Below, piece by piece: positions 1 through 64,000 of a DNA stretch of 64,000 nt. The notes below the pieces were generated by a model, which was not told where the DNA came from, ran no database searches, and saw nothing but the letters and a program-made list of their open reading frames with translations. This stretch comes from an uncultured euryarchaeote (GTDB taxonomy: Archaea; Thermoplasmatota; Poseidoniia; Poseidoniales; Poseidoniaceae). Position numbers and translations under genes: made by a program. Every line of letters begins with the position of its first letter. Position 1 is the first letter of the stretch. Where the stretch lies: NCBI GenBank assembly GCA_937892945.1, contig CALBIL010000058.1:27961-91960 (forward strand), given 5' to 3'.

Positions 1-1238
1 GATGACAACCGTTGCAGCGCCGATGATCTCTGTTAGAGGGTCCCACACAATGATACCGTTGCTCGAGTAATCATCGCTCGAAGGGGTATTGTCCATTCCA
101 TTGGTGACATTGAGTGTGTACTCAAGCATCCCTGAACCATCAGTCGTTGGACTGGCAAGAAGATTTGTTGACTCGTATCGTACTTGCATGTTCTTATTGC
201 CTTGAGGTTGGGCACCTGGTGAGGTTTCATAGATGACTGAAACAGTTTGCTCGGAATTCGGGAGCGTAGCCAAGAATTGCAGGTCTACATCGACGACAAC
301 ATTTCGAGCGCCAGGATTTGAAGTGGCTTGAACGCCCCATGAGTCGGATGGAGAATAGGATTTTAGTAACCAATCAATGGTGAATCCAGCAGCATTTGAT
401 ACGCGCATCCAAGAATTGTAACGGACTGCAGGGCAATACCAGTTGAATCCCAGTGAGACACCAGTTTCATTCCATTCATTGATCTTGTATGAATCGTCAC
501 AGCCAGTGTAATCAATCGAATTACTGCTGTCGGCTGGGACACCATTGGCGGTAATTTGCCAACTGTTGTTTTCTGGTCCCTGGGTGTCGAATTCTGAAGG
601 GTCAAAATAATCGGAACTACCACCTACTCCAGTTGTGGAATAAAACGGCATGTACCATTGGTCACCAGTATGGATTGGAAAATCATTCTTTTCTTTTGGT
701 GGAAGATAACTGGTATCAAAAGTGATTTCAGCGATATCCTGTTCCAAAAAACCAATATTAAACGGACGGAATGTCACATCGAGTGTGAATTCTGAATTTA
801 CCACCGCAAGGTCACGCACACGAATCAAATCTTCACCAACATAGCCGATATCAAGTCGGCCAGAAGTACCTTCCAAGGTTGCACCACTGTTTCCAGAGGT
901 GAAATCTCCATCGAGTTCAAGTTTATACACGAGAGTTTGAGTGCCATCTACTGTGATAAATAATATATCGGTGACTTGGTAGGTTGTATCCCCAGTAAGT
1001 GTGTTGAGTGATGCGGTTACATTTGCTTGAGCAATCAGTTGAGCAACATCAAATTTGGTCTCATAGACCCATTCATCTCCAATTCTCCATGTTGGAACAT
1101 CTTTGTCGGTATCCCAGCCTTCTGCGAATCGTGCATCACTCTCTGAGAGAGCAATGGATTGATGCGAGACCATATCGGTTAATGGAGCAGCTAACATTAA
1201 GAAAATCAATCCTAAGACGACAGGTCGAAAGCGATTCA
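1..1238 (-). CDS. Secreted surface protein, N-terminal part only (3' end lies beyond the window edge). Paralog of the adjacent 1296..4892 gene.
   Basis: Absent from the ORF track because it has no stop inside the window. The reverse-strand ATG at 1238 opens a frame that stays open to position 1 in my manual translation. It begins MNRFRPVVLGLIFLMLAAPL (signal peptide), followed by VPTWRIGDEWVYE, GSSDYFDP, YTGCDDSY and WYCPAVRYNSW. These motifs are collinear with the N-terminus of the neighbouring giant protein. Confidence 0.75.
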
Positions 1239-1295
1239 TAGAACCCCGAGAGTGTTCTCCTACTTGAATACTTGATTTTTTCGTTTTAAAATTTA

Positions 1296-4200
1296 TCAGG
1301 GATGTGATGATTGAGCCTCGATGTATTGGTGCCCATAATGACTCCATTGCTCTTGAGTCCAACCTTCTGGCAATCCTCCTTCTGGTAAAGGCAAGGTTTG
1401 AGAGTCAGATAGTTGTTCGACTGGAGTGGTGTTCAGTTCCGGTTCCATCTCGCTTTCCGATTGAATCTGTTCTTCAGGCGACTGAAGTGTTGATGTAAAC
1501 ATTTGCCCAGAAGGAGGGGCCTTGGGGCGTCGTGTTTGGGCATCTTCGAGCAACGCGTGTTCTTCGAATACGTGTTCGGACAAGTCTTCACCTTCAAGCC
1601 CGTTTTGTTGCCACGCGTTCTCATCAGGATTGGTTTTTTTCCGTCGAGTGAACGATGCGAGAATGAACAAGGTAGCCAACAGCAATCCAATTTGAGCGAA
1701 TGGATTTGCTTCATCACCAACCAACGCAGCACCGACTTGCTCGATGGAAGTCCGTTCAGGTGGTGCAACTTCGACGATCATCGTCGACTGTCCCGGTCGT
1801 TCAGGGTTCTCATCCCAAGCCATTGCTTTGACACGAACAGTTCCCGCTTTACGGAATACATGACTCACGGTTGAACCAACTAAATCAGCGTCGTTATCTT
1901 TGATTCCATCTCCATTACTATCAATCGTGATGTCCAAGTCCCATACGATGGTAAGTCCGTCCAAATCATTCAGTGAATCAATGGTTTGTTCAGCGCTTAG
2001 GACACAGTCACGGTAAGCAATACATTCGATGTTCTTCAAACGAACAATTGGTGGCATGTTGAGGACTTCAACAGTGAGGACTTCACTTGATTGTGCTCCA
2101 TCGTCATCTGTGACGTGATAGATGATGGTGTGAGAGCCACTTCGATTCCATGCATATTCAAGAACATCTCCTTGAATATCACAATCATCATCAGCTCCAC
2201 CAAGGTCATCGCTGTCGATTCCCGGGTCGATATCCCAGCATTTGACTAAGGTTTCAATGTCACTTTCGGTGTCGGAAGAATTCCCTTCAATGGTAATGCT
2301 TTGGCCTTCTGCAATTGGTAAAAGGGATACCAAGGGTTCGATGATTGGTGGAACATTTCGAATGTTAATCCATCGTTCTTCGACACGACTTGCTTCTCCA
2401 TCTGAATCACTTACTTCTAAACGAATTGTATGAAGCCCTGACGTGTCCCATTGCATTGGGAAGGTTGAGGTTCTTCCCGAAAAAGAATAGATGAGTGAAG
2501 GTTGTTGTCCATCGGGCCACCATGTATGGGTTAGGCTTTCCAAATCATCCACTGAATCGAGGGCCTGCCCCTTCACCACAACGCTTTCATCTTCATCCAA
2601 CTGCCAAATCTGTTGTTCATCACTTTCGATGAATTGATTGTTTTTCTGCAAAGCTATTGATGCGCTATGAGGTGCAATATTTGTGAAATGGATCTCAAAG
2701 GTAGCAGCAGTTGTCTCGGAATCATCATCGGTAGCCACTGCGGTAAATGTATGCCAACCTTCTGTTGCTGCGGTGGTTGTACACACACGAGTGTAGTAGC
2801 CTTCTTTGCACATGGCATTGGGCCAATGTACATCGACAACACCTGGCCAAATCTCTTCTGAATCAGAGTCATTGGCAAATGCATAGAGCGTGATTGGATG
2901 CTCGACTTTCGCTTCACTTCGAGCGCTCATGATTCCAATATTTGGGCGGCGATTTTCAATCGATACCATCATGGTCGCTTTTTGTTCATCTCGTTCTTCG
3001 TCAATCACGGTCACTTCGACAGGATAATTACCATTATCTGTCCATGTCCAATTGACCAAACAAGAAGAAGAAGGGACCGTTTCCCAAGCCCAATTCCAAG
3101 AACCATCATCGTATGGGATTTTGAAAAGGCAAGAAACTTCACCGCCATCTTCATCAAAACTACCATCCGCTACAAGTTGAATTCTTTCAAGGGTAAGCGC
3201 TGAAGTGTTGGTGACTTGGGGTGTTGGAAGGCGTCCTACAAACATCGAGATTTCAGCATAGTTGTTGCTCATATTCGCATCTGCACTGTTCACTTGTTCG
3301 GGGTCTGCTTGCCAAGATACGGGGACAACTCCAATTTCTTGATCGTTCGGAACCACCCAAGTGAAATTCACTTTGTGAGCTTCATACGTTGCAAGAGAGG
3401 GAAGTACATGGGATGAAACTTGACCGTCAGGTTGCGTGATCGACATGGTTGTGGGAATACTTGAAGAGATTCCTCGGTTTTGAATCGCTACTTCGACCAT
3501 TAATTCATCACTCGGCAATATATTCCAACCAGATAATGAATTCAGTTCTGTTACTGCGCCACTTCTGTTTCGTAATACTTTGGCGAAAGAGTCACTCGAA
3601 ATCAAATCCAGTCCGACTAAATATTCATCCAATGTCAATGTCGTAGAACCAACAGCATCTCTGTGCGAATGAGTCTCTGAAGGTTCAACACGAGCTACAA
3701 TCCCATGACTGGCCCAATCAAGTGCGGATGCTGAGGAATCTTTTGCATCACCCATGTCCATGACGACATAGGCGCTTCCGTTACTCGCGGTAGAAACCGA
3801 AATGACGTTATTCATCGCTTCATGATGAATCTTGAGAGGAATATTATCAATGGTCGTGAAACAACCGTTGCTTGAAGAAGCATTCACCCAAACACCCATT
3901 TGAATATTGAGTGCAGTAATGTCATTTTCTAAATCTACAGTAAGACATTTGTCTCGAGTTCCGGGATTACTGTATTGGTCAACACCCGTTGAATCAAGTG
4001 GTATGTATCGTTTGAGACGGAAATCGATGACTAATCCAATGTCATCTTCTGTATGAAGCCAAGCAAAGTTTCGGGCTTCAGGACAATACCATTGGTATCC
4101 ACTTTGGTCGCCATCACTGTTGATTGATGTCAATTCATACGAAGCATTGCAACCACCGTATGCAATCGTTTCACCGTAACTGTTGCGAGGCTTTCCAATG

Positions 4201-4892
4201 CTGGTTACTTCCCAAGTAGTGCTGTTTGTATCAGAGGATGGGGCAGGGAAGGGAGTTATGTAATCGCTCGAACCAGACCAAGCAGAAGAAGCGGTGGTGG
4301 TTGTGGTCCATTGCTCATTGGCTCGAAGAGGGAAATCATAGACTTCTTTTACCGGACTGTAGGTATTTGTGATGGTAATATCGCCCAGCACTTGTGCGAG
4401 GCTTGAGAGTCCAAAAGGTACGAATCGAATGTACAGTTCTAAGTCACTACGTATTGACGACAAATCGCTCACTCGAAGATATTCAGTTTGTTCAAACGTA
4501 ATGTAGACATTGCCATTGTACCCATCTAGAGAAACTCCGGATTTGTCGAAGTTCGCAGATGTGCGTAAGGTATAGGCAAGAACTGTCATGTTGTCGACGG
4601 AACGTTCGGAAATGGCCATGACTTCAGCAGTCGTATCGCCATAGATCTCGCCAACCGTGGCTTGAACGCCAGAATCAGTGACTAATTTTGTTGGGTCAAA
4701 TGTCCCTGAATAGATCCATTTGTCGCCAACCCTCCAAGTAGGTACATCACTTACACCAGGGTCTTCTGATACAAATCGAATCTCTGGAGCATCGGCCAAA
4801 GTAGGAGAGTAAAGTATCGGCTGTACCGATGCTAAACACAACAACAGAACCAGCATCAAAGGAGATGCAAGTCGGACCGAGCCTTTGCCCAT
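1296..4892 (-). CDS. Giant cell-surface protein with a signal peptide, an uncharacterised conserved N-terminal module, a CARDB-like domain, five PKD-like Ig repeats, a single C-terminal TM anchor and an acidic cytoplasmic tail.
   Basis: The ORF is 1204 aa; the 4910 start is TTG and the first ATG is at 4892 (MGKGSVRLASPLMLVLLLCLASV). The CARDB-like stretch reads MVEVAIQNRGISS...NFTWVVP...ANMSNNYAE. PKD-like signatures include VEVTVIDEERDE, FTAVATDDDSE, IRLEVSDSDGE, IIYHVTDDDGAQ and VRVKAMAWDENP. The TM segment FAQIGLLLATLFILASF lies at nt 1650-1700 and is followed by RRKK. Confidence 0.85.
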   Translation of the reverse strand: MGKGSVRLASPLMLVLLLCLASVQPILYSPTLADAPEIRFVSEDPGVSDVPTWRVGDKWIYSGTFDPTKLVTDSGVQATVGEIYGDTTAEVMAISERSVDNMTVLAYTLRTSANFDKSGVSLDGYNGNVYITFEQTEYLRVSDLSSIRSDLELYIRFVPFGLSSLAQVLGDITITNTYSPVKEVYDFPLRANEQWTTTTTASSAWSGSSDYITPFPAPSSDTNSTTWEVTSIGKPRNSYGETIAYGGCNASYELTSINSDGDQSGYQWYCPEARNFAWLHTEDDIGLVIDFRLKRYIPLDSTGVDQYSNPGTRDKCLTVDLENDITALNIQMGVWVNASSSNGCFTTIDNIPLKIHHEAMNNVISVSTASNGSAYVVMDMGDAKDSSASALDWASHGIVARVEPSETHSHRDAVGSTTLTLDEYLVGLDLISSDSFAKVLRNRSGAVTELNSLSGWNILPSDELMVEVAIQNRGISSSIPTTMSITQPDGQVSSHVLPSLATYEAHKVNFTWVVPNDQEIGVVPVSWQADPEQVNSADANMSNNYAEISMFVGRLPTPQVTNTSALTLERIQLVADGSFDEDGGEVSCLFKIPYDDGSWNWAWETVPSSSCLVNWTWTDNGNYPVEVTVIDEERDEQKATMMVSIENRRPNIGIMSARSEAKVEHPITLYAFANDSDSEEIWPGVVDVHWPNAMCKEGYYTRVCTTTAATEGWHTFTAVATDDDSETTAATFEIHFTNIAPHSASIALQKNNQFIESDEQQIWQLDEDESVVVKGQALDSVDDLESLTHTWWPDGQQPSLIYSFSGRTSTFPMQWDTSGLHTIRLEVSDSDGEASRVEERWINIRNVPPIIEPLVSLLPIAEGQSITIEGNSSDTESDIETLVKCWDIDPGIDSDDLGGADDDCDIQGDVLEYAWNRSGSHTIIYHVTDDDGAQSSEVLTVEVLNMPPIVRLKNIECIAYRDCVLSAEQTIDSLNDLDGLTIVWDLDITIDSNGDGIKDNDADLVGSTVSHVFRKAGTVRVKAMAWDENPERPGQSTMIVEVAPPERTSIEQVGAALVGDEANPFAQIGLLLATLFILASFTRRKKTNPDENAWQQNGLEGEDLSEHVFEEHALLEDAQTRRPKAPPSGQMFTSTLQSPEEQIQSESEMEPELNTTPVEQLSDSQTLPLPEGGLPEGWTQEQWSHYGHQYIEAQSSHP
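1761..3188 (-). repeat. Coding region for five tandem PKD-like Ig-fold domain repeats (protein-level repeats, diverged at DNA level).
   Basis: This corresponds to about aa 575-1050 of the 1204-aa ORF. Units of roughly 90 aa recur, each ending in a D/E-rich strand (xVxDDDG/SDSDG) followed by xVxNxPP. Boundaries are approximate. Confidence 0.55.
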
Positions 4893-4947
4893 GGTTGGCC
4901 ACGTTCGCAATAGAACATCAAGACTTCTCTTGAAGAATACGGCGAAA

Positions 4948-5562
4948 TCAAAGAAGGTCAGCTAATTCGTCCTTAATGATTTCAACGGCTTCGAGGATTT
5001 CGTCCTTGTGACGGGCACCGGTAATCACCATCTTTCCACTTCCGAAAATCAAACAAACAACCTTTGGATAGTCAAGGCGGTAAATCAAACCTGGGAATTG
5101 TTCTGGTTCGTATTCAACCTTGTCGAACGGCAAGTGGAATGTCAAATTATTCAAGTTGAGTTTTCGAGGAACACCTGCTTGTGGTTCGTTCGTGAATTTG
5201 TCCTTTCCTTCATAATCTTCAGGATAGTGGAGTGCATAGGTAGCAACCATGTTTTGAACTTCGATTTCGACTTGGTCAAGGTCCCAGGTTTCGATTCCAG
5301 CAGCACGGAGATCATCGATCATCCGTGAGATTCCAGTATGGATGTTTGCTTCATTCTTTCCACCTGTGCAAACTGCACGGCCTGAACGGAACATGAGGAT
5401 TGCAAGTTTCGGGTCTGTGACACGGTAAACCACACCAGGGAATTGTTCAGGTTCGTATTCGCAATTAAGCTGGATTGCGATATCCGGTAAATCGAGTTCT
5501 TCAGCGACTCGGGTACTCGCAACGACGTTTACCACAGTTAGACGTTCTTCATCAGTTGTCAT
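4948..5562 (-). CDS. tbp: TATA-box binding protein (TBP), with a lineage-specific insertion in the second repeat.
   Basis: There are two TBP repeats: NVVAS...EYEPEQFPGVVYRV...FRSGRAVCTGGK and NMVAT...EYEPEQFPGLIYRL...FGSGKMVITGAR. I moved the start from the track start at 5613 to ATG 5562 (MTTDEERL), which lies 22-32 nt downstream of a TATA element. Confidence 0.95.
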   Translation of the reverse strand: MTTDEERLTVVNVVASTRVAEELDLPDIAIQLNCEYEPEQFPGVVYRVTDPKLAILMFRSGRAVCTGGKNEANIHTGISRMIDDLRAAGIETWDLDQVEIEVQNMVATYALHYPEDYEGKDKFTNEPQAGVPRKLNLNNLTFHLPFDKVEYEPEQFPGLIYRLDYPKVVCLIFGSGKMVITGARHKDEILEAVEIIKDELADLL

Positions 5563-5582
5563 GTTTGGGCCATATATAACGA

Positions 5583-5594
5583 CTATATAAAAAG
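5583..5594 (-). promoter_or_regulatory. Candidate archaeal TATA box for tbp, implying a leaderless or near-leaderless transcript.
   Basis: The minus strand reads CTTTTTATATAG, 22-32 nt upstream of ATG 5562. A second AT-rich element, GTTATATATG, lies at 5571-5580. No Shine-Dalgarno motif lies between them and the ATG. Confidence 0.5.
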
Positions 5595-5642
5595 AAGGCA
5601 GGCGCCGTAGCACTTATTTCCGTGATAAAGAGGCAACTGTGA

Positions 5643-6836
5643 CTATGTCTCTTGTTTAATGCGCCATAATGGTAGATTTTCGGTCTCATCAATGGATAAG
5701 CCGACGTTACCGAATTTGGAGATGAGGGTTCTTCCACCTGCTAATTCTATGGCTTCACTCGTCTGTTTGGGATTGGTTGTCAAAGCGACCATACAACCAC
5801 CACCCCCAGCCCCCGTGAGTTTTGCACCCAAGGCAGTTGGGGCAGCGGCCCGAATCAAGTTTTCCAATTCAGGGCAAGACACACCGAGGCCTTGGAGCAT
5901 AATTTGATTTTCACTCATCGCCCTTCCGACAGCTGCATAATCACCTTCTCGCAACGATTGAATCCCGCGACGAGCGATCATACCAATCGTTTCAATCTCT
6001 TTCATTCGTTCCGGATGTGCTTCAATCGCAGCAGCCACTTTGGCAACTTGATGTGATGTTGGTGCATGGACCCCCGTATTGCCGATGACCAAGAAGACTT
6101 CTTCAGTCGATTTCGGCAAGTTGATTGAATGCAAATGCCAGATTCGTTCACCTTCTGACATTTTTAGACGGCGAGTATAGAGGTATTCTTCCTGTGATTC
6201 GAGTACATCAGAAAGGAGTATAATGCCTCCATGTGCACACGTTGATGCATCCATTGGAGATGCTCTACCGCCTTGAGCGACTGCTTCGACAGCATGGGCG
6301 AGTAAGGCGCATTCATCGATATCAACGACGCTTTCATCGGTGATATAATGCAGGGCGTTTCCAACCTTTCCTTCTCGTCGAGCATTGATTTCTCGGTCTT
6401 CAACCGAGTATACGTTCTCATTCTCAAAGTGGCTTGAATACCCTTCCGCCCAAGATTCGCTCTTCTGTGATTCGTCGGCTGTGTTGAACCATCGGCCTCG
6501 TGCCGTTCTCAATGCTGCACTTGCGGCAACCGAAAGAGCAGCTGAAGATCCCAGCCCTGATGCAGGTGGAATATCGCCACTGATTCGAATCGTAAGGTTC
6601 GGTGCACCTTTTTGGGGTTGCCATAATCGATTTCGTAAGGCTTGAACATGGGGGTGTCGTTTTGGATCGAATTGCATTCCGTCTATTTTCCAAGATTCAC
6701 TGGCTGAACCCAAAGTCTCAATCGACACAGAAATCCGCTGTTCGATAGCGACTGCAACAGCGGGTTGGCCATAGACTACGGCATGCTCTCCAAAGAGAAT
6801 GCATTTTCCTGGAGCGCTCGCTGTTACTCGTCCCAT
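5643..6836 (-). CDS. mvk: Mevalonate kinase (GHMP kinase family), unusually long.
   Basis: Motif 1 is GKCILFGEHAVVYGQPAVAVAI, GHMP motif 2 is PPASGLGSSAALSVA, and motif 3 is KLTGAGGGGCMVAL. An acidic insertion lies between motif 2 and the EAVAQGGRASPMD region. Confidence 0.9.
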   Translation of the reverse strand: MGRVTASAPGKCILFGEHAVVYGQPAVAVAIEQRISVSIETLGSASESWKIDGMQFDPKRHPHVQALRNRLWQPQKGAPNLTIRISGDIPPASGLGSSAALSVAASAALRTARGRWFNTADESQKSESWAEGYSSHFENENVYSVEDREINARREGKVGNALHYITDESVVDIDECALLAHAVEAVAQGGRASPMDASTCAHGGIILLSDVLESQEEYLYTRRLKMSEGERIWHLHSINLPKSTEEVFLVIGNTGVHAPTSHQVAKVAAAIEAHPERMKEIETIGMIARRGIQSLREGDYAAVGRAMSENQIMLQGLGVSCPELENLIRAAAPTALGAKLTGAGGGGCMVALTTNPKQTSEAIELAGGRTLISKFGNVGLSIDETENLPLWRIKQET

Positions 6837-6981
6837 TCAATCCCCCTCGTCTTCACGAGCAGCCTTCGCTTCATATCCCTTGTTCTCAGTCGTTGGTGAA
6901 TGAGTGTAAATTGTCGGTGCATTGAAGGTTTGAACTTGCGTGCCATTAACTACGGGAATCTTTCCCTAGAGTTGATATGAG

Positions 6982-9027
6982 ATGGAACACCCATTGACAA
7001 TGACATACGGACCCGTTTCTGGATGGCTCATCCTCGTTCTTCTTGGAGGAATTTCGGGCTCCTTTTTTATCTACCAAGTCATCAAGGCTTCTCGACTGGT
7101 TCTCAAAGGTGCTCCTGACAATCGTTTCGATAATTGGGGTGCGCGAGTCATGGAAGTTCTTACGGGTTGGCTTGGACAGAAAAAAGTTCTCAAAGACCGT
7201 GTAGCAGGTGTCATTCACGTCCTCATGTTCTGGGGTTTCTTGATGCTTTCAACAGATATGTTTGACTTGGCTACAGCGAATTGGTTCTCACATAATATTC
7301 TACCAGACCTCGTTCGAGGTCCTTGGAACCTCATCGTTGAAACGGGGTACACCATTGCACTCATCGGCTGTATGGCCGCTTTGATTCGCCGTCTCATCTT
7401 CACGCCTGAAAAACTCAAGGGGAAGTCACAACTGGAAGGTAATTTCATTCTCGTGCTCATTATGACCATCACTGTCACTGCGTTCTTTGTTGAAGCTGGT
7501 GAATCGACCGTCTCATCCACATGGGAACCGATTGGTTCATGGGTTGCTTCGAGTATTGTTCCAAGTACAACACTGGTTGTAGGTGCTTATTGGATGCACA
7601 TGCTTGCTATTTCCACATTCTTGTTCTTGATTCCTCTTTCAAAGCACATGCACCTCGTGATGGCTTTCCCGAATGTTTTCTTCCATGACATGCGTCCAAT
7701 GGGTGCTATGGAACCGCTTGCTCGAGGTGTGGATGGAAAGGCAGTACCTCTGGATGACCTTGACATCGAATCCTTTGGGACAGTAAACTACACTGATTTG
7801 ACTTGGCGAAACCTCATTGATGGATGGGCTTGCACTTCATGCGCTCGTTGTCAAGATGTGTGTCCCGCTTATGCCTCTGGTAAATCGTTGAACCCAATGC
7901 AAATTATTCACGATGTTCGTCATTATGCAAACGATAATGCGAGTACGTTACTTGCTGGAGAAACACCTGCGCAAGATATCATCGCTCGCTTTGGTGAAGA
8001 AGCCATTTGGGCGTGTACGACCTGTCACGCTTGTGTTGAAGCCTGTCCAATTTACATCGATCATGTACCAAAATTAACCGATGCTCGACGTCACTTGATG
8101 ATGGAGCGTATGGAATTTGATGAATCTGTTGAAGAGACTGTTCTGCCACTTATGGCTATGATTGAAAACCTTGAATCGGATTCAAACCCGTATGGATTGC
8201 CTTCCCACGAACGTGGCGAATGGGCTGAAGGTCTTGATGTCAAAGTCGCAGAACCAGCAGAATACATTTACTTCGCAGGCTGTGCAGCCTCTTTCGATGA
8301 ACGAAACAAGAAAGTGGCCCGTGATACAATCAGTATCATGAAAGAGGCAGGTCTTGACGTTGGAATCCTCGGAATGCAAGAAGGATGCAGTGGTGACGCT
8401 GCCCGTCGTGCAGGAAACGAATACCTCTTCCAGATGCTGGCAGAAACCAATTTATCAACGTTCGAAGACATTGGTGTGAAAAAGATCGTTGCTTCCTGTC
8501 CTCACTGTTTCCATACCCTCGGAAAGGAATACAAAGACTACGGTGGACAAGACATCGAAGTGATGCACCATTCACAACTCATCAGTCACCTCCAGCAAGA
8601 AGGAAAGTTACCGGAACCCAAGCATGACGGTTCAGTCACCTACCACGATCCATGTTATCTCGGCCGAATCGGTGGCGAAGTCGACGCACCTCGTGATGCG
8701 ATTGGCGGAGTCGATGTTGAAGTTGAACGTCACGGCAAGGATTCGTTCTGCTGCGGTGCTGGTGGAGCACAAATGTGGATGGAAGAGCATGTCGATGATG
8801 AGCATGACCGTGTTAACGTGATTCGTTCCAAAGAATTAGCAGAGACCGGTGCTGATACAGTCGCTGTTGGATGTCCATTCTGTTCAACCATGGTTACCGA
8901 TGGATTAACTGCAATTGGTTCGGAGATGGAAGTCAAAGATATCGCAGAAATTGTTTGGGAACAAATCAAAGCGAACGATGCTGCCATCGAAGCCAAAAAG
9001 GCTGAAGTCGAACCAGCAGAAGCCTGA
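6982..9027 (+). CDS. Membrane-bound Fe-S oxidoreductase: a polytopic N-terminal domain fused to a module resembling HdrD/GlcF (two 4Fe-4S motifs plus two Cys-rich CCG domains).
   Basis: About the first 230 aa contain roughly six hydrophobic helices. Ferredoxin motifs are CTSCARCQDVCP and CTTCHACVEACP. Cys-rich CCG-type signatures are ASCPHCFHTL, DSFCCGAGG and VGCPFCSTM. Confidence 0.8.
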   Translation: MEHPLTMTYGPVSGWLILVLLGGISGSFFIYQVIKASRLVLKGAPDNRFDNWGARVMEVLTGWLGQKKVLKDRVAGVIHVLMFWGFLMLSTDMFDLATANWFSHNILPDLVRGPWNLIVETGYTIALIGCMAALIRRLIFTPEKLKGKSQLEGNFILVLIMTITVTAFFVEAGESTVSSTWEPIGSWVASSIVPSTTLVVGAYWMHMLAISTFLFLIPLSKHMHLVMAFPNVFFHDMRPMGAMEPLARGVDGKAVPLDDLDIESFGTVNYTDLTWRNLIDGWACTSCARCQDVCPAYASGKSLNPMQIIHDVRHYANDNASTLLAGETPAQDIIARFGEEAIWACTTCHACVEACPIYIDHVPKLTDARRHLMMERMEFDESVEETVLPLMAMIENLESDSNPYGLPSHERGEWAEGLDVKVAEPAEYIYFAGCAASFDERNKKVARDTISIMKEAGLDVGILGMQEGCSGDAARRAGNEYLFQMLAETNLSTFEDIGVKKIVASCPHCFHTLGKEYKDYGGQDIEVMHHSQLISHLQQEGKLPEPKHDGSVTYHDPCYLGRIGGEVDAPRDAIGGVDVEVERHGKDSFCCGAGGAQMWMEEHVDDEHDRVNVIRSKELAETGADTVAVGCPFCSTMVTDGLTAIGSEMEVKDIAEIVWEQIKANDAAIEAKKAEVEPAEA

Positions 9028-9047
9028 GCAACCGATGAGGTGGCACA

Positions 9048-10016
9048 GTGGTTGCGCAGCTTTCTCAAAGCACCTTACTCGCTTGGTATGCTGAATCAAA
9101 ACGTGATTTGCCTTGGCGTCACACCACTGATGGTTGGCAGATTCTTCTCTCCGAGATCTTACTTCAGCAAACTCAAGTCAGTCGTGGAATCGGCTATTGG
9201 CTGAAATTGGTCGAACGCTTTCCAACCCCACAATCGATGGCAGAGGCAGAGGTCGATGAAGTTCTCTTCCTCTGGCAAGGTGCAGGATACTACAGCCGTG
9301 CACGACGACTGCATGCATTGGCACGTCAGGTTTGTCTTCCTTCAAGCGAAGGGGGCTACGATGGCGTGTTGCCGACAACTTCTGCACACCTTCTCCAGTT
9401 GCCAGGGATTGGCCCTTACACCGCAGCCGCCGTTGCCAGTATTGCGTATGGAGAACCGGTTGCCTGTGTCGATGGTAACATCCGCCGAGTCATGGCCCGT
9501 CAAGCGAAATCAGCAAATCCTTCGGTAAAGGAAGTTGAACAATGGGCGAACAGGAACCTGTTCCATTCTGATGCAGGAGATTGGAATCAGGCTCTGATGG
9601 AACTGGGTGCAACAGTGTGCACACCCAAGCAACCGAAGTGTGACGGTTGCCCGATTGCCCCCAGTTGTTCCGGACAACTCGATGCCACTGCCTATCCTGA
9701 ACCCAAAAAAATCAAGCGGAAACGGCTTGACCTCATGTGTGAACTCAGGTACGATTCTTCCGGCCTTCCATTCCTCGTTCAACGGGGGGAGGATGGGATT
9801 CTTGCTGGACTTTGGGGGCCACATATGGAGGAAGAACTTGATGTTGAGTCATTGATCTTCATTGGTGAGGTGAAGCATGTTCTCTCTCACCGAGATATTT
9901 TTGTTCAAGTTTGGCTTGGTATCTGCCGACAAGGAATGGACCCATCAACCGTAGCAGTTTCTGCATTAGACCGAAAAATACTCGCACTCGGAGACCGACA
10001 AGGGTATCGAAGTTGA
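9048..10016 (+). CDS. mutY: A/G-specific adenine DNA glycosylase MutY.
   Basis: Motifs seen are LLAWYAESKRDLPWR, ILLSEILLQQTQV, YYSRARRLH, the HhH motif LPGIGPYTAAAVASIAYG and the 4Fe-4S loop CTPKQPKCDGCPIAPSC. A C-terminal MutT-like domain carries GLWGP. The GTG start is preceded by GAGGTGG 4 nt upstream. Confidence 0.9.
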   Translation: MVAQLSQSTLLAWYAESKRDLPWRHTTDGWQILLSEILLQQTQVSRGIGYWLKLVERFPTPQSMAEAEVDEVLFLWQGAGYYSRARRLHALARQVCLPSSEGGYDGVLPTTSAHLLQLPGIGPYTAAAVASIAYGEPVACVDGNIRRVMARQAKSANPSVKEVEQWANRNLFHSDAGDWNQALMELGATVCTPKQPKCDGCPIAPSCSGQLDATAYPEPKKIKRKRLDLMCELRYDSSGLPFLVQRGEDGILAGLWGPHMEEELDVESLIFIGEVKHVLSHRDIFVQVWLGICRQGMDPSTVAVSALDRKILALGDRQGYRS

Positions 10017-10024
10017 AAGATTGA

Positions 10025-10747
10025 TCACTCATTTGATTGAATACGGTTCTTTGCTTTCAAGTCAGGTTCGAATGCAGCAAGGGTAAGAACCAACCCGAGA
10101 AAGAGAAGATATTCTGCTGGTGCAGCATAATTAATCGCCGTTTGAATCAAATCAAGCAACCCCACCAAAGAATCCCCATTGCTCAATTCTTTTTGATGCG
10201 AGCCAATGTATATGATCAAAATTGCGTTCATGGCAACCAAGCCAAACGCCGCCATTCCTAATCCAATACGGCGAAGTTGTTTGCCAAAGGTTTCTGTCGT
10301 TTGAAAAAGAAGATGAGTCGAATATCCCCACACAAATCCTCCAACAAACACTGTAATTGCGACAACACAATGCAACACAAGTGCATCATACATATTGGCG
10401 AAAGCCAACGCAATAAGGGCAACACCTGTCGTAACTCCTGATGAAAAGGAAATGCGAGTTTGTCTCGTTTTCTCAGCGGATTGGAAAAGATATCGAAAAC
10501 GGTATGCAATCAAGCAAAGAAGTATACCGCTGACGGTTAGTCCAGATGTGAATACCCATCGTTGAAGTCCTGGATAATCTGCTTCTGATATGAAAAAAGG
10601 GAGGGCGCGAGCATCGCCACTTAGAGCGTGAATCAACATCGAGAGTGTAACAGTAAACAGTGGTAAGATCCAACCAATTCGAGCAAGAACATGGTCGACT
10701 ATTTCGAAGCCTGCAATTTCAATACCCTTTTTGCCCTCAAGATTCAT
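10025..10747 (-). CDS. Hypothetical polytopic membrane protein (about 6-7 TM helices).
   Basis: The 240-aa ORF is made of repeated hydrophobic helices. Its start overlaps the stop of the upstream SDR gene by 4 nt (10744-10747), which suggests co-translation. I recognise no family signature. Confidence 0.6.
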   Translation of the reverse strand: MNLEGKKGIEIAGFEIVDHVLARIGWILPLFTVTLSMLIHALSGDARALPFFISEADYPGLQRWVFTSGLTVSGILLCLIAYRFRYLFQSAEKTRQTRISFSSGVTTGVALIALAFANMYDALVLHCVVAITVFVGGFVWGYSTHLLFQTTETFGKQLRRIGLGMAAFGLVAMNAILIIYIGSHQKELSNGDSLVGLLDLIQTAINYAAPAEYLLFLGLVLTLAAFEPDLKAKNRIQSNE

Positions 10748-11775
10748 TCAGAAAAAGCCTCCACAGTGTCTTGAATACAGACCTCAAATGATTCCCATTC
10801 CATGCCCAATACTTCAGTTGCTTTCTTTGAGGAGAGATTCGCATCTCCTTTGAAGTACCCTTTAACGGCTTTCCGAGTCATACGCCGTTCAGCTCCAAAC
10901 ATGCCCATGAGCCAATCTTGGAACACGACAATGAACATCAATGAACGAGGAATCGCATTCCGTGGTGATTTTGTTTCAGGGAATTGTTCACGAATTGTTC
11001 TGCACACATCTGCGATGGTTTTGTTTTTGTGAGGCGCTACAATGAATCGACCTTCTGCTTCATCGACTTCGAAGGCTCGACGATGAGCTCGTGCAACATC
11101 TCGAACATGAACGATTGGAAGTGGAATTTTTGGAGCAAGTGGGAATTTACCTTGCATGGCATCAGGGAAATAATCAACACTCGGTGTTGGTTTGGCAAAG
11201 CCGCCTCCAAGAACTGCACCTGGATTAATGACGCGTAAATCGAGGCCGTGCTTTTTCGCTAATTCCCATGCGAGTCTTTCCGATTCGGTCTTGGCTACCG
11301 TATAGGGCGATGAGCGTAGAGTCTGCCAATCCTCTTCGGTTTTTTCACGGCCTTTGGGAAGTGACCCGACCGCTGCAACGCTGGAGGTGAAAACCACTCG
11401 TGGAATTTTCGCTTCTTTGGCTGCTGTAAGCAAATGCGTCGTACCTTTATTGGCTGTATCGATAATGATTTGAGCATTCTTCGAATTTGAATAAACCGTT
11501 GCTGTGTGGAACAATGCGTCGCAACCAGACAACTTCTCACTCCATCCATCGGCATCCAATACGTCACCTTCTACCAATTTGAGTCGAGATGTGCATTCCA
11601 AATCAATCGCATGTTGACGGACATGGTCCACTTTGAGCGGGTCGGAAAGGCTTCGAACTGAGCCAATGACGTTGTAGCCATGCTCAAGTAGGTCTCGGAC
11701 GATGTGATTGCCAATGTGGCCGTTGACGCCGGTGACAAAAATAGTCTTTGAATTGCCCTTATCGTCTTCTTTCAT
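10744..11775 (-). CDS. NAD(P)-dependent epimerase/dehydratase-family reductase (extended SDR, resembling aldehyde or dihydroflavonol reductases).
   Basis: It has the Rossmann motif IFVTGVNGHIGNHIVRDLL and the catalytic YxxxK motif (YTVAKTESE). Length is 343 aa. Confidence 0.8.
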   Translation of the reverse strand: MKEDDKGNSKTIFVTGVNGHIGNHIVRDLLEHGYNVIGSVRSLSDPLKVDHVRQHAIDLECTSRLKLVEGDVLDADGWSEKLSGCDALFHTATVYSNSKNAQIIIDTANKGTTHLLTAAKEAKIPRVVFTSSVAAVGSLPKGREKTEEDWQTLRSSPYTVAKTESERLAWELAKKHGLDLRVINPGAVLGGGFAKPTPSVDYFPDAMQGKFPLAPKIPLPIVHVRDVARAHRRAFEVDEAEGRFIVAPHKNKTIADVCRTIREQFPETKSPRNAIPRSLMFIVVFQDWLMGMFGAERRMTRKAVKGYFKGDANLSSKKATEVLGMEWESFEVCIQDTVEAFSE

Positions 11776-11841
11776 GCTATCCCCACATGGTAATGTGTCT
11801 TAACCTTCAAGTGAGGCTGTTCACACCACTGGTTGAATCCC

Positions 11842-13332
11842 ATGCCCATTCGACTGCACGACACGCGAAGGAGAGACAAAGTCGAATTTACGACGATGGA
11901 ACCGGGGAAAGTGTCGATGTATGTCTGTGGTGTAACTGTTTATGACCGCTGTCATTTAGGGCATGCTCGTTGTTATCTCGCATTCGATTTGATTCATCGC
12001 TGGCTTGAAGTCTCGGGTTTTGATGTTCATTATGTTCAAAACTTTACCGATATTGATGACAAAATCATTCAACGTGCAAACGAGTTAGGTGGCGATTGGA
12101 AAAAGTTGGTTGATGATAACATTGCCACGTATTATGAAGATATGGATGCGCTCAATATTCTTCGAGCAGATGATTATCCACGATGTACCGATTACGTCGA
12201 TGACATGATCAGAATCACTCAGGACCTTATTGACAAAGGTCATGCATACCAAACCGATGAAGGCGTCTATTTCCATATTGACTCAGCACCTGAAAAATAC
12301 GGTGCACTTACCGGGCAAAACATCGAAGCAGTTCGCTCAGGAGCAGGAGGTCGAGTTGGTGCTACAGGTTCAGCAAAGAAAGACCACAAGGACTTCGCAC
12401 TCTGGAAAGCAGCCAAACCTGGAGAGCCAACTTGGGATTCTCCTTGGGGCCCAGGACGCCCAGGCTGGCACATCGAATGTACCGCTATGTCGATGGATTA
12501 CTTCGGTGCTCAATTTGATATACACGGTGGGGGGCATGATTTGCGATTCCCTCATCACGAAGCAGAAATCTTCCAAGGTGAATGCCACACAGGATGCAGT
12601 CCTGTTGTTCATCATTGGTTGCACAATGGTTTTGTCAACATCGATGGCGAGAAAATGAGTAAATCTCTTGGAAACTTTTGGACGATTCGAGATATTCTTG
12701 AAAAAGTCGACGCGATGGTTCTCCGTTTCTCGCTGATTAATGCTCATTACCGTTCACCAATTGACATGAACGAAACGATTCTGAAAGATGCAGAACGAAA
12801 TTACAACCGTCTGCTTGAAAACTATGTTCGGGCTTTGAAAATATCAATCGCAGAGATCACCCCTGTAGATTTGCCAAAAGCCGACATCACCAGCCAACAA
12901 CCTCTTTCACGCACTTTAGGAATGCTGGAGAAAATGGCGGAAGGTTTTGCACGAGCAATGGATGATGATTTCAACAGCCGTGAAGCCATCGCCAAGGTCT
13001 TAGGAGCAGTTCGGGAAATCAGTAAAACACTCGACAGCGATTTGGACCAAGCCGATAGCCATGCTTTTGCACGCTATGCGGTTGAATGGCTTGAAGAAAC
13101 GGCTGGAGCAGTTCTTGGTGTTCTTCCATCACGTGAAATGGCTCTGGCAGAACCTGAAGAAGACCCACGTCGTGCTGAAGTAGCTGAGGAAGTGGAATTG
13201 CTCTTAGTGGCTCGAAGTGAGGCGCGTACAACCAAAGATTGGGCAAAGGCTGATGAAATACGTGACCAGCTCAAAGCGATGGGAGTTGTTGTCAAAGATA
13301 CGCCCGATGGACCTTCATGGTCCCTCGAATGA
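11842..13332 (+). CDS. cysS: Cysteinyl-tRNA synthetase.
   Basis: The HIGH region is MYVCGVTVYDRCHLGHAR and the KMSKS motif is GEKMSKSLGN. The zinc/Cys-binding region WHIECTAM is present. The track start at 11833 is TTG; the first ATG is at 11842 (MPIRLHDT). Confidence 0.95.
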   Translation: MPIRLHDTRRRDKVEFTTMEPGKVSMYVCGVTVYDRCHLGHARCYLAFDLIHRWLEVSGFDVHYVQNFTDIDDKIIQRANELGGDWKKLVDDNIATYYEDMDALNILRADDYPRCTDYVDDMIRITQDLIDKGHAYQTDEGVYFHIDSAPEKYGALTGQNIEAVRSGAGGRVGATGSAKKDHKDFALWKAAKPGEPTWDSPWGPGRPGWHIECTAMSMDYFGAQFDIHGGGHDLRFPHHEAEIFQGECHTGCSPVVHHWLHNGFVNIDGEKMSKSLGNFWTIRDILEKVDAMVLRFSLINAHYRSPIDMNETILKDAERNYNRLLENYVRALKISIAEITPVDLPKADITSQQPLSRTLGMLEKMAEGFARAMDDDFNSREAIAKVLGAVREISKTLDSDLDQADSHAFARYAVEWLEETAGAVLGVLPSREMALAEPEEDPRRAEVAEEVELLLVARSEARTTKDWAKADEIRDQLKAMGVVVKDTPDGPSWSLE

Positions 13333-13333
13333 A

Positions 13334-16060
13334 TCACTCTTCTTCATCTGAAGTTGGTGGACTCATTTTCATTGGAGGTGGAGCGGGAATAAATCCTACT
13401 TCTTTTTCGTTCAAGAGTGTAGCCCCTTCCAATGCGTTATCGTCCCACATCTTTTGAATCTGTACATCGTCGATCAATCCTTCGTGATTCAAATTCAGTC
13501 CATCGCCTCGACCCCGTGAGGCAAACACCAACCCTGCAGCAATCACGATAAGAGTGCCAACGAGTAGGTACTTGACGCTGTTTTCCGTAGAGTCAGAAGA
13601 AGTCGAATCTGTGTCGGTTGCTCCTTGGTCTTGAGTGATACATGCTTCAGAAGTATCACCTTCTGGACATTCAACATCCGTATCGCCGGTTGTGTCGGTG
13701 TCGCCGATTGTATCGGTGCCGCCGGTTGTATCAGTGTCGCCAGTCGTATCTGTTCCATCGGTGTTGTCTGTATCTCCAGTATTGTCTGAGCCAGAGTTTC
13801 CGGTCGTTCCATCGTCAATGCCCAAGTTGACGTTTACGCCGGTTCGGTCACCATCAGCATCCATCGGGATGTCGTAGTATGCATAGAGTTTGGAAAGGTC
13901 GATGTGCGTATTGGCCCACGCAGAACGGTTGATGACATCGAAATAGCGATCATCACCAGTGGTGAAGATTGGGTCGACGGTTATGTTTCTGAGTTGTGAG
14001 ACTCCAGTGTTAGCAGAATTTTTCCCGTCGAATTCAGTGTTCAGGTACGATTGAACCTCTGCATCTGTATTCCATGCCACACCTTCTGGTGCGGTCCAGT
14101 GTTCACGGATCTCGGAGACATCGTTTCGCATAGCCATGGCCATACCAGCTTCTATCTCAGCCCAAGTTTGTGAACCATCGTTCACAGTCGTGGAAGTAAT
14201 GTCAAGTGCTTTTGAAACACCACCGCCGTTGATTGGTTCCCAGTCATCTCCCTTGAGCGAAGTCATGATGTCTTGGTCACCAAACAGTGCCTTTCCTTGA
14301 ACGAGAGTGAGACGAACATCAGCATCGATAGCCTCAATGAGGTTTCGATATGGGTCGTCGTGGAAGGTATCGATGACCACAAGGTCTGCTACCATTCCAG
14401 TCTTGATTTGCCCGACATAATCTTGCCATTCTGCAGCGGCTGCAGGATTTGATGTGACCATTTCCACCATTTGATAATTGGTGAAATACGAGTCCATGAC
14501 TTCGCTGTTCCAGAGGTCTGCAACCTTCAGTTCGTGCAGACTGTTCTTGGAACCACTTGGGCCCCAATCAGGTGCTAAAGAAATTTTGATACCTGCTTTG
14601 TCAGCCGCACGTACATCTGTTGTGTTGCCGTATAACAGGAGGTTGGAGAGTGGTGACCACACCAACTTTGAGCCAACAGCACCCATGGATTGGAATTGTG
14701 ATGGCGTGAGTGCAGTTCCGTGAATTACGACAGTAGGTTCAGCGAGGAGACCCTTGCTGTTGAGCAAATCGAACTCATCTCTACTGGTTTGGTCGACACC
14801 TTCTGACATGTGAATAAACCATGCTTCAATGTCACCATCGTTGAAATCAGAAATCTTGCCAGCGGAGTTGTAACCCGATTCATACCAACTGCATACAGCG
14901 CATGTAACGATATTGTCCTTTCCAAAGTTCCACAACTCGACGTTTCGTGAGAGTGAACTATCCCATGCATCATTGCCGGAAGGTGAACCTTGAACTGCAG
15001 TAACGCCACCAGCTATTGCTTGAACTTCTGCATATTTCATTTGTTCAGTTGCCATGCCCCATCGGCTGTTTTGTTGGACATTGTTTTTCATCCAAGTGAT
15101 GCTTGGTCCGTAATCGTAGTTGCCACCCCATTGACCACGATTTGAGTAGCCACCTTCGTCTGACTTTTGATCATCGTAGACATGGACTTCGAAATCCCAC
15201 AATGGGATGTGGTTGTAGTGCATATGATTGTGCAAATCGATCAAGCCGGGGTAAATTGTCCCGTTGGTTTCAATGACTGGAGCATTTGTCAAATCTGCTG
15301 TAAGTGGTACTGAGGAACTCGATGACCAAACGGCATCAATCTTACCGTCTCGGACCAACACATTACCCTGGTTCATGACACTGTTCTCGTTCTCCATAGT
15401 AACGACTCGGCCCTTGAGAATGAATGCGTCTGATGAGGAGGTATCTGCGACTTTGTAGCACTTGACCATGTTAAGAGCGACGCTTGAATCCGGGTCGTTT
15501 GGACCCCAGCCAGGTGTCGGAGTCACTTCGATTAAACTTCCAGAGGAATTCTCAACGATGGAGTTGCCATAAAATGCGAACTGTTCAGGAATGAGCATTG
15601 TATCTGCGACTGCATTCGAAGTATCCGTTATTGAGATCGTCTCACCGTCAAAGTAACTCATATAAATGTCGGAATCTGCGCCGAAGATCACAATACGGTC
15701 TCCAGCATCGATAACTGTGTTCCAAGCCAGTTGGCAAGGAGGGCTACCCGAAGTAACACTAAGTTTCCAATTAGATACGTTGACTGGGAATGAACCCGTA
15801 TTCCATAATTCGATAAATTGGTCTGAATATTTACTGAATTCACCGTCGTTATTCCAATCCACTGCGCCGTAGATGTTGGTTGATGTTGCGTTGGATACCA
15901 GGCCGTTCGGACTGATGAATACTTCCGAGACTTCAATGTCCGAATCACGGGCACTGACTTCGAAGATGTCACTCATTTCATGAGGTGCTGGAGACGATGG
16001 TACAAAGGGGGCGAGAAAAAGAATCAGCACGAGAATGGTCGTCAGTCTGTCGAGGCGCAT
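13334..16060 (-). CDS. Surface-anchored metal-dependent amidohydrolase with an N-terminal lamin-tail domain (LTD), a Thr/Asp/Gly-rich stalk, a TM anchor and a cytoplasmic tail.
   Basis: The LTD-like stretch is ISPNG...DWNNDGEF...DQFIELWNTGSFPVNVSNWKL. The amidohydrolase metal motif is PGLIDLHNHMHYNH, with a later HGT and LAPDWGPSGS. The stalk is GDTDNTDGTDTTGDTDTTGGTDTIGDTDTTGDTD and the TM segment is YLLVGTLIVIAAGLVFAS. I moved the start to ATG 16060 (MRLDRLTTILVLILFLAPF, a signal peptide) because the 16171 start overlaps the thioredoxin gene. Confidence 0.8.
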   Translation of the reverse strand: MRLDRLTTILVLILFLAPFVPSSPAPHEMSDIFEVSARDSDIEVSEVFISPNGLVSNATSTNIYGAVDWNNDGEFSKYSDQFIELWNTGSFPVNVSNWKLSVTSGSPPCQLAWNTVIDAGDRIVIFGADSDIYMSYFDGETISITDTSNAVADTMLIPEQFAFYGNSIVENSSGSLIEVTPTPGWGPNDPDSSVALNMVKCYKVADTSSSDAFILKGRVVTMENENSVMNQGNVLVRDGKIDAVWSSSSSVPLTADLTNAPVIETNGTIYPGLIDLHNHMHYNHIPLWDFEVHVYDDQKSDEGGYSNRGQWGGNYDYGPSITWMKNNVQQNSRWGMATEQMKYAEVQAIAGGVTAVQGSPSGNDAWDSSLSRNVELWNFGKDNIVTCAVCSWYESGYNSAGKISDFNDGDIEAWFIHMSEGVDQTSRDEFDLLNSKGLLAEPTVVIHGTALTPSQFQSMGAVGSKLVWSPLSNLLLYGNTTDVRAADKAGIKISLAPDWGPSGSKNSLHELKVADLWNSEVMDSYFTNYQMVEMVTSNPAAAAEWQDYVGQIKTGMVADLVVIDTFHDDPYRNLIEAIDADVRLTLVQGKALFGDQDIMTSLKGDDWEPINGGGVSKALDITSTTVNDGSQTWAEIEAGMAMAMRNDVSEIREHWTAPEGVAWNTDAEVQSYLNTEFDGKNSANTGVSQLRNITVDPIFTTGDDRYFDVINRSAWANTHIDLSKLYAYYDIPMDADGDRTGVNVNLGIDDGTTGNSGSDNTGDTDNTDGTDTTGDTDTTGGTDTIGDTDTTGDTDVECPEGDTSEACITQDQGATDTDSTSSDSTENSVKYLLVGTLIVIAAGLVFASRGRGDGLNLNHEGLIDDVQIQKMWDDNALEGATLLNEKEVGFIPAPPPMKMSPPTSDEEE
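13676..13800 (-). repeat. Imperfect 18-nt (6-codon) tandem repeats encoding the (G-D/T-T-D-T-T)n stalk.
   Basis: The plus strand shows recurring gtatcggtgtcgcc / gtatcggtgccgcc / gtatcagtgtcgcc units. They are in frame and encode the TD-rich linker between the catalytic domain and the TM anchor. Confidence 0.6.
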
Positions 16061-16150
16061 GATGTGGCCTTTAGCGGTGAGCACATGAACTCGTCGCTTT
16101 GGCAACCTCGAACGGACATGTTGAAGTATCGCCGATTTTGAAACGTCATC

Positions 16151-16531
16151 ATGGCCTCCGTAGAGATTCATGAACCCGAGTTTTCCGACATTATCGATAA
16201 CAATTCAATCGTGCTCCTTGACTTTTGGGCCGAGTGGTGTGGGCCATGCAAAGCCTACGGGCCGGTATATGAACGAGTTTCAGAAGAATTCCCAGATGTG
16301 GTCTTTGGAAAAATCGATACCGAAGCAGAACCTATGTTAGCCAAATCTTTCAATGTACGCTCGATTCCTACGACTGTTGCATTCAAAGATGGCATCGGTG
16401 TTTTCATGCAGCCTGGTGCACTCCCTGAAGATGCGCTCCGGGATTTAGTTGCGAAACTTACAGAATTAGATATGGATGAAGTTCGAGCCGAAATGGAAAC
16501 CCAAAAAGCGGCTCAAGAAGAGAATGAATGA
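16151..16531 (+). CDS. trxA: Thioredoxin.
   Basis: It has the active site FWAEWCGPCK and the conserved SIPT motif, plus a short acidic C-terminal extension. Confidence 0.9.
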   Translation: MASVEIHEPEFSDIIDNNSIVLLDFWAEWCGPCKAYGPVYERVSEEFPDVVFGKIDTEAEPMLAKSFNVRSIPTTVAFKDGIGVFMQPGALPEDALRDLVAKLTELDMDEVRAEMETQKAAQEENE

Positions 16532-16591
16532 AATTTGGCGTCTGACCAAACAGCCGGTGTGTTCAAAAAACACCTGCGTCCCCCTGTGTAC

Positions 16592-18397
16592 ATGAACTTC
16601 AAGCCGTGGCTCATTTTATTCGTCATGATGACCACCAGTTTATCTGGATGTTTCGGTGAACAAAAGATAGATGACGGCGGTGAGACTGCTCCATATGACT
16701 TCTATCCTGAACCTTGGGACCGCACTGAAATGCAATATGTAGACTCCGATATTTACTCTCGAGTGTCCGTCAACGGCAGTTATGGCATCGATACTGTTCA
16801 ATCAATATTTGTCCCTGTACCTTCCATCACCGCTGCCGACGGTGGTTCTGGTGTTACGGGTGATGCTCAAGTCCATCTTGGATTATGGCTTCCAGTGATT
16901 GAAGGATGTGATTGGACATCTGCAAACCTTTCTGCTGAATGTCAAGTTCCAGTGATTGCAGAAGTTGGTCCGTACTACAACGATGGAGATGTCGACGCGC
17001 TTACACCAGCAGACCGACTTGGTAAGTTCTTGATTGAAAACTATGTTCCACATGGCTACGGTGTTGCTCAAGTTTCAGTTTTTGGAACCGGTGATTCAAA
17101 CCACTGTATGGACTTGATGGGTACAGATGAGCAACGTGGTATTGATGCCGCTGTTACTTGGCTTGGTACTCAAGCATGGTCCAATGGCAATGTTGGAATG
17201 ATTGGAAAATCATACGACGGCTCAACTCCATGGCAAGCAGCTACTTTTGGTAACCCTCATCTGGCTACGATTGTCCCAATGTCGGGATTGATTGGCGTGC
17301 ATGAACTGATGTGGAGAAACGGAAGTATGGAAGCACGTGGCATGATTATGCATAACGGTGTCTATGGCTCCTTCGGAATCGATGGAGATGCTGAAGATCC
17401 TGAAAATGTGTGTGAAGGATACCTCGAAGGCTACGTCAATGGACCTGCTGCCTATCTCTCTGGAGGAATGGTCGATTATGCAGGAAACTCCTACTGGACT
17501 GAGCGTTCTTTCCTCGACCGTGTGGTCGAGAATTACAATGGCTCAGTGTACATTATTCAAGGTATGCAAGATTGGAATGTGGACCCTCACATGGCCTTCC
17601 CTACTCATCAAATTGTTGAGGCAGCAGGAATTGAAACGAAGACACTTGCCGGCCAATGGAATCATAATTACCCTGACCGTCAAGACCACTCGGCTTTACC
17701 TGTTGGTGAAGGCGCCGAAGCATTCCCTTACACTCAACGCTGGGATTGGGCAGATGAGATGCTCTACTGGTTCGATTGGTATCTCAAAGGCGAAGGCCGA
17801 GCACCAACACTTGGCGTAGAAATGCAAGACAATCGTGGTGGCTGGAGATTTGAAACAACTTATCCTGCTGAAGATACCTTTTACATGGAAATTGGAGCTG
17901 CTGACATGAACCCAAGCGGTGCTTCCATGGTGACGACAACCGAGACAATTACGCTCTCCTATGGACCCTTTGAAGAAGACGTCTATATCGCAGGAATGCC
18001 GACCTTCCACATCCCAATTACGACACATACAGCCAACGGTGCTCACGCTTACTTGGAAATGACTGATGAGTCAGGGATGCGCTTGGGCCATGCGGTTATG
18101 GATTTCCGATTTGCTGACGGAGGCCGTGACGGAAACCTAGCCTTAGTGGCCTTTGATTCGGTGACTGGTAAAATGGAATTCATGCCAATGGATATTTTCT
18201 TGGAAGCTGGAGAATCAATTTTCATCACAATGTCACAAACAGGGCAAGACTATGTTCCATCTCCTGCAGCAACTGGTGGCTATTCGATCAATTGGGCTGG
18301 TGCAACACTCACTCTTCCTTTAGTGAATCGTACATGTGCCGATTTGTTCCAAGCACCAATGCATGACTACGGTGCAGAATCTGGTCGAATGTGTTAA
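16592..18397 (+). CDS. Secreted CocE/NonD-family hydrolase (peptidase S15, resembling Xaa-Pro dipeptidyl-peptidase), lipobox-type signal.
   Basis: The nucleophile elbow is [23 protein letters not shown] and the late [10 protein letters not shown] motif are shared with the paralog at 20445..22403. ATG 16592 gives [20 protein letters not shown]; the track start at 16535 is TTG. Confidence 0.8.
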
Positions 18398-20398
18398 TCA
18401 ATCGAACATCATCAAAATATCACGGAACAGTGTTTGGGCATGGCCCTCACTTCGCTCAACTAATCGCTTGACAATCAGTTCAGGTGTCGAACGAGCGAGA
18501 TGATTTCTCTTTGGAGTCCGGTCGACCATCAATTCAAGATTTGCATCAAGGCCAGTTGCTTCAATTCCATCAACCCGTAGATCATCACGTCCAGTCGCTT
18601 TGATAATCGCCGGTGCTAGGTGGGTCACGAGCATCATTGTTGTATCATCTTGAGCTTCTGCAGCCAGTAACATTCCAGCAATAATTCGAGCTCCTGCTCC
18701 AGGTTCCGTGATGGCTTCAAGTTCATCAGCAAGAATCAATTTCGGAGTGGGGTCACTTACGACATTGGCGAGTTCGACCAATGTTTGTTCCAATGCACCA
18801 GCACTTTGCGTACCGCCTGCTTTCGCCAATATATGCAGTGCGTCGACTTGGCCAACACGGGCAGAGTCAGCAGGCACAGGTAATCCCATATGAGCAAGAA
18901 TACAAGTGTGGGCGAGTAACTCGAGAAGGGTTGTCTTTCCTCCGGAATTCGCACCGGTGAGAAGGGCCAGTGATTGCTGGTCTTCTTTATCTCCAGCATA
19001 CCCGAGCCCGTAAGTGACGGGGTCTGGTGTACATCCTAAAAGCAGGTGTCTTCCCTGTTCGATGTAGATGCCGTGTTCAACCAAATCAGGGAGTACACAC
19101 TCCCTGTCGATGGCCCACAGGGCAATACAAACCCATTGATCAAAGCCTATGAGAGAGCGGACTGCTTCTTCACATCGTTCTCGCAGTGGCCCAAGTTTCT
19201 TTGCCAACACAAGCATATGTTCAATTTCACCCGTCTTCAGTTTTGTTTCTAAAGCATGGTCGATTTCGTCGATTGTTTTCCGATTAACCTTAGCTGGCCA
19301 TTGCGATGAAAAGATATCATAAGGACATCGAACACCTGTACCTTCAAGCATCTCAACCACGGTTTGTTTGGCTTTTTCCATTGCTTCAGTGATCACGTCC
19401 TTTGTCGCCTCTTGCAATTTTCGTTGGAAGGCTGCACCGTCTGATAGCGCTTCGAGTAATTCAGCACCGCTGAGGTCCATCTTTGCGTCATCCATCGCTT
19501 GTGCGACTTCCGTATTGACTTGCTCTTCCAGAGATTTTGCTGTCTTCCAAAGCCGGTCCTTGACATCGGCCATAATGTCCAAATCTCCTTGGTCATCGAT
19601 ACTCATGAGAATCTCAGGCAGTTGTTCAAGTCCGACAACCAGTTCATACAATTCATTGATGAAAGGATGCTTTTCAGTTGATGTCCGTTTCATTTGAACA
19701 AGATCGGTGAGTACAGAAAGCGTACGTATGTTATGTCGAAACCAATCGATTGTTCGCTCGGGTAGAATTAATTCTGTATTGTCTGCGTTCGGAAGTACAA
19801 CCCAACCATCAGGCGAATCCGCAGGTGCCCCAGAACCAATCCATGTCACTGATTTGAATACCGTATAGTCCTTCCAAGTTTCTCCTTCTCCAGGTTGCAA
19901 GACTCTGCACCATTTCTTGAAGGTTTCAAGCGGCTCTTTGCTGACGACGACTCGCTCATATCGTTCGCTGTTGAAACGGGTTTGTCGAAGGTTATGGAAC
20001 AGTTTACTGAGGGTATTCATGTTTTCAGCATTTTTCTGTGCATAGTTCATGGCATGACTCACCTTGAGTCTTCTTTCTGCTGGATTCTCTATGGGCATCA
20101 ATAATTGCATTCGTTCTCGTGTTGCTGCACATGATGCAAAGGACACAATATCTTGCAATAAGGAGCGATGTAAGCGTTCAGCCTCTTTGGTTGCTAGGAA
20201 CGAACCCGATTGACCGGCAACCATCCGAGCAAGCGATAAGGCACGTTTTGGCGAGACGCCGTCAATCTCAGCAATACGGGCAATATCTCCTGATTTTAGC
20301 GAAGCAATTGCTTCACTTTCTCCGCCAAAGTGGTCGGTTATTTTTTGTGCAAGTCGTTCGCCAACTCCGGGTAGTGTACTCAGAACCATATTCGACAT
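18398..20398 (-). CDS. MutS2-like ATPase (MutS domain V) with an N-terminal helix-hairpin-helix region and no Smr domain.
   Basis: The N-terminus is LSTLPGVGERLAQKITDHFGG...IDGVSPKRA (HhH). Walker A is TGANSGGKTTLLE, Walker B-like is LILADELEAITEPG, and the MutS signature LVTHL is present. Confidence 0.75.
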   Translation of the reverse strand: MSNMVLSTLPGVGERLAQKITDHFGGESEAIASLKSGDIARIAEIDGVSPKRALSLARMVAGQSGSFLATKEAERLHRSLLQDIVSFASCAATRERMQLLMPIENPAERRLKVSHAMNYAQKNAENMNTLSKLFHNLRQTRFNSERYERVVVSKEPLETFKKWCRVLQPGEGETWKDYTVFKSVTWIGSGAPADSPDGWVVLPNADNTELILPERTIDWFRHNIRTLSVLTDLVQMKRTSTEKHPFINELYELVVGLEQLPEILMSIDDQGDLDIMADVKDRLWKTAKSLEEQVNTEVAQAMDDAKMDLSGAELLEALSDGAAFQRKLQEATKDVITEAMEKAKQTVVEMLEGTGVRCPYDIFSSQWPAKVNRKTIDEIDHALETKLKTGEIEHMLVLAKKLGPLRERCEEAVRSLIGFDQWVCIALWAIDRECVLPDLVEHGIYIEQGRHLLLGCTPDPVTYGLGYAGDKEDQQSLALLTGANSGGKTTLLELLAHTCILAHMGLPVPADSARVGQVDALHILAKAGGTQSAGALEQTLVELANVVSDPTPKLILADELEAITEPGAGARIIAGMLLAAEAQDDTTMMLVTHLAPAIIKATGRDDLRVDGIEATGLDANLELMVDRTPKRNHLARSTPELIVKRLVERSEGHAQTLFRDILMMFD

Positions 20399-20444
20399 CG
20401 TTTGTCAAAGGCTTTTGAGGATATTGCTCAGACACCCTCATTTT

Positions 20445-22403
20445 ATGAGAAAAGTGGATGTGATTACATTACTGGACATCAGCGCGTTAACCTCAAATGA
20501 AAGAGATACTACGAAGGGTTGGTGGACATGGTTGAGTCAAGATTCTTCTGACAATCAGATTCGCTTGACGCGTGAATTCAATCTCGTCTTGAGTTCGACG
20601 CTCGCCGTTGCACTTGTCTTCCTTTTTGTTTCCGCAGTTTTTGGTGATGCACTGGTTGACATTATCGATGATCAAGACCAGAAAACAAATGTTCGCGTAC
20701 CTGTGTGGGAACGTAACACCCTCCCCTATCAGACCGAGGGAGATTTTAGCATCGCTCTCGAACTTGGTCCTTACGAGATACTTCCAACGGAAAATGAGTG
20801 GAATTCAACACACCATTTTGTCGAATACACTCTCCCAATCGAAGAAGGTGGTGCTGCACCTGACGATGCAGTCATCAGTCTGGCTGTATGGCGGCCAAAT
20901 GTCCCCGAAGGGGTCACAGTTCCAGTTATTGCAGAATTTGGTCCTTATTTCCAAGAAGCTTCAGTGGAGACGCCTACTATTGAAGTTCCAGGGACATGGC
21001 TTGGTCAGATGATTATTGACCAAATCCTTCCCCATGGTTTTGCATTTGCACAAGTCTCCGTCTCGGGGACAGGTCGTTCGAACCATTGTATGGATTTGAT
21101 GGGGAATGCTGAGCAACTGGGTAATGATGCCGCAGTTCGTTGGTTAGCTGAACAAAACTGGTCGAATGGAGCAGTTGGTATGATCGGAAAATCCTACGAC
21201 GGTAGTACGCCTTGGCAAGCAGCAATGTTTGGTGCAGAACACGATTACCTCAAAACCATCGTACCTATTTCTGGTTTGATTGGCGTGAAAGAATTGATGT
21301 GGCGAAACGGTTCATCGGAAGCCAGAGCCCCTATCATGCACAATGGAGTCTACGGCTCTTATGGAATCGATGGCGATGAGGAAGATTATCAGAACATCTG
21401 TCCGGACTATATCCTTGGTCCAGGAACAGGTGTAGCAGCCTACATGTTTGGCTCCGAAGTTGCCGGTGATTATTGGGCCGAACGCTACTTCCTTGAACGT
21501 GTATTGGATAATTATCAGGGAAGTGTATATTTGATTCAAGGCATGCATGATTGGAACGTGGACCCGCATATGGCAGTACCAACTATGAATGCATTGAAGG
21601 ATGCAGGAATCGATGCAAAGGGACTGTTTGGACAATGGGATCACGACTATCCTGATCGCCCAGTACAACTGGATGACCGTTCGGAATTGGGTGGTCGAGG
21701 CGGGGAGGCATTCCCGGAAATGATGCGTTACGATTGGATGCAAGATTTACTGGAATGGTTTGACTTTTATCTTCGTGGCGTTGGTGAACAACCAGGGCTC
21801 TACATCGAAATACAATCCAACCAAGGCTCGTGGCGTCTTGAGGACCGTTATCCACCAAGTGATACGACCGAAGTTTCCTTTGATTTAGGCGGCTCACTGG
21901 TCAATGTCGGCGGTGGGACTACAGTCTTCCCTGATGCGAGTACGGGTCCAGTATGGCAATCTGAACCGCTAACTGATGCCTTGTATGTCGCAGGAACTCC
22001 ACGGCTTCATGTCGATGTAACAACCGCATCAGTCGGCGGACAGTTGTATGCTTTGCTCGAAGAATGTGATGAATCGGATAATTGCATTCACATTGGTCAC
22101 GCCATCATGGACTTGAGATATCACGCAGGTGGCGACGATATCCAAACATGGACGCCTTTGATTCAGTCTTTTAACGCAAAAATGGAATTCATGCCAATGG
22201 ATGCTGAAATCGCTGCAGGTCACACACTGCGTTTGAGTCTTCTTTCGACCGGAGAGGATTACCTACCTGCAAGTACGTCATCGGTTGTGTTCATCCAAGA
22301 AGGCGAGGGGTCAACACTCCAATTGGATACTTTTACTCCAGCAGATCGAAGGTATTTCTCGCCACCTGAATGCTTGCATGAACGTTGTGTTAATACGGTC
22401 TGA
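20445..22403 (+). CDS. Second CocE/NonD-family hydrolase (peptidase S15), signal-anchored paralog.
   Basis: Shared motifs are [29 protein letters not shown] and [10 protein letters not shown], collinear with 16592..18397. An N-terminal TM segment LVLSSTLAVALVFLFVSAVFG is present. The first ATG is at 20445; the track start at 20415 is TTG. Confidence 0.8.
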   Translation: MRKVDVITLLDISALTSNERDTTKGWWTWLSQDSSDNQIRLTREFNLVLSSTLAVALVFLFVSAVFGDALVDIIDDQDQKTNVRVPVWERNTLPYQTEGDFSIALELGPYEILPTENEWNSTHHFVEYTLPIEEGGAAPDDAVISLAVWRPNVPEGVTVPVIAEFGPYFQEASVETPTIEVPGTWLGQMIIDQILPHGFAFAQVSVSGTGRSNHCMDLMGNAEQLGNDAAVRWLAEQNWSNGAVGMIGKSYDGSTPWQAAMFGAEHDYLKTIVPISGLIGVKELMWRNGSSEARAPIMHNGVYGSYGIDGDEEDYQNICPDYILGPGTGVAAYMFGSEVAGDYWAERYFLERVLDNYQGSVYLIQGMHDWNVDPHMAVPTMNALKDAGIDAKGLFGQWDHDYPDRPVQLDDRSELGGRGGEAFPEMMRYDWMQDLLEWFDFYLRGVGEQPGLYIEIQSNQGSWRLEDRYPPSDTTEVSFDLGGSLVNVGGGTTVFPDASTGPVWQSEPLTDALYVAGTPRLHVDVTTASVGGQLYALLEECDESDNCIHIGHAIMDLRYHAGGDDIQTWTPLIQSFNAKMEFMPMDAEIAAGHTLRLSLLSTGEDYLPASTSSVVFIQEGEGSTLQLDTFTPADRRYFSPPECLHERCVNTV

Positions 22404-22418
22404 AGCGTGCACTCTTGC

Positions 22419-23816
22419 TTAATATGGCAATTCGAGTTCAACTGCGAACAACGGGTCAGGGTCGGTAGAATCGTGGTACGCAACGATAACTCCACCATCG
22501 TTGAGGATGCCAAGCGATGCAAAGTCAAATCGAATGTCATTTCCAGCACCAGAAGTTGAATCCAAGTCACCTTGTCCAATGTAGGTTAACGTATCGGGTG
22601 ACATGTCTTCCGAATATCCCCGTACGTGATAGACCATGTCAACATCAGGGCCGTCGGTGCTTTGGTAGCGAATGTTGAGGATGAAGAGGTCTAATTCACC
22701 GTTGGCTTGGAACTCCCATTCTTCAATGGAAGAAGAAACTGAACTCATGTCATAGGTGTAATTTTGCCATGTCATTGCTCCATCGGTCGACATATAATGG
22801 GTGAATGTCGTTCCTGAATTCTCCACGCAATGCAGCGTTCCTGCCGAATCATAGTGGCAGTATTCTGAAGGGAATTGAACTTCGAGTTCATTCCACGACA
22901 AAGTGGTATCCATGTATGCAGCATTTCCATTTGTGTAGTAACTTGGGAAGATGAGTCCACCTGATGGCATAGGGAATGCTCGCATTTCCTTGTGTGGTTT
23001 GTTGACATCGTAGTAGGACGTAAGCCCTTCTTCAGTGAAATCAAGGTCGAGTTCGATGATCGGGTCATTTGAATCTCTGCCAGCAAATTGGAATGGATAA
23101 TAATTCAACCCATCAACACTAATTTGGCCGCCTGCATCTAAAGTTTGATGCCAAAAGTTGGAGACAACAATGCTCGCCCAATCGCCACTTCCAATTGAGG
23201 ATGAAATCGGACCGACCACTTCAACTTGCCATGAACGGTCATAGAAAGGTTCAGTCAATCGGTTGTAACACCATTTCCATTCGTCTTCGGACTCATCATA
23301 CAAGATGGCATAGAATTTGTCAATTTTCCCATCAGCACCAACATAGGGGAACCATGACATTGAGATGATATCTCCATTTGTGGCCTGAACAATACTCCCT
23401 TCTCCAAGACCTTCTTGGCCAGAATTGGTTGGAATAGCAGTTACACATTGGCCGAGTGCAGGAAGGAATCCTGGGACATAGGTATCCCAAGCATGACCTC
23501 TGTCTTCACTGAAGACAGGATATTCTCCCCCAATGTTGAGAATGTGTCCTTCGATGGTTGTGGCAAGATAATGTTCACAGCAGTTTCCGCCTTTACTCGC
23601 ATCAAAGACCGCCCAACTGGTGTTGGTTGATTGATTGGTTCGCAAATCAACGGTCACAAACATTCGAGCATCTTCATGTTGAATTTGGTCGACCATTTCG
23701 TAGGACTCCCAAAGAGATACCATTTGTTCTTCATCGACGAGGTCTTCTCCACCACCGAAGCATCCCGCCAATACAGTGGAGGCTACCAACAGTATGGATA
23801 ATGCGATGCGTTGCAT
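22419..23816 (-). CDS. Secreted lipobox protein with BNR/Asp-box motifs (predicted beta-propeller of the sialidase-like superfamily).
   Basis: ATG 23816 gives MQRIALSILLVASTVLAGC. Asp-box (SxDxGxxW) matches are SEDRGHAW and STDGAMTW. The longer track start at 23897 overlaps the ileS 3' end. Confidence 0.6.
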   Translation of the reverse strand: MQRIALSILLVASTVLAGCFGGGEDLVDEEQMVSLWESYEMVDQIQHEDARMFVTVDLRTNQSTNTSWAVFDASKGGNCCEHYLATTIEGHILNIGGEYPVFSEDRGHAWDTYVPGFLPALGQCVTAIPTNSGQEGLGEGSIVQATNGDIISMSWFPYVGADGKIDKFYAILYDESEDEWKWCYNRLTEPFYDRSWQVEVVGPISSSIGSGDWASIVVSNFWHQTLDAGGQISVDGLNYYPFQFAGRDSNDPIIELDLDFTEEGLTSYYDVNKPHKEMRAFPMPSGGLIFPSYYTNGNAAYMDTTLSWNELEVQFPSEYCHYDSAGTLHCVENSGTTFTHYMSTDGAMTWQNYTYDMSSVSSSIEEWEFQANGELDLFILNIRYQSTDGPDVDMVYHVRGYSEDMSPDTLTYIGQGDLDSTSGAGNDIRFDFASLGILNDGGVIVAYHDSTDPDPLFAVELELPY

Positions 23817-23878
23817 GATTCTGCGTAGCGCCTCATCTCTTTGAAGGCGTCGCTGGAGCAAGATGCCCGAGTTTCGCC

Positions 23879-26800
23879 TTATTTGACCGTAAACCAAACA
23901 GAAGTTCCGTCGACTTCAAACGTTTCAGCATCGGTTGAAGGTGTTTCAGAATCCGAATGGAACACAGTTGCTGCTGCACGGGTTTCGGATACGATCCATT
24001 CCCGGTCTTGTTCAAACATTTCTGGAGCGTTCTTTGTCCAAATTTCCAAATCAATGGTTGCTTCAATGGCAAGATTGAGGTCTTTGCGCATGGCTTGAAT
24101 CCGTCGAGTAATATCCCGTGCTAATCCTTTGGAAAGCAAGGCAGGTGTGTCATTCATGTCAAGAACGAGACTGATCTGTTGGGCTTCATCTCCTTGGCCA
24201 ATGGTGACCGTTGAAGCAGCAAAACCTTCGCGTTCAACCCGTCGGACTTCCACATCACTTTCTTCGATTTTAACGCCCAATACTTCACATGTTCCAGCTT
24301 GAATCGAAGCAAACATGGCCGTAGGGTCGGCAGCATTCTTGATTTCATTCGCTACAGCATTGACTTCGCTACGGGCTTTTGGTGCAAGTGCGCGGAAGTT
24401 TGGAGCGAGTTCGATTTGCAGGAATCGGTCAAGGTCAGTCTCAACTGCAATTGTTTCAACGTTCAATTCTTCAGCAAGAATATCGTGGAATTCTTCCATG
24501 TCTGTTCCAGATACAATCCACCCTTGTGAACAAGGTAAGCGTTGTCTTCGCCCTGCCTCGACTCGGATTCGTCGTCCAACTTCAGCAAGTTCTCGAACCA
24601 AGACCATGGTCGCTTCTAGAGTCGTATCTTGTGGCGGAAGTATGGCTGTTGCAGCTGCGGCCTCTTCATCCCAATGGTCAGCAGTAGCGCCTTCGAGTGA
24701 ACCCGGTACGCCAAGTGGCCAGGCCGCTTGGTGAACCGTTTCGCCGGTAAGGTTTCGATGAATCGTATCAACCATGAAAGGACTCACCGGTGCAATAAGA
24801 CGGCATACGGTTGTCAAGATTTCATGGAGGGTGTGTTGGCAGGCGACTTTATCGGTTGTTTCAGCGTCATCCCATAGCCGACGACGACTGCGTCGAACAT
24901 ACCAATTGGAGACATCGTTGACAATGAAGTGTTCAAGATCACGGCATGCCTTGTGGAAATTCCAGCCTTTGAAATCGGCATGGTAATTTTTGGCAGTTGT
25001 AGCAAGTCGAGATAAAATCCAACGGTCAAGCGATGGGCGAGAGGTGACTTCAGAGGTTGATTCCTCGGGGTCAAATCCATCAATTGCAGCATAATCTGCG
25101 TGGAATTTGTAAATATTCCATAGTGTCAAAAACATCTTGGCATAGGTTTCCCGAACACCATTCGAATCGAACTTGAGCGGGTTCCACGGTGCACCAGCAG
25201 TGACCATATACCAGCGAGTCGCATCTGCACCTTCTCGATTAAAATGGTCCCACGGGTCGACAATGTTTCCTTTTGACTTTGACATCTTCTTTCCTTCAGC
25301 ATCTAAAATAAGTCCAAGACTCAAACAACGCTTGTAAGCGGGTTTGTCAAAGACTGCTGTTGAAACGGCAAGAAGCGTGTAGAACCATCCTCGTGTTTGG
25401 TCAACACCTTCGCAGATGTAGTCAACCGGGAAAGAAGCGTCGAACGTTTCGTTTCCTTCAAATGGATAATGCCATTGAGCGAAAGGTGCACAACCTGAAT
25501 CAAACCAACAATCCATGACAAAAGGTTCTCTATGCATTGGTTTTCCATCATCGGAAAGAAGTGTATAGCCATCGACAACTGGCCGATGAAGGTCAACATC
25601 ATCAGGGCATTCAGGATTTTCAATACCAGCGGCAACAGCCTTGGCGATTTCTGCTTGAAGTTCAGCAATTGAACCGATACATTTCATGTTTCCTTCATCG
25701 TCTCGCCAAACCGGAAGTGGAGTTCCCCAATACCGTTCACGGGAGATTGCCCAATCTTTGACATTGCGCAACCATTCTCCAAATCGGCCTTCTCCGACCC
25801 AATCCGGTGCCCATTCGACTTCACTGTTGAATTCGAGGAGACGTTCTTTGACAGCAGTCATACGAACAAACCATGAATCCATGGCATAGTAGAGCAAGGG
25901 ATGGTCGGTTCTCCAACAATGTGGATAGTCGTGAAGGTAGGCTTTCTCTCGGTAAAGTAAACCACTTTCAGGTCCTTTCCCGTTACTTCCACCTGAGGCT
26001 GAAAGAAGTTCAATGACCGTTTGGTCACAGTCTTTGACATATCGACCATCGAGTTGTGGATGTGTGCCCTTGAGGAAAGCACCGTCCATTCCAACAGTGT
26101 GGTGTGCTGGAAGTCCAGCAGCCATACCGAGGTTGTAATCGTCTTCACCGTACATGACTGCCGTGTGAACAACTCCAGTTCCGTCAGTTGTCGTCACCCA
26201 ATCGGCTTCAAGAACAGTCCAAGCAGTCTTTGAATCGCCACGAGGTACAGCCTCTGGGAACAGCGGTTCATACGCTTTTCCTACCAAGGCGGAACCAGGG
26301 AACTCTTCGAGGATTTCGGCTTTGTGACGGAGAACTTCTTTCATCAGTTCTTTTGCCAAAATGATTTCTTCTCCAACAGATGCACCACCAGCTCCAACCC
26401 AATTTTCTGCTTGTTCAGTCACACGTGCTCGAACATAAGTGACTTCAGGTCCAACTGCTAATCCAACGTTACCAGGGAGTGTCCATGGTGTTGTAGTCCA
26501 GGCGAGGATGCTTGCATTATCATCGATGAGTTTGAATTTTACATATACGGACGGTTCTTCAACCTCTTTGTATCCAAGAGCAACTTCATGGCTTGAATAG
26601 GAGGTTCCAGTTTGAGGACAATAAGGGAGAACTTTGTAGCCTCGGTACAACAAACCTTTGTCGAACATTTGCTTCATTGCCCACCAACATGATTCAACAT
26701 AATTGTTGTCAAGTGTGACGTAGGGATTGTCCAAATCGACCCAGTAGGCCATTCGTTCGGTCATTTCTCTCCAAGCGGATTCATAGGTCCATACCGAATC

Positions 26801-27172
26801 ACGGCAGGCTTGGTTGAAATTATCCATTCCAAATTCATGAATAGCTTCATTTGATTTCAAATCCATTTTCTTTTGAACTTCAATTTCAACAGGTAAGCCA
26901 TGCGTATCCCATCCTCCTTTTCGTTCAACACGGAAGCCTTCCATCGTCTTCCATCGGCAAACAAGATCTTTGTAGGCACGAGCAACAACGTGGTGGATTC
27001 CTGGCTTTCCATTGGCCGTTGGTGGCCCTTCGAGGAAGATAAATGGTGCTCCATTCCGGTTGGATTCAATGGATTGCTGGAACGCATTTTCCTTTTTCCA
27101 TGCTTCTAACAAGGCAGTCTCGAGTGCAACAGCATCGAATTCACCAGCAGACTTTGGGCGTGCCATAGCCAT
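23879..27172 (-). CDS. ileS: Isoleucyl-tRNA synthetase.
   Basis: The HIGH region is PPTANGKPGIHHVVAR and the KMSKS motif is KKMSKSKGN. A CP1 editing-domain stretch, WTTTPWTLPGNVGLAV, is present. At 1097 aa the length is normal for archaeal IleRS. Confidence 0.95.
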   Translation of the reverse strand: MAMARPKSAGEFDAVALETALLEAWKKENAFQQSIESNRNGAPFIFLEGPPTANGKPGIHHVVARAYKDLVCRWKTMEGFRVERKGGWDTHGLPVEIEVQKKMDLKSNEAIHEFGMDNFNQACRDSVWTYESAWREMTERMAYWVDLDNPYVTLDNNYVESCWWAMKQMFDKGLLYRGYKVLPYCPQTGTSYSSHEVALGYKEVEEPSVYVKFKLIDDNASILAWTTTPWTLPGNVGLAVGPEVTYVRARVTEQAENWVGAGGASVGEEIILAKELMKEVLRHKAEILEEFPGSALVGKAYEPLFPEAVPRGDSKTAWTVLEADWVTTTDGTGVVHTAVMYGEDDYNLGMAAGLPAHHTVGMDGAFLKGTHPQLDGRYVKDCDQTVIELLSASGGSNGKGPESGLLYREKAYLHDYPHCWRTDHPLLYYAMDSWFVRMTAVKERLLEFNSEVEWAPDWVGEGRFGEWLRNVKDWAISRERYWGTPLPVWRDDEGNMKCIGSIAELQAEIAKAVAAGIENPECPDDVDLHRPVVDGYTLLSDDGKPMHREPFVMDCWFDSGCAPFAQWHYPFEGNETFDASFPVDYICEGVDQTRGWFYTLLAVSTAVFDKPAYKRCLSLGLILDAEGKKMSKSKGNIVDPWDHFNREGADATRWYMVTAGAPWNPLKFDSNGVRETYAKMFLTLWNIYKFHADYAAIDGFDPEESTSEVTSRPSLDRWILSRLATTAKNYHADFKGWNFHKACRDLEHFIVNDVSNWYVRRSRRRLWDDAETTDKVACQHTLHEILTTVCRLIAPVSPFMVDTIHRNLTGETVHQAAWPLGVPGSLEGATADHWDEEAAAATAILPPQDTTLEATMVLVRELAEVGRRIRVEAGRRQRLPCSQGWIVSGTDMEEFHDILAEELNVETIAVETDLDRFLQIELAPNFRALAPKARSEVNAVANEIKNAADPTAMFASIQAGTCEVLGVKIEESDVEVRRVEREGFAASTVTIGQGDEAQQISLVLDMNDTPALLSKGLARDITRRIQAMRKDLNLAIEATIDLEIWTKNAPEMFEQDREWIVSETRAAATVFHSDSETPSTDAETFEVDGTSVWFTVK

Positions 27173-27328
27173 GCGAGATGCGTTTTTGTCTTGAACCTCA
27201 CCCCTGTTTTATCAAGTAAAAATGAACATTGCAGTCGTTTCGGAATCGAACGGAAGAACCTTTGACAATCAAAGAACTTGAAAATGGTTCGGGGTATGTT
27301 TGAAGTCCTTTAACCGATAGGGGAGAGT

Positions 27329-30300
27329 ATGACGGGCTCTTCATCGCGCCGTGGGGCATTGCTCCTCAGCCTCTTGATGCTCTTTGGTGGCCCGTTGCAA
27401 ACCATGTTGACCGATGTCACTTCTTCACCCCCAAATTCGGTCTTTTTGGAAGAAGAAGGAACGATTCTTTTCGCAGGTGTTGGGGATGACGCTATCATTC
27501 AGTTACCGGGTTCAGGTTCATTTTCAGATTCATTTACCATCGAAGTTCCAAGTAATGCTCCAGTTACCGATGTTCACCTCTCTATGAAACCATCAGTCGA
27601 TGTCAATCACCAAGGCTTTGTCTGGGATAACGATCTCATTTGGTCTCACAGCAGTGCTTCGAACAACGGCACATTCGGTCAAAACAATGTGTTGACAGGA
27701 AACGGGGCAGGAACACTTTGGGATTTTAACACCAATGCAGCAGGTTGGACTTTTTCGAATACATATGCAAGCCGTGTTACCACTCCAGCTTGCGGTTTGA
27801 ACGGGACCACAGGTGGTTCGATTCGTACCTATGCTGGATCAACCTATGCAACTTCACCGGTGAGCGATTTTTCAGGAATTTCTGCTATGCCTCTTCACGT
27901 ATGGGTTCGTGAAGGCTCCAGTGGCTGTGGCGAGGAACCTGATTCTGCAGAAGATTTGCAAATTCAATACCGCACTGCGAGTAATACCTGGACGACGCTC
28001 CACACCTTTTCTGGGGCCCCAACCAGTTCTGGAACATCCACGCAATACATGACCAATTTGCCTGCTGCAGCCCTTCACACCAATACTCAGGTTCGTTTCC
28101 ACCAAACTTCAGGTTCAGGGACATGTTGTGATTATTGGTTTATTGATGATGTACACTTTGCAACACCTCCTTCGGCAGAATGGACCAGCCCAACCATCGG
28201 TTTCCCTGCAAGTTCATTCCAAGATGTCGAACAAGGGCCATGGGCTCCGCTTCACATCGAAGCGGACATCCCAGCAGGAGCAAACCTCAACTGGACCATT
28301 CTTGATGGTTTGACTGGAACTCCAATTTTAGGGATGCAAGGAAGTGGCACGGGTTGGATTCCACTCAATGCGTTGGACTGGCAAACCGTCACATCAATCC
28401 GTTTGAATCTGTATTTAGAGCCCTCTCCAAATGGTCGAATGCCAAGTATTTATTCAATCAGTGGCGATGGCAATTACGCTTTATCATTGAGTAGCGACCC
28501 ACTGCTCAACGGCTGGACTGCAAAGGGTATGCCATCCTTCGATGATGTGTCAACTTCATTGTATGGGATGTCCAATGATTCGATTACTTCTCCGTGGTTC
28601 TCTGCTTCCGCAGCACTTGCGGAGATACATGTCGATGCAACAGCAGACTTGGTTCAAACCCAAATACGGACCTCTCCGACAGAGAACTGGACCAATATCA
28701 CCCTCCCTTACTCAATGAGTTTCGTTGGCAATGAAGGTGCGGTAGGGTCGTATCAAATTCAATTTATTGCAGCCTCAAACAACACCACTGACATCTGGGA
28801 AATCTTTGATTTTGAAACAGGTGCTTTCGGTGGAATACAACCAACTGGACCCGCAATTGATTTCGCTCGAGATGGTGTTTTCGAATGGGGCGGAAGCGAT
28901 GTGCGCGTCGGCTCTTGGGGCTGGCAAGATCGTTTTGAAAACGGACAAACTTCGATTGCTGCCAATCCTGGCATTAGTGGAAGTTCGACAGTGAAGGCTT
29001 GGATACCGGCAACGAGCCTCAGCAGTTTTTGTTTCAGTGCGTTATCATCAAATGGATATTTGACTTCGATAGCACTCGTTCATAGCGGCCAAACTGTTGC
29101 GAATTGGACGCTTGATGGCGGTTCAAATTATTTCGTTCTCGACCAAACTCAACTCACTGACTTGAATGCTGCAATTACTGGAGCAAATTCATTGGTGAGT
29201 GCGCTTGGAACCTATTTCACTGAATTAGAGTTTGAAGTCGTTGGCTCTGGTAATGTGACCTTAGCAGGTCTTGGCATACCTTATGAGGCATCGAACAGCG
29301 TAACTGCACTTGTTGATTCATCTTTCGTAATGGCGATGAATGGAGCTCGTTACGGTTTGTCAGCAGCCGGAGGAATACACAACATCCCCCTACAACTCAC
29401 TTCTGAAACAGCGGGTGGATTACACCTTTCGATCGAGGGATTGAATACTTCCTCCAGTGTTCAATTGGTCAATGCCAACATGCATACCGATGCTACAACT
29501 TTGTCACCAAGTCAACGTTGGCAAACGATGGAAACGACCTTCAATGTATTTTCTTCTTCGGCCGCCTCTGCACGTCTTGATGTGATTGGAGGCGAACATT
29601 CTGCAACATGGTTGCTTCCTCTCAACGGTGGCTCTCCAATTGGCACCGGTGATTCAGCACTTGTCGAATTGCACCCTACGGCTGCTGTGACCAGCGTTGT
29701 AAGTGGTACTTCAGTTACCATGAATGTCACTTTCAGAATTGAACCTTCTTGGGATGATTCTGATACCATTCAGGTCTCCTCGAGGTTAATGCTTTCGAAT
29801 GGAGTGTTCTCAATCCCAGCCTTACATACTTGGGGTGGAATGGGCTCTCAAGGTTTCGAAAATGATTTGGAAATCAAACAAGTCACCTTCACAAATTCAT
29901 TCAACACTGAACTTGAACCAACCGACTACTATCTCAAAGCAGGCTCGACCATACAAATCGGAGTTCAAATTGGCTTTGAAGGTATGAATACAATTGATGC
30001 ATTTGCTGATGGTGATGCGATGGTTGAATTTTATCGTGGAGAGGTTCTTGTCGCAAATACGACCACACTCGATGGTAACATGTGGAATCTCACCGACACT
30101 CTTCCTTTTACCTTCGGAGCCGTCGTTTGGCACTTTGAAGTGAAGCCAATCAACGGTTCAGGTACGACATCTGCGTCGGTGTTCTCGCGTACTTTCCATA
30201 TCGACTCGATTACACCACAAGTTCTTGAAACAAACATGGAACGTTATGACCATCGTATTCCTTCAACCACTCAAACGATTCAAATTCAAATCTCAGATCA

Positions 30301-32458
30301 GCCAATTTTACCTCAAAATATCCACGCCATGGTCTGGAGGGAATGGATCGATGATGACAATCTTGACAACTGGCCAAATGAAAACGAGTACCATCCTCTT
30401 AGTTTGTATATTCCAAATAACCTTTCTTCACTCATTGGTCAATACACCTTGATGATGGATGATACCGGTGGAAGTATTGGGCAGAAAGTTTCAGTCTATC
30501 TCACAGGTTCTGATGATGCCGGCCATCCATTAGAGAACGGTGGTTCAAACAGTTCAGATGAACAATTGTTCATGTATCAATTAGCAACTGACGGTGCTCC
30601 TTCCGTTGCTGCAAATGCCTTTTCTTTTGAAGGCGGCAAGAAACCTTGGTTACATCCGGGGACCTCCTATGCGTTCGAAGTCGACATCTCAGAACCGAAC
30701 GGTGGTTCTGACTTCTCGACAGTTGTCATGGAATTGGCATCGAACCAGGGCAGTGACCCACTCCCGATTCTATGGGATTTCACGACTGGAAATTGCACCA
30801 CGACCAGTCCTCATGTACTGATTGAGGAATGCGAAATGCGTGGAGCAAATGGTCCTGCTGACCCCTACGAACGAGACATGACGCTTCATGTTGAAGTGGA
30901 ATTGGCATGGACGACTCCAGATTTGGGTGAAACTCGAAGAGAACCCGGTATTCGAGTCATCGATCGAGGAGGCCAAGAAGTCTTCCAAGCCTTCCCTGAA
31001 CACCGTTGGCGCTTCTCTGCAGCAATGGAAATTCCTGAGGACAGTGTTGCCTTGATTCTCTCACAAGGGACTTTACTTGACGACGGGGCACGATTAGCAC
31101 CGAACAGTCCATTGGAAGTCTCCGGAAGCGTCGTCTTTGCTGAAACAGGGCTTGCCCCTCAATTCGATTGTCAAATTGAAGTGTTATTCGCAGGTACAAC
31201 GACTTCTACCAGTTCGCTTGAAGGGATTTGGTCTCTTGCTTTACAAGCACCATCTTCAACCATGACCATTCCGATGACGTGGAGTGTTGGATGCCTCCAA
31301 GGCCAAGGTATTGATGCAACTGACCAAGAAACATCCGTCCGATGGATCATTGTTGATGGGACTGGTCCTGAACCTGTTGAAGTTTCGAATCCTCGCCCGG
31401 CCTCTGTTCTCGAACCTGAATCACATGAATTTCGTATTCTTCTTTCAGAAGCAGGTGGCCTTGACGTTGATTCATTAGAACTCGTCTGGTGGGTTGAAGA
31501 AAAGACAACAGGTGACCGTTTACGAAACGGAATTGAACCCCTCACTTTGATTGGTTCCGATATTTCAGGATTACGTTTAGAAGTTGTAGGTTCTATGGAT
31601 TTGAGCGAGATTACAGCTGAAATGTTAGAAAACCGTCTTTCGGTTCATGTTTTGGTCACTGGAAGAGATCTCGCTGATAATGAAGTTCTCGGTTTAGGCG
31701 GCACCCCTGCTGGAACGCCTGTTGGTGTTTGGGATATGGTATGGCTCAAACCAGAATATTCTCTGCAAAGTTCTTCAATCACCTATTCTCGTTTATTGGT
31801 TGAAATCGGTCAAACCTCGATTGTAACTGCCTATGTTGAAAATACAGGTACCCTCAACGGTTCTGTTGAAGTGGTCTTTACTGAAGTTCTTGTTGATGGC
31901 ACCCGTTCAATGCTTCGTCGCATGACGGTTGAAGTTCCTAAAGGCGGCGGAATACCCGTCTCCACCGATTGGAACCCTTCGGGTTCAGGTCTTCAATGGG
32001 TCGAAGTTCAGTTAGAAAGCGGTTCCACTTCGATTGGTCCATCGATTGATGTGCGGCCGCAGCGCGAAGAATCTTTTTCAGAGAAGGTCTTTGGCGGAGT
32101 GAACCCTATTTTAGGTACGTTTGCAGCAGTTCTTTTCCTCTCGATTGTTCTTACCGGTTTGGTTTGGGCGCGACGCATGACTTTGAATCGTGGTTCGAAA
32201 TTGGAATACGATTGGGATGAACACTCTTCTGAATTCGAAGATGAAATGGATGAATACGGAGATGAAGCCGATGCCGAAGAGGAGCCAGACGCATCAGCAT
32301 CTCTTGGCCTGGCATCTGCAGCAGTTGAAACAACTGCAGTTTCAGTTGAAGATACCGATTGGGTAATGGGTTCTGATGGTTACTGGTGGTACCACGACAA
32401 AGTTACCGACGAATGGTGGTACAAGAACACTGAAGGCGAAATCGTCCAACATAACTGA
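27329..32458 (+). CDS. Giant (1709 aa) cell-surface protein with a signal peptide, a MAM-like jelly-roll domain, a long beta-rich ectodomain, one TM anchor and an acidic tail ending in a Trp/Tyr-rich motif.
   Basis: The signal is MTGSSSRRGALLLSLLMLFGGP. The MAM-like segment (aa ~128-278) runs LWDFNTNAAGWTF...GSSGCGEE...LQIQYR...VRFHQTSGSGTCCDYWFIDDVHF. There are many N-x-S/T sequons. The TM segment is ILGTFAAVLFLSIVLTGLVWARR. The tail is EFEDEMDEYGDEADAEEE...DWVMGSDGYWWYHDKVTDEWWYKN. A GGGGAG Shine-Dalgarno site lies 3 nt upstream. Confidence 0.8.
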   Translation: MTGSSSRRGALLLSLLMLFGGPLQTMLTDVTSSPPNSVFLEEEGTILFAGVGDDAIIQLPGSGSFSDSFTIEVPSNAPVTDVHLSMKPSVDVNHQGFVWDNDLIWSHSSASNNGTFGQNNVLTGNGAGTLWDFNTNAAGWTFSNTYASRVTTPACGLNGTTGGSIRTYAGSTYATSPVSDFSGISAMPLHVWVREGSSGCGEEPDSAEDLQIQYRTASNTWTTLHTFSGAPTSSGTSTQYMTNLPAAALHTNTQVRFHQTSGSGTCCDYWFIDDVHFATPPSAEWTSPTIGFPASSFQDVEQGPWAPLHIEADIPAGANLNWTILDGLTGTPILGMQGSGTGWIPLNALDWQTVTSIRLNLYLEPSPNGRMPSIYSISGDGNYALSLSSDPLLNGWTAKGMPSFDDVSTSLYGMSNDSITSPWFSASAALAEIHVDATADLVQTQIRTSPTENWTNITLPYSMSFVGNEGAVGSYQIQFIAASNNTTDIWEIFDFETGAFGGIQPTGPAIDFARDGVFEWGGSDVRVGSWGWQDRFENGQTSIAANPGISGSSTVKAWIPATSLSSFCFSALSSNGYLTSIALVHSGQTVANWTLDGGSNYFVLDQTQLTDLNAAITGANSLVSALGTYFTELEFEVVGSGNVTLAGLGIPYEASNSVTALVDSSFVMAMNGARYGLSAAGGIHNIPLQLTSETAGGLHLSIEGLNTSSSVQLVNANMHTDATTLSPSQRWQTMETTFNVFSSSAASARLDVIGGEHSATWLLPLNGGSPIGTGDSALVELHPTAAVTSVVSGTSVTMNVTFRIEPSWDDSDTIQVSSRLMLSNGVFSIPALHTWGGMGSQGFENDLEIKQVTFTNSFNTELEPTDYYLKAGSTIQIGVQIGFEGMNTIDAFADGDAMVEFYRGEVLVANTTTLDGNMWNLTDTLPFTFGAVVWHFEVKPINGSGTTSASVFSRTFHIDSITPQVLETNMERYDHRIPSTTQTIQIQISDQPILPQNIHAMVWREWIDDDNLDNWPNENEYHPLSLYIPNNLSSLIGQYTLMMDDTGGSIGQKVSVYLTGSDDAGHPLENGGSNSSDEQLFMYQLATDGAPSVAANAFSFEGGKKPWLHPGTSYAFEVDISEPNGGSDFSTVVMELASNQGSDPLPILWDFTTGNCTTTSPHVLIEECEMRGANGPADPYERDMTLHVEVELAWTTPDLGETRREPGIRVIDRGGQEVFQAFPEHRWRFSAAMEIPEDSVALILSQGTLLDDGARLAPNSPLEVSGSVVFAETGLAPQFDCQIEVLFAGTTTSTSSLEGIWSLALQAPSSTMTIPMTWSVGCLQGQGIDATDQETSVRWIIVDGTGPEPVEVSNPRPASVLEPESHEFRILLSEAGGLDVDSLELVWWVEEKTTGDRLRNGIEPLTLIGSDISGLRLEVVGSMDLSEITAEMLENRLSVHVLVTGRDLADNEVLGLGGTPAGTPVGVWDMVWLKPEYSLQSSSITYSRLLVEIGQTSIVTAYVENTGTLNGSVEVVFTEVLVDGTRSMLRRMTVEVPKGGGIPVSTDWNPSGSGLQWVEVQLESGSTSIGPSIDVRPQREESFSEKVFGGVNPILGTFAAVLFLSIVLTGLVWARRMTLNRGSKLEYDWDEHSSEFEDEMDEYGDEADAEEEPDASASLGLASAAVETTAVSVEDTDWVMGSDGYWWYHDKVTDEWWYKNTEGEIVQHN

Positions 32459-32475
32459 CGCTTTGGAGTGATACG

Positions 32476-34239
32476 ATGGGTCGAATGATTGGTCTTTTAC
32501 AAGTCGATCCCACCGTTGGTGATTTGACTGGAAATGCCCAACGCCTTGAGCATCTTTCAAATTTGGCCGCACAACACGGCGCCAGGGTCGGTGTGACTAC
32601 TGAATTGGCAATATCTGGCTATCCGCCTCGTGACCTCCTTCTCCAAGATGAGTTCATTCGCCTTGCACAACAAACAGCCAGTTCCCTCAAGGTTCCAATT
32701 CCTGTTCTTGTTGGTTCTCCTATCGAGGCTCAATCGAGTCGTCAATTACCCGGTAACGGTGTTGTCCGAGCAGGTTCAAATGATATCTTGTCGAGTGACG
32801 GCAATTCTCATGTTGTCGCACGAAAACAACTTCTACCGACCTATGATGTCTTTGATGAGGCTCGCTATTTCCAACCTGATAACCGGTCGGGAATTGCTCG
32901 AACAATTGCTCAACTTGACCTTGGAGTCACCGTTTGTGAAGATGCTTGGCAAGCTGCAGGCTTAACTCCCTCATCGTATTCAGCAGACCCGATTGAACAT
33001 TTAGCAGAATGGGGTCGTCAGGGCGTTCAATTGGACGCAACAGTGAATCTCTCCGCCTCTCCATACCATGCAGATAAACTGAGTTCTCGAATCCATGTGT
33101 GCCGAACAGCAGCACAGGTACTTGGCCATCCATTCTTGTTGGCAAATCAAGTTGGTGGTAACGACGATTTGTTATTTGATGGCAACTCCTTAGTCGCATG
33201 GCCTGATGGCCGTGTGGTGGTCGCTCCAGCATGGCAAGAAGGCGTTCTTGTGGTCGATATTGACGATGCCAGCAATTGCCTTTGGGTCGCCTCCAAATCC
33301 CCTGATGCACTGTGTATTGGCAGTGATCAAATCCGCCACCTTTCCCCCGAAGAGAAAGGCCATGAATACGACAAAGAATTACTCGAAGACCTCACAGACG
33401 CTGTCGTGACTGGCCTTTCAGATTATTGCCGTAAATCCGGAATATCTTCCATTGTGTTAGGACTTTCGGGAGGCATTGATTCAGCAGTTGCCGCATGTGT
33501 GGCTGCTGCAGCGGTTGGGCCTGAAAATGTCCTCGGATTAGCAATGCCGAGTCGGCATTCCTCACAACATTCAATTGACGACGCCCACATTACTGCTGAA
33601 GCACTTGGTATTTCTTTTGACACTCTTGCGATTAATTCATTCCATGCTTCGGTTGAAGACTCAATCGGAGACGTTCTCACAAACGGCCATCCGGTGGCAT
33701 CCGAGAACCTTCAATCGCGTTTGCGGGGACTTCTTGTTATGGCTCACGCCAATGCACAAGGCCGTATGGCGATCGCAACAGGGAATAAATCCGAATTAGC
33801 TCAAGGTTATTGCACACTGTATGGAGACATGGCCGGTGGATATGCACCCCTTGGCGACCTTTACAAGATGCAAGTCTATGGAATTGCAGATGTGTTCAAC
33901 TCACGTGCTGAGCACAACGGTCGTGTTGCACCAGTGAATCAATCCACTCGAACCAAACCACCTTCTGCAGAACTTGCCCCGGATCAAAAAGACGAAGATT
34001 CACTCCCTCCATACGATGTCCTTGATGAGATTCTCCGTTCACACATCGAAGAAGGATTGGATGCCCAAGCCATCGCTGACAAAGGCTTTGATAGAGTGAC
34101 TGTGGTAGAAGTCCTCACACGTTTAGAACAAAGTGAACACAAGCGTTGGCAGATGTCGCCAGCACCTCGTGTCTCTTCTCGAGCCTTCGGCCAAGGATGG
34201 CGCCGCCCTCTTGCTTCACGCCATGACTGGCGTCATTGA
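32476..34239 (+). CDS. nadE: Glutamine-dependent NAD+ synthetase (CN-hydrolase glutaminase domain plus NAD synthetase domain).
   Basis: The N-terminal nitrilase-like domain shows TELAISGYPPRDL and GVTVCEDAW. The PP-loop is VLGLSGGIDSAVAA. Also present are NKSELAQGYCTLYGDMAGG and KPPSAEL. Confidence 0.9.
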   Translation: MGRMIGLLQVDPTVGDLTGNAQRLEHLSNLAAQHGARVGVTTELAISGYPPRDLLLQDEFIRLAQQTASSLKVPIPVLVGSPIEAQSSRQLPGNGVVRAGSNDILSSDGNSHVVARKQLLPTYDVFDEARYFQPDNRSGIARTIAQLDLGVTVCEDAWQAAGLTPSSYSADPIEHLAEWGRQGVQLDATVNLSASPYHADKLSSRIHVCRTAAQVLGHPFLLANQVGGNDDLLFDGNSLVAWPDGRVVVAPAWQEGVLVVDIDDASNCLWVASKSPDALCIGSDQIRHLSPEEKGHEYDKELLEDLTDAVVTGLSDYCRKSGISSIVLGLSGGIDSAVAACVAAAAVGPENVLGLAMPSRHSSQHSIDDAHITAEALGISFDTLAINSFHASVEDSIGDVLTNGHPVASENLQSRLRGLLVMAHANAQGRMAIATGNKSELAQGYCTLYGDMAGGYAPLGDLYKMQVYGIADVFNSRAEHNGRVAPVNQSTRTKPPSAELAPDQKDEDSLPPYDVLDEILRSHIEEGLDAQAIADKGFDRVTVVEVLTRLEQSEHKRWQMSPAPRVSSRAFGQGWRRPLASRHDWRH

Positions 34240-35105
34240 TGCTTGGAATGAATCAAAAAGGCCTTCTCAATGCGGAGGGTATGGAGGGAATGGTTGCTAA
34301 TGTTGCCGGGTACCGTTTTGTGGACCTCCCTGACCGTGATGCTTTGCGTGAACCGTTCCGTGCTATCTGTAAAAAAAATGGTCTGAAGGGAACCATTTTG
34401 CTTTCATTTGAAGGGATTAATTTCTTTTTGGCAGGTCCGCAATCTTCAGTTGACCGCTACCTCGAGTTTTTGGAAGAAGATTCACGTTTTTCTCAAATGC
34501 GCCTCAAGTATTCCTATACTGAATATCAACCCTTTAATCGGATGAATGTTCGTCTCAAAAAGGAAATCATTTCATTAGGTCTTGACCATGTCAAGCCTGC
34601 AGAACGCACCGGTGAAGAGATCACGCCAACAGAATTCAAGCAGTGGTTGGATGAAGGTCGGGAAGTTGCCATCATCGATACCCGTAACGATTATGAAATT
34701 CGATTGGGTACTTTTGACAATGCTTTGAATTTGAATCTCAAATCGTTTCGTGCTTTTCCGAAAGCTGTCGAATCTCTTCCTGACTCAATGAAAGATATTC
34801 CTGTCGTGATGTTTTGCACCGGTGGAATTCGATGTGAGAAAGCCAGTGTCGTCATGATGGATGCCGGATTTTCAAACGTCAAACAACTCAAAGGTGGGAT
34901 CCTCGGTTATTTCGAAGAAGTAGGCGGAGACCATTGGGAGGGTGATTGCTTTGTATTCGACCATCGCGTTGCCCTCAGTTCAGATCTTGAACAGACCGAA
35001 GTGGTGCAATGCTTTGCTTGCCGCCAGCCCGTGACCGTTGAAGAGCAACAGTCAACAGAGTATGTCATCGAAGTCTCTTGTCCTCATTGTATCCATTTGC
35101 GATAA
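34239..35105 (+). CDS. trhO: Rhodanese-domain protein of the UPF0176/TrhO family (tRNA uridine-34 hydroxylase).
   Basis: The N-terminal part has VAGYRFVDL...GTILLSFEGINFFLAG. The rhodanese active-site loop is MFCTGGIRCEKAS. The C-terminal Cys motifs are CFACRQP...CPHC. ATG 34239 shares its A with the nadE stop (TGATG). Confidence 0.85.
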   Translation: MLGMNQKGLLNAEGMEGMVANVAGYRFVDLPDRDALREPFRAICKKNGLKGTILLSFEGINFFLAGPQSSVDRYLEFLEEDSRFSQMRLKYSYTEYQPFNRMNVRLKKEIISLGLDHVKPAERTGEEITPTEFKQWLDEGREVAIIDTRNDYEIRLGTFDNALNLNLKSFRAFPKAVESLPDSMKDIPVVMFCTGGIRCEKASVVMMDAGFSNVKQLKGGILGYFEEVGGDHWEGDCFVFDHRVALSSDLEQTEVVQCFACRQPVTVEEQQSTEYVIEVSCPHCIHLR

Positions 35106-37343
35106 TTACGACCAGATGAGCCAGTCGCCCGTTCGTTCACCGTGGCTCCATGCATGAATTTCATGACCACGAATTCCATCGTGTGAGATGAACATCACAT
35201 GATGTTCAGTGAGCAAAAGTTCACCGTATGTACCTGAAGCTGAATTGTTATTCACTCCCGGCCAAGGGTCATAGGCTAAAGTCGGCGTCTCATTGTTGTG
35301 CAAGTGCCACAATGAGGAGCCACTCTCCACTCCATCGATTTGACCAGATGCGAGGAAAAACAAATGTTCTCCCTGTGATACAAAACCAAGAATATTGGAA
35401 CTGGCCATCCCTGCTCGCAAGTCGGTTTCCACTTGGGTGCCACCGACCGTTCCATCGGTTGAACAGATCTCGTGGGCCACGTTCGGTGCGACACAATCGA
35501 ACCAGATGCGTTGTTGATGAACAATGCCTCCCGCCCAATCACCAGGTGCAATAATTGTTGTTGACAAAATCTGTGTCTGACCCGAAGAGAGGTTATGGGA
35601 CCAGACTTGGGGGTCAACTCCGGAAGTTAAGGCATCGAATACGAGGAGGTTTCCAAGTTGATGAATACCGAGTTCTTCCGCTACCTGAGTTGTTGGATTT
35701 CCAGTTCCTTGGTGCTGTAAAGTGGTCAGCCAACTCATATTTCCATCATTGGAGAGTCGGACCAATTGTCGTCCGTTTTGTGCCTCCGCAACCGCTACTA
35801 AACCGTCTTCGATCAGCAGTGGAGCACTTGGCCAACTTGCACCTGATGGGTTGAGGTCCCAACTTTGCAATTCGGCATCAAGTGTTAGAAGATAAGGTTC
35901 AATGTCATTCCCTGCTTTGGCTGAGAACCATAAATGAGTGGAGTTCGCATGCAGCATTTCAGTAGCAAACGTCGCCATTCCAAGTGAAAGAGTATTGAGG
36001 TTCTGTTGTTGTGATGGTGAAAACGACGGATATGAAAAGACGGTCGTGGTGGTGACTCCGTCACTCCAAACCAAAGCATCGTTCGCGGTGTTAAACACAA
36101 TGCCTTGGCCCCATTGCACCATTTGAGCCGAACTGCTGAGCGGTAGAGAGCCGCCGGTATTAGTAACTCTTTTTGTGCCTGCTACCGTTGCATCACTGAC
36201 CCATACTTCACGACCATTCATGCCATCATCTGCATCGAAGAAAACCCGCTCGCCATGTGCTGTTTGAACTGAATTCAGCCCGATGTATTGGCCAGGTAAA
36301 GCATCTCCATTCGGGTTAATGTCGAGCAGTAACTGGGTTGAAGACTCCATCCCTTCACTGACCCAAAGTTCACATCCATCAATTCCATTCACACCAGCCG
36401 TCAAAAGGCGTTGTTGTTCACCCATCCATGCCATTGCATCGCAATTTGTAGTCAACCCATCACCCGAATTAGGAAATAAATCCGAAATTGGGCCGTAGAG
36501 CAGAGCTGAACTGCAGAGTTGGATGCTGCTTCGAACTTCATCATCGTGTAAGTGTTCATCGAACGCCACACCTTCTCCAATTCCATCATCGACACCAAAT
36601 CGAAGTACGAGGCCGGAAGGACACACAGCAGGAGACGGCTGTCGATGTTCGACTAAAGCAGGTGCTCCTTGGCTTCCGGCATCACCTTGAGCACCGTTGG
36701 TACCCGATTGTCCATTGTAACCGTTACTTCCAACTAAACCGTCACACAGTGCCTCACTTGATTGGATCTCTTCTTGATTGAGTTGTCCATCGTCATTTGT
36801 ATCAAGGCCACTGTGAATCAGAATGCCTCCCATTGGGCAAGTGATGCTGCCGATTTCCAACTCTTCGATTTCCAATCGGCTTGAATCTGATTGTAATGCA
36901 GTGCCTGGGTTGCCTTGTGGGCCTGAAAGCCCTTCTTTCCCATGGCATACTTTTGTTGAAGAAGTCACTTCATCTTCATCGAGGTAGCCATTTGAATTGA
37001 GGTCGTTGCCGATATAGATTTCAGCCCCGCCTTCGGTACAGATGGAATCTGCGACTCGTCCTTCGGTTCGAACCAGCATTTCATGCGTATCATCACCGGT
37101 GTTGCCTTGTGGTGAAAGTGAATCGATTTGAACAAGAGAATAGGTCGAAAAAGTAAGTGCGAGTATCAACAAGAAGGTTTGGATAAAAGTGAGCATGAAC
37201 TTTTTGTTTTGTTTCATCTGAACTTTTTGTTTTGGTTTTGGCTGTTGCCTTGTGTTGAGCAGTGGTACATTCTTGTGGCTTTGCTTGAGCGCAGGTTCTC
37301 CTGCAATAGTGGCGTCGACATCCATTGTTGGGGGGGTTGACAT
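35106..37343 (-). CDS. Membrane-anchored surface protein with three Cys-bracketed EF-hand-like Ca-binding modules interleaved with collagen-like G-X-Y runs, then an ELWxxDG-type repeat beta-propeller.
   Basis: The signal-anchor is KQNKKFMLTFIQTFLLILALTFSTYSL. EF-hand-like loops are DLNSNGYLDEDE and DTNDDGQLNQEE. G-X-Y runs are GKEGLSGPQGNPGTA (5 triplets) and GLVGSNGYNGQSGTNGAQGDAGSQGAP (9 triplets). ELWxxDG-like repeats include GCELWVSEGMESST, GREVWVSDATVAGT and HEICSTDGTVGGT. The start is uncertain: ATG 37343, 37325 or 37217, or TTG 37373. Confidence 0.7.
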   Translation of the reverse strand: MSTPPTMDVDATIAGEPALKQSHKNVPLLNTRQQPKPKQKVQMKQNKKFMLTFIQTFLLILALTFSTYSLVQIDSLSPQGNTGDDTHEMLVRTEGRVADSICTEGGAEIYIGNDLNSNGYLDEDEVTSSTKVCHGKEGLSGPQGNPGTALQSDSSRLEIEELEIGSITCPMGGILIHSGLDTNDDGQLNQEEIQSSEALCDGLVGSNGYNGQSGTNGAQGDAGSQGAPALVEHRQPSPAVCPSGLVLRFGVDDGIGEGVAFDEHLHDDEVRSSIQLCSSALLYGPISDLFPNSGDGLTTNCDAMAWMGEQQRLLTAGVNGIDGCELWVSEGMESSTQLLLDINPNGDALPGQYIGLNSVQTAHGERVFFDADDGMNGREVWVSDATVAGTKRVTNTGGSLPLSSSAQMVQWGQGIVFNTANDALVWSDGVTTTTVFSYPSFSPSQQQNLNTLSLGMATFATEMLHANSTHLWFSAKAGNDIEPYLLTLDAELQSWDLNPSGASWPSAPLLIEDGLVAVAEAQNGRQLVRLSNDGNMSWLTTLQHQGTGNPTTQVAEELGIHQLGNLLVFDALTSGVDPQVWSHNLSSGQTQILSTTIIAPGDWAGGIVHQQRIWFDCVAPNVAHEICSTDGTVGGTQVETDLRAGMASSNILGFVSQGEHLFFLASGQIDGVESGSSLWHLHNNETPTLAYDPWPGVNNNSASGTYGELLLTEHHVMFISHDGIRGHEIHAWSHGERTGDWLIWS

Positions 37344-37345
37344 GA

Positions 37346-37365
37346 ATTGACTGAAAACAGTCAAT
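37346..37365. promoter_or_regulatory. Perfect 20-nt palindrome (8-bp arms, 4-nt spacer) in the divergent control region between the ELW-repeat gene and acnX.
   Basis: The sequence is ATTGACTG-aaaa-CAGTCAAT, read directly. It is preceded by another TTGAC copy (ggTTGACatgaaTTGACtg). It lies immediately upstream of candidate ATG 37343 on the minus strand and about 105 nt upstream of the acnX ATG at 37470. Confidence 0.35.
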
Positions 37366-37469
37366 GGTATCAAAACCTTCGGTTAAACCGTAATTCAAGT
37401 GTTTCCTCTGTTCTCGAGTCTTCTGTTGAAAGGGGTGAGTTCAAGGGCGTCCTTTTTCTGCACAGAGTC

Positions 37470-39245
37470 ATGGACCTGCCAGAACGTCTTGCTGCTCAAT
37501 TAGCTGGTGAAGAAGGTCCAACACGACAAAAAGCAGCACGCTTGGTCGTTGACTTGGCAGTTACAGCCAATGCTGAAGGCTTTGTCAATGTCGACCATGC
37601 CCACGTTTCAGGGGTTTCAGTCATCACAGGTGGTCACGGTTTACGCCGTTTCCTGTCGGACCTCTCCAGTTCAGGGGATGGCAAAGTCACGATTCCAACC
37701 ACCTTGAATTCTGCAGGTTGCGATAAAGAAAAAAGGAAAGAGATGAATATCGATTGGCCCGACTTTTTAGAACAACAATTTGAAATTGTCGAAGCGTATT
37801 CGGATTTAGGGATTCAAGCAACCCTTTCCTGCACCCCATATGACCGTGGAGTCGATGACGAAAGTGGAATCGCATCATGGGCAGAATCGAATGCAGTATG
37901 TTTTTCAAACACTTGGACCTCTTTGATTACGAACCGTGAATCAGGTCTTTCAGCACTCGCAACAGCACTCACTGGCTTTGCACCTCGATGGGGACTTCAC
38001 CTCGAACAAAACCGTCAGCCGAATATCCATGTTAAAGTCGAATGTGAATTGCATACACTTTCGGATTGGTCAGTACTTGGTGATTGGATCGGTAAACAAG
38101 TCCTTCCTGGTTGGGATGTACCTTGGGGTCCAATGCCGTTTATCCAAGGGCTTCCTTCTCGAGCGAGTTTTGCTCGGAAAAAAGCGCTCACCGCAGCAGC
38201 CGCAAATTATGGGACACCCATGCTTTGGGCGGAAGGCCTCTCAGCAGACCCGCCATTATCACGTGATGAAGACGGCGTGTGGATTGCACCAAAGGCTGGC
38301 TGGCAAGGTGAATTAGTGTTCACAGCTGCTGATTTACAGGCACGGTATGATGATTTAGCACCAAGCGGGCAAGTTGATTTGGTCGTCATTGGTTGTCCAC
38401 AGGCGAGTTTGGAAGAAATTAGAATCACCGCAGCAGCAGTTCGTTCTCATGCAGAAATGGGTGATAAAATCCCAAATCAACGGCTTTGGGTGTTCACCAG
38501 TGGTGAAAATTATGAACTCGCATTAGCAGATGGAAGTATTGACTTGCTTGAAAGTGCAGGTGCCGTGATTTTACAAGACACCTGCCCTGAAGTCACTCCT
38601 TACAATCGAGCACATTACAATCATTTGTTGACCAATTCCCTCAAGGCTGAACATTATCTCACCAGCGGTTTAAATCGACTTCCAACAAGTGTAATGCCCA
38701 TTGAAGGGTGTATTGCACATGCCTTTGACCCTTCACTATCGGCAGGTCCACGTCCACTTTTGAATCAGAAAGCACAACCCCAACATGCCAGTTCGAAAAC
38801 GATTCAAACAGAAGAGGGTGTTGTTTTGACAGGTGCTCCTTTGGAGAGTCAAGAAGAGTATTGCATCACAGGTCCAGCAATGGTTACCGATGTCCCCATC
38901 ACCTATCTCGGGTATGTGAATCGAGATACTGGAGTCGTCGAAGAAACAGGCCACCCACTCGATGGTAGGGCTGTTGAAAACACAATTCTCATCTATCCTA
39001 AGGGTTCGGGCTCGACCGTTGCTCCTTTTGTTTTGATGGGCTTGTTGTATACCGGTAAAGGCCCAACAGCCATTGTCAATCGGGATGTTTGTCCACTTAC
39101 TTTGCCTGCTTGCTCGTTACTCGGATTGCCCTATGGCCATGGCTTTGACCAGGACCCATGTATGGCAATTAACGATGGTGACCTCATCGAACTCAAATCC
39201 GAACGTGGAGTCGTTACGCTCACTGTTCTTGAACGCGTACAATGA
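37470..39245 (+). CDS. Aconitase X (AcnX) family dehydratase with the large (DUF521) and small swivel (DUF126) domains fused in one polypeptide.
   Basis: Motifs seen are HAHVSGVS, SCTPY, ASWAESNAVCFSN, ITNRESG, IGCPQASLEE and QDTCPEV (three candidate cluster Cys). The C-terminal DUF126-like part reads ITYLGYVNRDTGVV...ILIYPKGSGSTVAPFVLMGL. ATG 37470 gives MDLPERLAAQLAGEEG, matching the family N-terminus. The track start at 37347 is TTG inside the palindrome. Confidence 0.85.
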   Translation: MDLPERLAAQLAGEEGPTRQKAARLVVDLAVTANAEGFVNVDHAHVSGVSVITGGHGLRRFLSDLSSSGDGKVTIPTTLNSAGCDKEKRKEMNIDWPDFLEQQFEIVEAYSDLGIQATLSCTPYDRGVDDESGIASWAESNAVCFSNTWTSLITNRESGLSALATALTGFAPRWGLHLEQNRQPNIHVKVECELHTLSDWSVLGDWIGKQVLPGWDVPWGPMPFIQGLPSRASFARKKALTAAAANYGTPMLWAEGLSADPPLSRDEDGVWIAPKAGWQGELVFTAADLQARYDDLAPSGQVDLVVIGCPQASLEEIRITAAAVRSHAEMGDKIPNQRLWVFTSGENYELALADGSIDLLESAGAVILQDTCPEVTPYNRAHYNHLLTNSLKAEHYLTSGLNRLPTSVMPIEGCIAHAFDPSLSAGPRPLLNQKAQPQHASSKTIQTEEGVVLTGAPLESQEEYCITGPAMVTDVPITYLGYVNRDTGVVEETGHPLDGRAVENTILIYPKGSGSTVAPFVLMGLLYTGKGPTAIVNRDVCPLTLPACSLLGLPYGHGFDQDPCMAINDGDLIELKSERGVVTLTVLERVQ

Positions 39246-39254
39246 GGTGATTGA

Positions 39255-40253
39255 ATGAATGGTCTGAAGATTCTTGTCACTGGTGGTGCAGGATTCATTG
39301 GTTCCTCATTATGCGAACGATTGGTAGCAGAAGGGCACTCTGTATTGGCATACGATTCACTTTTCCGAGGCAGTGAGGCGAATCTTTCCTCTCTTCAGAA
39401 TCACTCGAACTTTCAATTCATGCAAGGTGATGTCCGTGATATCGACCGTTTGGATGAAGCGATTGAACACTTGGGTGGAGTTGAACTGATCTTCCATCTT
39501 GCAGCAGTGAATGGCACCAAGTGGTTTCATGAAGCAGCCCATTCAGTGATTGATGTCAACATCAATGGGACGCTGCGAACATTAGAGTTGGCGATGGCAC
39601 ATAATGCACGTTATGTTCTTGCTTCATCGCCTGAAGCCTTTGGTGAGGCTTTGCAACAACCGATTCAAAACGGTAATGACATGTCGTTCACCGACCCTTC
39701 ACTCCATCAACGCCACTCCTATGGCGCCAGCAAATACTTGGATGAAGTCGCGTGTCAGCATGCAGCACGTGACGGGCTTGATGTCCGAATTGTACGACCC
39801 TTCAACGCTTATGGTCCACGCCTTTTAGGTGATGAATACGGCCAAGTTGTGGCGATATTTTTTCAAGCCATCCTTTTGAAAGAACCGATACAATTGCATA
39901 ACGGTGGTCGACAAACTCGGTCGTTTACATGGATCGATGATATCGTCGAGGGCTTCATACTTGCAGGGCTCCAAGAGAAAAGTCTCAACGGAGAATCCCT
40001 TTCTGGTTGCGCTTTGAATATTGGAGCAACGGAGGAAATTTCAATTCGAGCTTTACAAGAAACCATCTTTTCAATTGTCTCAAACGATGTCTCATGGGAG
40101 AAGGGATTGCCGGATACCTTGATTGTTGAAGGATACCATGGCGATGCACTACGGCGCTTACCGGATTGCAGTCAAGCGGAATCATTCGTTGGATGGAAAT
40201 CATCAACGACTTTAGAACAGGGTCTACTCAAAATGTGGGCAAGTTTACGCTGA
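39255..40253 (+). CDS. NAD-dependent nucleotide-sugar epimerase/dehydratase (extended SDR, resembling UDP-glucuronate decarboxylase or UDP-glucose 4-epimerase).
   Basis: It has ILVTGGAGFIGSSLCERL and the YxxxK motif (YGASKYLDE). A GAGGTGAT Shine-Dalgarno site lies 3 nt upstream of the ATG. Confidence 0.85.
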   Translation: MNGLKILVTGGAGFIGSSLCERLVAEGHSVLAYDSLFRGSEANLSSLQNHSNFQFMQGDVRDIDRLDEAIEHLGGVELIFHLAAVNGTKWFHEAAHSVIDVNINGTLRTLELAMAHNARYVLASSPEAFGEALQQPIQNGNDMSFTDPSLHQRHSYGASKYLDEVACQHAARDGLDVRIVRPFNAYGPRLLGDEYGQVVAIFFQAILLKEPIQLHNGGRQTRSFTWIDDIVEGFILAGLQEKSLNGESLSGCALNIGATEEISIRALQETIFSIVSNDVSWEKGLPDTLIVEGYHGDALRRLPDCSQAESFVGWKSSTTLEQGLLKMWASLR

Positions 40254-41078
40254 ATCTTTTTTCGGACTGTAGTGGTTGAGGACTTTCTTACTCCATGAAT
40301 CGGGTGCGGGTGTGAGTCGGTCATGGCCATGTTGGCACAGGATGTCTAATCCATTTGCTGGCAAGGTTTCTTCAGTCGTCCACAATCCTGTGACGCGTAA
40401 AACTGCAAGTCGTGCAACAGCATCTGGGAGTGGACGGTCTTCGAGGAATTCAACTTCCAATGCGGCAACTGCTTGGTTGATGAGCAAGGGGTCGAGAGGG
40501 TGTGGGGTGAACCCAGTAAGGTTCCATTCGCTTTCTCCTTCAGGGAGTGGGCGAGCCGTTTCATCGATTGCATCAACGGATGAATGTGAACTCGGCATAA
40601 AGTGAAGAATGGCTCTTTTGGTTGAGCGGAGATTGTGAAGCGTGTCTCTGTATCTTCCATCACGGTTACAACTGAATGATGCAATCAGCAGAGGTGGTCC
40701 AGTTGATACAGCCATGACTGATGTGTACGGTGCCAGATTCTTGTTCCCCTCTTTATCTTGGGTTGATGCAATGACGAGTGGTCGTGGTGATAAGAGGCCA
40801 GATAACCATCCTGCTCGTTGGGCATGTTCAAGTTCGTCTACATCGATGCGGCGAGCCCCTTCCATGCTTTTTGTTGGAAGTGGCGTGAACCAGTTGTCCA
40901 ATGTGCCATTTTTTATTTCTTCAATCGCATGGTCGTTAAACTGAATATAAGATTCCCATGATGCAGTCTGTTCTTTTTCACCACGTTCAGTTTTCCGAGC
41001 AATCGAATCCATTGCATAGGCATTGCATCGTGTGAGATAATCGAGTACAACTTGTTTCCTGTCCATACGTTCACCCAT
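40245..41078 (-). CDS. Flavin reductase-like (FMN-binding split-barrel) protein with a ~90-aa N-terminal extension of unknown function.
   Basis: The core reads LLSPRPLVIASTQDKEGNKNLAPYTSVMAVSTGPPLLIASF...DTLHNLRSTK, typical of the flavin reductase-like domain. Its 3' end overlaps the convergent epimerase gene by 9 nt. Confidence 0.65.
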   Translation of the reverse strand: MGERMDRKQVVLDYLTRCNAYAMDSIARKTERGEKEQTASWESYIQFNDHAIEEIKNGTLDNWFTPLPTKSMEGARRIDVDELEHAQRAGWLSGLLSPRPLVIASTQDKEGNKNLAPYTSVMAVSTGPPLLIASFSCNRDGRYRDTLHNLRSTKRAILHFMPSSHSSVDAIDETARPLPEGESEWNLTGFTPHPLDPLLINQAVAALEVEFLEDRPLPDAVARLAVLRVTGLWTTEETLPANGLDILCQHGHDRLTPAPDSWSKKVLNHYSPKKDSA

Positions 41079-41594
41079 TCAATTAGTTGCTGAATCGCTT
41101 TTGAGTTGGCGTTGCTTTTCATCGTATGTATTCCGCATCATCAAAAAAACAGCAGGGTTTCCGACCCACACTTCATTGTCAGGGACATTGCGTGTGAGTG
41201 TAGAACCTGCGCCAAGAACGGCATTCTGCCCGACTGAGCATCCAGCGATAACCGTGGCACCACCTCCAATCACAGCATCATTGCTGATCTGTACCGGTTG
41301 CCATTGTTGAGCGTTGCCCGAAGGCGGATATTTGTCATTAAGGAGTGTACTGTTCGGGCCAAGGAATACTCTGTCACCCAATACGCAACCATCTGCGAGG
41401 TATGCGCCGCCTTGAATACGACACGCATTGCCAAGTACCACTTTACGGCCGATATGGACCAATGCACCGATGGAACAATTTGCGCCAATTTGTGCATTTT
41501 CACCAATATGGCAAGGTTCCCATGCGACACTCCCTCTCTCGAGGTCGAGCCGTTGACCGTTCACTTGACCATCGTTTTCCATTTGATCCCTCAT
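41079..41594 (-). CDS. Hexapeptide-repeat (left-handed beta-helix) acyl/acetyltransferase.
   Basis: Imperfect hexapeptide periodicity runs through IGENAQIGANCSIGALVHIGRKVVLGNACRIQGGAYLADGCVLGDRVFLGPNS...IGGGATVIAGCSVGQNAVLGAGS. The gene abuts the downstream gene with no spacer. Confidence 0.8.
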   Translation of the reverse strand: MRDQMENDGQVNGQRLDLERGSVAWEPCHIGENAQIGANCSIGALVHIGRKVVLGNACRIQGGAYLADGCVLGDRVFLGPNSTLLNDKYPPSGNAQQWQPVQISNDAVIGGGATVIAGCSVGQNAVLGAGSTLTRNVPDNEVWVGNPAVFLMMRNTYDEKQRQLKSDSATN

Positions 41595-42214
41595 TCGTTC
41601 AAGCCGAGTTCACGAAGAAGCATACCTACGTGTCCTTTGGCTTTTACATTGTAGCGGAGCCAAGAAAAAGCCCCATCGGGTGCAATAACGAACGTAGAAC
41701 GTGAACAACCCATGTACTCTCTTCCGTAATTCTTCTTGAGGCGCCAGGTGCCATATGCTTCATGCAGTTCACCTTCCTTATCCATCAGAAGCGGGAAATT
41801 CAGATCTTGTTTCGTGATAAATTTCTCGTGAGAGCCTTCGGAATCTTTAGAAACGCCAAGAATGACATAGCCTTCTGATGTTAAACGGGCCATGTTGTCA
41901 CGGAAGTCACATGCTTGGGTTGTGCAACCAGGGGTTGAATCGCGCGGATAAAAGTACAGAATAACTGATTTTCCAGCACTTGAATATGCTTGCAAATCAT
42001 GGAGAATTCCGTTTGAATCTTCACAATTGAATGCGGGAGCTTTTTGTCCGACTTCATGTGTTCTTGCTTCGTTCATGTTGCTCGGACTTGCATGAGGGAC
42101 ATGAAGCATTGCATTTCCTTCTCTTTGATTGAAAGAATACTTTTCCGTCACCAATTCGTCGATAAAAAGCGCTTTAATCGGTACTTTATGCGAAGTGGGT
42201 ATGCTCTCTTGCAA
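41591..42214 (-). CDS. bcp: Bcp-type peroxiredoxin (thiol peroxidase).
   Basis: It has GQKAPAFNCED and the active site VILYFYPRDSTPGCTTQACDF. The true start may be ATG 42109 or 42076 (MNEARTHEVGQKAP), since the first ~46 aa have no counterpart in typical Bcp proteins. Its stop overlaps the acetyltransferase start by 4 nt. Confidence 0.85.
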   Translation of the reverse strand: MQESIPTSHKVPIKALFIDELVTEKYSFNQREGNAMLHVPHASPSNMNEARTHEVGQKAPAFNCEDSNGILHDLQAYSSAGKSVILYFYPRDSTPGCTTQACDFRDNMARLTSEGYVILGVSKDSEGSHEKFITKQDLNFPLLMDKEGELHEAYGTWRLKKNYGREYMGCSRSTFVIAPDGAFSWLRYNVKAKGHVGMLLRELGLNE

Positions 42215-42276
42215 TAAGGGTGAATCAAAGATAAGCGACCGATTCTTTCAATAACCGGTGTGTGTTAAGTGAGTTC

Positions 42277-42708
42277 ATGGTGGCTACGCGCATGTCTCGA
42301 AGATGTCGTCGCTACTCCAAGCAAATCCAGCGCGCTAATTCAAAAATCGACCTCCAAACAATTGCCAGCACCATCCAATCCGAGATGGACAAGCGTAATC
42401 TCACATACGATGAAGCACTCACTCTTGGCAACATCATACAAAACAGAGCAGACCAACTCCCAGGCGATACAATCGTTTACGCTATTTCTGACCGAGACGC
42501 CTATCGCCGTACTTTGGAACTGTACTTGCGTGACGCTCTTTTGACTCGAACCGAGCAGATGTTGCTTTGGGAAGAGCGCCGACGCCTTGGAATCTCTGAG
42601 CCTGAGCATGAACGCTTACTTGACCAACTCCTCTTGCAATGGCGCCGCCAAGGAAAGAAAGTCACTATCGCTCGTTTCGACACCCCAGGAGGTGAGACAT
42701 CTGCTTAA
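42277..42708 (+). CDS. Small basic cytoplasmic protein, hypothetical, with TerB-like helical repeats. First gene of the block that continues into the archaellum operon.
   Basis: The ORF is about 143 aa with no TM or signal peptide. Repeated helical units of the type LTRTEQMLLWEERRRLGISEPEHERLLDQL weakly resemble TerB / DjlA N-terminal domains. The track start at 42262 is GTG; the first ATG is at 42277. Confidence 0.5.
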   Translation: MVATRMSRRCRRYSKQIQRANSKIDLQTIASTIQSEMDKRNLTYDEALTLGNIIQNRADQLPGDTIVYAISDRDAYRRTLELYLRDALLTRTEQMLLWEERRRLGISEPEHERLLDQLLLQWRRQGKKVTIARFDTPGGETSA

Positions 42709-45700
42709 AATTCAGTTCAATCAGTCTACTTTGGCAACGCTCCTCGTTTTACTTTTCATCGTCCCCTCCTTCTTACCAGTTGTTGGCGCAGATAGTGATG
42801 AAGAATCAACAACCAGTGGCCGTAATCCCCAACTCGACTTCTTTTTCCGAGGTGCTTTACAACTCAGCAACTCGGGCTCTTCTACGATTGGCAACAGTTT
42901 GTATCTCGAACCAGGTGAACACACGATCTCTGCAAATGTTTCAGCCACAGGCTCCGGAAGTGGGGAGTTTTGGTTAGTCCTCCAACACAAAGGATCTCCT
43001 ATCCTTGGATTTTCCGATATTACGACCGTTTCCATGGGCACACTCACCGGTACCGGCGGGACGACTGACCTTCCATCTGTTTCTTTTTCATGGAACGCTA
43101 CGACAGGTGCTGGACAAGAACTGAGGGTCAAAATTGTCTCAACGAATGAAGCTGGAGTTCAACTTGGAAACAATATCCAACCGCTTGGACTCGCTTTCTC
43201 GGTCGAAAACAAACATTTTGGAGAAGTTCTTGCGAACACCTTCCCGGAAACATCCCCCCTTAACTCGCAGATGACCTTATCCAATGCAATTCATCTGCTC
43301 AATGCTACTGTGACGAATTCTGGTGTCAAAGCCATTTCCGCTCAAATGACTATTGTGCTGCGAGATAATTCAACACCTGCAGTTACACAAACTCTCCTCT
43401 CCAATACCGTGACGTTACAACCAGGATCTTATCCTGCTTCGACCTTGACTATGCAAGATTCGGACGTCCTCAGCGTCAGTCTCGATGCATCTGCTTTGAC
43501 CGGTGTTTGGAATATTTCAGCAACCGTTACCTTTAGTGGTACGGCGTGGAGCGAGACGGCTTCTGTCAACGAAACATGGGTTAAGTTCTCAGATTATAAT
43601 GCGGTTGTTCTTGAACCATCTACGTTGATTGCTGAGCCTGGTGAATCAACCATCGTGACCTTTATTGTCAAGAACACTGGTGTTGCAAGTGACCTGTTTA
43701 CAATTTCAATGGCTGAAAGTGCTACTCCCGCTTGGACCACAGGAGTAGCGCCGAGTTTTGGAGCCACACTCACCCCAGGTTCAATCCGCCTCGTCACAGT
43801 GGCAGTGGATGTCCCAGCGTCCGCAGTACGTTCGGATACCAACAAGATTACGCTTACGTTTACATCTGTTGCCGGAGCCACCGATACCCCTGCTTCGAAT
43901 TATCAAATTATTGCGAGCGGAAGGGTCATGGTTGGCGATTTCTTCAATGGCACAGTCACCTTGACTCAAGGCCCACAACCCAAGCCAATTATTCCCGGTG
44001 GTGAAGCCACATTTGCCGCAGTCGTCGAAAATACCGGTAGTGTCGCAACAGCATTCACTCTTACAACTGGGCTTTCAGTGAATGCTCTCAATTGGACCGT
44101 CTCCGTTCAACCAGCAATCACTCCAGTGATTTCTTCAGGGGCTTCAACCATCGTACAAGTCACACTCACGGCTCCACCGATACAAAACCCCATTGTCACA
44201 AGTGAGCACAACATGGCATATGACCAACTCAATGTGTGGGTTCAATCTCAACCGATTGGCGGCGGTGTCCCCCACATCGATGAAGCACCCCTGAAAGTTT
44301 CACCGGTGATTACCGTCGACCCTGGCTTGAGTACTGAAGCATATACATTAACGGTCTCAGAACTTGAGGCAGCGATGACCGGTACGGTCTATTCAAAGCA
44401 CCCAGAACTTAATCTCCGGGTCCTTCATAACCTTCCGAATGCACTCCTCGCCGAAACTCTCGATGCAACGATCACGGTGGCCAAGAGCTTCACTGCCAGA
44501 AACTCCGGTGGTTTTAGTGAATCTCCACGATGGGATGTGTCGATTTCCAATCCGATTTATACTGGATTAACACCCGGGGAGAGTGCGGACACAACACTCA
44601 ATATCGCTGGACCACAAGCGGGGCAATATCCGCTTGCTGGAACGTTTACGGCTGCAGTCACCGTCACTCCAACCCTCAGTGCACCTTTGAGTGGAAGCGG
44701 AGTAACAGCGGTCCCAATCACTCAAAATTACGACCTAATCATTCCATCAATTATACGAGGGACCTTCCTTGAATCCGGCCCATATGACATTCCAGTTGGC
44801 ATTGATAACGCCATTCCTATGAATTTTGCAAATCTCGGAAACGATGCAGGTTCTTTTCGACTCCGTGTCGTCAACAACCTTCCCGAAAATTGGAGTGCTA
44901 ACTTCAGTGACACCGATTCAGTAATCAGTAATCTCACAGCAGATATTGCGGACGGAACAATCGATTCAGGTATCCCTGGTGGCAACATCACACATACGCA
45001 AAGAGTCACATTCAATGTAAAGACTGATTCATTAGCTCCTGCTGGATTGGAGCAACCAATTACGGTCCGTATTGAAGACCCTCTCTCAGGTCAACTCATT
45101 GGTGATGAATTCGAGTTTATTGTGAAGGTTGGGCAAATATTCAACGCCACATTGTCTCCAACAAATCAAACTCAACACATGGATGTCTCGGAAGAAACCT
45201 TCACTTCAGTCTACATTCGAAATACAGGCAATGCACCTGCCGACTTTACGATTACACTCGACACCTCATTGGCAGGAGCAGTAGACTTTGAAATCGAATC
45301 ACCAACCAATTCAAAGATCTTTATCGCAGCAGGCTATGAAGAAGCAATCCGAATTAAAATGACTGCGAATCCAGGAGCGAATGCCGATGGATTCTACATG
45401 GCGACAGTCCAAGTTTCTGCGAACGATGGCCAAATTTTACTCTCCTCGAACTTGGTCGCTAATATCTCCGAATTACATAGTTTCAGTATCACCGCGCCTT
45501 CACAAATGTCTGTGACGCCTGGCCTGCTCGAAAAGGTGGACTTCGAAGTCATGAACAATGGCAATTCACTCGAAACGGTAACCATCGAGTTCGCAGTTGA
45601 AAACATGACCCTTTCAGTTGACGGTGGAATTCCTTCGAATCTCGTTTCAATGACTCAAACGATTCCAATTGGTGGTTCCATTTCGGACCAAGTTTTTGTC

Positions 45701-47746
45701 TATGTTCCAAGTCTCGGCGGAGTTACTTCGTTAGCGGAAGGAGATTCCTATGACCTCACTATTACTGTCAAGAATTTGACTTCTGGAGTGCCTTATGAAG
45801 GCGAAAGAAGAGTTGAATTATTGGTTCAACCTCTGTTCATTGTCGAATCAAATGATTGGCCTTCGACAATGGAATTCCGGCCAGAATCTGACCGTACATG
45901 GGAAGTGACACTAACCAACACCGGAAACCAAGATGTTACGGTGTATGCAACCTATGCGATTACCCGTCCTGGGCTTTCAAATTTGTCTGCGGATTGGGAA
46001 ATGGTCACAGAATCTTCACAGATTTATCTTGCACGAAACATTCCAACTGTTCACACCTTCACTGCCGTGGGGACTGTTGCTAATCCTCTCTTGTCGTTGA
46101 CGGCTGACCTCACATTGTACCTTTCTCCGGTGAATACTTCTGTCGAAGGGGAAGGGGAATTCACCTCACAATTGATTATGTCACGTTTCTTCTCTACTGA
46201 AGACATCGGTATATCTCCGAATGATGATGATGGTCCAATTGATCTCGACATCAAGTACACTCATATCCCAGTTGGCAATGGTTCTGATGTTGCCTACCAG
46301 GTCGAATTATGCAACTCTGAACGACTGAGAGACATCACTGCTCTCGGGCAAAATCCATTGAATTACTCTTGGGACTTTACCCTTGTTGAAACAAGGCAAG
46401 ATGGCACAACCGTTGATCATGCCTTGGATTTAGAGCAAGAATGTGGGAGCACTTCTCTTGGCCCCACATCGCGATATAACCTCCCGTTACAATCGCCTTG
46501 GAATCCTTCATCATTTGCCATCCGAGCAGATATCCCGGAACGAGGGAATATGCTACCCGGCGATGGATGGGACTTGACATTCCGTTTGTATCATCCAGAT
46601 GAAAACTCAAATTACACTCAGTATGATGAAGAAACGTTCACACTCGTTTTGGCAGTGTTTGCAGATCCGGCCGTCATAAGTATTACTTCTTCCAACGAGT
46701 TCGTTGAAGGCGCAGAAAGTATAGTTTCTGTACTGGTTCGAAACCTTGGTTCAGCAAAAGCTCTCGATACGATGGTTTATCTCGAATGTGATGGAATGAT
46801 TGTGTCCACTGAAACGGACAAAACCCCTCGCCTTTTCGCTGGAAGTGTTACAGGTGGTTTGCCCCAAGTCATGATTAAAGAATTTGATCCAGGTGAAAGA
46901 ATCACACTCCAATGGTATGTTACAGCCGATACGGTTGACTGGTGGTCACAGTCCTCTAAAGCCAAATGCACAGCATCGGTTAACGCATCATATATGGTGA
47001 ACAATGTTGAAATGAACGATCAAAAGTCACTCACTTCTGAAGTTTCTTCGTGGTCTCCAGGTGTTTCAAACAGTTTCATTGCCAGTATTGCATGTTTGCT
47101 TGTATCTTTCATCCTGTTCCGTCTCACTGCTCAAAACGATAATTTCCGTTTGCTTGGAATTTATTCAGGAGTTCTTGGTCTCGGCTTTTCATTCCATCTC
47201 TTTGATGAATTTTGGTGGGGCTTCATTGTCCTTGGAATCTCAGCGCTTTGGATTTGGAGAGTCAGTTGGGGCAGTACTGAGGAATTCAGGTTACTCCACG
47301 AAGATTACCAACGTGCACGCAAAGGGGTATCTACCTTGTATACCGATCACTTTGATGGATTGAAGAAAACCCGTCGCCAACTCAGTGTGATTTTGGCTGT
47401 GCCGGTACTCGGAATGCTTGCTGTTGTTCTTGGAATCCCTCCAAAAATCCCAGCCGACCAAACGAACTTGATTAGTCTCGTAGCATATGTTACAGTCATC
47501 ATTGTTGGAGTTTGGATTCTCATCAAGCGAGCAGACACTACCTACGGCTCCTTGTATGGCCGTCTTACAGATCTTGAAGTGAAGTCCATACGTCTTGAAA
47601 GGGACCTTGGCGACCCTGCTCGTCTGTTTAACGAACTTGCATCTGATGGATTGAATCTCGACGAGATTTTTGGTGATGTTGAACCTTCAAGAGCAGGAAT
47701 TTCAGAAGGCGTTTTCTCTAACGAGGAGGTGATGGATGATGTCTGA
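42692..47746 (+). CDS. Giant (~1680-1719 aa) envelope protein with a signal peptide, at least 8 CARDB/NEW3-like beta-sandwich repeats, a five-helix polytopic membrane anchor and a 73-aa cytoplasmic tail.
   Basis: Repeat signatures are TVTNSGVKAISAQMTIVL, TFIVKNTGVASDLFTISM, AAVVENTGSVATAFTLTT, FANLGNDAGSFRLRVV, VYIRNTGNAPADFTITLD, FEVMNNGNSLETVTIEFA, VTLTNTGNQDVTVYATYA and VLVRNLGSAKALDTMVYLE. There are many N-x-S/T sequons. Five TM helices lie at nt 47075-47524. The start is uncertain. GTG 42692 gives M-RHLLKIQFNQSTLATLLVLLFIVPSFLPVVGA/DS, a good signal peptide. Alternatives are TTG 42731, ATG 42608 and TTG 42587; the last two overlap the upstream gene by about 100 nt or more. Confidence 0.8.
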   Translation: MRHLLKIQFNQSTLATLLVLLFIVPSFLPVVGADSDEESTTSGRNPQLDFFFRGALQLSNSGSSTIGNSLYLEPGEHTISANVSATGSGSGEFWLVLQHKGSPILGFSDITTVSMGTLTGTGGTTDLPSVSFSWNATTGAGQELRVKIVSTNEAGVQLGNNIQPLGLAFSVENKHFGEVLANTFPETSPLNSQMTLSNAIHLLNATVTNSGVKAISAQMTIVLRDNSTPAVTQTLLSNTVTLQPGSYPASTLTMQDSDVLSVSLDASALTGVWNISATVTFSGTAWSETASVNETWVKFSDYNAVVLEPSTLIAEPGESTIVTFIVKNTGVASDLFTISMAESATPAWTTGVAPSFGATLTPGSIRLVTVAVDVPASAVRSDTNKITLTFTSVAGATDTPASNYQIIASGRVMVGDFFNGTVTLTQGPQPKPIIPGGEATFAAVVENTGSVATAFTLTTGLSVNALNWTVSVQPAITPVISSGASTIVQVTLTAPPIQNPIVTSEHNMAYDQLNVWVQSQPIGGGVPHIDEAPLKVSPVITVDPGLSTEAYTLTVSELEAAMTGTVYSKHPELNLRVLHNLPNALLAETLDATITVAKSFTARNSGGFSESPRWDVSISNPIYTGLTPGESADTTLNIAGPQAGQYPLAGTFTAAVTVTPTLSAPLSGSGVTAVPITQNYDLIIPSIIRGTFLESGPYDIPVGIDNAIPMNFANLGNDAGSFRLRVVNNLPENWSANFSDTDSVISNLTADIADGTIDSGIPGGNITHTQRVTFNVKTDSLAPAGLEQPITVRIEDPLSGQLIGDEFEFIVKVGQIFNATLSPTNQTQHMDVSEETFTSVYIRNTGNAPADFTITLDTSLAGAVDFEIESPTNSKIFIAAGYEEAIRIKMTANPGANADGFYMATVQVSANDGQILLSSNLVANISELHSFSITAPSQMSVTPGLLEKVDFEVMNNGNSLETVTIEFAVENMTLSVDGGIPSNLVSMTQTIPIGGSISDQVFVYVPSLGGVTSLAEGDSYDLTITVKNLTSGVPYEGERRVELLVQPLFIVESNDWPSTMEFRPESDRTWEVTLTNTGNQDVTVYATYAITRPGLSNLSADWEMVTESSQIYLARNIPTVHTFTAVGTVANPLLSLTADLTLYLSPVNTSVEGEGEFTSQLIMSRFFSTEDIGISPNDDDGPIDLDIKYTHIPVGNGSDVAYQVELCNSERLRDITALGQNPLNYSWDFTLVETRQDGTTVDHALDLEQECGSTSLGPTSRYNLPLQSPWNPSSFAIRADIPERGNMLPGDGWDLTFRLYHPDENSNYTQYDEETFTLVLAVFADPAVISITSSNEFVEGAESIVSVLVRNLGSAKALDTMVYLECDGMIVSTETDKTPRLFAGSVTGGLPQVMIKEFDPGERITLQWYVTADTVDWWSQSSKAKCTASVNASYMVNNVEMNDQKSLTSEVSSWSPGVSNSFIASIACLLVSFILFRLTAQNDNFRLLGIYSGVLGLGFSFHLFDEFWWGFIVLGISALWIWRVSWGSTEEFRLLHEDYQRARKGVSTLYTDHFDGLKKTRRQLSVILAVPVLGMLAVVLGIPPKIPADQTNLISLVAYVTVIIVGVWILIKRADTTYGSLYGRLTDLEVKSIRLERDLGDPARLFNELASDGLNLDEIFGDVEPSRAGISEGVFSNEEVMDDV
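47725..47735 (+). promoter_or_regulatory. Near-perfect Shine-Dalgarno site for the proline-rich protein gene, embedded in the last codons of the giant gene.
   Basis: GGAGGTGATGG lies immediately before ATG 47736, with the GGAGG core 6 nt upstream. This closely matches the canonical complement of the 16S rRNA 3' end (GGAGGTGATC). The two genes overlap by 11 nt. Confidence 0.6.
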
Positions 47747-48845
47747 CTTGAATTCTGCTGATTTAACCTCTGAAGAAAAGAACAGCGATGTATTACCTCA
47801 ATTCGAGGACGGGATAGATTCAACACCACCCCCGCCACCTTCATCCGACACACCACCCCCGCCACCTTCATCCGACACTCCACCTCCGCTTCCACCAGGT
47901 GCTACTGACCATTCCTCGGCGGATTCCCAACTCAATGAAGAAACATTGTCAAGCATGTCTGAAGAAGCCATCGAAATGTCTCAACAACTCGAAACTCTCG
48001 TGATGGGCGTTGCTCAAGATGACACAAACTCACTTGCAGGTACAGAACTTGAAATTGGGGCTGCAAGGAGATTTTTACATTCGCACAATCTTCGCCGGGC
48101 TATGGCGAGTGTTAAAAATGCAGAACTGTCACTGGTTGAACTTGAAGAAGATGTCTTGTACCTTCGACGAAACATTGCCATGTTACACCGATTGCTGAAT
48201 GAGAAGAAGGTGAGTGAACACGATATTGAAACGATTCTTCTCCGACTTCGCAGCGCCACTGGTGCTGCTGAAATTGGTGATGTAGGCGGCGCAGCAGGGG
48301 AAGTTGAATACCTCGTCGATGATTTGATCGGGGGAAATACTTCGACGCTCAACCCGTTCCTCTTCCGTCATTTTTGGATGGGACTGGAAACACGATGGCC
48401 AGCGGGCGGAGATGAAGGCGTACTTGTTGTTCGTATCATCAACGACGGTCCGGTGGCTATGCCACCAATGCGTCTTTCTCCACCAGTTCCTGAAGGATGG
48501 ACCTCAATTCCAGCCTCTGTCGACCTTCCGACCATCGCACCTGGAGGAAACCTCCCTGTCCGATTCAATGTGTCAACGAACCGTCGTCAATCTTCAGATG
48601 AAATACCCCTCTCACGAAAACTAGCAATAACGACTGGCTATGAAATACGTACCGGTGAAGTCTTCATTACCATCCGAGCTCAGAACCGCTCAATGGAACC
48701 TCTTTCAGATATTCTTCTTTCTCCATGGTTCCCACCCGGTTATACTTCCGATACTATTCCTTTCGTGGAACGTCTTGTTCCTGACGAAGTGGCGATTATT
48801 CGAATGCCCCTTCGCATCAACATGAAATCAGGAGGTACTTCCTGA
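47736..48845 (+). CDS. Proline-rich / coiled-coil protein with a C-terminal beta-rich (CARDB-like) domain. Hypothetical, with no signal peptide or TM.
   Basis: The acidic N-terminus is followed by TPPPPPSSDTPPPPPSSDTPPPLPP. A heptad-like helical segment reads ELSLVELEEDVLYLRRNIAMLHRLLNEKK. The C-terminus reads VLVVRIINDGPVAMPP...PGGNLPVRFNVS...VAIIRMPLRI. Confidence 0.65.
   Translation: MMSDLNSADLTSEEKNSDVLPQFEDGIDSTPPPPPSSDTPPPPPSSDTPPPLPPGATDHSSADSQLNEETLSSMSEEAIEMSQQLETLVMGVAQDDTNSLAGTELEIGAARRFLHSHNLRRAMASVKNAELSLVELEEDVLYLRRNIAMLHRLLNEKKVSEHDIETILLRLRSATGAAEIGDVGGAAGEVEYLVDDLIGGNTSTLNPFLFRHFWMGLETRWPAGGDEGVLVVRIINDGPVAMPPMRLSPPVPEGWTSIPASVDLPTIAPGGNLPVRFNVSTNRRQSSDEIPLSRKLAITTGYEIRTGEVFITIRAQNRSMEPLSDILLSPWFPPGYTSDTIPFVERLVPDEVAIIRMPLRINMKSGGTS
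47823..47897 (+). repeat. 27-nt tandem repeat: two perfect copies plus a degenerate third, encoding (TPPPPPSSD)n.
   Basis: acaccacccccgccaccttcatccgac occurs at 47823-47849 and again, identically, at 47850-47876. It is followed by actccacctccgcttccacca. Confidence 0.9.
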
Positions 48846-48893
48846 ATTCTATCCTATTCCCCCCTCATATGGGAGGTTACAACAGGTGAACTT

Positions 48894-49469
48894 ATGAAAG
48901 AAAATACAAACGAAAAAAGCGATACTCTCGCAGCGATTGGTATTGGTGCCATGATTGTCTTTATCGCATTGATTCTGGTTGCCGCAGTTGCTGCAGCAGT
49001 TATTATTCAAACCGCTGAGAAGTTGCAACAAAATGCTCAAACAACCGGGGCTGAGACAACCGATATGTTATCATCGAAAGTTCTTGTAATGAGCGTTATA
49101 ATCCCTTCAGCAGATGCATTATACATCACTTTTGAACTGGCACCTGGTTCCTCTAATATGGACCCTCGTGATGTTGATTGGTCTATCATTTGTCAAAGAG
49201 ACACTGATAACAATGGAGTCCCTGACGCAGGAGGTGCAGAATACGGCACATTTGCAGCAGCATCCACTGTTGGATCAGCAGCAGCAGTCAACGGTTTGTT
49301 AGTTGCTCACACGACCTATGATATCATAATTCCAGCAGGTGATTTAACCAATTGTCCTCCTGCACAAAATGAAGACCACACCCTTTTGATACAATCTCAA
49401 GCAGGTGGTTTCACATTTGAAACACTGAATTATGGTTCAGATGTTACTTCAGGGGCGGTGGTCGTATGA
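48894..49469 (+). CDS. arlB: Archaellin (archaeal flagellin) 1.
   Basis: It has a class III signal and the conserved hydrophobic N-terminus AAIGIGAMIVFIALILVAAVAAAVIIQTAEKLQQNAQTTG. Length is 191 aa. An AGGTGA Shine-Dalgarno site lies 4 nt upstream. Confidence 0.9.
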   Translation: MKENTNEKSDTLAAIGIGAMIVFIALILVAAVAAAVIIQTAEKLQQNAQTTGAETTDMLSSKVLVMSVIIPSADALYITFELAPGSSNMDPRDVDWSIICQRDTDNNGVPDAGGAEYGTFAAASTVGSAAAVNGLLVAHTTYDIIIPAGDLTNCPPAQNEDHTLLIQSQAGGFTFETLNYGSDVTSGAVVV

Positions 49470-50092
49470 AGAGAGAATCACAAGACATTCAAGATGACAA
49501 GTTTGCAGCAATTGGTATCGGTGCAATGATTGTCTTTATTGCACTCATCTTAGTTGCAGCAGTTGCAGCAGCCGTTATTATTCAAACAGCTGAAAAACTC
49601 CAACAGAATGCACAAACAACCGGTGAAGATACCTCGAAAAACTTGGCTGGAAAACTCTTGATCAACGCTGGGTTTGTGGCAACCGGTGCACCCGGTGCAC
49701 CTGCTAACTACGATGCTGAGGACGCATACACGCTGTATGTTCGTCTCGCACCAGGCAGTAAGCCAGTGAAAATCAATGAAATTAGTTTCCAAATCATGTG
49801 TGACAGTGGTATCATCGAAGGTATCTTTTCAATTGGTCAAGCAGGCGATATCGCACTGTTGGACCAAGGCGACGGTGCCGTTCTTGGTGGGACCACGGAA
49901 CTCCAACCGGGTCAACCATACGTTCTTTGGATCGATGCTGACCAAGATGGGATTGATTGTTCCGCTAACAATCTCAATGCGGCCAATGTTCGAGACACAA
50001 CCATTCAACTCTACATTCACGTAGGAACAGGTGGAACAACTTACGAAGTTCTTACCCTTGGTTCAGATGTTGCTGGCTCAGAGGTGATTTGA
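49466..50092 (+). CDS. arlB: Archaellin 2.
   Basis: The 40-residue N-terminal segment is identical to archaellin 1, while the variable domain is diverged. Length is 208 aa. Its start overlaps the archaellin 1 stop by 4 nt (ATGA). Confidence 0.9.
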   Translation: MKRESQDIQDDKFAAIGIGAMIVFIALILVAAVAAAVIIQTAEKLQQNAQTTGEDTSKNLAGKLLINAGFVATGAPGAPANYDAEDAYTLYVRLAPGSKPVKINEISFQIMCDSGIIEGIFSIGQAGDIALLDQGDGAVLGGTTELQPGQPYVLWIDADQDGIDCSANNLNAANVRDTTIQLYIHVGTGGTTYEVLTLGSDVAGSEVI

Positions 50093-50133
50093 GACTTCTT
50101 TGCTTCGGCTTAGAATGTTAAGGAGGAATATGT

Positions 50134-50973
50134 ATGGCATGGCCTTTTAGTAAAAACACCGCTCAAAACCAAGACGCGGACGCTGCTCTTACGGAAGAAC
50201 GCCTCAAGATAATGGCAAACATTGCCATTGAACAGGTGCCTCTTCCCGAGGAAGGAGAACTCAACGCAGAAGATGCGTGGACCATCAGCCCTGGACTTAC
50301 CATGGCTCGTCTCAACAGCATTGGTAGCGTACCAACTGTTGCTGCATCTCTTTCAACCGTTGCTGCAGCTCCTACCCAAGTGAACACAACCGTGGACACT
50401 TCTGGACTTGAACGCTTGATCAGTAATCGTCTCGACATGGTTGAAGACGTTTTACGAATGGTAGAAGTTCGATTGAGTGAAGCTTCGGCTGGCGCTCAAG
50501 ATGCTGAGTCACATTCAGAAGATGGTGGTGAACATTCCGTTCACTCCGGTGATACAATTATCACTGCTTCTGGACAAACAATCAGCGCATCTGGTACTGA
50601 AAGAATGATGGGAACCGATGAGGCTCCACTTGTTGAACTGTATGAAGCACAAGCTTTGGCTGCAAATCCATTTTTGCACGCCCCTTCATTTGGTGCAACT
50701 ACCGAAGCAAATCAAGTGGGGGCGCCTACAATTTCAGCCCTCTTACTCGACAACATGTCGGGCATGGCAGCAGTTAGTTTTGCTCAAAAAGCAATGGCTT
50801 CCGGTATGCTTTCCGACGATGAAGGTCGAAAGGTACTCGCAATTGTTCAACTTGCAGAACCAGGACAATCAGAAGCAGCTCTCGATGACCATTTGACACA
50901 CAAGGAGTTGCTTACGTTTTCATCGCTTGTAAGTTCATGGCGAAACGTGAAATCACTTCGAGGTGAAGTCTGA
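50134..50973 (+). CDS. Acidic Ala/Ser/Thr-rich soluble protein in the operon position normally occupied by ArlC/D/E. Hypothetical.
   Basis: The 279-aa ORF has no TM and an AAGGAGGA Shine-Dalgarno site 6 nt upstream. One helical segment, LERLISNRLDMVEDVLRMVEVRLSE, is present. I see no recognisable FlaD/E signature. Confidence 0.6.
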   Translation: MAWPFSKNTAQNQDADAALTEERLKIMANIAIEQVPLPEEGELNAEDAWTISPGLTMARLNSIGSVPTVAASLSTVAAAPTQVNTTVDTSGLERLISNRLDMVEDVLRMVEVRLSEASAGAQDAESHSEDGGEHSVHSGDTIITASGQTISASGTERMMGTDEAPLVELYEAQALAANPFLHAPSFGATTEANQVGAPTISALLLDNMSGMAAVSFAQKAMASGMLSDDEGRKVLAIVQLAEPGQSEAALDDHLTHKELLTFSSLVSSWRNVKSLRGEV

Positions 50974-50974
50974 C

Positions 50975-51619
50975 ATGGGTGCTTCGGTCGGGGTTGGAGG
51001 TCTCATTATTGGGATCTCTATGTTGATGGTCTTTTCAATGGCCGTCACAACGTTGAGCAATCAAACGGCTACCTCGCTGGAAGCCATTGAATCCGCTCAA
51101 CAACCTGACCCAATCATCACGATTGATAATGCTAATTTTATACCAATTGCCGTGCATTCAATTGATGTCATCTTTGGAGGTACAACCAGCAGTTATGTGG
51201 ACGGTTTTCTCACGTCTCCAAGTTGTCCTGGATTTAGTGCAAGTTTCACAGTTCTCAATGGTGTCATTGAAGACAGTGTCGTCATTGTAAATTCAGGTAG
51301 TTGTTCCGTTATCCCTGCTGATGTCACGGTTGATGCCCAGGCCGATGCAGGTGCGACATTCGATGTATTCACACAGAGTTACCTTTTTGCGAATGTGACG
51401 AACGGTGGTACTGAAACGATTCCAACAGACAGTGCTTGGCTCTTCTTTGATGGTATGTCACCTCAAACGCTTGCATCTGCAAGTTTTGTTGTCCAAGATT
51501 TTGACAACTGGTTTTCTGGCGAAACGATTGAAATCTTTTGGGACAATGCCAATCAGCATACTCGATTGAGTTTAACCGTTGATGAAACAAGTGTATCTCG
51601 AGCAATTACATCCATCTGA
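50975..51619 (+). CDS. arlF: ArlF (FlaF)-like archaellum protein.
   Basis: The archaellin-like hydrophobic N-terminus is MGASVGVGGLIIGISMLMVFSMAVTTLSNQ, followed by a beta-rich domain. It sits directly upstream of arlG-H-I-J. A GAGGTGAAG Shine-Dalgarno site lies 6 nt upstream of ATG 50975. The assignment rests on synteny plus N-terminal architecture. Confidence 0.65.
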   Translation: MGASVGVGGLIIGISMLMVFSMAVTTLSNQTATSLEAIESAQQPDPIITIDNANFIPIAVHSIDVIFGGTTSSYVDGFLTSPSCPGFSASFTVLNGVIEDSVVIVNSGSCSVIPADVTVDAQADAGATFDVFTQSYLFANVTNGGTETIPTDSAWLFFDGMSPQTLASASFVVQDFDNWFSGETIEIFWDNANQHTRLSLTVDETSVSRAITSI

Positions 51620-51628
51620 GGGGTTTGA

Positions 51629-52126
51629 ATGGCAGACGGCGGTGCATCTACAATCATAATGTTGGTTACAGCATTATTGATATCGAGTGCTGTAAGTGCT
51701 GTTCTTGTTCAAGAATGGTCTTCGACCTCTCGTGCGATCGAATTGCAACAAGAAGGGTTACAACTTTCTGAAGAGATTGGTATTGATTTTGCTGGTGACC
51801 CAATGATGGTGTCACTTTCGACGAATCCGGGTCCGAAAGATATTACGTTTTACATTCAGAATACAGGAATCCATACGATGGACGTCTCCACTCTTGGAGT
51901 TCTTGTAGACGGAGTGAACATCGATGTTGATTCAACAGCATTTGTACCAGCAGGTTCAGGAATATGGTCTCCGAATGTCTTACTCGAAGTAACGCTCGTT
52001 GTTGGAGCAAATGCATTTGATGATGGTCAGGAAATCTCATTGTATGCGATTGCAAGATCCGATGGAGTCTCCGGAATCTCGGCGAGTGCAAGTATGAACG
52101 AGGAGGTGCGATTGAATGAATCATAA
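51629..52126 (+). CDS. arlG: ArlG (FlaG)-like archaellum protein.
   Basis: The N-terminal hydrophobic helix is GGASTIIMLVTALLISSAVSAVLVQEW, followed by a beta-rich domain (ITFYIQNTGIHTMDVSTLGVLVDGV). It sits immediately before arlH. Confidence 0.65.
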   Translation: MADGGASTIIMLVTALLISSAVSAVLVQEWSSTSRAIELQQEGLQLSEEIGIDFAGDPMMVSLSTNPGPKDITFYIQNTGIHTMDVSTLGVLVDGVNIDVDSTAFVPAGSGIWSPNVLLEVTLVVGANAFDDGQEISLYAIARSDGVSGISASASMNEEVRLNES

Positions 52127-52859
52127 TTCGAATGAAAGCGATCCATTCAAAGCTGCCCATAAGCCAGTTGAGGATGGTTTTCCATACGACCTTGAAACTG
52201 ATTCACTTGCTGATTCGATGGGTCTCCGCCTTCCAAATCGTTCACTCTATGTTCTTCAAGGCGCTGTTGGTGGCGGTAAATCATTGGTATCTCAACGTCT
52301 TGTTTATGGAATGGTCGAGAACGGTGTCAAGGTACTTGTCATTACCACAGAACTAACCACACGTGGTTGGATTGAACAAATGGAATCGATTGGATATGGG
52401 ATTACAGATGCTATCCGTGATGGGAAACTTATGGTGTTCAGCCGGTATGGCTCCATTGCCGAAGCGACACCCGATGTTGATCTTATCCAACTTCTCGATT
52501 CCGAAGCAGTCGAACTTGCTGATGTCGTTGTTATCGATTCAGCAAGTTCCTTGATGCCTTCTAACCTTGACGATGCCCATCGCTTCAAATTAATGCAACG
52601 CCTTCGCCAAATTTCATCTCAAGGCCGTTCACTCATGCTTTGTGTTGACCCCGTTGAAATGGATGAAAAGTTGATGCATAACCTTCGAAGTTCTGCTGAA
52701 GTAGTCTTAGACCTCATGACCACGATGATTGGAGGCGAAATTAAACGGAATGTTGTCGTCACTCGTTACTTACGTGCTGCAGGTCCTGTTCAAACTTCAA
52801 TCGGATGGCGAGTTGAACCGAGTATGGGCTTCATTGTAGATATTACCGCAGTGAGCTGA
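52116..52859 (+). CDS. arlH: ArlH (FlaH), a KaiC/RecA-like ATP-binding protein of the archaellum motor.
   Basis: Walker A is LQGAVGGGKSLVSQRL and the Walker B-like strand is DVVVIDS. Length is 247 aa. Its start overlaps arlG by 11 nt, and a GGAGGTG Shine-Dalgarno site is present. Confidence 0.85.
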   Translation: MNHNSNESDPFKAAHKPVEDGFPYDLETDSLADSMGLRLPNRSLYVLQGAVGGGKSLVSQRLVYGMVENGVKVLVITTELTTRGWIEQMESIGYGITDAIRDGKLMVFSRYGSIAEATPDVDLIQLLDSEAVELADVVVIDSASSLMPSNLDDAHRFKLMQRLRQISSQGRSLMLCVDPVEMDEKLMHNLRSSAEVVLDLMTTMIGGEIKRNVVVTRYLRAAGPVQTSIGWRVEPSMGFIVDITAVS

Positions 52860-52872
52860 TGGAGGAATTGTG

Positions 52873-54591
52873 ATGGCTGAAGATGAAACACGATTCGCTA
52901 AAGGCGACCTTACCAGTGTCATGAATGCGTATCCCCATGTAGCAAATTGGGTTCGTGACTTTGAAGCGCAATACGGTACACGTCCAGTCTATTACGGGCC
53001 TCTTGACAGAGATGCCAAAAAACAACGCCCACTCAATCTTATCTATCTGGCCAAAGAGCCAATCTTTATCCACATTTATGAGCCTCCGGTTGATGAAGAA
53101 GGTGGTGGGCAGGTTCTTTGGTTTGGACTCGAGCCACAATTGACTGAAGAAGAAGAAAACATCCGCCGTGAACTTGTTGAAGTGCTTCTACAAGAAGCAC
53201 CAAGCGCTCCTTCCTTTACTACAGACAGTGAGTTTGAATCGATTTTGGCTCAAATGATTGAGAAATATACGGTGCTTGAATCAGACCTTACAACTTCCGT
53301 TCGACGTCAAGGTCGAATTTGGGAAATGATGGGGTTAGATGACAAGCGGATGATTGTCACTCCTGAACAACGTGAACTTTTACAATATACAATTATTCGT
53401 GACTTGATTCGAAACGGTCCCCTTGAACCTCTCCTCTCAGACGAGATGTTGGAAGATATTCACTCCATTGGTCTGAAGCATGTGCATATGGACCACAAAG
53501 TGTTTGGAATGGTCACATCCAATATACGATTCCGAGATCGAGAAGTCCTCGCTCGGTTCTTACGAGCGATGTCTGAACGTATTGGCCGTCCCGTATCGGA
53601 TAATCGTCCAATTATCGATGGTGCTCTGCTTGATGGTTCTCGTATCAATATCATTTTCTCTGACGATGTTTCAATGCTTGGTCCATCGTTTACTATCCGT
53701 AAGTTTGCTGAAGAAACGATTTCAATTACTCAATTAATTGCATGGGGTACGATTTCAGCTCAAGTTGCAGCCTACATCTGGATTTGTCTTGAATACGGTA
53801 TGTCCGTTCTGGTTTCGGGAGAAACAGCATCGGGTAAAACAACGACACTCAATGCGATTTTGCCGTTTATCGACCACAATGTCAAAATTTATTCTGCTGA
53901 AGATACACCGGAAGTTAAAGTTCGACACAAAATTTGGCAACGCCTGGTCACTCGCCAGTCGAAGAATGAAGATTCAAGTGTTGAAATGTTCGACCTCCTC
54001 AAAGCGGCTCTTCGTAGCCGTCCGCGATACATTATCATTGGAGAAATTCGTGGTGTTGAAGGTGCGACAGCCTTCCAAGCAATGCAAACAGGTCACCCTG
54101 TTATCGCAACGTTCCACGCATCATCAATCGTGAAAATGATTCAAAGATTCACTGGCGACCCGATCAATGTTCCAATTCGTTTCTTCGATAACTTGAATTT
54201 CGCTATTTTCCAAGAAGTTGTAGAAGCACCTGGTGGTGGAATCGCTCGACGTGTTACAGGTATCGATGAAGTCATTGGTTACAATAAACACAGTGATGGT
54301 GTCCTCACACGTGGAATGTTCGAATGGGATCCTGTAAAAGATAAGCATTATTTCCGAGGAATGTTCCAAAGCCACTTGCTGGAAAATAAAATTGCTGCAA
54401 TGGCAGGCTTCGCCAATAAGCGTGATATTTACGATGAAATGCTCAAGCGTGCTGACGCTCTTCAACGCATGGTTGATCGAGACTTAACGCATTATGATGA
54501 TGTCTTTGATTTACTTGGAATTTACTACAACAGTGGTTGGGATTATTTCGACAAGGCAGTGGATTCTTGGAAAGGCATAAACCATGACTGA
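52873..54591 (+). CDS. arlI: ArlI (FlaI), the archaellum assembly and motor ATPase (type II/IV secretion ATPase superfamily).
   Basis: Walker A is SGETASGKTTTLNA, the Asp box is AEDTPE, Walker B is RPRYIIIGEIRG and the His box is GHPVIATFHA. A GGAGGA Shine-Dalgarno site lies 6 nt upstream of ATG 52873. Confidence 0.95.
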   Translation: MAEDETRFAKGDLTSVMNAYPHVANWVRDFEAQYGTRPVYYGPLDRDAKKQRPLNLIYLAKEPIFIHIYEPPVDEEGGGQVLWFGLEPQLTEEEENIRRELVEVLLQEAPSAPSFTTDSEFESILAQMIEKYTVLESDLTTSVRRQGRIWEMMGLDDKRMIVTPEQRELLQYTIIRDLIRNGPLEPLLSDEMLEDIHSIGLKHVHMDHKVFGMVTSNIRFRDREVLARFLRAMSERIGRPVSDNRPIIDGALLDGSRINIIFSDDVSMLGPSFTIRKFAEETISITQLIAWGTISAQVAAYIWICLEYGMSVLVSGETASGKTTTLNAILPFIDHNVKIYSAEDTPEVKVRHKIWQRLVTRQSKNEDSSVEMFDLLKAALRSRPRYIIIGEIRGVEGATAFQAMQTGHPVIATFHASSIVKMIQRFTGDPINVPIRFFDNLNFAIFQEVVEAPGGGIARRVTGIDEVIGYNKHSDGVLTRGMFEWDPVKDKHYFRGMFQSHLLENKIAAMAGFANKRDIYDEMLKRADALQRMVDRDLTHYDDVFDLLGIYYNSGWDYFDKAVDSWKGINHD

Positions 54592-54601
54592 GGGATGATG
54601 T

Positions 54602-56404
54602 ATGCAGCGAATGTCTTACTGGCAAATCGCTCTACGTCGCGTAGAAATTCCAATTATTCAATTCCTTGCTTTTATGGTCGGAGGGGCAGCCCTCGGAGGA
54701 CTCATCTTTTCCTTCATTTTCATCTCTGTAACTGGGGGAATGGGTGAGCAAGGCCTCTTCACCGGCTCTGCTGGTGTACTTTTTATCATTATTTTACCAT
54801 TGATCACCGGTGGTGCAGCCTTAGGGTTTCCACTTCTGGAAGTTCGTCGAGCAGCAACCCTGATCGAAAAAGAAATGCATATGTTCATCACTCGAATGGG
54901 TATTCTTTCCATCGGTGAAGTCGCAGCTCAATCTATTTTCGATATTCTCAAGCAAATGAGCGACTACGGTGAATTGGCTAAGGAAGTCAAACGAATTGAG
55001 ACTTTAGTTGAAAAATGGCATACTTCGTTACCGGAAGCAGCTCGAATTGTTGCTCAGCAGAGTCCAAGCCCTCTCTGGGCTGATTTCCTTGACCGAATGG
55101 CGTTTTCAATCGAAGCAGGACAAGCTATTGACGATTTCATGCGTTCTGAACAAGAAACGATTGCAGAACAGTACTCTACCTTGTATGACACTCGCCTTGA
55201 ATCGGTGGACACGATGAAAGAAATCTATGTTTCTTTGACCACTGCGGGACTTTTCGGTTTGGTTATTGCTGGTATTCATTTGGTCTTGTTCGAAGTTGGT
55301 TCTGCCAGCGATACACCCATCATGGTTGCGAGTCGAATGCGCTTCCTCTTGCTAGCAGGTCTCTTGTTCACAATTATTCAAATCGGGGCTGTATTTGCCT
55401 TCCGTGCTACGATTCCTGAAGATCCAACCTTTGCCCGAGATGACCTTGATACACCTTTCCGAATCAATTTCATCCGTTCCTTGGTTGGCTCGGGTATTCT
55501 TACAGCCATTCTTTTAGTTGTCACGCTGTTCACTATTCTTTCTGCATGGGAGGCTGTAACCTCTCAATGGGATCGTTATGGTCTTCTTTTCATTGCAGCA
55601 CCGCTCTCTCCTATGCTTGTCCCAGCCCTGATGGTTGCTCGAGAAGAACGTCAAATTCTTCGCCGTGATGAAACCTACCCTGATTTCATTCGTGCCCTGG
55701 GTGGTACTGCACAAGCCCGTTCAGCAGAACCTTCAGCTACGATCAAAGCACTGCGTGGTATTGATTTCGGAATGCTTGACAATTCGATTGACCGCTTGGA
55801 ACGTCGTCTCTCAACTCGTATCGACTCCGACCGCGCTTGGGACTATTTCAACGCAGATACGAATTCAGCAGTTATTTCACGATACACTCGTATTTACATT
55901 GAAGGCTCGCATTCTTCGGGACAGCCGGCTCGAACAGCTGAACTTGTTTCCCGTTCAGTTGGGAGTTTACTCTCATTGCGGCATCGAAGGTCGCTTTCTG
56001 CAAACACCATGCGTGGTGTTGCACTTGGTTTACTGATCGCTTGCGTTACCAGTTTGAACGTTACGATTGCGATTGTTACGAAACTTGGTGATTCGATTGC
56101 TGGTGTTGCCTCGAGCTTCAGTGACACAGATGTCAGTGTACTTTCCGAATTCGGTGCGGGACTTTCTCTCCCGATTATGGATGATGCATCAGGTGTTGAA
56201 GAAAATATACGCTTGTTCAAAATCATTGTTTCAATCTTGATTCTCATTCTCGTTTGGGCAGTCTCAGTTATTTCGAACCGATTACGAGGAGGAGGCAATA
56301 CGACCGCTCTGGGCCAATCAATACAATTGCTTTGGGTTGCCGGTATTGCTTCATACATTACCTCACTCATACTTACAACGGCATCCTCGCTCTTCAGTGT
56401 TTGA
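54602..56404 (+). CDS. arlJ: ArlJ (FlaJ), the polytopic membrane platform protein of the archaellum.
   Basis: The 600-aa ORF has about 8-9 TM helices separated by two soluble T2SS-F-like helical domains. It lies directly downstream of arlI. Confidence 0.9.
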   Translation: MQRMSYWQIALRRVEIPIIQFLAFMVGGAALGGLIFSFIFISVTGGMGEQGLFTGSAGVLFIIILPLITGGAALGFPLLEVRRAATLIEKEMHMFITRMGILSIGEVAAQSIFDILKQMSDYGELAKEVKRIETLVEKWHTSLPEAARIVAQQSPSPLWADFLDRMAFSIEAGQAIDDFMRSEQETIAEQYSTLYDTRLESVDTMKEIYVSLTTAGLFGLVIAGIHLVLFEVGSASDTPIMVASRMRFLLLAGLLFTIIQIGAVFAFRATIPEDPTFARDDLDTPFRINFIRSLVGSGILTAILLVVTLFTILSAWEAVTSQWDRYGLLFIAAPLSPMLVPALMVAREERQILRRDETYPDFIRALGGTAQARSAEPSATIKALRGIDFGMLDNSIDRLERRLSTRIDSDRAWDYFNADTNSAVISRYTRIYIEGSHSSGQPARTAELVSRSVGSLLSLRHRRSLSANTMRGVALGLLIACVTSLNVTIAIVTKLGDSIAGVASSFSDTDVSVLSEFGAGLSLPIMDDASGVEENIRLFKIIVSILILILVWAVSVISNRLRGGGNTTALGQSIQLLWVAGIASYITSLILTTASSLFSV

Positions 56405-56444
56405 GAATCCCAAAAACCATAACCCCGTTCTAAGAATTCAATTC

Positions 56445-56900
56445 ATGCAAAGCCTTCCGCCACCACCTGTCCCGCAAACGATTCGCCCGGTTGCCACACC
56501 AGCGTCTCCTTATCAACCTGCAGCAGGATTCCAGCAATCCTCAATGAGTTATTCCTTTCACCGTTGGCTCATGTTGGGTGTTGTCCTTCTTCTCTCTTCA
56601 GTGGTGTTTGTCGAAGTCATCGATATGTTTGGTCCACCATCGGTCGTTGATTACAACATGGAGCAAGAGAATATTGCGGAGGTTATTGCAGACGATACCG
56701 AAGCCCATGCTGATTTAACACGGGTTATTTCGTCAGTTGCAAGTATTTTGCAAGCCTTTGGCTTGGGTCTGATTGGTTATGCTTTGCTTCGTGAATCCCA
56801 TGATGGTAAAAACGAACACACTGCTTTACGTGTTACAGCAGTCATCGTTGGAATCTTGGTGCTTACGAGTATTGTTTCTCAACAAATCTCCATTTTCTGA
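56445..56900 (+). CDS. Small membrane protein with a proline-rich N-terminus. Hypothetical; last gene of the archaellum block.
   Basis: ATG 56445 gives MQSLPPPPVPQTIRPVATPASPYQP, followed by three hydrophobic helices (WLMLGVVLLLSSVVFVEVI, VASILQAFGLGLIGYALL, VTAVIVGILVLTSIV). It lies 40 nt after arlJ on the same strand. Confidence 0.55.
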   Translation: MQSLPPPPVPQTIRPVATPASPYQPAAGFQQSSMSYSFHRWLMLGVVLLLSSVVFVEVIDMFGPPSVVDYNMEQENIAEVIADDTEAHADLTRVISSVASILQAFGLGLIGYALLRESHDGKNEHTALRVTAVIVGILVLTSIVSQQISIF

Positions 56901-56902
56901 GG

Positions 56903-57562
56903 TCACCGCTTCTTTTCGTAGGCGATACGTTTCTTTGTGGCCGTCCATGAACAAATTGGACATTGGGTAAGGTCATGCCCTCGGGCAGGGCAATATTCTC
57001 TTCCAAAAAAGATGATTTGCAAATGCAGTTTATTCCACAACTCCTTTGGGAATATCGCCTTTAAGTCACGTTCAGTACGTTCAACCGTTGTATCATTCGA
57101 TAAGCCCCAACGAGCAGCGAGACGATGAATATGTGTGTCGATCGGGAACGCTGGAACTCCAAAGGACTGTGCCATTACGACGCCTGCTGTTTTGTGACCA
57201 ACACCTGGCAAGTTTTCGAGGTGTTCGAAACTTTGAGGTACGATTCCATTATGGCGTTCAATCAATAATTCAGATAACCGAAGTATATTCTTTGCCTTTG
57301 TCGGCGCCAAACCGACTTGTCGAATATCCTTGAGAATTGTATCTACACTGAGTTGAACCATTGTCTCGGGTGTTGGTGCTTTACCAAACAAGGCTGGAGT
57401 TACTTGGTTGACTTTGACATCGGTTGTTTGGGCACTCATCAATACCGCAACCAGTAATTGGAAGTCATTTTGATGGTCGAGTGGGACAGGTGTCTCTGGG
57501 TAGAATTCTTCCAGCATGTCAACAATACGTTTTGCCTTTTCACTTCGCTTCATATTTTTCAC
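56903..57562 (-). CDS. nth: Endonuclease III (HhH-GPD DNA glycosylase/AP lyase).
   Basis: Motifs seen are LLVAVLMSAQTTD, the HhH motif LENLPGVGHKTAGVVM, and IDTHIHRLA. The C-terminal Cys loop is CPARGHDLTQCPIC; only three Cys are visible, not the canonical four. Confidence 0.9.
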   Translation of the reverse strand: MKNMKRSEKAKRIVDMLEEFYPETPVPLDHQNDFQLLVAVLMSAQTTDVKVNQVTPALFGKAPTPETMVQLSVDTILKDIRQVGLAPTKAKNILRLSELLIERHNGIVPQSFEHLENLPGVGHKTAGVVMAQSFGVPAFPIDTHIHRLAARWGLSNDTTVERTERDLKAIFPKELWNKLHLQIIFFGREYCPARGHDLTQCPICSWTATKKRIAYEKKR

Positions 57563-57866
57563 CTTGGAGCGTCAACAATTGTGGAGGTACTCGATAAACG
57601 TAGTCGATACCCTTTCCAAACAATTGAATTATATGTTCATCGGGTTCGAACACAACACGTTCAACAGTTGCATCAATTCCATGCAAAGGCATTGCTGCAG
57701 CAAAACCCCCGTTTCGATAAAGAGTGAGACTTGTTTCGACTTTCTCAGGTGGTGAACTGAAACAGAGATGTTCTTCACTGTGTTCGACATGTCCATTCAC
57801 GGAGAGGAAAAATGCTTGAAAGTATTGAGTGAGTTCGGACCATTGTTCTACAGTACATTCGAACAT
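57540..57866 (-). CDS. Hypothetical soluble protein (108 aa).
   Basis: The ORF sits between the small membrane-protein gene (57876..58085, downstream of polX) and nth on the same strand, and its 3' end overlaps the nth start by 23 nt. I recognise no motif. Confidence 0.45.
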   Translation of the reverse strand: MFECTVEQWSELTQYFQAFFLSVNGHVEHSEEHLCFSSPPEKVETSLTLYRNGGFAAAMPLHGIDATVERVVFEPDEHIIQLFGKGIDYVYRVPPQLLTLQGEKYEAK

Positions 57867-57875
57867 TGAGTCACC

Positions 57876-58085
57876 TCAAGATTCAATTTGAACAGCGTAG
57901 GCTTCACCGGTTTTCCATCCGAAAAGTAATCCTAGAGTAACTGAAAGGAGGGGGATTCCATTGCAAATGAGGGATTCGATCGGCTCAGTGACCGGTTGAC
58001 CAGCAGTGTACCAGATAATCATTGCCAAAAGAAGGCCTGGAATCAACATGACAGCACCCATGATGAGGGTTCTCAAGAGACGCAT
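57876..58085 (-). CDS. Hypothetical small membrane protein (69 aa, two TM helices).
   Basis: Hydrophobic segments are LIMGAVMLIPGLLLAMIIWY and GIPLLSVTLGLLFGW. It lies 47 nt downstream of polX on the same strand. Confidence 0.45.
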   Translation of the reverse strand: MRLLRTLIMGAVMLIPGLLLAMIIWYTAGQPVTEPIESLICNGIPLLSVTLGLLFGWKTGEAYAVQIES

Positions 58086-58132
58086 ACCATTGCCAGTCGG
58101 AGGTGTGACATGAAGGTGTGGTTGGAATCACT

Positions 58133-60070
58133 TCAAGCAAGTCGTCGAGCCAGTTCTTCTCCAGAAAGCGAATTCAAGACATTTTGAGATTCAATCCAGC
58201 CTTTTCGAGCAGCCATTACACCGTAACTAATATCTGCTAAACCACGAATTGAATGCGCATCAGGGTTAATGATAAGAGGGACTCCTAAACCCTTTGCGTG
58301 TTTGCATAAGCGCCAATCCAAATCTAGCCGATAGGGGCTTGCATTCAATTCGACCGCTTTCAAATGCCCTTCATCATTCTGCTCAGCCATGTATTCGAGT
58401 ACTGCAAATAAGTCGACTTCATAGCCGTCTCGTCCTTGAAGTATTCTTCCAGTTGGATGACCAAGTATAGTGGTTGAAGGATGGTCAAGACAGCGCATTA
58501 ATTCTTCAGTATTCTGCACTTCATCCCGAGCCTTCCATTTCGAGATCGCATGGACGGAGGCGACGGTATAATCAAGTTCAGCAAGTACATCATCGGGATG
58601 ATCTAATTTTCCACCTTCAAGAATATCGGATTCAACACCATGGAATAAACGGAAATCGACGCCCTCATTTGCCCATGCATTGTTGTATTCACGGATTGTA
58701 GCGCCTTGTTGCAACAAATCTTCAGCACTTGCACCATTTGCAATTTTCAGAGTGGGTGAATGGTCAGCAACACCGAGCCAATTCCAACCCATTTTCCGAG
58801 CTGTGTCTGCCATTTGTTCAAGTGTTGCTTCGCCATCCGATAACGTCGTATGATTATGTAGGGCTCCACGAATGTCTTTCCCTGTGAGCAGTGTCGGTAA
58901 AGCGGAGGATTCTGCCGCCACAATTTCACCCGTATCTTCTCGAAGTTCAGGCGTGACCCATTCGAGGTCGAGATGGCGATAGATTTCTTCTTCATTCGTA
59001 GCAGGGAGTGAGAATTGTGCTGCAGCCATTCCCTTCAAATCGCCTGCCTTAGCATCGGGAATAAGCCCGAACTCATTGAGCTTCAAGCCACGGTCAATCG
59101 CTCGTTGACGCATGGCGATGTTGTGCTCTTTGCTTCCGGTAAAATAGGCTAAGGTAAATGGAAACACTTCTGGAGGTACGAGTCGAACCTGAGCGTCAAT
59201 CGTGCCGCCGCTTTCCAATTGTTCGTAATCTTCGCCGCCAATAGCATCCAATACATTCGGATCAATATGGCCAACAGTGAATCCACCTTCAAACACACTC
59301 GTGTCAAGGATGATACTGATTTTTGAATCTCCTGCACCTTTGACATCAGCAATTCCAGGTAACCCGAGAATGGCTTGGGAAACCATTTCATGATTTTCGT
59401 TTTCGACAGCGACGACCAAGTCCAAATCCCCAATTGTTTCTTTACGACGCCGAGCACTACCTGCTAACTGCGCTTTTATGACGCCATCAAGTCCTGCAAT
59501 TTTTGTTTGAAAAGCCTCACCGTACATCAAGCCAACATCGAGTCTTCGCCGTGCCCTAAAGCGCGCCAGCAATTCGATACCACTCAGCATGCGTTGTTGG
59601 GATTTTTCACCAAATCCTTTCATCGGTGCAATCAAGCCCTCAAGTGCTGCCTGTTTCAAGGTCGCAACAGAATCAACTCCAAGTTCTTCATTCATCAGTT
59701 TAATTCGCTTTGGCCCAAGTCCAGGGATGCCGAGCATTTCGATCAAACCTTTCGGTGTTTGTTCGTGCAGGTCGACCCAGTCACTTGGCCAACGTCCTTC
59801 GCCAATGGCTTGAGTGAGGGCAGAGCCCAGTCCTTTTCCAATTCCTTTCATCTCAAAAAGACGACCTGTCGCAACAAGTTCACCTAAATCTTCGGTGAGC
59901 CCACCAAGCATTCTACTTACATTTTGATATGAACGAACACGGAATACATTTGCCCCATTGAGTTCGAGTAGAACCGCCACTTGGTGCAGAACCGAAGCGA
60001 TTTGATTCCGTGAAAAATAAGGTGGACCGTTTGGACGTGCCTTCGGGAGTGTGAAACCGCCACCTGCCAT
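58133..60070 (-). CDS. polX: Family X DNA polymerase with a C-terminal PHP phosphoesterase domain (PolX).
   Basis: N-terminal HhH motifs are GIGKGLG and IPGLGPKR. The Pol beta nucleotidyltransferase motif is AGSARRRKETIGDLDLVV. The PHP domain shows GALHNHTTLSDGE, GVADHS, HGVESDI and NPDAHS. Confidence 0.9.
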   Translation of the reverse strand: MAGGGFTLPKARPNGPPYFSRNQIASVLHQVAVLLELNGANVFRVRSYQNVSRMLGGLTEDLGELVATGRLFEMKGIGKGLGSALTQAIGEGRWPSDWVDLHEQTPKGLIEMLGIPGLGPKRIKLMNEELGVDSVATLKQAALEGLIAPMKGFGEKSQQRMLSGIELLARFRARRRLDVGLMYGEAFQTKIAGLDGVIKAQLAGSARRRKETIGDLDLVVAVENENHEMVSQAILGLPGIADVKGAGDSKISIILDTSVFEGGFTVGHIDPNVLDAIGGEDYEQLESGGTIDAQVRLVPPEVFPFTLAYFTGSKEHNIAMRQRAIDRGLKLNEFGLIPDAKAGDLKGMAAAQFSLPATNEEEIYRHLDLEWVTPELREDTGEIVAAESSALPTLLTGKDIRGALHNHTTLSDGEATLEQMADTARKMGWNWLGVADHSPTLKIANGASAEDLLQQGATIREYNNAWANEGVDFRLFHGVESDILEGGKLDHPDDVLAELDYTVASVHAISKWKARDEVQNTEELMRCLDHPSTTILGHPTGRILQGRDGYEVDLFAVLEYMAEQNDEGHLKAVELNASPYRLDLDWRLCKHAKGLGVPLIINPDAHSIRGLADISYGVMAARKGWIESQNVLNSLSGEELARRLA

Positions 60071-60161
60071 GGTGTGTGTTACACTCGACCCTTCTCAAAC
60101 ATTGCTCTGTCCATTCCCATTGAAACTTCATGTTGAAGAACCACAAGTCATAGGCTCTCAC

Positions 60162-60491
60162 ATGGTCAGTGCTGATTCCATCGAACTTCTGGCCGAATTA
60201 CTCTGTGGGGTTTCAGCACTTTTATTCACCTTTATTGCCACATTTTCACGCTCTGAAAAAGCAGAAAACATCGTTCAAAATATAATTGCAATTTGCTTAA
60301 TTGCAGCCGCAGCCGTACTTTGGTGGCTTTCTCTCTCGGGTGGAGAATTATGGGGTTCGAATTATCTTCCAAAACCACTTTCTTTGGTCTGCATTGTTCT
60401 TGCCATCGCAGCACGAATGAATATTAAAGGAGAGAATGTCTCTTTTGGAGCAAACCCACATACCATCAACAAGTCAACAGAAGAAGAGTAA
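60162..60491 (+). CDS. Hypothetical small membrane protein (109 aa, three TM helices).
   Basis: ATG 60162 gives MVSADSIELLAELLCGVSALLFTFIATF, followed by two further hydrophobic helices. The longer track start at 60051 overlaps the polX 5' end. Confidence 0.45.
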   Translation: MVSADSIELLAELLCGVSALLFTFIATFSRSEKAENIVQNIIAICLIAAAAVLWWLSLSGGELWGSNYLPKPLSLVCIVLAIAARMNIKGENVSFGANPHTINKSTEEE

Positions 60492-60827
60492 TCAAACAAT
60501 TTCGCCACGAGGTTGTGATGAATCGGTATCAACTGGTTCAGTACTTGCCGCTTCCTTTGCCATTTTTTTATCGATAAATGTACGCATGTACTCTGGAAGT
60601 TCACCGTTGACAAAAATTACATCATTGATGTGTACCAATTTCTTCAAGGAATAGTAAATTTGCATGGCAGTCATTGGGGTTGAAGAACAACCAGTACATC
60701 CACCATCGAGTGATAGCATGATATTTCCATCGGTTGTATCGAGAACAGTAACAACTCCATCGTGTTCATCAAGGATCTCTTGAACCGGGCCGATTTCGGC
60801 CAAGACCTCCTCTGCGGTGATGCTCAT
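60492..60827 (-). CDS. nfu: NifU C-terminal-domain (Nfu-type) Fe-S cluster carrier protein.
   Basis: [42 protein letters not shown] matches the Nfu CxxC scaffold motif. A C-terminal extension of about 40 aa follows. Confidence 0.75.
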
Positions 60828-60908
60828 TGTTCCAGTGCTGTCGTCTCTCCCCTTTCAATAATTGCTTGTCAAAGTTCACATGTTGCATCTCTACGGCATC
60901 AATCCATA

Positions 60909-60945
60909 CCCCCAAAAAGCAGTGCAGGGGGTGTTTTTTTTGGGG
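60909..60945 (+). promoter_or_regulatory. GC-clamped hairpin followed by a T8 tract in the nfu / hppA divergent spacer. Function unresolved (leader structure, promoter element or attenuator).
   Basis: CCCCC(60909-13)-aaaaagcagtgca-GGGGG(60927-31)-tg-TTTTTTTT(60934-41)-GGGG. A second small hairpin, GAACC-acttatgagg-GGTTC, follows. An AGGTG Shine-Dalgarno site lies 8 nt before the hppA ATG. Confidence 0.3.
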
Positions 60946-60994
60946 AACCACTTATGAGGGGTTCTTTGGTCGCCGGCATTACAGGTGTTCTATA

Positions 60995-63136
60995 ATGATG
61001 GATAATATACCAATGATTGCTGCTGCAGCAGGTCTTGTCGGACTTGTGATTGCGTTTATACTGTACCAACAAGTCAACAAAGTGAAAATTGATGACGAAA
61101 AAGTTGCCAGTATTACCAAAGAAATTCAAGAAGGTGCGATGGCGTTCCTTGTTGCTGAATACAAAGTTCTCGCAATATTCGTCGTTGTCGTCGGTGCAGT
61201 TCTTGCTTTATTGAATGATGTTGAAACATCCATCGCTTTCTTTGCTGGTGCAATTGCTTCCGTTATCGCAGGCTTCTCTGGAATGCGTGCTGCTACTTCT
61301 GCTAACGGCAGAACTACCATGGCCGCTAAGACCGATGGTCGAGCAGGTGCTTTGGCAGTTTCATACAACGGTGGAGCTGTTATGGGCCTCTCTGTTGGAG
61401 GCCTTGGACTTCTTGGAATCTCACTGGTCGCATTCTGGCTTGGTGCTGGAGATGATGGCTCTGACCTTTCTGCTGCGGCAGGATTCGGAATGGGTGCTTC
61501 ATCCATTGCGCTCTTTGCTCGTGTCGGTGGCGGTATTTACACCAAGGCTGCTGACGTCGGTGCTGACCTCGTTGGTAAAGTCGAAGCAGGTATTCCTGAA
61601 GACGATCCACGAAATCCTGGAGTTATCGCAGATAACGTTGGTGACAATGTCGGCGACGTTGCTGGAATGGGTGCCGATATCTTCGAATCGTTCGTTGGTT
61701 CCATTATCGCAGCAATGATTATTGCAAGCTCTGATGGTTTTGGCGGAGTTGGCTTTGCAGGTTCTTCTGATTACGTCATGATGCCAATTATGCTCGGTCT
61801 CATAGGCTACCTTGCTTCGATTATCGGCGTCTTCTCAATGTATGTTCTCAAGAACGGTAAGGATGCAGCAGCAGCCCTCCGTAACACCACTTTCATTGCA
61901 GCAATTTTGTTTTGGGCTGGTGGCTATCTTTCCATCAACCAAGGCTTGATCGATGTCGAAATCGGTGTCATGCACTCGGTTGTTCTCGGCAGTGTGGTCG
62001 GAATCCTGATTGGAATTGTCACAGAATACTACACTGGTATTGAACCCGTTTTCGGAATTAAAACCAAGGCAATTCAACACATTGGACACATGTCAAAAAC
62101 AGGTCCAGCAACCAATGCTATCGCAGGTCTCTCGGTTGGCATGATGTCGACCTTCGTTCCAATCTTGCTCATTGCTGCAGGTATACTTGGGGCAAACCAC
62201 TTCGGTGGAGAAGTCTACGGCCTCTACTGTATTGCTATGGCTGCAATGGGTATGCTCGCTACTGTCGGTGTGACCATGACGGTCGATGCTTACGGCCCAG
62301 TTGTTGATAATGCAGGTGGAATCGCTGAGATGGGCGGTCTTGGTGCTGATGTCCGAGCAATTACTGATGAACTCGATTCAATTGGAAACACAACTGCTGC
62401 AGTTGGTAAAGGATTCGCAATTGGGTCCGCTGCTTTGACTGCACTCGCATTATTTGCTGCCTACATGGCTGCAATCGGCGGAGACATGAATTTGTCACTC
62501 GACAACCCGATGGTTGTTGTTGGTCTTCTTATCGGTGGGGGTCTACCCTTCGTTGTTGCTGCAATGACCATGACTTCAGTCGGAAAAGCTGCAGGCGATA
62601 TGGTTGTTGAAATCCGTCGTCAATTTGCAGTTATGAGAAAGGCTCTCGAAGCAGATACTCCAGATGGTGTGGACGTGACTGATGTATCAACTTGGCCGAC
62701 ACAAATTGAAGCCGAAGGAAACATGTATCCTGACAGTGCTTCCTGCGTTGATATTTCGACCAAGGCAGCCCTTCGTGAGATGGTCGGCCCTGGTGTTGTT
62801 GCTATCCTCGCTCCAGTTCTCGTAGGTCTTGCACTTGGCTGGGACGCTCTCGGCGGTCTTCTTGCTGGTTCTTTGGTCACAGGTGTTCTCATGGCTTTGT
62901 TCATGGCGAATGCAGGTGGGGCTTGGGACAATGCAAAGAAAGCAATCGAACAAGGCCACATTGAAGGTGCAAAGAAAGGCGATGATGCTCACGAAGCAGC
63001 TGTTATCGGCGACACCATCGGAGATCCATTCAAGGACACATCGGGTCCATCACTCAATATTCTCATCAAGTTGATGTCCATTGTCGCAGTGGTGCTTGCT
63101 GGAACCGGTCAACTCTCACAAACCGGACTTCTTTGA
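60995..63136 (+). CDS. hppA: Membrane-bound H+-translocating inorganic pyrophosphatase.
   Basis: Motifs seen are [49 protein letters not shown] and [21 protein letters not shown], across about 15-16 TM helices. The start is set to ATG 60995 ([18 protein letters not shown]). Confidence 0.95.
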
Positions 63137-63184
63137 TTTATCTTGAAGCGTTAGCCTCATGAAGAAAGCCCGTTAGGGTTAGTC

Positions 63185-64000
63185 ATGGGCCGTAGGTTCG
63201 AAGTCACCGTGATGTTACTGCTCTTGCTCTGCACCAGCGTTTTAGCAGGTTGTACAACAGGAACCTTAGCATCATCTGAAAACGACTCAACGACTGAAGA
63301 ACAGAAACTGCTTCCTGAATGGGAAGTTGGTAATCAGTGGCTCTATACCTTCATCACTCCACAATTCGGTGAAGACAGTGCTCGATTAGTCGTTGCCGAA
63401 GTTGACGCTGAAGAAGGTGTCTACACACTCGGCATCTCTTCTGAGCGAGAGGCACAACGCCATGCCGTCATCAATCACAATCCATTCATTGGAAGAATTA
63501 CACTTGACGGACTATCTGTTTATGAAAACGGTGAATCGCAACAAGTCTTCTCTTTCCCATGGACAGTCGGTGATACCTGGGGATTCACTTTGTTCGGACA
63601 AGATTGGACAGCAACAACTGATTCCATCACCAACGGTAACGCTCGCGTCACAGCCACATCGGCTGAAGGACACGAAATATCCTACACCTTCAGTGGCTCC
63701 AATGGATTCCTCGAAAACTTTGTTTGGCGGGATGCAGAAGGCGTTCGCCAGTTGCGAATGGACCTCAATGTTGCTCGAGACAGCTACAGTGGCGATGTTT
63801 TCTTTTATCGTGCTCGTGATTTGATCGACAGAATGTATGAAGAGAATGACCAAGAAGTGTATGATACGTTTCTCGATGAAGGGCATCCTTCAGAAGGTGA
63901 TTGGAATACACTGGTGTGGTACCTTGATGTTGAAATAAGCCAAGGTGGTTCAGGTTCATTATCGATGAAAGACCATGCAGGTGCGTCTCCTTTGACGCGG
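63185..64000 (+). CDS. Secreted lipobox protein, N-terminal part only (continues beyond the window). It carries the same W-x-V-G-[DN]-x-W-x-Y motif as the giants at the other end of the window.
   Basis: Absent from the ORF track because it has no stop in the window. ATG 63185 opens a frame that stays open to 64000 in my manual translation. It begins MGRRFEVTVMLLLLLCTSVLAGC, followed by PEWEVGNQWLYTF and later FPWTVGDTWGF. Confidence 0.65.
   Translation, partial: MGRRFEVTVMLLLLLCTSVLAGCTTGTLASSENDSTTEEQKLLPEWEVGNQWLYTFITPQFGEDSARLVVAEVDAEEGVYTLGISSEREAQRHAVINHNPFIGRITLDGLSVYENGESQQVFSFPWTVGDTWGFTLFGQDWTATTDSITNGNARVTATSAEGHEISYTFSGSNGFLENFVWRDAEGVRQLRMDLNVARDSYSGDVFFYRARDLIDRMYEENDQEVYDTFLDEGHPSEGDWNTLVWYLDVEISQGGSGSLSMKDHAGASPLTR

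Follow-up and report, generated by a model that had tools for sequence, protein, structure and literature searches.

The archaellum motor proteins ArlH, ArlI and ArlJ are surrounded or anchored by lineage-specific cytoplasmic scaffolds, ArlX in Crenarchaeota and ArlCDE in Euryarchaeota, both encoded in the arl cluster. A similar scaffold is the polar cap, a proteinaceous motor anchor of unsettled composition in other Euryarchaeota (PMC5517150). Seven components (FlaA/B, FlaC/D/E, F, G, H, I and J) are common to all archaellated archaea, and in their archaellum section Makarova et al. (2016) mention no additional envelope or S-layer-like component encoded in archaellum loci (PMC4858521). Recurrent extras have been predicted in archaeal type IV pilus loci, where they comprise S-layer-like large proteins and cytoplasmic coiled-coil proteins (PMC4858521).

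The window (the whole 64,000-nt stretch of DNA analysed here) belongs to an archaeon of the Poseidoniaceae (Marine Group II a). It contains three co-oriented overlapping genes, g1, a giant gene and g3, directly 5' of a complete archaellum operon. This module resembles the pilus-locus extras in several ways: it pairs a large, secreted, beta-rich protein that is anchored in the membrane at its C-terminus with a coiled-coil protein inside the cell, its genes share an operon-like run with those of a FlaI/FlaJ-type machine, and its function is inferred from context. The two differ in that the pilus-locus extras concern pili, whereas this module sits at an archaellum, has a multi-pass anchor with conserved cytoplasmic parts and includes a partner with an Ig-like sandwich. 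The module also appears unrelated in sequence to the arCOG (archaeal orthologous gene cluster) families of the pilus loci. The locus itself is already known: the 'putative MGII motility operon' of Tully 2019 (PMC6336850, Fig. 4) is the same one, and the text of that paper describes syntenic orthologous hypothetical proteins in and around FlaA/G/H/I/J, with up- and downstream genes conserved in Marine Group II a. As presented in that text, the hypothetical proteins carry no architecture, distribution outside the operon or functional proposal. Sequence comparison indicates that the giant and g3, with g1, are probably a Poseidoniales-specific accessory module of the archaellum cluster. In the loci compared, the archaellum cluster of Poseidoniales (Marine Group II), abundant archaea of the marine plankton, consistently opens with this uncharacterised giant membrane protein and a small cytoplasmic partner, which probably belong to the motility apparatus of the lineage.

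Architecture of the locus

The original prediction described the locus correctly in essentials and was confirmed in part. As it had stated, every gene from 42277 to 56900 lies on the + strand, to which all coordinates below refer. The g1/giant junction is a 17-nt overlap, the g3 ATG overlaps the giant stop by 11 nt behind the Shine-Dalgarno sequence GGAGGTGAT, a 48-nt gap separates g3 from arlB1, and the junctions 3' of arlB1 are, in order, -4, 41, -11, 9, -11, 10 and 10 nt. The predicted maximum gap of 48 nt holds if the last gene starts at ATG 56445, which gives 151 aa and matches relatives, and fails with the TTG at 56337 given in the ORF list.

The downstream genes form a genuine archaellum operon, as had been claimed, consisting of arlB1, arlB2, an arlC-like gene, arlF, arlG, arlH, arlI and arlJ. 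Both archaellins match Pfam Arch_flagellin (arlB1, 48894-49469, E 9e-21; arlB2, 49466-50092, E 2e-21). The arlC/D/E (or arlX) position is occupied by a weakly ArlC-like, 279-aa acidic cytoplasmic protein (50134..50973), which is kept in all lineages; the window protein has no Pfam match, and 3/8 members of its family match FlaC_arch (best E 0.0057). ArlD/E was not detectable in the operon by Pfam. The ArlF-like (50963-51619; NCBIfam ArlF E 5e-7) and ArlG-like (51629-52126; NCBIfam ArlG E 2.4e-15) stator proteins both score below cut-off and both have hydrophobic segments at the N-terminus, and the latter also matches Pfam Arch_flagellin (E 4e-8). The motor core follows as arlH (52116-52859; Pfam KaiC-type ATPase), arlI (52870-54591; Pfam T2SSE E 4e-37) and arlJ (54602-56404; Pfam T2SSF E 2e-12). 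The + strand run ends with the 151-aa protein (56445..56900), which has three predicted membrane-spanning segments, no Pfam or NCBIfam match, and a 150-151 aa counterpart at the same position in relatives.

The first gene, g1 (42277..42708), encodes a basic (pI 9.65), soluble protein of 143 aa with an Arg-rich N-terminus. It had been called TerB-like, a label left with motif resemblance alone (DG.L...E...L......LGIS): the window protein has no Pfam or NCBIfam match, TerB matched 0/11 family members at E<=10, and the family profile found no TerB-type or other structure in the PDB. Its 560 homologues, as far as listed or named, are all from Poseidoniales. The g1 proteins of Poseidoniaceae are 72-97% identical, a figure that drops to about 50-55% against those of Marine Group II b.

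The giant (42692..47746) is an acidic (pI 4.35) protein of 1684 aa with a signal-peptide-like N-terminus and a multi-pass C-terminal anchor; its homologues, of 1570-1731 aa, occupy the same position in every lineage. The start is uncertain; the GTG at 42692, on which other gene callers agree, falls within the SD-like sequence GGAGGTGA. The ectodomain of about 1400 aa is built of NEW3/CARDB-like Ig repeats. At least eight had been predicted; an iterated repeat HMM built on the family alignment gave six confident and three marginal units. The confident units (43589..46129; aa 300-392, 418-519, 686-796, 815-910, 927-1028 and 1049-1146) are about 95 aa each, with domain E-values of 1e-13 to 1e-19. 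Pfam NEW3 matches aa 314-388 (E 4.3e-5), and NEW3 and CARDB both score just under their gathering cut-offs on the window protein. The membrane anchor and cytoplasmic parts (47075..47743), delineated by hydrophobicity, keep their architecture in all lineages. Five anchor helices had originally been proposed. Hydrophobic segments lie at aa 1462-1478, 1487-1504, 1507-1524, 1564-1582 and 1593-1611; three pass a Kyte-Doolittle threshold of 1.6, and the second and third, which lie 2 residues apart, are only moderately hydrophobic. The conserved basic loop (aa 1525-1563, EFRLLHEDYQRARKG...DH) and the 73-aa tail after the last hydrophobic segment (aa 1612-1684), the latter as predicted, are expected to be cytoplasmic whether the anchor has three or five spans. 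Several other giant surface proteins are encoded in the window and in relatives; those of the window carry a single C-terminal hydrophobic segment, as had been noted, and are not paralogues of this giant.

The third gene, g3 (47736..48845), encodes an acidic, predicted cytoplasmic protein of 369 aa. The TPPPPPSSD repeat, present as two copies and a partial copy, falls in a variable, acidic and Pro-rich N-terminus (aa 1 to about 65). Residues from about 66 to 198 form a helical domain, which the invariant linker LNPFLFRHFW joins to a beta-sandwich at about aa 213-361. The features originally read from this protein stood: there is no hydrophobic N-terminus that could serve as a signal peptide, and the CARDB-like C-terminal domain is a sandwich with NEW3 matches, weak in the window protein (E 7.9e-4) and present in 35/43 family members.

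This anatomy bears on the idea that g3 is a very divergent ArlD/E- (or ArlX-) type motor part that moved 5' of arlB, with the giant as its membrane tether. In ArlD/E and ArlX an acidic N-terminus of variable sequence is followed by a coiled-coil or helical stretch and then by a conserved domain at the C-terminus, an arrangement to which that of g3 may be analogous, and the operon lacks a detectable ArlD/E and has a weak ArlC-like gene. ArlC/D/E proteins are moreover highly divergent (PMC4858521). We nevertheless consider this origin improbable: FlaC_arch and Arch_fla_DE were absent from the families that the Pfam scan reported for the 43 g3 members, no archaellum protein in the PDB matched g3 in sequence or fold, the C-terminal domain of g3 matches NEW3/adaptin-appendage-type sandwiches instead, and g3 has no TM segment, unlike ArlX. 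The comparison with ArlX and ArlCDE is one of a helical region and a conserved C-terminal domain, with no detectable homology. Also, g3 lies 5' of arlB and is coupled to the giant, and Poseidoniales lack the chemotaxis system that an ArlCDE-type switch would serve.

Putative promoter and spacer elements

An imperfect palindrome, ACCGATTCTTTCAATAACCGGT (42238..42259), lies 18-40 nt upstream of the g1 ATG and contains the TATA-like sequence TTTCAATAA. It occurs once in the window and is nearly invariant 5' of g1 in about 70 Poseidoniaceae loci, where the surrounding sequence varies; its inverted repeat was also detected by a bacterial-type terminator scan. The palindrome is likely to be a promoter or operator of the module.

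The 48-nt spacer between g3 and arlB1 had been described as free of a T-tract or TATA-like box, which is the case, and a scan of it for bacterial-type terminators found nothing. It holds an element kept in Poseidoniaceae loci (48851..48880) that consists of ATCCTATTCC(A/C)CCC, a short G+C hairpin and then GGGAGG, followed by the SD sequence GGTGA before the arlB ATG. One stem pair of the hairpin shows four pair types, with 17 cells changed on both sides, and the observed value was reached in 0/500 shuffles. The hairpin's stability in this window was not above that of shuffled sequence (z 0.35), and the element had no Rfam match. In Marine Group II b the corresponding spacers are longer and rich in AT, which makes a separate promoter for arlB probable in that group.

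Linkage to the archaellum genes

Every lineage with the giant and g3 carries the pair immediately 5' of arlB, and the g3 start overlaps or abuts the giant stop in each. Adjacency to arlB across relatives had been proposed as a check, and homologs at unlinked loci as contrary evidence; profile and locus searches found neither g3 nor g1 in any other context. The g3 profile retrieved 61 proteins among 1.84 billion representatives. An archaellin gene adjoins g3 in 7/8 full-length 50%-identity clusters; the eighth (P0124) is a 1.7-kb contig ending just past g3, on which the giant C-terminus still abuts g3. Across 100 loci, the giant abuts g3 in 97/97 and an archaellin lies <=400 nt downstream in all 88 with enough DNA. 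Metagenome loci anchored on g1 preserve the order g1, giant, g3, arlB in 80/80, as far as the contigs reach. Where present, g1 is always 5' of the giant, and it accompanies the module in 72/75 loci; in type B of Marine Group II b no g1 occurs within 10 kb, so the gene is not obligatory. The invariant core of the module is the giant plus g3.

Such linkage could reflect descent alone, with unrelated envelope genes having come to lie beside arl in the Poseidoniales ancestor and no functional link between them. Synteny in Poseidoniaceae is high generally, and the flanking epimerase, flavin reductase, AhpC and HhH-GPD genes are just as fixed in position, which leaves most of the 160 loci without independent weight. 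Independent support for linkage comes from three or four Marine Group II b arrangements. Three lineages of that group with differing flanking genes keep the module-archaellin linkage. In type A, with an extra 1050-aa gene between g1 and the giant, the flanks are unknown genes and MscS; in type B they are DNA primase, DUF373 and PolD; and the giant-g3-arlB order is intact in both despite the changed flanks. According to Rinke et al. (PMC6461757) and Tully et al. (PMC6336850), half or more of Marine Group II b lack an archaellum, and no g3 was found outside an archaellum context, and the module families occur nowhere else.

Evolutionary rates also separate the module from its flanks. Residual rate covariation over 38 Poseidoniaceae loci, computed from pairwise distances that are not independent, averaged r 0.36-0.46 between module and arl genes vs about 0.10 between module and flanks. 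The values were 0.76 for giant-g3, 0.61 for g3-ArlJ and 0.58 for giant-ArlF-like, and Mantel p was <= 0.0005 for nearly all module-arl pairs (g1-arlB1: r 0.19, p 0.03). Conservation of g1 and g3 is on par with that of ArlH and ArlJ. These data support a rate and history shared by the three genes with the arl genes, not with the flanks, and such covariation could arise from block transfer or recombination of the cluster rather than from physical interaction. Together with the rearranged flanks of Marine Group II b, they make descent without a functional link improbable.

Possible role at the archaellum base

Some kind of joint action of the module and the archaellum is likely. Fixed adjacency, narrow distribution and rate covariation bear out the original suggestion of a lineage-specific module functionally coupled to the archaellum. 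From these observations and the anatomy of the proteins we infer, with a probability of roughly 0.4, that the module links envelope and cytoplasm as an anchor or scaffold of the archaellum motor. The giant would be exported and would expose an Ig-like repeat region of about 1400 aa at the cell surface, held by a three- or five-span anchor, and its basic cytoplasmic loop and 73-aa tail would recruit g3. The overlapping frame would couple g3 translationally to the giant, so the two are probably made in similar amounts. Giant and g3 would then bridge envelope and cytoplasm at or around the archaellum base, fixing or organising the motor: outside, as an envelope lattice or collar for the ArlF/ArlG stator, and inside, as a helical/Ig scaffold beside ArlH, ArlI, ArlJ and the ArlC-like protein. 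This job would be akin to the presumed role of ArlX rings, ArlCDE and the polar cap elsewhere in archaea, and with a weak ArlC-like gene and no detectable ArlD/E there is a place in the cytoplasm that a scaffold specific to this lineage could fill. The small, Arg-rich and very conserved g1 protein, which would be expressed from the conserved putative promoter of the module, may be an accessory subunit or regulator, perhaps pairing with the acidic N-terminus of g3.

S-layer and stator-anchoring roles had been suggested specifically; the three proteins gave no sequence or fold match to ArlC/D/E, ArlX, ArlF/G or S-layer families, and Foldseek returned generic Ig-like sandwiches only. Adhesins, too, typically have an ectodomain of fast-evolving Ig repeats. 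The giant might be a co-regulated adhesin or surface sensor that binds particles or algae, with g3 and g1 as cytoplasmic adaptors or signalling partners. The genes would be co-located because swimming and attachment are co-expressed, or because the motor receives a signal of surface contact, and the module would not be a structural part of the motor. The ectodomain is indeed hypervariable and built of Ig repeats, other giant surface proteins are encoded in the window and in relatives, and Marine Group II b clusters carry further envelope proteins (PPC-like and the 1050-aa paralogue). In addition, Poseidoniales lack chemotaxis genes, and an adhesive function has been proposed for their archaellum (PMC6461757, PMC6864105). 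An ordinary adhesin, however, would be unlikely to retain a dedicated, coupled cytoplasmic partner or to stay beside arlB through rearrangements in every lineage. The most constrained part of the giant is its anchor/cytoplasmic region (62-71% identical within Poseidoniaceae vs 33-55% for the ectodomain), and its rates covary with those of ArlJ and the ArlF-like protein. On these grounds, which weaken a sensor role as well, attachment or surface sensing is a possible but rather doubtful function.

As an anchor or scaffold, the giant would resemble ArlF and ArlG, envelope proteins of beta-sandwich type that are presumed to fix the archaellum in the cell envelope. It differs from them in being ten times larger and in having a signal-peptide-like N-terminus instead of a class III (pilin-type) N-terminus, and ArlF and ArlG are already present in the operon. 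It would be a partner gripped by the stator, not a stator paralogue. The giant's repeat HMM weakly touches the ArlG-like (i-E 2.6e-5) and ArlF-like (0.03) proteins of the same operon.

Gene organization of the cluster

The archaellum (arl) operon of the window is preceded by three + strand genes, which we call g1 (42277–42708, 143 aa), the giant (42692–47746, GTG start, 1684 aa) and g3 (47736–48845, 369 aa). Downstream of g3 follow arlB1 and arlB2 (Pfam Arch_flagellin, E about 1e-21), a gene for a 279-aa acidic protein in the arlC/D/E position (50134–50973), genes for ArlF-like and ArlG-like proteins (NCBIfam) and for ArlH (KaiC-type), ArlI (T2SSE) and ArlJ (T2SSF; all three by Pfam), and finally, at 56445–56900, a gene whose 151-aa product has three hydrophobic segments and no known family and is conserved after arlJ in Poseidoniaceae at 150–151 aa. 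All of these lie on the + strand, as had been claimed for every gene from 42277 to 56900, and the run is flanked on the opposite strand by ahpC (41591–42214) and a HhH-GPD glycosylase gene (56903–57562). Because the archaellum operon is complete without g1, the giant and g3, these three are extras. The G+C content of the window is 46–48%, and the nearest homologues of g1, the giant and g3 carry Poseidoniaceae or Poseidoniales names.

The junctions were likewise as originally predicted: g1 and the giant overlap by 17 nt, the g3 ATG and the giant stop overlap by 11 nt with GGAGGTGAT just ahead, and the 48-nt spacer between g3 and arlB1 has neither a T-tract nor a TATA-like box. In both the window and its relatives the genes share one strand, gaps are short or negative and no terminator precedes arlB, in keeping with an operon. 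The GTG generally called as the start of the giant (42692) falls within an SD-like sequence, GGAGGTGA, and no in-frame ATG lies ahead of the signal peptide, so the true start within 42688–42710 is uncertain among GTG 42692, CTG 42701 and ATT 42710.

FlaC_arch was weakly matched by three of eight relatives of the 279-aa protein, and a PDB profile search with this protein gave no significant match. An NPFL motif is invariant both in this ArlC-like protein (LA.NPFL) and in g3 (LNPFLF), which may be coincidence. On two contigs, both long and polished, several short ORFs stand in place of the archaellin genes (L001:11265–12417 and L002:11265–12434), which are intact on a third, near-identical contig (L003); the splits are likely homopolymer or frameshift errors in an A-rich region, not biology.

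Linkage to the archaellum across Poseidoniales

The order g1-giant-g3-arlB...arlJ is universal in Poseidoniaceae (80 species-representative genomes). Equally universal, however, are the flanking epimerase, flavin reductase, hexapeptide transferase, ahpC and HhH-GPD genes, and synteny within the family is weak evidence of function because these housekeeping genes share it; more distant relatives were therefore sought. A g3 profile run against 1.84 billion representative proteins retrieved only 61, among them eight full-length clusters at 50% identity, and genomic context was recovered for all eight. In seven, an archaellin gene lies immediately 3' of g3, in accord with the adjacency to arlB noted in the window, and a giant homologue lies immediately 5', its stop overlapping or abutting the g3 start. 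The eighth cluster comes from a contig of 1.7 kb that breaks off shortly past g3, where the C-terminus of a giant abuts g3 too. Giant homologues are 1570–1731 aa long wherever the contig holds the whole gene.

Marine Group II b genomes carry the cluster in three arrangements (types A, B and C), in which g3 is only 25–30% identical to that of the window. In type A unknown genes precede the cluster and MscS follows it, and type B is flanked by DNA primase, DUF373 and PolD; giant-g3-arlB is kept in all three types though the flanks of A and B differ, so the predicted conservation of the linkage extends to these lineages. Over the 100 loci counted, an archaellin gene lies no more than 400 nt downstream of g3 in 88 of the 88 with at least 400 nt of downstream sequence, the giant abuts g3 in 97/97, and g1 is upstream in 72/75, the three exceptions all being type B. 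No g1 homologue was present within 10 kb in type B loci, and type A has one extra 1050-aa gene between g1 and the giant. Anchoring a metagenome scan on g1 yielded 384 relatives. In the 80 best of these loci the giant, g3 and arlB come after g1 for as long as the contig lasts, and no other context was seen. In 180 loci and 61 representative clusters, neither g3 nor g1 turned up away from an archaellum context. The linkage of the three genes to the archaellum is solid, and of the possible readings of g1-giant-g3, an accessory archaellum module specific to Poseidoniales is the best supported. That the genes are neighbors by descent only, for which the shared synteny of the flanks within Poseidoniaceae would speak, is improbable next to the retention of giant-g3-arlB between differing flanks.

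According to Rinke et al. (PMC6461757), every Marine Group II a genus has the archaellum operon, as do half of the II b genera; Tully et al. reported it in all II a subclades and three II b subclades (PMC6336850). The three II b arrangements may correspond to the latter three subclades. Tully also drew this locus, under the name 'putative MGII motility operon', with the orthologous proteins included but unannotated and not analysed in the text (PMC6336850).

Marine Group II b loci also contain extra genes near the module (L086:1–5221, L092:2751–4750, L088:3739–4911) that were absent within 10 kb in Poseidoniaceae and throughout the window. One encodes a 325–352-aa protein with a winged-helix-looking C-terminus, and the product of a second, 257–390 aa long, is anchored at its N-terminus and has a PPC-like beta domain, two copies of which are present in the 1050-aa type A protein. 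In type B, the place that the 150–151-aa gene has after arlJ in Poseidoniaceae is taken by a gene for a 330–342-aa protein with a weak match to Arc_PepC_II (prepilin peptidase C-terminal; L088:18426–19454, L090:18952–19944). The Poseidoniales archaellum cluster was also found on contigs in MAGs named Salipiger bermudensis (CAXQWT010000116.1, L074) and Rhodobiaceae bacterium (CALDQY010000305.1, L084), which are almost certainly mis-binned archaeal contigs.

Module proteins and their proposed role

Searches of Pfam, NCBIfam and the PDB by sequence and profile placed g1, the giant and g3 in no characterised family. The giant has a signal-peptide-like N-terminus followed by Ig-like repeats of about 95 aa; at least eight had originally been proposed, and a family HMM counts six with confidence and three marginally. 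Pfam scores of the window giant fall just under the gathering scores (NEW3 24.1 bits against 24.4; CARDB 20.6 against 22.7), and its type A orthologue exceeds the NEW3 cut-off at 26.5 bits. An Ig-like fold is very likely for the giant repeats and for the C-terminus of g3, whereas strict NEW3/CARDB family membership is borderline. The proposed five-helix anchor of the giant is carried by three strongly hydrophobic segments, the other two being only moderately so, and it ends in the predicted 73-aa tail. A basic 39-aa loop lies in this C-terminal region, and its motif E...H.D...G...(D/N)H, like the tail, can be recognised in every lineage.

Giant envelope proteins are numerous in this genome. 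Three more large ORFs occur in the window (27329–32458; 1296–4910 and 13334–16171, both on the − strand), each with the one C-terminal hydrophobic segment that had been noted for the other giants, here with a long tail, acidic or Trp-rich, beyond it; two of the three have an N-terminal hydrophobic segment, and 13334–16171 has one at aa 37–64. The window's other giants have no BLAST similarity to the giant and were rejected as its paralogues.

g3 has two copies and a partial copy of TPPPPPSSD and, as predicted, an N-terminus that is not hydrophobic; no hydrophobic segment was seen anywhere in the protein. The proline repeat is restricted to close relatives, and the N-terminal 60–110 residues are acidic, variable and lineage-specific. 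An AlphaFold model has helices at about aa 66–198 and a beta-sandwich at about aa 213–361; it was built from a 43-sequence alignment that included Marine Group II b (mean pLDDT 75), 13 close homologues having given an unusable pLDDT of 55. Foldseek comparison of the model with the PDB returned generic Ig-like sandwiches only (adaptin appendage, FixG-related, TRAP, transglutaminase), and a PDB profile search gave no significant match. NEW3 scores 20 bits against g3 and is weakly matched by 35 of 43 family members at E<=1; other weak matches of the family are to Alpha_adaptinC2, TPR and coiled-coil families. The C-terminal sandwich weakly resembles adaptin appendage domains, which may be coincidence.

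g1 is basic, with an Arg-rich N-terminus, and its core is nearly invariant (VYAISDRD.YRR..E.YL.D..L.RTEQ.LLW.ERR.LGIS). The suggestion that g1 is TerB-like gained no support: TerB (PF05099) was unmatched in 11 family members at E<=10 in Pfam, NCBIfam gave the same outcome, and neither the sequence nor a profile found a TerB-type structure in the PDB, the profile matching solely YggX (E 0.027).

Across Poseidoniaceae, identity to the window proteins is 70–97% for g1, 58–87% for g3 and only 37–82% for the giant, compared with 71–95% for ArlH and mostly 70–95% for ArlJ. Within the giant, the membrane/cytoplasmic end (aa 1451–1650) is 62–71% identical, whereas the ectodomain is 33–55% identical. 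Covariation of rates was assessed in 38 non-identical Poseidoniaceae loci by regressing per-gene pairwise distances on the flanking-gene background. Residual correlations included giant-g3 (r 0.76), g3-ArlJ (0.61) and giant-ArlF-like protein (0.58). They are descriptive, since the pairwise distances depend on one another and transfer of the cluster as a block would yield the same signal. Mean residual r of the module genes was 0.36–0.46 with arl genes versus about 0.10 with the flanks, flanking genes averaged −0.08 to 0.33 with arl genes, and Mantel permutation p was <= 0.0005 for nearly all module-arl pairs (for g1-arlB1, r 0.19 and p 0.03). Whether the covariation stems from block transfer or another cause, g1, the giant, g3 and arl form one evolutionary unit.

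We favor an anchoring or scaffolding role for the module at the archaellum motor, with a probability of about 0.4, because constraint lies on the cytoplasmic side, the giant has a dedicated partner and linkage to arlB is absolute, and because rates track ArlJ and the ArlF-like protein in an operon without ArlD/E. The core of the module would be a complex of the giant's conserved cytoplasmic loop and tail with the translationally coupled g3, and g1 would be a frequent third partner or regulator. In a more specific form that we consider unlikely, the giant and g3, with g1, would be the encoded archaellar motor anchor of Poseidoniales, tying a surface lattice gripped by ArlF/G to a helical/Ig scaffold round ArlH/I/J. 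If so, the module would replace ArlD/E, ArlX or the polar cap and would provide the first protein components identified for envelope-to-cytoplasm anchoring of a euryarchaeal-type archaellum. Genes for the euryarchaeal polar cap and other motor-anchoring structures are still unassigned (PMC5517150), and at stake are the make-up of the cytoplasmic and envelope structures round the ATP-driven archaellum motor and how the motor resists its own torque.

The absence of ArlD/E could also mean that the module supplies a very divergent equivalent of ArlD/E or of ArlX. This is improbable: FlaC_arch (PF05377) and Arch_fla_DE (PF04659) were unmatched in window g3, leading us to reject it as ArlC/D/E, and both families were absent among the 25 listed of the 56 Pfam families matched by the 43 g3 members at E<=1. 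ArlX, compared by architecture, has a cytoplasmic coiled coil behind a TM helix at the N-terminus, and g3 has the helices without the hydrophobic segment.

For archaeal type IV pilus loci, Makarova et al. predicted two kinds of extra component, large S-layer-like proteins and coiled-coil proteins of the cytoplasm, and the archaellum section of that work describes no such extra (PMC4858521). The giant resembles these S-layer-like proteins in its signal peptide, large beta-rich ectodomain, C-terminal anchor and FlaI/FlaJ-type locus, but differs from their usual single C-terminal helix in having 3–5 spans and the cytoplasmic tail. The variable Ig-repeat ectodomain is in line with a co-regulated adhesin or surface sensor. 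Poseidoniales lack chemotaxis genes, and the use of their archaellum for swimming or attachment is debated (PMC6461757, PMC6336850). Set beside the conservation of the giant's cytoplasmic side, this alternative seems somewhat unlikely; if the link were only adhesin co-regulation, motility would still be tied to particle attachment in Poseidoniales. These organisms are uncultured and are the most abundant archaea of the surface ocean. A family-restricted membrane and cytoplasmic pair invariably joined to their archaellum cluster offers concrete candidates for anchoring or surface sensing, and the module itself provides testable markers of the capacity for motility or attachment in metagenomes and metatranscriptomes from the ocean.

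Putative regulatory sequence upstream of g1 and arlB

A 22-nt imperfect palindrome with a TATA-like element, ACCGATTCTTTCAATAACCGGT, is located 18–40 nt upstream of g1 (42238–42259). It occurs once in the window and hardly varies over about 70 loci of Poseidoniaceae; in a deeper clade it takes the variant form GCCAATTGTTTGATAAACTGCC. The palindrome is likely the promoter or operator of the module and, being conserved beyond the needs of a plain TATA box, may serve as the operator of a regulator that acts as a dimer.

In Poseidoniaceae a conserved motif occupies the spacer between g3 and arlB (window 48851–48880): ATCCTATTCCACCC leads into a short G+C hairpin and GGGAGG(ACGAG), after which come an A-rich stretch and, ahead of the ATG, GGTGA. 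Within the hairpin, one stem pair occurs as four pair types (GC, UG, CG, UA), a covariation reached by 0 of 500 shuffles. Folding of the window hairpin is no more stable than that of shuffled sequence, so the case for it is comparative. No T-run follows the hairpin, no TATA-like box is present in the spacer or the last g3 codons, and an Rfam search of 41500–57600 gave no match; a bacterial-type promoter/terminator scan, ill-suited to archaea, gave counts at background. Judged from sequence, the hairpin may be a 5' UTR or processing element of arlB mRNA. Since the spacer has no TATA-like box and the hairpin no T-run, read-through from the g1 promoter is plausible, with the hairpin processing or stabilising arlB mRNA. 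A separate promoter is usual for archaellin genes, and one ahead of arlB is no argument against functional coupling in Marine Group II b, where the g3-arlB spacers are AT-rich and 44–116 nt long, so that arlB is probably under its own promoter.
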